Positions 1 through 24,000 of a stretch of DNA of 24,000 bases are shown piece by piece; positions within the stretch are counted from its first letter, which is position 1, and each line of letters begins with the position of its first letter. Source of the DNA: an uncultured Holophagales bacterium (GTDB taxonomy: Bacteria; Acidobacteriota; Thermoanaerobaculia; UBA5066); the NCBI GenBank assembly GCA_964453825.1, contig CAYVPO010000008.1:5039-29038 (forward strand), read 5' to 3'. The notes beneath the pieces were generated by a model that saw nothing but the letters and a program-made list of their open reading frames with translations, did no database searches and was not told where the DNA came from. The translations under genes and the position numbers were made by a program.

Positions 1-1
1 C

Positions 2-2179
2 GTCATCTCCGAGGGTGGCACGTCGTCCGACACGGCGGTCATGGGCGCCTACGACAACACGGGCCTCGCCTACGACTACTACAAGAACGTCCACGGACGC
101 AGCTCGTACGACGGCTCCGACTCGGTGATCGTCTCCTCGGTTCACGGGCAGTTCTCGACCGGCTCCAGCTGCACGAAGAACAACGCGGCCTGGATCGACT
201 CGCCCTACAACCAGATGGTCTTCGGCGACGGCGACGGGAGCACGTTCTCGAATCTCGCCCGGGGCATCGACGTCACGACGCACGAGTTCTCGCACGCCGT
301 CTGCTCGAGGACCGCGGACCTCGCCTACCAGAACGACTCGGGCGCCCTGAACGAGGCGAACTCCGACATCCTGGGCCGCGCCGCGGCTTTCTACGGCGGC
401 AATGGCAGCGCTTCGACGCGGACCGACTGGGCGGTCGGCGCCGACGTCTACACCCCGAGCACCTCCGGCGACGCCCTGCGCTACATGTACGACCCGGCGA
501 AGGACGGCGACTCGGCGGACTATTACCCGACCCGGAACTACGCCTCGGGCTGCTCGCCGTCCAGCAGCAACGACTACTGCGGCGTCCACACGAACAGCGG
601 GATCGGGAACCTCTTCTTCTACCTCCTGTCGCAGGGCGGGACCCACCCGCGCAACAAGACGACCGTCTCCGTCTCAGGGCTCGGTCTCTCGAAGGCCGAA
701 AAGATCTGGTACCGCGCCCTCTCCGCCTACATGACGACCTCCACGACGTTCCAGGGCGCCCGCACGGCGACCGCCAACGCGGCCTCCGACCTCTACGGCG
801 GGACCTGCACGGCGGAGTGGCAGTCGGTCCACAAGGCGTGGGACGCGGTCGGCGTCCCGGGCACCTGGTCCTGCGGGACGACGTACTCGATCGCCGGCAA
901 CGCCGGGACGAACGGCGCCACCGTCTCCGCCGGGGGCGTCTCCACGACCTCCGACGCGAGCGGCAACTACACCCTCGCCGGCCTCGCGGCGGGCACCTAC
1001 TCCGTAACCGCGTCGAAGTCGGGCTGCACGTTCTCGCCCACGTCGATCTCGGTCACGGTCGGCCCGAGCGCGACCGGGAAGACCTTCACGGCCACCTGCT
1101 CGACGGGCGACACGGCGCTGACGAGCGGCGTCACGCTCACGGGCCAGAGCGTCGCCAAGAGCGCGTGGAAGTACTACTACATCGACGTCCCGTCCGGGGC
1201 GACGAGCCTGACGTTCGCGACGACGAGCGCGACGGCCGACATCGACATCTATACGCGCTTCAACGCGAAGCCGACGTCGTCGTCCTATACGTGCCGTCCC
1301 TACACCTCCTCCGGGAACGAGACCTGCACGGCGACGAACCCGAGCGCCGGCCGCTGGTGGCTCGGCGTCTACGGCTACGCGGCCGCGAGCTTCTCGGTGA
1401 CCGCGACCGTCCAGACGGCAGCGGCGACCTACTCGATCGCCGGGAATGCCGGAACGAGCGGGGCGACGGTGAGCGCGGGCTCGAAGTCGGCTGCGTCCGA
1501 CGCGAGCGGCGCCTACACGATCACGGGGCTGACCGCCGGCACCTACTCGGTCTCGGCGACGAAGTCCGGGTGCACGTTCTCTCCGGCCTCCCTCTCCGTC
1601 ACGGTCGGTCCGAACGCCACCGGGAAGAATTTCTCGGCGAGCTGCGGCTCCGGCGGGCAGGTGGAGCGCCTCGCGAACGGGAGCTTCGAATCGCTGACGA
1701 CCTCGACGAACAGCGCGCCGGACGGCTCCTGGTCGCGGACGGCCTACAGCGGGACGAGCTTCAACACGCTGATCGCGAACGGCAGCGCGCCTCACGGCGG
1801 CTCGGACTACGCCTACGTCGGCGTCTACGCGTCCTCCTCGCAGTCGGTCACGAGCGCGAACGTCGTCCTCCCGTCCGCGGCGACGAGCGCGACGCTCACC
1901 TTCTACGTCTCCATCGTCACGAGCGAGACGACGACCTCGACGGCCTACGACAAGCTGAACGTCCAGCTCGTCAACGCCTCCACCGGGTCCGTTCTGGCGA
2001 CGCTCGGCACACTCTCGAACCTGAACAAGACCGCGAGCTCCTCGACGTACGCGCTGAAGAGCTACTCGGTGACGTCGTACAAGGGGCAGACCGTCAAGGT
2101 CCGCTTCGCGGCGACGAACGACTCCTCGCTCACGACGACGTTCCGGATCGACGACGTCAGCCTGAAGTCGGACGGCTGA
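2..2179 (+). CDS. Secreted thermolysin-like (peptidase M4) zinc metalloprotease, 5'-truncated by the window edge. The C-terminal extension is domain repeat, PPC-like domain, domain repeat, jelly-roll-like domain.
   Basis: The frame is open from nt 2, so the ATG at 41 is internal. It aligns by eye along its length with thermolysin: YDYYKNVHGRSSYDG, MVFGDGDG, the HEFSH zinc motif (281-295), the NEANSD third zinc ligand Glu (353-355), GDALRYMYDPAKDGD, GVHTNSGI and FYRAL-type WYRALSAY. TGA stop at 2177-2179. Confidence 0.93.
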   Translation, partial: VISEGGTSSDTAVMGAYDNTGLAYDYYKNVHGRSSYDGSDSVIVSSVHGQFSTGSSCTKNNAAWIDSPYNQMVFGDGDGSTFSNLARGIDVTTHEFSHAVCSRTADLAYQNDSGALNEANSDILGRAAAFYGGNGSASTRTDWAVGADVYTPSTSGDALRYMYDPAKDGDSADYYPTRNYASGCSPSSSNDYCGVHTNSGIGNLFFYLLSQGGTHPRNKTTVSVSGLGLSKAEKIWYRALSAYMTTSTTFQGARTATANAASDLYGGTCTAEWQSVHKAWDAVGVPGTWSCGTTYSIAGNAGTNGATVSAGGVSTTSDASGNYTLAGLAAGTYSVTASKSGCTFSPTSISVTVGPSATGKTFTATCSTGDTALTSGVTLTGQSVAKSAWKYYYIDVPSGATSLTFATTSATADIDIYTRFNAKPTSSSYTCRPYTSSGNETCTATNPSAGRWWLGVYGYAAASFSVTATVQTAAATYSIAGNAGTSGATVSAGSKSAASDASGAYTITGLTAGTYSVSATKSGCTFSPASLSVTVGPNATGKNFSASCGSGGQVERLANGSFESLTTSTNSAPDGSWSRTAYSGTSFNTLIANGSAPHGGSDYAYVGVYASSSQSVTSANVVLPSAATSATLTFYVSIVTSETTTSTAYDKLNVQLVNASTGSVLATLGTLSNLNKTASSSTYALKSYSVTSYKGQTVKVRFAATNDSSLTTTFRIDDVSLKSDG
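884..1099 (+). repeat. Intragenic domain repeat copy 1 (72 codons, Ig-like/CarboxypepD_reg-like beta-sandwich)
   Basis: YSIAGNAGTNGATVSAGG...SKSGCTFSPTSISVTVGPSATGKTFTATC. By hand alignment, 55 of 72 residues are identical to copy 2. Confidence 0.8.
1430..1645 (+). repeat. Intragenic domain repeat copy 2 (72 codons)
   Basis: YSIAGNAGTSGATVSAGS...TKSGCTFSPASLSVTVGPNATGKNFSASC. The two copies flank a PPC-like segment (about 1100-1420, ...WKYYYIDVPSGATSLTF...DIDIYTRF...GRWWLGVYGYAAASFSVTA). Confidence 0.8.
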
Positions 2180-2213
2180 GGCCGGCTGGAGGAGGGGCCC
2201 GATCGGGCTTCGG

Positions 2214-2243
2214 GGGGGAGGGGAGCGATCCTCTCCCCCTTTT
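2214..2243 (+). terminator. Rho-independent terminator downstream of the protease gene
   Basis: GGGGGAGGG (2214-2222) pairs with CTCTCCCCC (2231-2239): 9 bp including one G-U, with an 8-nt loop, followed by TTTT (2240-2243). It lies between the convergent stops at 2179 and 2247. Confidence 0.6.
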
Positions 2244-2246
2244 CAT

Positions 2247-3410
2247 TCAGAGGGAGCGCGTCTTCGTCATCATCGAGAAGAGCCGGGCGCCCTTCGGCAC
2301 CGACGAGAAGGCGTGGAAGAGGAGCGCCACTCCGTCCTCGGGGGCGCGGACCTCGACGACGGCGTCGGAGGCGCGCGGCGGCAGGCTTCGGCACCTCGAC
2401 GGGTCCGCGATCCGGGCCACGACGTCTCCCGCCTTCACGCGCGTACCGGGGCGGACGGCGAGGTCGACGAGGCCGCCGACGGGGGCGTGGAGCGACCGGT
2501 AGTCGGAAGCCGAACAGGCCGTGATCGGGCCGAGGGGGGCGTCGGGCTCGCCCTCGAGGACTCCGTAGTAGCGAAGCGCCGAAGCGATCCGTCGGGCGTC
2601 CTCCCGCCCGGCTTCCAGCGAGAAGTCGTTCATCGAGCCGAGCTCGACGGTGAACCCGTCCACGAGCCGCGGGACGTCGGCGCGGCCGAGCCGCCGGAAG
2701 GCGTCGGAGAGGTCCTGCCACGGGACGAAGGAAGCCTCGTCGAGGGCGCCGCCGAAGCGTGCGGGCACCTCGAGGACGAACGGCAGCCCGAAGGCTCGAG
2801 CCGCGGCGACGGCGCCCTCCGGGGAGTAGAGGTATCGCGGTGCGCGGTCGCCGGTGTGGAGGTCGAGCACGAGGTCGGCGTCGACCGCCATCTTCTGGAT
2901 CGCGAGCGCGAAGTCGAGCCTGGAGTCGGCGCCCCACGGGGTCGCCTCCTCCTCGATCGCAGCGAGGGCCGCCCCGAGCGCCTCTCGGAAACCCGTCCGG
3001 ATCTCGCCGATCGGGGAGGAGAGGTGGGCTGCCGCGAAGGAGTCGACGTCGACGTAGCAGGCAGCGGACGCGGAGCGGGACGGGCCGGTGAGGTAGAGGT
3101 AGCCCCGGTTGAAGTTCACGCCGGTGAGGAGGTCGTAGACCCCGGCGACGTAGTCCCCGACCTGCTGGTTCGCGGAGATCGGGTTGACCCGCGGGACGAG
3201 GACGATCGTTCCGCGCAGAGGCGCCGACTCGAGGAGGTCGAACAGGCCGAGGATGGCCGCGTTGCCCTGCAACTCGCCGCCGTGGACGTTTGCCTGCACG
3301 TAGGCGGCGGGCCTCTCCTGCCGTCCGCGGGCGATGAACACGGGCGCGGTCAGCTCGTGCCCGGTCGCGGTGGTGCGGACGACGACGTCCCGGCGCTCCC
3401 AATTCGCCAT
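2247..3410 (-). CDS. Succinylglutamate desuccinylase/aspartoacylase (AstE/AspA, M14-like) family zinc hydrolase
   Basis: Family zinc-ligand motifs NVHGGELQG and LDLHTGD. The C-terminal barrel-like segment GGLVDLAVRPGTRVKAGDVVARIADP is common in this family. Start placed at ATG 3410 (MANWERR), 6 nt after GGAGGAG. The ORF-track start at 3446 lacks an SD. Confidence 0.8.
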   Translation of the reverse strand: MANWERRDVVVRTTATGHELTAPVFIARGRQERPAAYVQANVHGGELQGNAAILGLFDLLESAPLRGTIVLVPRVNPISANQQVGDYVAGVYDLLTGVNFNRGYLYLTGPSRSASAACYVDVDSFAAAHLSSPIGEIRTGFREALGAALAAIEEEATPWGADSRLDFALAIQKMAVDADLVLDLHTGDRAPRYLYSPEGAVAAARAFGLPFVLEVPARFGGALDEASFVPWQDLSDAFRRLGRADVPRLVDGFTVELGSMNDFSLEAGREDARRIASALRYYGVLEGEPDAPLGPITACSASDYRSLHAPVGGLVDLAVRPGTRVKAGDVVARIADPSRCRSLPPRASDAVVEVRAPEDGVALLFHAFSSVPKGARLFSMMTKTRSL

Positions 3411-3492
3411 GTTCTCTCCTCCGTCGAGGAGTCTAGCGAACCGCAAACGGGTTACCCCATATGATTTGCGTCATGTTGCGACGTAATCTCGA

Positions 3493-3522
3493 TTGACAGG
3501 GTCGCCACTGTCGGCCTATCTT
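3493..3522 (+). promoter_or_regulatory. Possible sigma70-type promoter for the ApbE operon
   Basis: Perfect TTGACA at 3493-3498. With a 17-18 nt spacer the -10 is CTATCT/TATCTT (3516-3522). It sits in the only low-GC stretch of this intergenic region. If real, the TTG at 3493 is the -35 element and not a start codon. Confidence 0.3.
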
Positions 3523-4611
3523 TGCTTCGTCTTGAGATCGACTCTCAAAATCGATGCCGGAAGGGTTCTGTCCCTCGCTCTGGTCCTCCTCGCGACCCGG
3601 ACGGCCGGTGCAGGAGCGGTGGACGGGGCGACGACGGGCGAAGCAGTCCGCGCCCGGTGGCTGATGGGCACTGTCCTCGAGCTTCGGCTCCCGGCAGGGA
3701 CGCCCGACGTCGACGAATCCTACGAAGCAGCGTTCCGGGCTGTCGCCGAGGTCGAGGAGGCCGCGTCGCTCTGGAAGGGCGGGACCGAGCTCGAGCGTGT
3801 TCACGCTCGAGCCTCCAGAGGACAGACGACGGTCGTTTCCGACACGCTCGGCGCGCTCGTCGCGGAGGCGCTGAGCCTCTCCGACCTGTCGGAAGGGGCC
3901 TTCTCGCCGGCCGTCGGGGCGCTGGTCGCCACGTGGGACCTGCGAGGAAACGGAAGATGGCCTTCGCCGGAAGAGCGGCGAGCAGCCGCTGCGCGCAGCG
4001 GCGCAGGCGGTGTTCGATTCGACCCCGCGACGCGCGAGCTCGGTCTCGACCCGGGCGTCACGCTCGACCTCGACGGCATCGCCAAAGGATTCGCCCTCGA
4101 CCGCGCGGCGGCGGTGCTCCGGGCCCGGGGCATCGACGACGCGCTCCTGAACTTCGGCGGGCAGATTCTCGTGATCGGCCCCCCAGCCGGCCGTCCGCCC
4201 TGCGAGGCGTTCGTCGCCTCGCCATTCGACGACTCGTCTCCGGTCCTCTCCGTCCGGCTCCGGGATGCATCGCTCTCCACCTCGTCGAGCTCCGAACGCG
4301 CGCGGACCGTCGACGGGCGGGAGGCCGGGCACCTCCTGGATCCGCGGACGGGAGAGCTCGTTCTCCCGACCGGATCCGTGACCGTCCTCGCCTCGTCGGG
4401 CGCGCTCGCAGACGTTCTCTCGACGGCGTGGGCCGTCGAGGGACCGAACGGCTTCGGGCGTGCCGACCCCGATGCCCGGTTTCGACGCTCGGGCCGGGTC
4501 GCGTTCGTCCTCCCGGCCGCGGACGGCGGGCTCGAAACCGTTGCCGAAGCCCCTTTCGTCCCGCTCCGGTCGCCACGGCGCGGCCCCGAGGCCGCCGCGA
4601 CCGAACCTTGA
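3493..4611 (+). CDS. apbE: ApbE-family FAD:protein FMN transferase, exported
   Basis: Conserved ApbE blocks: WLMGTVLEL (the MGT block opening the domain), LDLDGIAKGFALDRAA, LLNFGGQILV and SLSTSSSSER..GHLLDPRTG. N-terminal hydrophobic signal ...VLSLALVLLATRTAGAGA. The start is uncertain: TTG 3493 (track) or in-frame TTG 3532. Confidence 0.85.
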   Translation: MTGSPLSAYLCFVLRSTLKIDAGRVLSLALVLLATRTAGAGAVDGATTGEAVRARWLMGTVLELRLPAGTPDVDESYEAAFRAVAEVEEAASLWKGGTELERVHARASRGQTTVVSDTLGALVAEALSLSDLSEGAFSPAVGALVATWDLRGNGRWPSPEERRAAAARSGAGGVRFDPATRELGLDPGVTLDLDGIAKGFALDRAAAVLRARGIDDALLNFGGQILVIGPPAGRPPCEAFVASPFDDSSPVLSVRLRDASLSTSSSSERARTVDGREAGHLLDPRTGELVLPTGSVTVLASSGALADVLSTAWAVEGPNGFGRADPDARFRRSGRVAFVLPAADGGLETVAEAPFVPLRSPRRGPEAAATEP

Positions 4612-4631
4612 ATCCACTCGAAGGAGAATCG

Positions 4632-5966
4632 ATGAACCCCACCTCGAGGGCGCTCCTCGCGCTCCCGATCTGCGCCCTGACCCTCTTCGCGGGCTCCGCC
4701 CGCTCCGACGAGCCCGCCCCGGCTCCTCCGCCGGCTGGATCCGAGGAGACGCCCTCCAACGAGGAGCTCGCCCGCCGCATCGAGGTCCTCGCGCGCGAGC
4801 TCGAAGCGCGCCGCCTCGGCGACGCGTCCGACCCCGCTCCGCCGGCGGCGGCGACCGGCAAGTGGGGCCTCGGTCCCGCCGCGTCGAAGGTCTACGCGAA
4901 GAGCTCCGGCCTCTCGATCGGCGGCTACGGCGAGTCGCTCTACCAGAACTTCGACGCGACGCGCGAGGACGGCGCCCGGTCCGGGAAGACGAACGAGTGG
5001 GACTACCTCCGCGCCGTCGTCTACCTCGGCTGGAAGTTCGACAGGACTTTCGTACTGAACAGCGAGATCGAGTACGAGCACGCCTCGACGGGGAAGGGGG
5101 GAGAGGTCTCGGTCGAGTTCCTGACGCTCGACGCGATGCTGCGCGACGAGCTCAACCTTCGGGCCGGCCTGCTCCTCGCTCCGGTCGGCCTCGTGAACGA
5201 GATGCACGAGCCGACGACCTACCTCGGCGCCCGCCGCCCCGACACCGAGAGCCGGATCCTTCCCTCCACCTGGAGGGCGAACGGAGTCGGCGTCTTCGGC
5301 GAAGCCGGGCCGGTCGCCTACAAGCTCTACCTGACCGAGAGCCTCTCGGCGTCGTCGTTCAACGCCGCGAACGGCATCCGCGGGGGGCGGCAGAACGGCG
5401 CGAAGGCGACGGCCGACAACCTCGCGGTCACGGGGCGGGTCGATCTCGTCTCCGTCCCGGGGCTCCTCGCGGGCGTCTCGTTCTTCTCGGGCGAGTCGGG
5501 GAAGGACCTCGTCGCGGACGGGGAGTCGTTCGGCGCCCGGACGACGACCTTCGACGTCCACGCCGACTGGAGGTTCCGCGGCCTCTGGCTGAGAGGGGTC
5601 TTCGCGCGCGTCTCGGTCGACGACGCCGCGCTCCTGAACAGGTCGCTCGGCCTCACGGGCTCGAGGTCGATCGGCGAACGGCAGGAGGGGTACTACCTCT
5701 CCGCGGGCTACGAGGTCCTGTCTCGCCTCGCGCCCGGCACGCAGATGGCGCTGACGCCGTTCGTGAGGTGGGAGAAGACCGACACGCAGAGAGGGGTTCC
5801 CGCGGGCTGGACGCGGGACGGCGCGAACGAGAAGACGGCGTGGACCGTGGGCCTCGACTTCAAGCCGATTCCCCAGCTCGCTCTGAAGCTGGACTGGCAG
5901 GACTACGAAGACGCCGCGGGGACGGGGGTCCCGCAGTGGAATGTCGCACTCGCCTACCTCTTCTGA
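4632..5966 (+). CDS. Outer-membrane beta-barrel (porin-like) protein with an N-terminal coiled-coil segment
   Basis: ATG 4632 lies 5 nt after AAGGAG. Signal peptide MNPTSRALLALPICALTLFAGSARS. Predicted helix NEELARRIEVLARELEARRL. Alternating amphipathic strands run throughout. The C-terminal ...WNVALAYLF is a typical OMP terminal aromatic. The upstream part of the 814-aa track ORF is an Arg-rich shadow. Confidence 0.75.
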   Translation: MNPTSRALLALPICALTLFAGSARSDEPAPAPPPAGSEETPSNEELARRIEVLARELEARRLGDASDPAPPAAATGKWGLGPAASKVYAKSSGLSIGGYGESLYQNFDATREDGARSGKTNEWDYLRAVVYLGWKFDRTFVLNSEIEYEHASTGKGGEVSVEFLTLDAMLRDELNLRAGLLLAPVGLVNEMHEPTTYLGARRPDTESRILPSTWRANGVGVFGEAGPVAYKLYLTESLSASSFNAANGIRGGRQNGAKATADNLAVTGRVDLVSVPGLLAGVSFFSGESGKDLVADGESFGARTTTFDVHADWRFRGLWLRGVFARVSVDDAALLNRSLGLTGSRSIGERQEGYYLSAGYEVLSRLAPGTQMALTPFVRWEKTDTQRGVPAGWTRDGANEKTAWTVGLDFKPIPQLALKLDWQDYEDAAGTGVPQWNVALAYLF

Positions 5967-6543
5967 TTCCGTGACGCGCCGGGAGCTCGGCCGGATCCGC
6001 CCGGCCGCCGTCGTCCTCGCGCTCGCCGCGCTCCTTTCGGGCGCGGCGGGCGCCGCCGTCTTCGAGACGCAGGAGCAGGCCCTCGCCCGTGTCTTCCCGC
6101 CGCCGGCGCGCGTCGTCCGCTCCACCGCGTATCTCACTCCCGCCCAGGCGGAGGCGGCGCGAAAGGCGGCTCAGGCGCCGGTCGAGTCCGCGATCGTCAC
6201 GCGCTACGCCGCGTTCTCGCCGGAGGGGGCGCACCTCGGAACGGCCTACTTCGACGACCATGTGGTGAGGACCGCCCGCGAGGTCCTGATGATCGTCGTC
6301 GCGCCTGACGGCAGCCTCCGGAGCGTGGACGTCCTCGCGTTCGGCGAGCCGCAGGACTACCTCCCGCGAGACGGGTGGCTCCGCCGCGTGGAGGGGAAAC
6401 GGCCCGGAGACGGGCTCTTCGTGGGCCGCGCCCTCGCCCACGTCACCGGGGCCACGCTGACGACGCGGGCGATCGCGGCGGCGGCGCGCCGCGTCCTCGC
6501 GCTCGACGCGCAGATCGGACCGCCGGCCGGGCCGGCGAAGTGA
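5941..6543 (+). CDS. Exported FMN-binding (FMN_bind) domain protein, putative ApbE substrate
   Basis: N-terminal TRRELGRIRPAAVVLALAALLSGAAGAA signal. The C-terminal HVTGATLTTRAI matches the [S/T]GA[T/S] flavinylation motif of NqrC/RnfG-type FMN_bind domains. Start is ATG 5941 (26-nt overlap with the barrel gene) or GTG 5971. Confidence 0.75.
   Translation: MSHSPTSSDSVTRRELGRIRPAAVVLALAALLSGAAGAAVFETQEQALARVFPPPARVVRSTAYLTPAQAEAARKAAQAPVESAIVTRYAAFSPEGAHLGTAYFDDHVVRTAREVLMIVVAPDGSLRSVDVLAFGEPQDYLPRDGWLRRVEGKRPGDGLFVGRALAHVTGATLTTRAIAAAARRVLALDAQIGPPAGPAK
6445..6456 (+). other. Predicted FMN attachment motif T-G-A-T (target Thr codon 6454-6456)
   Basis: The codons acc ggg gcc acg read directly from the sequence in the 5941 frame. 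In known substrates ApbE enzymes flavinylate the last Thr/Ser of this motif. Confidence 0.6.
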
Positions 6544-6550
6544 GGAGACG

Positions 6551-7108
6551 ATGAAGTACATGGAGCAGGGCGGCTACCAGAACAACCCGCTCACGCGCCT
6601 CACGCTCTGGGGGACGTTCGTCTTCCTGACGGGCCTGTGGGCCTCGAGCTTCGGGATGTACTTCTCGCGCATGGGGCTCTCCCCGGCGAGCGTCGTCTCC
6701 TACTACCGCGGGTCGGAAGAGACCTTCCAGCCGGCCCGCACGTTCGGGTCGATGGTGGAGTCGTCGCACGGGCACTTCGCGATGATGGCGATGGTCCTCC
6801 TCGTCCTGACGCACCTGTACGTCTTCGTCCCCGGGCCGCGGAGACTGAAGGCCTTCTTCGTGATCGGGACCTTCGGCACGACGTTCCTCTCAGAGGCGAC
6901 GGGCTGGCTCGTCCGTTTCGTCCACCCCGCGTTCGCGGTCGTCAAGCCGGTCGCGTTCCTCGCCGCCCAGGCGTTCCTCGCCCTCATGCTGGGCCTTCTC
7001 GCGGCGTTCCTCCTCCGGGCGGGACGGAGGGGAGGGCTCCGCTCCGTCCCGGACGCCGGCCCGGAAGCGGAGACGCTGCCGAAAAGGGCCGCGGGCGGAG
7101 CCGCCTGA
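6551..7108 (+). CDS. Small integral membrane protein, 4 predicted TM helices with boundary histidines (function unknown)
   Basis: ATG 6551 is preceded by GAGGAG. Hydrophobic segments: LTLWGTFVFLTGLWASSFGMYF, HFAMMAMVLLVLTHLYVF, FFVIGTFGTTFLSEATGWLVRFVH and VAFLAAQAFLALMLGLLAAFLL. His residues cluster at helix ends (SSHGH, LTH, FVH). It starts 7 nt after the FMN_bind gene. Confidence 0.7.
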   Translation: MKYMEQGGYQNNPLTRLTLWGTFVFLTGLWASSFGMYFSRMGLSPASVVSYYRGSEETFQPARTFGSMVESSHGHFAMMAMVLLVLTHLYVFVPGPRRLKAFFVIGTFGTTFLSEATGWLVRFVHPAFAVVKPVAFLAAQAFLALMLGLLAAFLLRAGRRGGLRSVPDAGPEAETLPKRAAGGAA

Positions 7109-7111
7109 GGC

Positions 7112-8023
7112 TCAGGGGACCCGGAACGTCGTCGACGCGCGGCCGCTGCCTCTCCGTCCGTCCGTAGTGGCGACCCGGCCGAGGTCGAGCGTCACCGTCA
7201 CATCCTCGCCGGACCGGAAGTCGCGGGAGGGGGTGAACCGGAGGAGGTGGTCGCCCTCCTGCCACGTCGCCTCCCCCGGGATCTCGCCGGAGAGCGAGCC
7301 GACGGCGAGGACCGCGTCGGCTTCGATCGCGCCCGGGTCGAGCGGCCGGGACATCAGGAAGCTGACCGCGACGCGGCGGGCGGCGACGACCGAGCCGGGC
7401 GCGGGGAAGACGTCGGCCACACCCGGCTCGACGCTCCGGGGACCCGCCGCGGAACCCCAGGGGAGGGCGAGCGCGACGTGGAGGAAGAGGTCCGAGACCG
7501 GCAGGGCGGGCGGCGGCGGGAGATCGACCTCCTCGGCGAGCTCGATTGCGAGGACGACGAGGAGGACGACGGTCACGGCCGCGAGGACGATCCAGCCGAC
7601 GGGCACCTTCTCGAGGACGACGGCGGCCTCGACACGTTCGCCGGCCGCCACGTCGAACTCGCGGGAGTAAGGCTTCTTCAGGGGGACGACGTCGCCGTGC
7701 TCGTCGATCTTCCGGGCCACCCGGAGGACGTAGCGGCCGGGCGGCACGCCGGGGACCGACCACGATGCCGCCATCGAACGCGCGACGGTCGTGTGGGCGC
7801 CCCCCTCGACCTTCCGCAGCTCGGAGAGGACGGGAAACGCGACGGGGAGCCCCGCGTCGCGCTCGGCCGTCTTGCGGTAGACGGATACGGCGACCTCGCC
7901 GGTCTCCGCGCCGTCGGCGGCGCTCCGGGTGAGGCCGACCGAGACACAGCCGTCGAGCGCGAGCGGCGCGATCGCGACGAGCAGCAGCCCGGCGACCGGA
8001 CGGAGAAGCCTGTCGAGGAGCAT
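7112..8023 (-). CDS. Lipoprotein with a beta-sandwich domain, an internal TM segment and a C-terminal Ig-like (SbsA/Big_5-like) domain
   Basis: ATG 8023 gives MLLDRLLRPVAGLLLVAIAPLALDGC, a signal peptide plus a lipobox-like L-D-G-C. Internal hydrophobic stretch VGWIVLAAVTVVLLVVLAIELA followed by PPPPALP. The 111 codons upstream in the track ORF (to 8356) are Arg-rich and were rejected. Confidence 0.6.
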   Translation of the reverse strand: MLLDRLLRPVAGLLLVAIAPLALDGCVSVGLTRSAADGAETGEVAVSVYRKTAERDAGLPVAFPVLSELRKVEGGAHTTVARSMAASWSVPGVPPGRYVLRVARKIDEHGDVVPLKKPYSREFDVAAGERVEAAVVLEKVPVGWIVLAAVTVVLLVVLAIELAEEVDLPPPPALPVSDLFLHVALALPWGSAAGPRSVEPGVADVFPAPGSVVAARRVAVSFLMSRPLDPGAIEADAVLAVGSLSGEIPGEATWQEGDHLLRFTPSRDFRSGEDVTVTLDLGRVATTDGRRGSGRASTTFRVP

Positions 8024-8062
8024 CGGGCGGGATGCTCGTCCCGTGCATGGAGCCGTGTCAAC

Positions 8063-8090
8063 CGTGCTGCGCCGACGTGCTGCGCCGACG
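8063..8090. repeat. Perfect 13-bp tandem direct repeat CGTGCTGCGCCGA x2 (plus 2 nt of a third unit)
   Basis: Read directly: 8063-8075 is identical to 8076-8088, and 8089-8090 continue the unit. It lies in the divergent intergenic region between the lipoprotein (start 8023) and the FHA gene. Confidence 0.9.
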
Positions 8091-8176
8091 CCGGAGAGCG
8101 GGGGAGGGCGAATGCGTCGCGGCCGGGGACCTTTGGGAGGATGCACAGGCCGCCTCCGGCGCGTATCCTTGCAGCA

Positions 8177-8515
8177 ATGGCGTCCCCCCCGACGAGATCG
8201 GCCGGCGTGCGAGAGCCGTCGCCCCGCGGCGCGGCCGGGCCTCACCTGGCGGACAACATGGGAGAGGTCCACCTCCTCGACCGGCCGATCGTGACGATCG
8301 GTGCGGCCCGCGAGAACGACGTGATCGTCCGGCTTCCCGGCGTCTCGAGGCACCACGCGCGGGTTCTCCTCTCCGGGCAGGGAAACTTCTGGCTCGAGGA
8401 CGTCGGCAGCCGCTACGGCACGACGGTGAACGGGGCCGTCGTCACGCGCGCCCGGCTCGCCAACGGGGACGAGATCGCCCTGGGGGCGTGGCGGGCCACC
8501 GTGAACCTCGAGTAG
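8177..8515 (+). CDS. Small stand-alone FHA-domain protein
   Basis: FHA core: IVTIGAARENDVIVRLPGVSRHHARVLLSGQGNFWLEDVGSRYGTTVNGAVV...GDEIALG. TAG stop at 8513-8515. The start is uncertain: ATG 8177, 8141 or 8258 are all in frame and none has a good SD. Confidence 0.75.
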   Translation: MASPPTRSAGVREPSPRGAAGPHLADNMGEVHLLDRPIVTIGAARENDVIVRLPGVSRHHARVLLSGQGNFWLEDVGSRYGTTVNGAVVTRARLANGDEIALGAWRATVNLE

Positions 8516-8581
8516 GCCGCCGGCCGCGCTGCGGCCGATCGACTAACATCGCTCGACCGATCCGGGAGGACGACCGCCGGG

Positions 8582-10165
8582 ATGCCGCTGGCCGAAGGGA
8601 CGCGACTGGGGAATTGCCGCCTCGTCCGCAAGCTGGGCGAAGGGGGGATGGCGGAGGTCTGGGAGGCGATCGACCTCTCGCTCGAACGGCGCATCGCAGT
8701 GAAGGTCGTCAAGGAGACGATCTCGAGCCTCCCGGAGTTCGACGCGCGCTTCCGGCGCGAGGCGAAGACCGCGGCCCAGCTCGAGCACCCGAACGTCCTC
8801 CCGATCTACGGCTTCGGGGTCGAGGACGGCGTCGCCTACATCGAGATGCCGTACCTCTCGGGCGGGACGCTCGGCGCGCGCCTCGACGCCGGCCCGCCTC
8901 CGCCGCCCGAGACCGTCTGCGACTGGGTCGAGGCGCTCGCCTCCGCGCTCGACGCGGCCCACGCGCGCGGGATCATCCACCGCGACATCAAGGCCGTGAA
9001 CGTCCTCTTCGACCAGAGCGGGCGGATCGTCCTCGGCGACTTCGGCCTCGCGAAGAACGTCGCCGACCGCTCGGGGCTCACCGCGACCGGGACGCTCATG
9101 GGGACGCCGATGTACCTCTCCCCGGAGCAGGCGCGCGGGCAGTCGCTGACCCCGGCGTCGGACCAGTTCTCGCTCGGCGTCCTCGCCTACCGGATGCTGG
9201 CGGGCCAGCTCCCGTGGGGGCCGAACGCGGCCCCGGCCGTCGTGATGATGCGGATCGTCGCGCAGGCGCCGCCGCAGCCGTCGTCGCTCCGCCCGGGACT
9301 CCCGCCCGCGGTCGACGCCGTCTTCGAGCGGGTCCTCGCGAAGGAGCCGGCCGGACGCTACGAAAGCTGCGGGGCCTTCGCCGAGGCGCTCCGGGCGGCG
9401 CTCGCACCGCCGCCCGCCCGCGCCGTCGCCGACGAGCCGACCGTCGTTGCGTCGCAGCCCGTCTTCGCCGCGGCGCCCGCTCCCGTCCCGGCGCCCGCGG
9501 CGCCTCGCCCGAGGCCGCGTCCCCCGACGCCGTCCGCTCCGCCGGCGCCCCGTAGGTCGGGCCTCGTCGTCCTCCTGGTCCTCTTCCTCGGCGTGAACTC
9601 CGTCGTCCTCGGGCTCGTCGTCTGGGACAAGGTCGCGCCGCGGCTGCCGTGGGCCTCGCCGGCACCGACCGAGACGCCGGCTCCGACCCCGGCCGCCGTC
9701 CCCACGCCGGAGCCCGACTCGACGCCGGCCGCCGAGCCCGGACCCATCGCCGTCGTCGAGCCGACGGCGGTCGCGGAGGAGGCGACGCCGACGCCGACCG
9801 AGACGCCGACGCCCGAGCCGACTCCGACGCCGACCGAGGTACCGACGCCGACTGTCCCTCCGGCTCTTCCTCCGGGCGCGATCCCGCCAGTCCGCTCATC
9901 GGACGTCCGCCCCGTTTTCGACGAAGAGCTGATGCGGCGCCACGCCGGTATCGACGGTCAGGTCGAGCTGGAGGTCCTGGTGAACGCGGATGGGAGCGTC
10001 GGATCGATCCGCGTGGTCCGGGGCGTCGCCTCCGAGGTCGACGCGGTCGTCGCCGAAGCGGCCCGCGAGCAGCTCGCGTACTCACCGGCCACGCTCAAGG
10101 GGAAGCCGATCGCGGCGCGGAGCCGAGTCCTGGTCGGGGTCCGGTTCCGGGTCTCTCCCCGCTGA
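8582..10165 (+). CDS. Hanks-type Ser/Thr protein kinase, single TM, Pro/Thr-rich spacer, TonB C-terminal domain
   Basis: Kinase motifs GEGGMAEVW, IAVKVV, HRDIKAVNVLF, DFGLAK and GTPMYLSPEQ. TM segment GLVVLLVLFLGVNSVVLGLVVW (9560-9625). PT-rich spacer at about 9658-9880. The TonB_C-like end (about 9881-10162) reads GIDGQVELEVLVNADGSVGSIRVVRG...VDAVVAEAAREQLAYSPATLKGKPIAARSRVLVGVRFRV. Confidence 0.9.
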   Translation: MPLAEGTRLGNCRLVRKLGEGGMAEVWEAIDLSLERRIAVKVVKETISSLPEFDARFRREAKTAAQLEHPNVLPIYGFGVEDGVAYIEMPYLSGGTLGARLDAGPPPPPETVCDWVEALASALDAAHARGIIHRDIKAVNVLFDQSGRIVLGDFGLAKNVADRSGLTATGTLMGTPMYLSPEQARGQSLTPASDQFSLGVLAYRMLAGQLPWGPNAAPAVVMMRIVAQAPPQPSSLRPGLPPAVDAVFERVLAKEPAGRYESCGAFAEALRAALAPPPARAVADEPTVVASQPVFAAAPAPVPAPAAPRPRPRPPTPSAPPAPRRSGLVVLLVLFLGVNSVVLGLVVWDKVAPRLPWASPAPTETPAPTPAAVPTPEPDSTPAAEPGPIAVVEPTAVAEEATPTPTETPTPEPTPTPTEVPTPTVPPALPPGAIPPVRSSDVRPVFDEELMRRHAGIDGQVELEVLVNADGSVGSIRVVRGVASEVDAVVAEAAREQLAYSPATLKGKPIAARSRVLVGVRFRVSPR

Positions 10166-10169
10166 CGCC

Positions 10170-11975
10170 TCAGGCGACGGCCGGTCTTCGTTCTCCCGCC
10201 CGGCAGACGATCTCCTCGTCCGGAGGGGCGCCGGCGATCCGGAGCGCCCGGGCCGGCTTCATCCCCTTCGCGACGGCGACTTTGCCGTCGGGAAAGAAGT
10301 CTGCGAACGAAGGCTCCGGGGTCGCCTCCAGCCGTGCGGCCACCGCATCCGCCCTCGCGGTGTCGAGCGCGAGGCCGTGGGCGGCGAGGTCCCCGCACAT
10401 CTTGTGGCGAAGGAGGTGGATCCGCTGGAGAGTGGAGAGATAGGCACCGCGCCACACCGCGAGGAAGGGCCGGTGGTCCATCGGGTTCACCGAAAGGACC
10501 TTTCTCTGGCGGTTCGCCGGGAGGAACGCGTAGAGGCTCACCTCGGGGTGCTGCCGGAGGACCCAGCGCCGCGTCGTCTCGAAGCGCGTGTAGGAGACGG
10601 TTCGGATGTCCTGGTCGGCGTTGTAGAGGATCCCCCGGCGGCTCGCGAAGCCAGCGGCCCCCTTCGACACGTACGGGACGAGCGGGTCGAGGACGAAGAT
10701 GAGGTCCGCCCCTTTCCCGATCGCCTCGGTGAAGTCGGAGGTTCGGGTGACGGCGCCGTCGACGTAGTAGCGCTCTCCGATCTTCGTCGACGAGAAGGCC
10801 GGGTTGATGCTGAGCGAGGCCTGGATGGCGAGGCTGATCGGCACGTCGTCCAGCCCGGGCTCGCCGAAGAGGACGTGCTCGCGGGCGTCCTGGTCGGTCG
10901 CCCCGACGTAGAGGCGGCGGGGGAGCTTCCGGAAATCGTTCGAGGCGCCCGGCTGCGTGAAGAGGAAGCGGAGCATTTCCTCGTAGCCGTCGGCGCGGAA
11001 CGGCGCCGCGAGGAAGTCGGAGTAGTCGAGGAAGAGCGACGAAAGAGAAGGGCTGACCCGACCGCGGACGAGGTCGGCGAGGCCGGCCGCGAGCGCCCGC
11101 GTCGCCGTCTCCAGCGGCGCCGCGAGATTCGCGAGGTTGACGTACGACATCTTCAGGAGCGAAAGGTCGCAAGGGGGGATGCGCTCGCAGCCGGGGCCGG
11201 CGATCGACGCCATGAACTCGTCGATCGAGTAGCCGTTCGCGAGGATCCCCGTCAGGACCGCGCCCGCGCTGATCCCGAAGTACATGTCGAAGGCGTTCAG
11301 CGCGCCCGGCGGAAGGCAGTCCGCGAGGCACTTCAGCGCGCCCATCTCGAAGTAGATGCCGGTGATCCCGCCCCCGGAGGCGCAGAGCGCCCGCGACCCG
11401 ACGCGGCGCCCCGTCGTCATCCGGAGCAGCTCGCCGCCGACGAGGCGTCCGAGCTCGGCCGAGGCCGCGAGGCGCGGGCCGCGGCGCTCGCCGGCGCCGG
11501 GGGAGGGGTCCCGGAGGACCCTCCCGACGCCGCGGGCGCCGAGCTGCCGGATGCGGTCGTCCACGACGACGGAGTCAGGTCCCGAGAGGACCGCGAGGAT
11601 CCGATGGAAGCCGAAGCGGAGCTCCGGGTCGGGCTCGCCGTCCATCAGGTCGAGGAGCCGGAGGGCGCGCGCGAAGGTCTCCTCGAGGCGCGAGGCAGGA
11701 CCCGGCACCGCCCGGAGGTCGAGAACGACGCCGTTGAAGTACTCCCTGTGGAGCGCCTCGTGGGCCTCGAGAGGGTCCTGCCGGAGAACGAAACGGAAGG
11801 AGGTGCCGCCGAGGCGCAGGACGGTGGCCCCCTCCTCGCGGCCGCGCGTCGTTCCGGGTTGCGCCGAGAGTGCCGCGAGCAGGCTGTCGGAGTGGGCGCG
11901 GCTCGGGGCGAAGTAGAGCAGCTTCTTGCGGACCGGCCGTAGTGCCGGGGTTCGCTCCTGTCCGCTTCTCGCCAC
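10170..11975 (-). CDS. Patatin-like phospholipase family protein with an additional N-terminal domain of about 190 aa
   Basis: Patatin signatures in order: oxyanion CASGGGITGIY (GGGxxG), nucleophile elbow FGISAGAV (GxSxG) and catalytic Asp YVDGAVT (DGA). GTG start at 11975 preceded by a GAGGGGGTGGAG-type purine tract. TGA stop at 10170-10172. Confidence 0.85.
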   Translation of the reverse strand: MARSGQERTPALRPVRKKLLYFAPSRAHSDSLLAALSAQPGTTRGREEGATVLRLGGTSFRFVLRQDPLEAHEALHREYFNGVVLDLRAVPGPASRLEETFARALRLLDLMDGEPDPELRFGFHRILAVLSGPDSVVVDDRIRQLGARGVGRVLRDPSPGAGERRGPRLAASAELGRLVGGELLRMTTGRRVGSRALCASGGGITGIYFEMGALKCLADCLPPGALNAFDMYFGISAGAVLTGILANGYSIDEFMASIAGPGCERIPPCDLSLLKMSYVNLANLAAPLETATRALAAGLADLVRGRVSPSLSSLFLDYSDFLAAPFRADGYEEMLRFLFTQPGASNDFRKLPRRLYVGATDQDAREHVLFGEPGLDDVPISLAIQASLSINPAFSSTKIGERYYVDGAVTRTSDFTEAIGKGADLIFVLDPLVPYVSKGAAGFASRRGILYNADQDIRTVSYTRFETTRRWVLRQHPEVSLYAFLPANRQRKVLSVNPMDHRPFLAVWRGAYLSTLQRIHLLRHKMCGDLAAHGLALDTARADAVAARLEATPEPSFADFFPDGKVAVAKGMKPARALRIAGAPPDEEIVCRAGERRPAVA

Positions 11976-12168
11976 GCTCCACCCCCTCGTCGTGCCGAGG
12001 CGGCCGTTCGATCCGCCCTGCCGGCAATCTCCGCCTTTTGCCGCGAGGCGTCAAGCGGGTCCTCTCTCCCGAGCTCGCCCTGCCGAGTCGCGGGCCGAGG
12101 TTGCACGGGAAACGCGGTCGGCCCGAACGGCGGCCCGTGGGAAACTACGCCGGAGGAGGAGAGACCCG

Positions 12169-13623
12169 ATGCCGACCGCTCGCGAACGGACGGCCCTCTG
12201 GGGCCGGACGATCTTCAGGATCCTCGGACAGAACCGGCTCAGCCAGGCGGGCGTCGTCGTCACGACGGCGACCGGGATCTCGATGGTCTTCCTCTGGGTG
12301 ATCGAGCTGCTTCGCGGCGGGCACGGACACCCCTACTCCGGGATCATCCTCTTCATGATCCTGCCGGCCCTCTTCGTGGCCGGGCTCCTCCTGATTCCCG
12401 CCGGCTACTTCCTCCAGCGCTGGCGCGACAAGAAGGCCGGGCGGGCCGCCGAGCCGCCCCCGCCGGTCGACTTCGGGTCGCCGAAGGTCCGCCGCGTCGC
12501 GACGTTCGTTCTCGCCGCGACGCTCCTGAACGCCACGATCGTCGGCTTCGCCTCCTACAAGGGGCTCGAGGTGATGGACTCCGTCGAGTTCTGCGGCGAG
12601 GCCTGTCACACCGTGATGGCTCCGGAGCTCGCGGCCTATCGCGGCTCGCCGCACTCCCGCATCGGCTGCGTCGAGTGCCACATCGGCGAAGGGGCGTCCT
12701 GGTTCGTCAAGTCGAAGCTCTCGGGCACCCGCCAGGTTTTCGCGGTCGCCTTCAAGACCTACTCGAAGCCGATCCCCTCGCCGGTCCACCACCTCCGTCC
12801 GGCGCGCGAAACGTGCGAGCAGTGCCACTGGCCGCAGCGCTTCACCGGGGACCGCGTCGTCATCAAGAAGAAGTACGCCGAGGACGAGAAGAGCACCGAG
12901 CTGACGACGGTCCTCGTGATGCACGTCGGCGGGCACAACGCGCAGGGGACGGTCGGTATCCACGGCCGCCACCTGGACGCCGGGTCGCGCATCAGCTACA
13001 CGGCGATCGACGGGCGCCGGCAGCAGATCGCCCGCGTCACCTGGAAGGACGACTCCGGAAAGGAAGTGGAGTTCGCGAGCAGCGAGGTCCAGGCGACCCC
13101 CGAGCAGCTCGCGGAGGGGGAGACCCGGGCGATGGACTGCGTCGACTGCCACAACCGGCCGACGCACGCCTTCGAGCTCCCGCACCGCGGCCTCGACCGC
13201 GAGATCACCGCGGGGGCGATCAGCCGCGACCTTCCGTTCGTCAAGAAGAAGGCCCTCGAGCTCCTGAAGGCGAAGTACACCTCCCAGGAGGAGGCCGCGA
13301 AGGCGATCGACGCGGGCCTCCGGGCCTTCTACGCCTCGGAGCATCCGGATGTCGCCGCCGCGAAGAAGGCCGAGCTCGACCGCGCCGTGAAGGCGGTGCA
13401 GTCCGTCTACCTCCGGAACGTCTTCCCGAACATGGACCTGGACTGGGGCTACCACCCGAACAACATCGGGCACGAGGACTTCCCGGGCTGCTTCCGCTGC
13501 CACAGCGGGAACCTCGAAGCGAAGGACGGCACGACCGTCTCCGCGGACTGCGAGGCCTGCCACCAGGTCCTCGCGATGGAAGAGGAGAACCCGGAGATCC
13601 TCACGCAGCTCGGGCTGAAGTAG
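12169..13623 (+). CDS. Membrane-anchored multiheme c-type cytochrome (NapC/NirT-like architecture; 3 N-terminal TM helices, 6 heme sites)
   Basis: ATG 12169 lies 7 nt after GGAGGAGGAGAG. Three hydrophobic helices sit in the first ~175 aa. Heme motifs: CGEACH (CxxxCH, 12592-12609), CVECH, CEQCH, CVDCH, CFRCH and CEACH. TAG stop at 13621-13623. Confidence 0.85.
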   Translation: MPTARERTALWGRTIFRILGQNRLSQAGVVVTTATGISMVFLWVIELLRGGHGHPYSGIILFMILPALFVAGLLLIPAGYFLQRWRDKKAGRAAEPPPPVDFGSPKVRRVATFVLAATLLNATIVGFASYKGLEVMDSVEFCGEACHTVMAPELAAYRGSPHSRIGCVECHIGEGASWFVKSKLSGTRQVFAVAFKTYSKPIPSPVHHLRPARETCEQCHWPQRFTGDRVVIKKKYAEDEKSTELTTVLVMHVGGHNAQGTVGIHGRHLDAGSRISYTAIDGRRQQIARVTWKDDSGKEVEFASSEVQATPEQLAEGETRAMDCVDCHNRPTHAFELPHRGLDREITAGAISRDLPFVKKKALELLKAKYTSQEEAAKAIDAGLRAFYASEHPDVAAAKKAELDRAVKAVQSVYLRNVFPNMDLDWGYHPNNIGHEDFPGCFRCHSGNLEAKDGTTVSADCEACHQVLAMEEENPEILTQLGLK

Positions 13624-14027
13624 GGGGGGGGAGGCGCGGGGGAAGGTCGGCGCCGACCGGCGGCATGGCCCCGCTCGGTGCGAGAGCATCGGACGGGGCC
13701 GAATCGTTCGACCGAGAAGCCCGGGGCGGGTCCGTGCCAGGCGGGGCTCGCGTCTCTGTGGCCCGCGCCCGATCGGTGCATCCCGCGGCTCGCTCTGCGC
13801 GCGCGCGACCCGAATCGGGCCCGCCTGCGCGGGCCGACGGGCGGCCGCGAACTCCTCGCTCCGCTCGTCAGACAGCGCGGCCGCTTCCCCCGTCGGCCTG
13901 CTCGTCGGTCCCGTTCGGGTTCCCGCGCGTGCTCGAACGCTCCCTCGCAGGACGCACCGACCGGACGCTGACGGTGTGGGCCTCCTCCCTCGTTCCCGGG
14001 ACATGCCGATGTTCGAGCGGTCGTGGG

Positions 14028-14876
14028 ATGATCGTTGTGATGTACGGACCGACGATCCTGGCGCGAACGATGAGCAGGCCGCGGCGGACGGGGAAGTCCG
14101 GCGCGCTGTGGCAGTACCACTCCAGGAGCGACCACCACTCGAAGGTCGCGTGCTGGGGAATCCTCTTCGACCTGCTTCGCGAGAGTCCCGTCCTCCGGGA
14201 GCACGTGGCGAACGGAGCGGTCGTCTTCGGCCTCAACCACGAGATGAAGGACTTCAAGCACGATCGCAAGAAGGACCTCGATCTCGTCCTGGCGCGGCCG
14301 CGGAGCGTGCCGAAGCCGGAGGAGCCCGGCTTCCGTGCCCTCGTGAAGGACTAGGGCATCGAGCTGACGACCGAAGAGAAGAAGATGCTCGAAGGACTCC
14401 CCGACGTCCGGAAGGCGGACGTCGGAAGCGTGCAGGTCGCACTGGAGGCCAAGGCCTGTATGACCGAGCACGTCAAGGCGCTCCCGCGGCTCTACGACGA
14501 GCTCAACTCCAGCCACGAGACCATCCACGCCGCGGCCGACGAAGGGATCGCCGTCGGTTTCGTCATGGTCAACCTCGCCGAGGAGTTTCGCAGTCCTGGC
14601 CGTCAGACGGGTCGCAAGCCCATCATCACCGAACACGACCAGCCCATGGTCACCGAACGGGTCGTCGCGAAGATCCGTGAGATGCCGCGCCGGACCAAGC
14701 CCGGAGAACACGGTTTCGACGCCCTCTCGATCGTCGTCGTCGAGTGTCGGAACGACGTGTCGCCGGTGAATCTCGTCCAAAAGTCGCCGGCGCCATCTGC
14801 GGGGGACATCTACGACTACGGGACCATGATCCGGCGGGTGGCCCAGCTCTATGCGTCCCGATTTCGAATCCTCTGA
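14028..14876 (+). pseudogene. Type II restriction endonuclease-like gene (PD-(D/E)xK) interrupted by one in-frame TAG
   Basis: ORFs ending at 14354 and starting at 14385 are in the same frame (14355+30=14385), separated only by TAG 14352-14354. The read-through is ...KKDLDLVLARP...ALVKD*GIELTTEEKKMLEGLPDVRKADVGSVQVALEAKACMTEH.... The candidate catalytic D (DLDLVL) and the ExK (LEAKA) therefore fall on opposite sides of the stop. It is convergent with, and adjacent to, dcm-vsr. The 5' start (ATG 14028) is uncertain. Confidence 0.6.
14352..14354 (+). other. In-frame amber codon splitting the endonuclease reading frame
   Basis: gtg aag gac TAG ggc atc gag, read directly. TAG is a genuine stop in this window: the FHA gene, the 12169 cytochrome, argR and vsr all end in TAG. 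Confidence 0.9.
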
Positions 14877-15355
14877 CGAGGCGCGGGCCCGAACTGCTTC
14901 ATGAGCCGCTTCTCGACGACCTCGGGTCGCTCCAGGATCTCGCACTCCCAGACGACGAACGTGTGGAAGCCGAGCCGCCGCAGCGCCGCCAGGGCGCGCG
15001 CGTCCCGCCGTCTGTTCTGGTCGAACTTCGTCTCCCAGAAGGCCCGGTTGCGCTTCGGCGTCGTCGTCCGCGAGCAGCCCGCGTGCCGGTGCCAGAAGCA
15101 TCCGTGCACGAACACCGCCCAGAGACGCGAGCGATTCGCCGCGTCGGGCGTGCCCGGCAGGTCGCGATTCGACTTCCGGAACGAGTGACCGAGGCGCGTC
15201 AGCAGGCTCCGGACGAGCTGTTCGGCCGACGTGTCCTTCTGGCGGACTCTGGCCATGCGGACGGACGTCTCGGCATCGACGAGAAGGCCGAGGCGATTGC
15301 GGGAGAGCTTTCGGGAAGAGCCGTACGGCTCAGACGGCTGCTGCGAGTTCTTCAC
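14849..15355 (-). CDS. vsr: Very short patch repair (Vsr) endonuclease
   Basis: Matches E. coli Vsr blocks: DAETSVRMARVRQKDTSAEQ (compare TRSKNMRAIATRDTAIE), LPGTPD, AVFVHGCFWHRH, FWETKFDQNRRRD and VVWECE. The conserved N-terminal block lies upstream of the first ATG (15256). The only in-frame start upstream is GTG 15355, which gives a 26-nt overlap with the dcm 3' end. Confidence 0.85.
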   Translation of the reverse strand: MKNSQQPSEPYGSSRKLSRNRLGLLVDAETSVRMARVRQKDTSAEQLVRSLLTRLGHSFRKSNRDLPGTPDAANRSRLWAVFVHGCFWHRHAGCSRTTTPKRNRAFWETKFDQNRRRDARALAALRRLGFHTFVVWECEILERPEVVEKRLMKQFGPAPRQRIRNRDA

Positions 15356-16586
15356 GCATCCGCCCGAGGTGGCGCTCCACTTCCGCCAGGAATCCCGGCG
15401 GGAAGCGGAGAGAGCCGGAACGGGCCCGGGAGAGGAAGCCGGCCGTAGCCTTGGCGGAAAGGGGCTCCGTCGGGAATCGCAAGAACTCCTGCAGGTGCAT
15501 GCGCGTCCGCCGAGCAGGCCAGGCGGACACGTCGGCTGCGAAGCGGCCCTGCCCGAGATTCCACGCGGCCCGCGGCCAGGGACGTCCCGCCTGAAGCGGA
15601 GAATCTGCCTCGTCGTCGTACTCGCCCGGCAGGGCCAGCCGCTCTCCGAGCCATCGCGCAACGTCCACGGTAACGGCGTTTCCAACCAGGTGCCAGCGGT
15701 AGCCGCGCTTGACGACCGACTCGGCGGGCTTCGTCCAGTCGACTTCGAAGCCCTGCATCCTCTCGGCATCGCGAAGGTCGGGTTTCACGATCGACCCCGA
15801 CGGCAGCACGATTGCGGGAGGCGAGGGAATACCGACCGTCGAGCCCCCCTTCAGTGTCGGCACCGCGTCCACCGCCCAGCCGAGTCCGCGGACCCCTTCG
15901 GTCCAGTAAAACCCGCATGCCACACGGCCCTGCGGCACGGCCTCCGGTTCACCGGCGTCGTCGGCGAAGAGCACCCGCCGAGGGTCCTCGTCGAGTGAAG
16001 CCAGCAGGAACACCCGCTCGCGCCGCTGCGGAAGGCCGAATGAGCGTGTGTCGACCACCCGATAGGCCCATCGATAGCCGAGGCTCTCGAGCGTCGCCAC
16101 GATCACTTCGAGTGCCCGCCCGCGAGAGAGTTGGAGCATGAACGGCACGTTCTCCAGAAGCACGAACGGCACCCGGGTCGTGCGAACGAGGCGGAACACT
16201 TCGCCGACGAGTCCCGAGCGAGAGCCCTCGATCCCGGCCGTCTTGCCGGCCTGGCTGAGGTCCTGGCATGGAAAGCCTCCGACGAGGAGCTCCGTCCCCT
16301 TCGGGAGCGTCTTCAGCTCGCGGACGTCGGGCGCACAGGGGATGTCGGGGAAGCGTGCGGCCAAGACCGCACGAGCTCCAGCGTCGATCTCGCAGAGGAG
16401 GGCCGTTTCGTGTCCAGCCCGCGCGAGCCCCTGTTCGAGACCGCCGACGCCGGCGAAGAGACCGGCGACCCTGAGCGTCCGCGGGCGACTCCCTCGGTCC
16501 GGCCTTGAAGCCGTCGGCTTCCTGGTCGGATACGCGAGTCGGAGCTGTTTCGGCTCTTCTCTCATGGCCTTCAGCTCACTCTTCAT
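15330..16586 (-). CDS. dcm: DNA (cytosine-5) methyltransferase
   Basis: C5-MTase motifs: I LFAGVGGLEQG, IV GGFPCQDLSQAG, VI LLENVPFML, VIII QRRERVFLL and X LVGNAVTVDVA. ATG 16586 (MKSELKAM) lies 6 nt after AGGAG. Confidence 0.93.
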   Translation of the reverse strand: MKSELKAMREEPKQLRLAYPTRKPTASRPDRGSRPRTLRVAGLFAGVGGLEQGLARAGHETALLCEIDAGARAVLAARFPDIPCAPDVRELKTLPKGTELLVGGFPCQDLSQAGKTAGIEGSRSGLVGEVFRLVRTTRVPFVLLENVPFMLQLSRGRALEVIVATLESLGYRWAYRVVDTRSFGLPQRRERVFLLASLDEDPRRVLFADDAGEPEAVPQGRVACGFYWTEGVRGLGWAVDAVPTLKGGSTVGIPSPPAIVLPSGSIVKPDLRDAERMQGFEVDWTKPAESVVKRGYRWHLVGNAVTVDVARWLGERLALPGEYDDEADSPLQAGRPWPRAAWNLGQGRFAADVSAWPARRTRMHLQEFLRFPTEPLSAKATAGFLSRARSGSLRFPPGFLAEVERHLGRMREELAAAV

Positions 16587-16674
16587 TTCCGGCTCCTGAG
16601 ACGGATGACGGTGCTCACTGCGACAGCCTACCGTAATCGCATGGGCGCGACAAGAGCGTAAGTGCAAGCGTAGG

Positions 16675-16730
16675 CGTTTCGTCGCTTTCGGACGAGACGA
16701 GAGGGGCCCGGTCCTCGCGGACCGAGCCCC
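16675..16730 (-). terminator. Two consecutive GC-rich hairpins downstream of the cytochrome c/b gene (possible terminator or insulator before dcm)
   Basis: Hairpin B: 16703-16714 GGGGCCCGGTCC pairs with 16719-16730 GGACCGAGCCCC (11 of 12 bp, loop TCGC). Hairpin A: 16675-16683 CGTTTCGTC pairs with 16691-16699 GACGAGACG (9 bp including one G-U). There is no clean U-tract, so confidence is modest. Confidence 0.4.
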
Positions 16731-16757
16731 CCCGGAGTCCAGCGGGACCGCCCCGCG

Positions 16758-18959
16758 TCAGGCCGTCGGCTTCTTCGGGCCCTTCGCGTCGCCCTCGGCC
16801 TCGGCCATCTCCGCCTTCGCGCGCTCCTTCTCCTCGGCCTCGAGTATCCGCTCCAGCTCGAGCGGGTGCTCCTCCTCCATCTCCTTGTGGGAGAGGTGGC
16901 CGGTCCAGAAGGCTGTGTTCAGCGGGTAGGAGTCGGGGTTGAACATCACGAAGTAAAAGTGCCAGACGATGATCGCAAGCGTCGCGAGGATCGCCTCGTA
17001 GTAGTGGACGGAACGGGCGACGTCGTAGCCGAGCTTCCCGAAGAGGTTCATGAAGCTGTTGTCGAGCCACATCGCGAAGCCCGTGGCGGCCATGACGATC
17101 GTTCCCCAGATGAGGGCCCAGTACTCGGCCTTCTCGATGTAGCTGAAGCGGTCGAGCTTCGGCTTCACCGGCGTCAGGCCGAGGTTGTACTTGAGCATGT
17201 CGAAGAGGTCGCGGGCGTCCTTGAGGCGGAACCAGAGGTCCTTGACGAGCTGTCGCCCGCGTGCCGTGAAGATGACGTAATAGACGTGGTAGGCCGACGC
17301 GAGGCACATGACGATCGCGGCGATGCGGTGGATCCAGCTCCGGGCCTCGAAGGCGGAGGTGGAGAGGTTTCGGAGCGCGACGACCCACCAGGAGTCGGGG
17401 AACCGGAGCATGAAGCCGGTGATGACGAGGACGATGAAGCTGAGGGCGAGCGCGGCGTGCTGGAGGCGCTCCTCGAGCGTCATGCGCAGATAGAGGCGGT
17501 GCGGCGCCGGCTCGACCTCGACGAGGCCGTGGCGGACGTGGTGCTGATGGCGCGACTTCTTCACGAAGTCGAGGAGGTTGTGGGCCGCCATGCCGCCGAT
17601 CGTCCCGACGATGAGGCCCGCGTAGATGAAGCCGATCCACCAGAGGAGCGGCTCCTCGTCCTTAGAGGTGGCGTCGACGTGGATCTTCCCCTGGGCGAAC
17701 CGGGCGCCGGCGCCCGGGTGGCATTCGCCGCAGGTCGCGACGAGGTTGTCCTTGTGGATCCGGGAAGCGGGGTCGGAGGAGGGCAGGATCTCGTGGGAGC
17801 CGTGGCAGCTGGCGCAGTTCGCGACGTTCGCCTGCCCGCCTCTCACCGCGAGGCCGTGGAAGCTCTCCTCGAACGTCTTGAAGGCGTCGCTCTTGATGTC
17901 GTACTTCTCGGAGAGGCGGAGCGAGGAGTGGCAGGGGGTGCAGACCTTCTGGGCGACGTTCGCGGCAGCGACGGGGGAGTTCGGGTCGCTCGCCTTCAGG
18001 ATGTTGTGCTCGCCATGGCAGGTCGTGCAGGTCGGGGCCTCGCGGACCCCGCGGGCGAGGGCCTTTCCGTGGGCGCTCTTCGAGAAGGCCGCGTCGACCT
18101 CGACGTGGCAGCGGGCGCAGGTCTTCTCGATGTCGAGCGGCGTGGGGCCGGTGCCGTCGGCGCTCTTCTTGCGAACGGTATGCGCGCCGTGGCAGTCGAC
18201 GCAGTTGGCGGCCTTCTCGTTCCCGGCGAGGAGGGCCTTGCCGTGGACGCTCTCCTCGTACCTGGCGATGAATCCGGCGCCCGGCGAGACGCGCGCGCGG
18301 ACGTCCGCGTTGTCGAGGTGGCAGGAGAGGCAGAGCTTCTCCTGTGCCTGCTTGGCGCTCGCGGGCGGGGCGCCGTCGGGCACGGAGACGAGAGCGGTCT
18401 CGTGGCAGGTGAGGCAGGCCGGGGCCTCCTTCACCTTCGCGGTCGCGGCGACCCCGTGGGCGGATTTCGTGTAGAGGTCGACCTCCGTCTCGTGACAGGT
18501 CGCGCAGACCTTCCCGACGGCCGCCGGCGCGAGGGGCGAGCCGGGGTCGGCGACGCGGACGACGTCGTGCCCGCCGTGGCAGTCGGCGCAGGCGATCGCC
18601 GTCGGGTCGTCCTTCATCATCGGGTGGAAGGCGTGGCTCTCGGCGACCGCGTCGTGGCAGGTCGTGCAGTCGGCGGGCGCCACCTTCGGGCCGTGCGGGA
18701 GCGCCTTGAGCTTCGCCAGGTCCGCGTGGCAGTCGACGCACGCCAGCCCGGCCTCGCCGTGGACGGAGGAGGCGAGCGCCTTCTGCGGCGCCTTCTTTCC
18801 CTTGCCCGCCGGCTCGGAATGGCAGGCGAGGCAGTCGTCGTCCGTCGGCGGTTTCGCCGAAGCCGTGGCCGCGAGGGCGAAAGAGGCCGCGAGGACGACC
18901 AGGAGGACGATGCCGGCGCGAAGCCGGTCGAAAAGCTCGGAACGGGTGCTGTCGGTCAC
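16758..18959 (-). CDS. Fusion protein: periplasmic 13-heme c-type cytochrome plus C-terminal cytochrome-b-type membrane domain (FdnI/HydC, Ni_hydr_CYTB-like)
   Basis: GTG 18959 follows a GGGGG tract. Signal peptide ...IVLLVVLAASFALAATASA. Thirteen CxxCH motifs: CLACH, CVDCH, CTTCH, CADCH, CATCH, CLTCH, CLSCH, CVDCH, CARCH, CTTCH, CTPCH, CASCH, CGECH. From about 17670 downwards there are 5 hydrophobic helices with conserved His (LQHAALAL, SWIHRIAAIV..AYHVYY, SVHYYEAI..IVWHFYF). Confidence 0.88.
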   Translation of the reverse strand: MTDSTRSELFDRLRAGIVLLVVLAASFALAATASAKPPTDDDCLACHSEPAGKGKKAPQKALASSVHGEAGLACVDCHADLAKLKALPHGPKVAPADCTTCHDAVAESHAFHPMMKDDPTAIACADCHGGHDVVRVADPGSPLAPAAVGKVCATCHETEVDLYTKSAHGVAATAKVKEAPACLTCHETALVSVPDGAPPASAKQAQEKLCLSCHLDNADVRARVSPGAGFIARYEESVHGKALLAGNEKAANCVDCHGAHTVRKKSADGTGPTPLDIEKTCARCHVEVDAAFSKSAHGKALARGVREAPTCTTCHGEHNILKASDPNSPVAAANVAQKVCTPCHSSLRLSEKYDIKSDAFKTFEESFHGLAVRGGQANVANCASCHGSHEILPSSDPASRIHKDNLVATCGECHPGAGARFAQGKIHVDATSKDEEPLLWWIGFIYAGLIVGTIGGMAAHNLLDFVKKSRHQHHVRHGLVEVEPAPHRLYLRMTLEERLQHAALALSFIVLVITGFMLRFPDSWWVVALRNLSTSAFEARSWIHRIAAIVMCLASAYHVYYVIFTARGRQLVKDLWFRLKDARDLFDMLKYNLGLTPVKPKLDRFSYIEKAEYWALIWGTIVMAATGFAMWLDNSFMNLFGKLGYDVARSVHYYEAILATLAIIVWHFYFVMFNPDSYPLNTAFWTGHLSHKEMEEEHPLELERILEAEEKERAKAEMAEAEGDAKGPKKPTA

Positions 18960-19169
18960 GAGTACCCCCGGGCGCGGATTATTCGGACCGGGAGGGGCCT
19001 CTTCAATGATTCAGGGGCATCAGATGGGGGTGCGGCTGAGATGTGGTCTCGTGGTGAGGCGGCCCGGAGGGCTCGAGCGCCCCCGGAAAGCCGGGGAGGT
19101 GGCGGAAGAGGCCGGAAGCGGGGCGAAGCGTCCGGACGCCCCCCCTGTCGCGTCCGGGAGGGGGGGATC

Positions 19170-19198
19170 TTGACGTCGCGTCCCGATATGAATATTAT
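19170..19198 (+). promoter_or_regulatory. Sigma70-like promoter upstream of argR
   Basis: -35 TTGACG (19170-19175), 17-nt spacer, -10 TATTAT (19193-19198). It lies in a locally AT-rich patch. Confidence 0.5.
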
Positions 19199-19224
19199 TT
19201 CGATGTGCCGAATAAACATTCGAA
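19187..19224. promoter_or_regulatory. Tandem ARG boxes (ArgR operator)
   Basis: Box 1 TATGAATATTATTTCGAT (19187-19204) and box 2 GCCGAATAAACATTCGAA (19207-19224) were compared with the TNTGAATWWWWATTCANW consensus. Box 2 contains the perfect inverted repeat CGAAT-N4-ATTCG. The boxes are 2 bp apart. Box 1 overlaps the -10 element, and both overlap the annotated argR 5' end. Confidence 0.65.
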
Positions 19225-19699
19225 TGCTTCGGTGCTCCGCCGCCGGGACGTCATCCTCAGGCTGTTGAGGGAGGAGGTCGTCCGGTCTCAGGAGGAGCTT
19301 CAGCGCCTCCTGGCCGGGAGAGGCTTCGAAGCAACGCAGCCGACCCTCTCGCGGGACGTCCGGGAGCTCGGGCTCGTGAAGACCCCGGGGGGCTACGCCC
19401 TGCAGGGGACCCCGGACCGGGCGGCGGACGCGGCGCATCGGGCGGCCCGGCTGCAGCGGACGCTCTCGGAGGCGGTGCTGTCCGTCCGCGTGGCCGGCTC
19501 CGTCGTCGTCCTCAGGACGCCGCCGGCCGGCGCGCACCCGGTCGCGCGGGCCGTCGACGAGGCGGAGCTCGCGGAGGCGGTCGGGACGATCGCCGGCGAC
19601 GACACGGTCTTCGTCGCGACGCCGGGCGCCGTTTCCGCGCGCGCCCTCGCCGCGCGCCTCGCCGGCCCGTCCGCGGCCGACCGCCGACGCCACGCCTAG
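19205..19699 (+). CDS. argR: Arginine repressor ArgR
   Basis: N-terminal winged-helix block RSQEELQRLLAGRGFEATQPTLSRDVRELGLVK. C-terminal oligomerisation/arginine-binding block VVVLRTPPAGAHPVARAVD...VGTIAGDDTVFVATPG. Start is GTG 19205 (track) or in-frame GTG 19232. TAG stop. Confidence 0.88.
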   Translation: MPNKHSNASVLRRRDVILRLLREEVVRSQEELQRLLAGRGFEATQPTLSRDVRELGLVKTPGGYALQGTPDRAADAAHRAARLQRTLSEAVLSVRVAGSVVVLRTPPAGAHPVARAVDEAELAEAVGTIAGDDTVFVATPGAVSARALAARLAGPSAADRRRHA

Positions 19700-19735
19700 A
19701 GTCCGGAGCCGTTCCGGAGAATCGAGGATTCGAGA

Positions 19736-20755
19736 GTGATTCGTGTCTCCGTCGTGGGCGCCGCCGGCTACTCGGGCGCCGAGGCCGTCCGCCTCCTGTC
19801 TCGCCATCCTGGGGTCGAGCTCGCCGGTCTCTTCGGGAGCCCGGGCGGGAAGGGAGCGGCGTTCGCCGACCTGCACCCCGACCTCGGCGGCCTCTCCGGC
19901 CCCGATGTCGTGCCCTACGTGGAGGAGGCGCTTCTCGCGGCGCGGCCCGACGCGGCGATCCTCGCGACGCCGAACGAGGTCTCGGCAGAGCTCGCGCCGA
20001 GGCTCCTCGACGCGGGCGTCCGCGTCGTCGACGTCTCCGGCGCGTTTCGGCTGAAGGACGTCTCTCTTTACCCGGCGTGGTACGGATTCACGCACCCAGC
20101 CCCGTCGCTCCTGGCCGAGGCCGTCTACGGACTCACGGAGTGGTGCGGGGAAGAGCTCGAGGCCGCGAAGCTCGTCGCGAACCCCGGCTGCTACCCGACG
20201 TCGGTCCTCGTGGCGTTGAAGCCGCTGGCGCCGCTCCTCGACGGCGCGCAGCCGGTCCTCGTCACGTCGGCGAGCGGCGTTTCGGGAGCGGGGAAAAAGG
20301 CCGACCTCGCATACTCGTTCTGCGAGGTGGCGGGAAGCTTCAAGGCCTACGCGGCCGGGACGCACCGGCACGAGCCGGAGATGCGGCAGGAGCTGGGGCT
20401 TCCGGCCGGGGCGGCGTTCACGTTCGTGCCGCACCTCCTCCCTCTCGTCCGCGGCATCCTCTCGACGATCCACGTCTCCTTCGCGGCGGAGGTCACCGAC
20501 GCGCTCCTGGCGGAGCGCTACGCGGAGGCCTACGCAGGCCGGCCCTTCGTGAAGGTCCACCCGGCGGGACGGCTGCCCGAGTTGAAGGAGGTCGTCGGGA
20601 CACCGCGGGCGCACGTCGGCTGGAAGCTCCTCCCGGGCGGGCGGCGCGCGATCGTCGTGTCGGCCATCGACAACCTCCTCAAGGGAGCCGCCTCCCAGGC
20701 GGTCCAGAACCTCAACCGGCTCTTCGGAATGCCCGAAAGGGAGGGACTGCTTTGA
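19736..20755 (+). CDS. argC: N-acetyl-gamma-glutamyl-phosphate reductase
   Basis: MIRVSVVGAAGYSGAEAVRLL (NAD-binding GxxGxxG). Catalytic Cys block VANPGCYPTS. C-terminal DNLLKGAASQAVQNLN. GTG start 7 nt after GAGGA. Confidence 0.93.
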   Translation: MIRVSVVGAAGYSGAEAVRLLSRHPGVELAGLFGSPGGKGAAFADLHPDLGGLSGPDVVPYVEEALLAARPDAAILATPNEVSAELAPRLLDAGVRVVDVSGAFRLKDVSLYPAWYGFTHPAPSLLAEAVYGLTEWCGEELEAAKLVANPGCYPTSVLVALKPLAPLLDGAQPVLVTSASGVSGAGKKADLAYSFCEVAGSFKAYAAGTHRHEPEMRQELGLPAGAAFTFVPHLLPLVRGILSTIHVSFAAEVTDALLAERYAEAYAGRPFVKVHPAGRLPELKEVVGTPRAHVGWKLLPGGRRAIVVSAIDNLLKGAASQAVQNLNRLFGMPEREGLL

Positions 20756-21528
20756 CCGACGTCGTCAAGCTGGGGGGGAGCCTCCTCGAGAACAGGGCTC
20801 TGCGCCGCTCGGCCCTCGAGGCGATCGCGACCGCCTGGAGCTCGGGGAAGCGCTCGATCGTCGTCCACGGCGGGGGCAAGCGGATCGACGCGATGCTCGA
20901 GGCCCTCGACATCCCGAAGAAGGTGCAGGGCGGGCTCCGCGTCACCGACGCGGAGACGCTCGACGTCGTCGTGTCGATCCTCTCGGGGCTCGTCAACAAG
21001 ACGCTCGTCGCCGAGCTCCGATCGATGGGAATCCTCGCCTCGGGGATCTCCGGGGCCGACGGCGACACGCTCTGGGCCGAGTTCCACGAGGCGGTCGAGG
21101 GGGTCGACCTCGGGTTCGTCGGGCGGGTCGTCCGCTGCGACCCGAAGCTGCTGTCGGCCGTCCTCGGCGCCTCCTTCCTGCCGCTCGTCGCGTCGGTCGC
21201 GCTCGGCCGCGAGGGGACGCTCCTGAACGTGAACGCCGACTCCGCCGCCTCGGCCCTCGCCGGGGCGCTCGGGGCGAAGCGGCTCGTCTTCCTGACGGAC
21301 GTCGAGGGGGTCCTCGACGCGGACGGGAACGTGATCGAGCGGCTCGACGCGCGCGCCGGCCGCGCGCTCCTCGCCTCGCCGGCGGTGACGGGCGGCATGA
21401 AGCCGAAGCTCCGCGCCGCGCTCGAGGCGATCGACGCCGGCGTCTCCGAGGTCCTCGTCGCCGGCCCGTCGCTCCACAGGGCGGCCCTCCTCGAGGGGAA
21501 AGGAGGGACCTGCCTTGTCGCGGCCTGA
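20752..21528 (+). CDS. argB: Acetylglutamate kinase
   Basis: VVKLGGSLL, IVVHGGGKRID, GLRVTD, LNVNADSAA and TDVEGVL are typical AAK-family/ArgB blocks. The TTG start at 20752 overlaps the argC stop (TTGA) and is preceded by AAGGGAGGGA. Confidence 0.9.
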   Translation: MTDVVKLGGSLLENRALRRSALEAIATAWSSGKRSIVVHGGGKRIDAMLEALDIPKKVQGGLRVTDAETLDVVVSILSGLVNKTLVAELRSMGILASGISGADGDTLWAEFHEAVEGVDLGFVGRVVRCDPKLLSAVLGASFLPLVASVALGREGTLLNVNADSAASALAGALGAKRLVFLTDVEGVLDADGNVIERLDARAGRALLASPAVTGGMKPKLRAALEAIDAGVSEVLVAGPSLHRAALLEGKGGTCLVAA

Positions 21529-22711
21529 CGAAAGCCCTTCCGCCGTGGAGGCCCGCGCCGCCTCCTACCTCCTCGGCACCTACGCGTGGACGCCGTTCCA
21601 CCCGCGCGACGGGCGCGGGGCGAGGCTTGTCGACGCAGAGGGGAGGGTCTACTGGGACCTCCTCGCCGGCATCGCGGTCAACGCCCTCGGCTATCGCCAC
21701 CCGCGGCTCGTGAAGACGCTGAAGGCCGAGGCGACGGACCTCCTCCACGTCTCGAACCTCTTCTACCAGCCGGCCCAGGGCGAGCTCGCCGAGCGGCTCG
21801 TGTCGCTCTCGGGCTTCGCGCGCGCCTTCTTCTGCAACAGCGGGACGGAAGCAAACGAGGCGGCGATCAAGTTCGCCCGCCTCGCTTCCCCAGGCCGTTC
21901 GAAGCTCGTCGCGCTCGACAACTCGTTTCACGGGCGAACGGTCGGGGCGGTCTCGCTCACCGGGAACCCGCCGTATCGCGAGCCGTTCGAGCCGCTCCTG
22001 CCGGGCGTGACGTTCCTCCCCGCGAACGACGTCGACGAGCTTCGATCGGCGGTCGACGAGACGACTTCCGCCGTCTTCCTCGAGCCGATCCAGGGCGAGG
22101 GGGGAATCGTCCCGCTCACTCCGGACTACCTCCGCGCGGCGCGCGAGCTCTGCGACGCGACGGGCGCCGTCCTCGTCTTCGACGAGATCCAGTGCGGCCT
22201 CGGGAGGACGGGGAAGCTCTTCGCGTTCCAGCGGGCGGGCGTCGCGCCCGACGTCGTCACGATGGCCAAGCCGCTCGGAGGAGGGCTCCCGCTCGGCGCC
22301 GCCCTCGTCTCGGAGCGGATCGCCGCGCTCGTGAAGCCCGGCCACCACGGGACGACGTTCGGCGGAAACCCCGTCGCCTGCCGGCTCGGCCTCGCCGTCC
22401 TCGACGAGCTCGTCGAGGGAGGTCTCGTCGCGAAGGTCGAGGAGACGGGCGAGTGGTTCGGGAGGAAGCTCGCCGCGCTGAAGCGGCGCTGCCCGGCCGT
22501 CCTCGACGTGCGGGGCGCCGGCCTCATCCGCGGGATCGAGCTCGACCGAGAGGCAGGCCCGGTGCAGAAGAGGCTCCTCGCGAAGGGCTTCGTCGTCGGC
22601 ACGGCCCGCAAGACGGTGATCCGCCTCCTCCCGCCATACGTCGTCCCGAAGGCCGCCCTCTCGGCCTTCCTGACCGCCCTCGAAGAGACCCTGAAGGAAG
22701 GTGCCGCATGA
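21515..22711 (+). CDS. argD: Acetylornithine aminotransferase (class III PLP aminotransferase)
   Basis: [37 protein letters not shown] and [14 protein letters not shown] (PLP Lys), then [12 protein letters not shown] start 21515 lies 7 nt after AAGGAGGG and overlaps argB by 14 nt. Confidence 0.92.
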
Positions 22712-23964
22712 GCGCGACGAAGATCCGGAAGGCCGCCCTCGCCTACTCGGGAGGCCTCGACACCTCGATCATCATCCCCTGGCTGAAGGAGAGCTATGGC
22801 TGCGAGGTCGTGGCGGTCGCGGTCGACGTCGGCCAGGCCGAGGAGACCGCGGGCCTGAAGGAGAAGGCTCTCGCCACGGGCGCGTGCGACTTCCACCTCG
22901 TCGACGCGAAGGAGGAGTTCGCGAACGAGTACCTCTGGCGGGTCCTGCGCGCCGGGGCCGTTTACGAGCACGAGTACCTCCTCGGCACCTCGACGGCGCG
23001 GCCGATCATCGCGAAGAAGCAGGTCGAGATCGCCCTTCAGACGGGCTGCGACGCGCTGTCGCACGGCTGCACGGGGAAGGGGAACGACCAGGTCCGCTTC
23101 GAGCTCGCCTACCAGGCCCTCGCTCCCGAGCTGACGATCATCGCGCCGTGGCGCGAGTGGTCGATCAACTCGCGGGAGGACGCGATCGAATACGCCGCGG
23201 CGCGGAACATCCCCGTCCCGGTGACGAAGAAGGAGCCCTACTCGCGCGACCGGAACCTCTGGCACATCTCGCACGAGGGCGGCCCGCTCGAGGACCCGGC
23301 GTTCGAGCCGGAGGAGTCGATGTTCAAGCTGACGACCGACCCGCGGAAGGCTCCCGACGAGCCGGAGCGGGTGACGATCGGCTTCGAGGGGGGCTACCCG
23401 GTCGAGGTGGACGGGCAGCTCCTCCCGGCCGCGGAGCTCCTGGCGAAGCTGAACGCGATCGCCGCGCGGCACGGCGTCGGCAGGATCGACATGGTCGAGA
23501 ACCGCCTCGTCGGCATCAAGTCGCGGGGCGTGTACGAGACCCCCGGCGGCACGCTCCTCGTCCAGGCTCTCCGCGCCCTCGAGACGCTCACGCTCGACCG
23601 CGACGCGATGCACGAGAAGGAGCGGCTCGCGCTCCGCTACGCCGAGCTCGTCTACTACGGGCAGTGGTTCAGCCCGCTCCGCGAGGCGCTCGAGGCGTTC
23701 ATGGAGAAGGTGACCGAGACCGTCACGGGGCACGTCACGCTGAAGCTCTTCAAGGGCTCGGCGATCGTCGTGGGTCGCCGCTCCGAGCACTCGCTCTACT
23801 CGGCGAACCTCGCGTCGTTCAACATGACGGGCTACACCTCGCACGACGCAACCGGCTTCATCCGGCTCTTCGGCCTCCCGACGCGGGGCCGAAAGAGGCT
23901 CGTCCCTCCGACGGACGAGGCGGTGAAGGCGGGCGAGGAGCTCCGTCTCGAGCCGTGGGGATGA
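22708..23964 (+). CDS. argG: Argininosuccinate synthase
   Basis: AYSGGLDTS (ATP pyrophosphatase P-loop), [23 protein letters not shown] and [21 protein letters not shown] 22708 overlaps the argD stop (ATGA). Confidence 0.93.
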
Positions 23965-24000
23965 GCTCCCGTCACGACCTGTGGGGGGGGCGCTTCTCCG
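23961..24000 (+). CDS. argH: Argininosuccinate lyase, 5' end only (runs off the window)
   Basis: ATG 23961 overlaps the argG stop (ATGA). The translation [13 protein letters not shown] contains the LWGGRF N-terminal signature of ArgH. Only 13 codons are visible. Confidence 0.7.

Follow-up and report, generated by a model that had tools for sequence, protein, structure and literature searches.

The stretch of DNA analysed here, a window of 24,000 nucleotides from an uncultured Holophagales bacterium, carries a compact four-gene module (Table 1) that is uncharacterised and whose neighbours in related genomes, together with its operator, point to iron uptake. We propose, with a probability of roughly 0.55, that this module is a Fur-family-repressed operon encoding a three-compartment reductive iron-acquisition line that would feed Feo. 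The arrangement itself is far beyond chance, the same genes being found in the same order across phyla. The first-pass annotation of the window had described a trans-envelope flavin redox module, and most of this description stands: the genes form a co-conserved unit, the barrel lies outside the well-characterised porin families, the 4-TM protein is from a family of no known function, and the ApbE, FMN_bind and acceptor Thr assignments hold. Two points had to be revised, namely the start of gene 1, the only one of its sequence statements that proved wrong, and the claim that the module is free of partners, which fails at the scale of the family. A literature search found no experiments on any member of the module.

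A conserved unit of four genes

The four genes are packed on the same strand, as first noticed, with the spacing given in Table 1, and no CxxCH motif can be read in the sequence of any of the four proteins. About ten phyla, with 452 species-level genomes among them, have relatives of gene 4. Of 70 loci, 67 have gene 3 adjoining gene 4, often with an overlap, and 62 have gene 2 next to gene 4; ApbE is found in 40 of 51 loci, and the complete four-gene set in 39 of these 51. The gene order is the same from Acidobacteriota to Elusimicrobiota, at 40% identity. The first-pass annotation had reckoned that genes not conserved together elsewhere would speak against a module; since they are conserved as a unit, this objection falls.

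Table 1. Features of the module and of its upstream region (positions in the window)
Feature	Position	Strand	Remarks
Sigma-70-like promoter	3493..3522	+	-35 TTGACA 3493-3498, 18-nt spacer, -10 TATCTT 3517-3522
Putative Fur-family-type palindromic operator	3529..3551	.	Core TTGAGAtcgacTCTCAA 3532-3548
Four-gene module	3532-7108	+	All same strand; gaps 20, -26/+4, 7 nt
Gene 1, ApbE	3532..4611	+	ORF end 4611; likely start TTG 3532
Gene 2, porin-like barrel, 444 aa	4632..5966	+	20-nt gap after gene 1; ATG preceded by GAAGGAG
Gene 3, exported FMN_bind-domain protein	5941..6543	+	Overlaps gene 2 by 26 nt; alternative start GTG 5971 gives +4 nt spacing instead
Thr172 codon, predicted FMN attachment site	6454..6456	+	Motif T-G-A-T-L-T; orthologue conservation
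Gene 4, 4-TM inner-membrane protein	6551..7108	+	7-nt gap after gene 3

Promoter, operator and start of gene 1

The sigma-70-like promoter is the sole promoter-like site between positions 3300 and 7400 (10 of 12 positions match, 0.0 expected from shuffles). Aligning 12 upstream regions shows both of its hexamers to be kept, and 11 related loci share the conserved site. The TTG at 3493, initially taken for the start of gene 1, belongs to the -35 hexamer of this promoter and lies 39 nt away from the likely start, for which the position of the promoter argues, as does the fact that no later in-frame start retains the signal peptide. The mRNA of gene 1 is probably leaderless or near-leaderless.

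The start codon of gene 1 and the predicted start of its transcription are both overlapped by a palindrome. This sequence occurs once in the window and in none of 100 shuffles, and it is the only PWM match in the 24 kb (score 20.5). In the upstream regions of relatives, its arms are conserved and its spacer is variable. In 1.0 Mb of related loci, it has 37 matches with at most one mismatch, nearly all of which immediately precede the operon or a gene of the Fur, FeoB, ferritin-like or ExbB type. It is kept upstream of the module operon in about 30 loci from at least 5 phyla, and it also precedes Fur (L003, L032), FeoB (L036, L079), a ferritin-like gene, and an ExbB gene with a TonB_C gene ~1 kb downstream.

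The connection with iron

FeoB, Fur and ferritin-like genes are absent from the window, and the initial statement that the operon comes with none of the partners defining known systems is correct at this scale. It does not hold family-wide. Of 42 loci, 15 have FeoB on the strand of the module (Pfam FeoB_N E 2e-49), 10 have a Fur-family gene there (E 5e-29), and 19 have one or the other; arrangements differ among phyla, and neither FeoB nor Fur lies within ~6 kb in over half of the related loci. In KSB1 loci, FeoB directly follows gene 4, and in one KSB1 locus a DtxR-type gene is located upstream of gene 2. A gene 4::Fe_dep_repr_C::FeoA fusion, followed by a Fur gene, was also found. Since the module is repeatedly accompanied by FeoB, FeoA, Fur- or DtxR-type genes and by a Fur-type operator, the imported substrate that had been suggested in general terms can be narrowed to iron.

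The module could also be read as serving envelope redox homeostasis or another metal, with for example a PerR-, Zur- or Mur-type paralogue of Fur, Mn2+ import through a FeoB-like transporter, or the repair of oxidised periplasmic components. Fur-family proteins are not all iron sensors, others sensing Zn, Mn, Ni or peroxide, and the palindrome is non-canonical, its best match to the canonical E. coli Fur box being 12/19. In Elusimicrobia, the cluster also lies beside TetR, AhpC/TSA-like and DsbA-like genes, a setting that would suit a thiol or oxidative-stress theme equally well, and SCO1/SenC genes are found near these loci too. We nevertheless consider such a role very unlikely: the other genes preceded by the palindrome encode ferritin-like and ExbB/TonB proteins, the fusion joins an iron-dependent repressor domain to FeoA, a FeS_assembly_P gene follows ApbE in 11 loci, MsrP-like periplasmic repair enzymes do not co-occur in the neighbourhood clusters, and the palindrome is nearest to the iron-Fur box of Bacteroidota. 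It differs by one base per half-site from the predicted Fur-box consensus of Riemerella, in which fragments with putative boxes were bound by Fur in EMSA (PMC5609570).

The same neighbourhoods bear on a further possibility, that the module is a dissimilatory or general extracytosolic electron conduit, a Gram-negative counterpart of Listeria FmnB/PplA, working for energy metabolism and not for iron nutrition. Electrons from quinol would then flow through the periplasmic flavoprotein to soluble acceptors or shuttles diffusing in via the dedicated porin. In combining a membrane protein, an FMN_bind protein predicted to be flavinylated and ApbE, the module resembles known flavin-based routes of extracellular electron transfer, and a NapC/NirT-type multihaem cytochrome gene is found 4.8 kb downstream in the window and also in 3 related loci. 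However, this gene is syntenic in close relatives only, and the neighbourhood clusters show no recurrent gene for an NADH dehydrogenase, for quinone biosynthesis or for a terminal reductase. Considering that the operator is common to Fur, FeoB, ferritin-like and ExbB/TonB genes, and that FeoB and FeoA are physically linked to the module, a role in energy metabolism seems quite improbable.

ApbE and its predicted substrate

Gene 1 encodes an extracytosolic FAD:protein FMN transferase ApbE, as first proposed (Pfam PF02424, E 2.2e-51), with the signal peptide RVLSLALVLLATRTAGAGA. Its predicted substrate is the product of gene 3, which alone matches FMN_bind weakly (E 9.5e-4), its 20.2 bits being below the cut-off of 22 bits. 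The family is more telling: 40 of 49 gene 3 orthologues match FMN_bind, and the family profile matches RnfG (9eri_G, E 1.5e-6), the GAT motifs of the two coinciding in the alignment. Gene 3 encodes a diverged exported FMN_bind protein of the RnfG/NqrC-like type. The acceptor Thr singled out in the first-pass annotation is Thr172, within HVTGATLTT (residues 167-175). All 75 orthologues have T or S there, 74 retain G170 and 71 retain A171, and the motif can be aligned with TG(A/S)T of the RnfG structures.

The outer-membrane barrel

The product of gene 2 had been described as a signal-peptide barrel with a coiled coil, and the AlphaFold2 model bears this out: a coiled-coil helix (43-61) follows the signal peptide and precedes a 16-stranded porin-like barrel (pLDDT 81, pTM 0.76) that Foldseek matches to OmpF, PorB, OprP, OprO and OmpM1 at E 1e-13 to 1e-11. 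The barrel falls outside any well-characterised porin family. Pfam assigns no family to the protein of the window, and among 38 relatives, 7 weakly match Porin_O_P and 5 weakly match BBP2. Its conservation across phyla is unusually high. The Elusimicrobia orthologue at the same operon position shares 40% identity with it, and relatives down to ~50% identity occupy the same type of cluster. The invariant residues comprise the C-terminal F, a ladder facing the lumen (N143/E145/E147/E149), which H150 follows and whose residues alternate on one face of a strand with hydrophobic residues opposite, and an NExHEP motif (189-194) within a long loop (183-214). The barrel gene is absent from a close relative (80% identity), the closest complete genome; some lineages can thus dispense with it. 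The analogy with porin-cytochrome conduits was rightly called loose, since a 16-stranded porin cannot accommodate a protein.

The 4-TM membrane protein

Gene 4 belongs to the Pfam family Aq_1264_TM (PF27139), which has no known function and for which our literature search found no papers. Its model shows four TM helices (pLDDT 90), and both termini are predicted to be cytoplasmic. Residues Y51, Y52, E70, H73, H75, H88, W119 and K132 are invariant. As for the His residues that had been put forward as haem or metal ligands, HGH (H73, H75) and TH (H88) are thus kept in all of 84 homologues, while VH (H125) is not invariant. Tandem-duplicated forms occupy the same operon position, which suggests that gene 4 probably works as a dimer; in these, one half keeps E70 and H73 and the other E70, H75 and H88, which leaves only three His per pseudo-dimer. 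Two bis-His haems do not fit such a set, and the tandem forms argue against a classical di-haem arrangement. Neither sequence nor fold matches MsrQ-, PepSY- or DUF4405-type cytochromes or any PDB entry, no similarity to known haem or quinone proteins was found, and there is no cytoplasmic redox domain. Given these features and the three-His tandem forms, we can only infer that gene 4 is the point of electron entry.

Another role for gene 4 within iron uptake is a periplasmic-face receiver or relay of Fe2+. Two protomers would together contribute E70, H73 and H75 to a 2-His/2-carboxylate site from which Fe2+ would pass to FeoB, and redox partners encoded elsewhere would reduce the flavoprotein. 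The tandem halves suit a single metal site, not two bis-His haems, and the fold is unmatched among membrane cytochromes. The fusion places FeoA, a partner domain of FeoB, on the cytoplasmic C-terminus of gene 4, and the KSB1 arrangement is in line with such a transfer. Some flavinylated systems do depend on electron donors encoded elsewhere (PMC8238504). Still, we find this role unlikely, as the conserved residues form no polar path across the membrane, gene 4 is retained in many FeoB-less loci, its near-obligate pairing with gene 3 is what a membrane electron donor would show with its flavoprotein, and natural gene 4-ApbE fusions bind it to the flavin side.

A proposed iron path and its precedents

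What the analysis shows is which genes these are, that they are conserved as a unit, that the acceptor Thr and the operator are conserved, that the barrel has a porin fold, and that FeoB, Fur and FeoA are associated with the module. In the reductive iron-acquisition line that we favor, we infer the substrate, the direction of electron flow, the gene 4 cofactor, the quinol donor and which repressor acts. Under iron scarcity, this repressor would leave the palindrome and the strong promoter would fire. The barrel, probably trimeric and with the N-terminal coiled coil keeping the trimer together, would let in small iron species, either Fe2+ or low-molecular-weight Fe3+ chelates, along a lumen lined by the invariant Glu ladder and the NExHEP loop. 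ApbE would link FMN covalently to Thr172 of the gene 3 protein, and this flavoprotein would reduce periplasmic ferric iron or keep iron ferrous. Dimeric gene 4 would be its obligatory membrane partner, most likely passing electrons from the quinol pool via a cofactor site (E70, H73, H75) at the periplasmic ends of both TM2 helices; H88 would sit further into the membrane. Fe2+ would then be imported by FeoB, whose gene would lie elsewhere in this genome and is inside the operon in many relatives.

Such a pairing of flavin and iron has precedents, as ApbE-flavinylated systems are tied to the iron transporters VIT1 and P19/FTR1 (PMC8238504). Flavinylation-linked iron assimilation is thus already known; the module would be a variant of it, and its link to iron is the new element that we bring here.

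Four packed genes and their predicted promoter

The four genes under study encode an ApbE protein (gene 1), a porin-like barrel (gene 2), an FMN_bind protein (gene 3) and a four-transmembrane (4-TM) Aq_1264_TM protein (gene 4). We will argue that this module, which recurs in other genomes, may be a Fur-repressed reductive iron-uptake line, a reading to which we give a probability of about 55%. The window has a G+C content of about 70%, and its nearest relatives are metagenome-assembled Thermoanaerobaculia and Holophagales (Acidobacteriota). In particular, the gene 2 product shares 95% identity with a protein from Thermoanaerobaculia, and gene 4 shares 94% with its counterpart in L011, one of the related loci holding gene 4 relatives.

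The packing of the four genes on one strand is exactly that described in the first-pass annotation (see the table). They are preceded by the only sigma-70-like site in 3300-7400, where shuffled sequences would be expected to give 0.0 such sites, and no promoter-like site is predicted inside the operon. Three terminator-like matches were found, a count that is not above that of the shuffles. Both promoter hexamers are kept in an alignment of 12 orthologous upstream regions, in which a GTG/GTC-TTGAGA-N5-TCTCAA element, about 9 nt 3' of the -10, is also conserved. The TTG at 3493, from which gene 1 was at first thought to start, is the -35 hexamer of this site and was rejected as a start. The TTG at 3532 is the only in-frame start that preserves the ApbE signal peptide, which would make the operon mRNA probably leaderless or nearly so.

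Features of the module and its surroundings in the window
Feature	Positions	Strand	Remarks
M4 (thermolysin-like) peptidase	41-2179	+	Two CarboxypepD_reg-like domains, PPC domain, MAM-like C-terminus
AstE/AspA-family (succinylglutamate desuccinylase-like) gene	2247-3446	-	Divergent from the operon promoter
Sigma-70-like site	3493-3522	+	TTGACA-N18-TATCTT; 10/12 positions matched
Gene 1 (ApbE)	3532-4611	+	TTG 3532 the likely start; ORF end 4611
Candidate Fur-type operator	3532-3548		Palindrome TTGAGAtcgacTCTCAA
Gene 2	4632-5966	+	20-nt gap after gene 1; GAAGGAG ribosome-binding site
Gene 3	5941-6543	+	26-nt overlap with gene 2; alternative start GTG 5971 gives +4
Gene 3, codon of T172	6454-6456	+	Predicted FMN acceptor
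Gene 4	6551-7108	+	7-nt gap after gene 3
Membrane protein gene	7112-8356	-	C-terminal Big_5 Ig-like domain; convergent, ends 4 nt past gene 4
Ser/Thr kinase gene	8582-10165	+	Pkinase E 3e-40; Pro/Thr-rich linker, TM segment, C-terminal TonB_C (E 2e-7)
NapC/NirT-family cytochrome c gene	11926-13623	+	565 aa; Cytochrom_NNT E 3.7e-10; five CxxCH; 4.8 kb downstream

Conservation of the module

One genome per species was scanned by a pattern search combined with tblastn, and gene 4 relatives turned up in 452 species-level genomes. The carriers include Acidobacteriota, Elusimicrobiota, KSB1, Ignavibacteria, Bacteroidota and Gemmatimonadota, and also Nitrospira, Eisenbacteria, Calditrichaceae and one Syntrophobacteraceae genome. 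HMMs of the four proteins were then searched against the ORFs of the 80 best gene 4 loci. Where enough upstream sequence was available, gene 3 adjoins gene 4 in 67/70 loci and gene 2 does so in 62/70; where the flanks were adequate, ApbE is found in 40/51 loci and all four genes together in 39/51. The comparison of gene neighbourhoods, which the first-pass annotation had put forward as a check, thus speaks for the grouping. In Acidobacteriota and Elusimicrobiota the ApbE gene lies upstream; Bacteroidota, Ignavibacteria and Marinacidobacterales have it directly downstream. Barrel homologues that are 54-57% identical sit in the same type of cluster, and in a few loci gene 4 is found alone.

The closest complete genome (L001, GCA_046331465.1, 6429-8555) carries ApbE, gene 3 and a gene 4 that is 80% identical to that of the window, with identical flanks and no barrel, so that the porin gene is cleanly present in one relative and absent from the other. 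Three loci (L027 1075-1854, L043 2916-3695 and L047 6589-7440) have an extra gene of 259-283 aa between genes 2 and 3; its product ends in EHPF, has no Pfam match at E<=0.001 and looks like a second, small outer-membrane protein.

The M4 peptidase, AstE/AspA-like, Big_5, kinase-TonB_C, patatin and NapC/NirT genes were considered as parts of the module and set aside, being syntenic only within close Acidobacteriota relatives. The Big_5 gene keeps its position in 14 Acidobacteriota loci and not in other phyla, and the M4 peptidase and AstE/AspA-family genes are syntenic in close relatives only. The peptidase has apparently lost its N-terminus at the window edge, as its Pfam match begins in mid-domain and its L001 relative has 973 aa. 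The kinase-TonB_C architecture is unusual, and it is kept beside the module in Holophagales and Thermoanaerobaculia relatives. The NapC/NirT gene probably lies outside the module, because it is syntenic in only three close relatives (L010, L020 and L078).

ApbE and its predicted substrate

Gene 1 matches the Pfam ApbE model (PF02424) over positions 1-249 of 266, with 175.4 bits for a cut-off of 25.6 (E 2.2e-51), so the first identification of this gene stands, apart from its start. From TTG 3532, the N-terminus reads by eye as an export signal, with a basic stretch followed by RVLSLALVLLATRTAGAGA. Judged from these features, gene 1 clearly encodes an extracytosolic ApbE (FAD:protein FMN transferase). 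It scores 58.6 bits against the NCBIfam model of the E. coli ApbE equivalog (PRK10461), below the cut-off of 498, and is best described as an ApbE family member that is not the E. coli equivalog.

The gene 3 protein of the window reaches 20.2 bits against FMN_bind (PF04205), under the 22-bit cut-off, and for that reason domain-based surveys would probably miss it. At the level of the family, the assignment appears sound: FMN_bind is matched by 40/49 gene 3 orthologues at E<0.01 (best 1.2e-8), and the family profile finds two structures of RnfG, 9eri_G (E 1.5e-6) and 7zc6_G, in alignments that match up the flavinylation motifs. The site T169-G170-A171-T172 has the form [S/T]GA[S/T]. Among the orthologues, position 172 is T or S in 75/75, G170 is kept in 74/75 and A171 in 71/75, and T172 is the predicted FMN acceptor. 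The consensus N-terminus of the family closes with A-x-A-Q, a typical signal-peptidase site. Gene 3 was first described as exported and as carrying an FMN acceptor motif, and both points are borne out.

The alignment, which takes in the flavinylated TG(A/S)T motif, likens gene 3 to RnfG and NqrC, the FMN-binding subunits that are modified by ApbE. It differs from them in two respects: no other Rnf or Nqr subunit is found in the window or in the related loci, and the gene 3 family has invariants of its own, namely R110-T111, then F134, E136, P137, D139 and Y140 (F-x-E-P-x-D-Y, 134-140), and W146.

A porin-like barrel with a putative acidic ladder

The gene 2 protein of the window has no Pfam family match. 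Its AlphaFold2 model (pLDDT 81, pTM 0.76) has a helix at 43-61, a barrel of about 16 strands and a long loop at 183-214; this structure prediction, a check proposed at the outset, agrees with the barrel and N-terminal coiled coil first read from the sequence. A Foldseek search of the PDB with this model returns 317 matches at E<=1e-3. Every one of the best-scoring entries is a 16-stranded porin (E 1e-13 to 1e-11), and the matches, at about 12% identity, include Omp-Pst1, OmpM1, PorB, OprP, OprO and OmpF. The modelled fold is that of the 16-stranded trimeric porin superfamily (OmpF, PorB, OprP), and the loop 183-214 is predicted to lie inside the barrel. Among 38 gene 2 relatives, Porin_O_P (PF07396) is matched in 7 and BBP2 (PF07642) in 5, all weakly; the window protein matches neither. 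With matches this weak and sporadic, gene 2 does not fall in a well-characterised porin family, an outcome that the first-pass annotation had named as a possible refutation of its reading.

The conservation of gene 2 is unusually high for a porin, with 40% identity between Acidobacteriota and Elusimicrobiota and 63 invariant columns in 38 sequences. On the strand 140-149, residues N143, E145, E147 and E149 alternate with F, L, S, I and Y, and should therefore face the lumen; H150 comes next. The loop 183-214 bears an invariant N189-E190-x-H192-E193-P194. We read the N/E/E/E series as a putative acidic selectivity ladder, and such a ladder, together with the His, would imply selectivity for cations and not for phosphate.

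Among known porins, gene 2 resembles OprP and OprO in its fold (E about 1e-12; query-normalised TM-score 0.56 against OprP) and in the long internal loop after strand 5. It resembles OmpM1 in its fold and in its N-terminal helix, OmpM1-type porins bearing an N-terminal coiled-coil stalk. It differs from all three by an identity of only about 12%, by the lack of a Pfam porin family and by the lack of an SLH domain, and its ladder would be acidic (N/E/E/E plus H) whereas that of OprP is made of arginines. A flavinylated DUF3570-type barrel was also considered and rejected, since gene 2 has no [S/T]GA[S/T] motif and no match to DUF3570 or any other Pfam family.

MtrCAB and PioAB come to mind here, as they too couple the genes of an outer-membrane barrel and a periplasmic redox protein. 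Porin-cytochrome conduits of the MtrAB type combine a barrel of 20 or more strands with a multihaem cytochrome c, whereas the gene 2 barrel, with its 16 or so predicted strands and its internal loop, would be too narrow to hold a protein, and CxxCH is absent from all four proteins. We thus reject the insertion of a cytochrome or a flavoprotein into this barrel and treat the resemblance as an analogy only, which is also how it was first presented. A separate reading, of the whole module as a dissimilatory electron conduit, seems to us very unlikely.

Gene 4 and its histidines

All 120 gene 4 homologues among the matches listed are labelled PF27139 (Aq_1264_TM), with up to 90% identity over the full length, and by this similarity gene 4 is a member of that family. 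The Pfam set used for the window search did not contain the PF27139 model, hence the lack of a gene 4 match there. The predicted structure has four TM helices (pLDDT 90, pTM 0.80); according to the positive-inside rule, both termini and the TM2-TM3 loop would be cytoplasmic, and 39-75 and 119-132 periplasmic. A search of PDB sequences with the gene 4 profile found nothing, and a relationship to solved proteins was set aside, as Foldseek returned nothing closer than generic four-helix bundles of the MAPEG type, at E>0.6 (best 0.6). The invariants among 84 homologues include Y51, Y52, G54, E70, H73, H75, T87, H88, W119 and K132. The three invariant His are all on TM2, and H125 is not conserved. 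Thus, of the 4-TM protein with His at its helix ends that was first proposed, the four helices and H73, H75 and H88 stand, and the His of the 'VH' (H125) does not.

A library-wide search with the gene 4 profile gave 694 cluster representatives, and about 20 of the 150 listed are tandem double-domain proteins of 305-339 aa. One of these sits in an ordinary module, with a barrel (36% identity), a gene 3 (39% identity, SGST site) and an adjacent ApbE, which suggests that the working unit of gene 4 is probably a dimer. In the nine tandem proteins read, the N-half keeps H73 and has lost H75 and H88, and the C-half keeps H75 and H88 (9/9); E70 is present in both halves and H73 absent from the C-half in 8/9, the representative P0289 being the exception on both counts. 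This pattern rules out the simplest model, a symmetric homodimer with two bis-His haems (H75-H75' and H88-H88'). It would fit a single cofactor site where two TM2 helices end on the periplasmic side, made of H73 from one half and H75/E70 from the other, with one H88 deeper than this site.

Gene 4 is also found in fusions. Three proteins of 478-497 aa join it to ApbE, and one of 600 aa joins a tandem gene 4 to ApbE. Another fusion has the order gene 4::Fe_dep_repr_C::FeoA, and its locus runs from a partial upstream ORF through a gene of 188 aa, placed where gene 3 would be, to the fusion itself and then a Fur gene. With such a link to FeoA, one may ask if gene 4 relays Fe2+ to FeoB instead of serving as the electron entry; given the ApbE fusions and the near-constant neighbourhood of gene 3, we find the relay rather unlikely, and we keep electron entry as the preferred role of gene 4. 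A further representative, P0244 (269 aa), carries a C-terminal PilZ (c-di-GMP-binding) domain after the gene 4 domain, which hints at second-messenger control in some lineages.

Iron-linked neighbours and a candidate operator

Clustering of the neighbourhood ORFs gave two further recurrent families, FeoB and Fur, whose identities were confirmed by Pfam. FeoB (FeoB_N E 2e-49) is found in 20 loci, upstream or downstream of the module, and in just one of them does it not share the module's strand. In 13 loci a Fur-family gene (E 5e-29) precedes the cluster, and in most of these it does so immediately. Long flanks were available for 42 loci; 15 of these have FeoB, 10 have Fur and 19 have at least one of the two. 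An FeS_assembly_P gene follows ApbE in 11 loci, an ABM-family gene lies between genes 2 and 3 in one locus, and a DtxR-type repressor gene is upstream of gene 2 in one KSB1 locus. The 24-kb window itself holds no FeoB, FeoA, Fur or ferritin-like gene. The first-pass annotation saw no partner from a known system; this is right for the window and wrong for the family, given these FeoB and Fur genes and the fusion of gene 4 to FeoA.

In the Elusimicrobia loci L003, L022 and L034 (e.g. L003 2413-4663), genes of the TetR, AhpC/TSA-like (thioredoxin-fold) and DsbA-like types form a conserved trio before the Fur-ApbE cluster, and SCO1/SenC, ferritin-like and ribonucleotide reductase genes are downstream of the module.

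The Feo ferrous-iron pathway is under Fur control, the Fur box being TGATAATnATTATCA. A scan with the E. coli consensus GATAATGATAATCATTATC reached at best 12/19 in the promoter region and was dropped; a palindrome was found instead by aligning orthologous upstream regions. This palindrome occurs once in the window, has 0 matches in 100 shuffles and is the only PWM match in the 24 kb. It sits at the predicted +1, and an operator that overlies the transcription start is classically a repressing one. Related loci totalling 1.0 Mb contain the palindrome 37 times when up to 1 mismatch is allowed, against about 2 expected (an estimate based on 12 specified bases and equal base frequencies). Nearly all of these matches immediately precede the first gene of the cluster, and they span Acidobacteriota, Elusimicrobiota, Bacteroidota, Eisenbacteria and KSB1, with the extended consensus TTATTGAGATTnAATCTCAATAA. 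The same box is found upstream of Fur genes (L003, L032) and of FeoB (L036, L079) and, in Elusimicrobia, upstream of a ferritin-like gene, of a Phenol_MetA_deg-type outer-membrane protein gene and of an ExbB gene that has a TonB_C gene about 1 kb downstream.

The core of the palindrome, TGAGAAT-n-ATTCTCA, has the 7-1-7 architecture of Fur-family boxes, and each of its half-sites is one base away from that of ATTTAGAATTATTCTAAAT, the Fur-box consensus predicted for Riemerella anatipestifer in a study where Fur bound fragments with putative boxes in EMSA (PMC5609570). From this architecture and this closeness, the window operon would bear a candidate Fur-type operator over its transcription start. 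The same study reports an iron-starvation-induced run, RAYM_04481-04506, with genes for a TonB-dependent receptor, two hypothetical proteins, a product annotated as 'nitric oxide synthase' and ApbE (PMC5609570); because of these neighbours, it is probably a different ApbE-linked iron system of Bacteroidota.

The operator also occurs in tandem. Bacteroidota have 2-4 copies, about 60-70 bp apart; upstream of gene 2, at spacings of 56-73 bp, there are four copies in L042 5273-5487 (Bacteroidota) and in L043 1052-1268 (an unclassified MAG), and three in L026 5452-5585 (Bacteroidota). Such an arrangement suggests that a repressor might bind cooperatively or polymerise.

The module might also handle another metal or respond to redox stress, a reading that seems to us very unlikely. 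The redox chain for an imported or extracellular substrate that was first imagined is partly supported, and the neighbours and the operator would narrow its substrate to iron.

A proposed reductive route towards FeoB

In the reductive iron-uptake reading, iron would enter through the gene 2 porin and be reduced by the flavinylated periplasmic gene 3 protein, matured by ApbE. The gene 4 dimer, paired with gene 3, would be the quinol-linked electron entry, and Fe2+ would then be imported by FeoB. A fuller version, which we advance only tentatively and hold to be doubtful as a whole, is a complete outer-to-inner-membrane route for Feo uptake, consisting of a Glu-ladder cation/iron porin, a covalently flavinylated periplasmic ferric reductase and a new class of quinol-coupled, cofactor-binding dimeric 4-TM protein, Aq_1264_TM (a single E/H/H site over two TM2 helices, docking FeoA/FeoB), and present in at least 450 species of some ten mostly uncultured phyla. 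If true, this complete Feo-linked route would be previously unrecognised, and its glutamate ladder would mirror, with acidic residues, the arginine ladder of OprP.

To our knowledge, it is poorly defined how Fe2+/Fe3+ gets to FeoB in Gram-negative bacteria, as regards both the crossing of the outer membrane and the way in which the iron stays reduced in the periplasm. For Acidobacteriota, Elusimicrobiota, Bacteroidota, Ignavibacteria, KSB1, Gemmatimonadota and others, the module would offer an answer that is self-contained and can be tested. Gene 4 would add one more class of membrane partner to the ApbE-linked catalogue, and gene 2 points to an ion-selective porin with a mutable selectivity filter. 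Finally, TTATTGAGATTnAATCTCAATAA gives a candidate Fur-type box consensus for lineages without regulatory data, which could be used to look for iron regulons in metagenome-assembled genomes.

Comparison with known systems

The catalogue of ApbE-linked clusters by Meheust et al. 2021 names five transmembrane classes as uncharacterised and makes the connection to iron through VIT1 and P19/FTR1 (PMC8238504). Their assimilatory iron-reduction clusters have PepSY-like, MsrQ-like, DUF3570 or NQR/RNF-like components with VIT1, or P19/FTR1 with FMN_bind, and the paper makes no mention of FeoB or of a porin (PMC8238504). Huang et al. 2024 added DUF4405 and FezC (PMC11334425). The principle of flavinylation serving iron assimilation is therefore known, and the module itself appears undescribed: the literature searched yielded no paper on Aq_1264 / PF27139 and no description of a module of FeoB, ApbE, porin and Fur. 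The module has in common with the published clusters an extracytosolic ApbE, a periplasmic [S/T]GA[S/T] protein and a membrane partner; in its relatives it is also linked to the gene of a ferrous-iron transporter, and it would likewise be controlled by Fur. It differs from them in that the membrane partner is a 4-TM Aq_1264_TM protein, outside the five published classes, the transporter is FeoB and not VIT1/FTR1, and a dedicated porin belongs to the unit.

The membrane cytochromes associated with flavinylation are the MsrQ-like, PepSY-like (FoxB, PDB 7ABW), DUF4405 and FezC proteins, in which four His make two bis-His haem sites; MsrQ and FezC were modelled as homodimers, and DUF4405 has six TM helices (PMC11334425). 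Like them, gene 4 encodes a small membrane protein beside apbE, with TM His as its most conserved residues and a link to iron redox cycling. It differs in having 4 TM helices with three invariant His on TM2, in the three His per pseudo-dimer of its tandem forms and in the lack of a Pfam or Foldseek match. The tandem His pattern thus sets gene 4 apart from these cytochromes, and it does not show the combination of four TM His and a shared fold that marks a flavinylation-associated di-haem cytochrome.

Lastly, the module can be compared with Feo uptake fed by a general porin. Two reports have Fe2+ crossing the outer membrane through E. coli OmpC (PMC7315122) or Francisella FupA (PMC7432831) and then passing through FeoB. 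The likeness is one of route, from an outer-membrane porin to the inner-membrane FeoB. The difference is that the porin of the module is dedicated and co-operonic, and that a predicted flavinylated periplasmic protein and its membrane partner would stand between this porin and FeoB.
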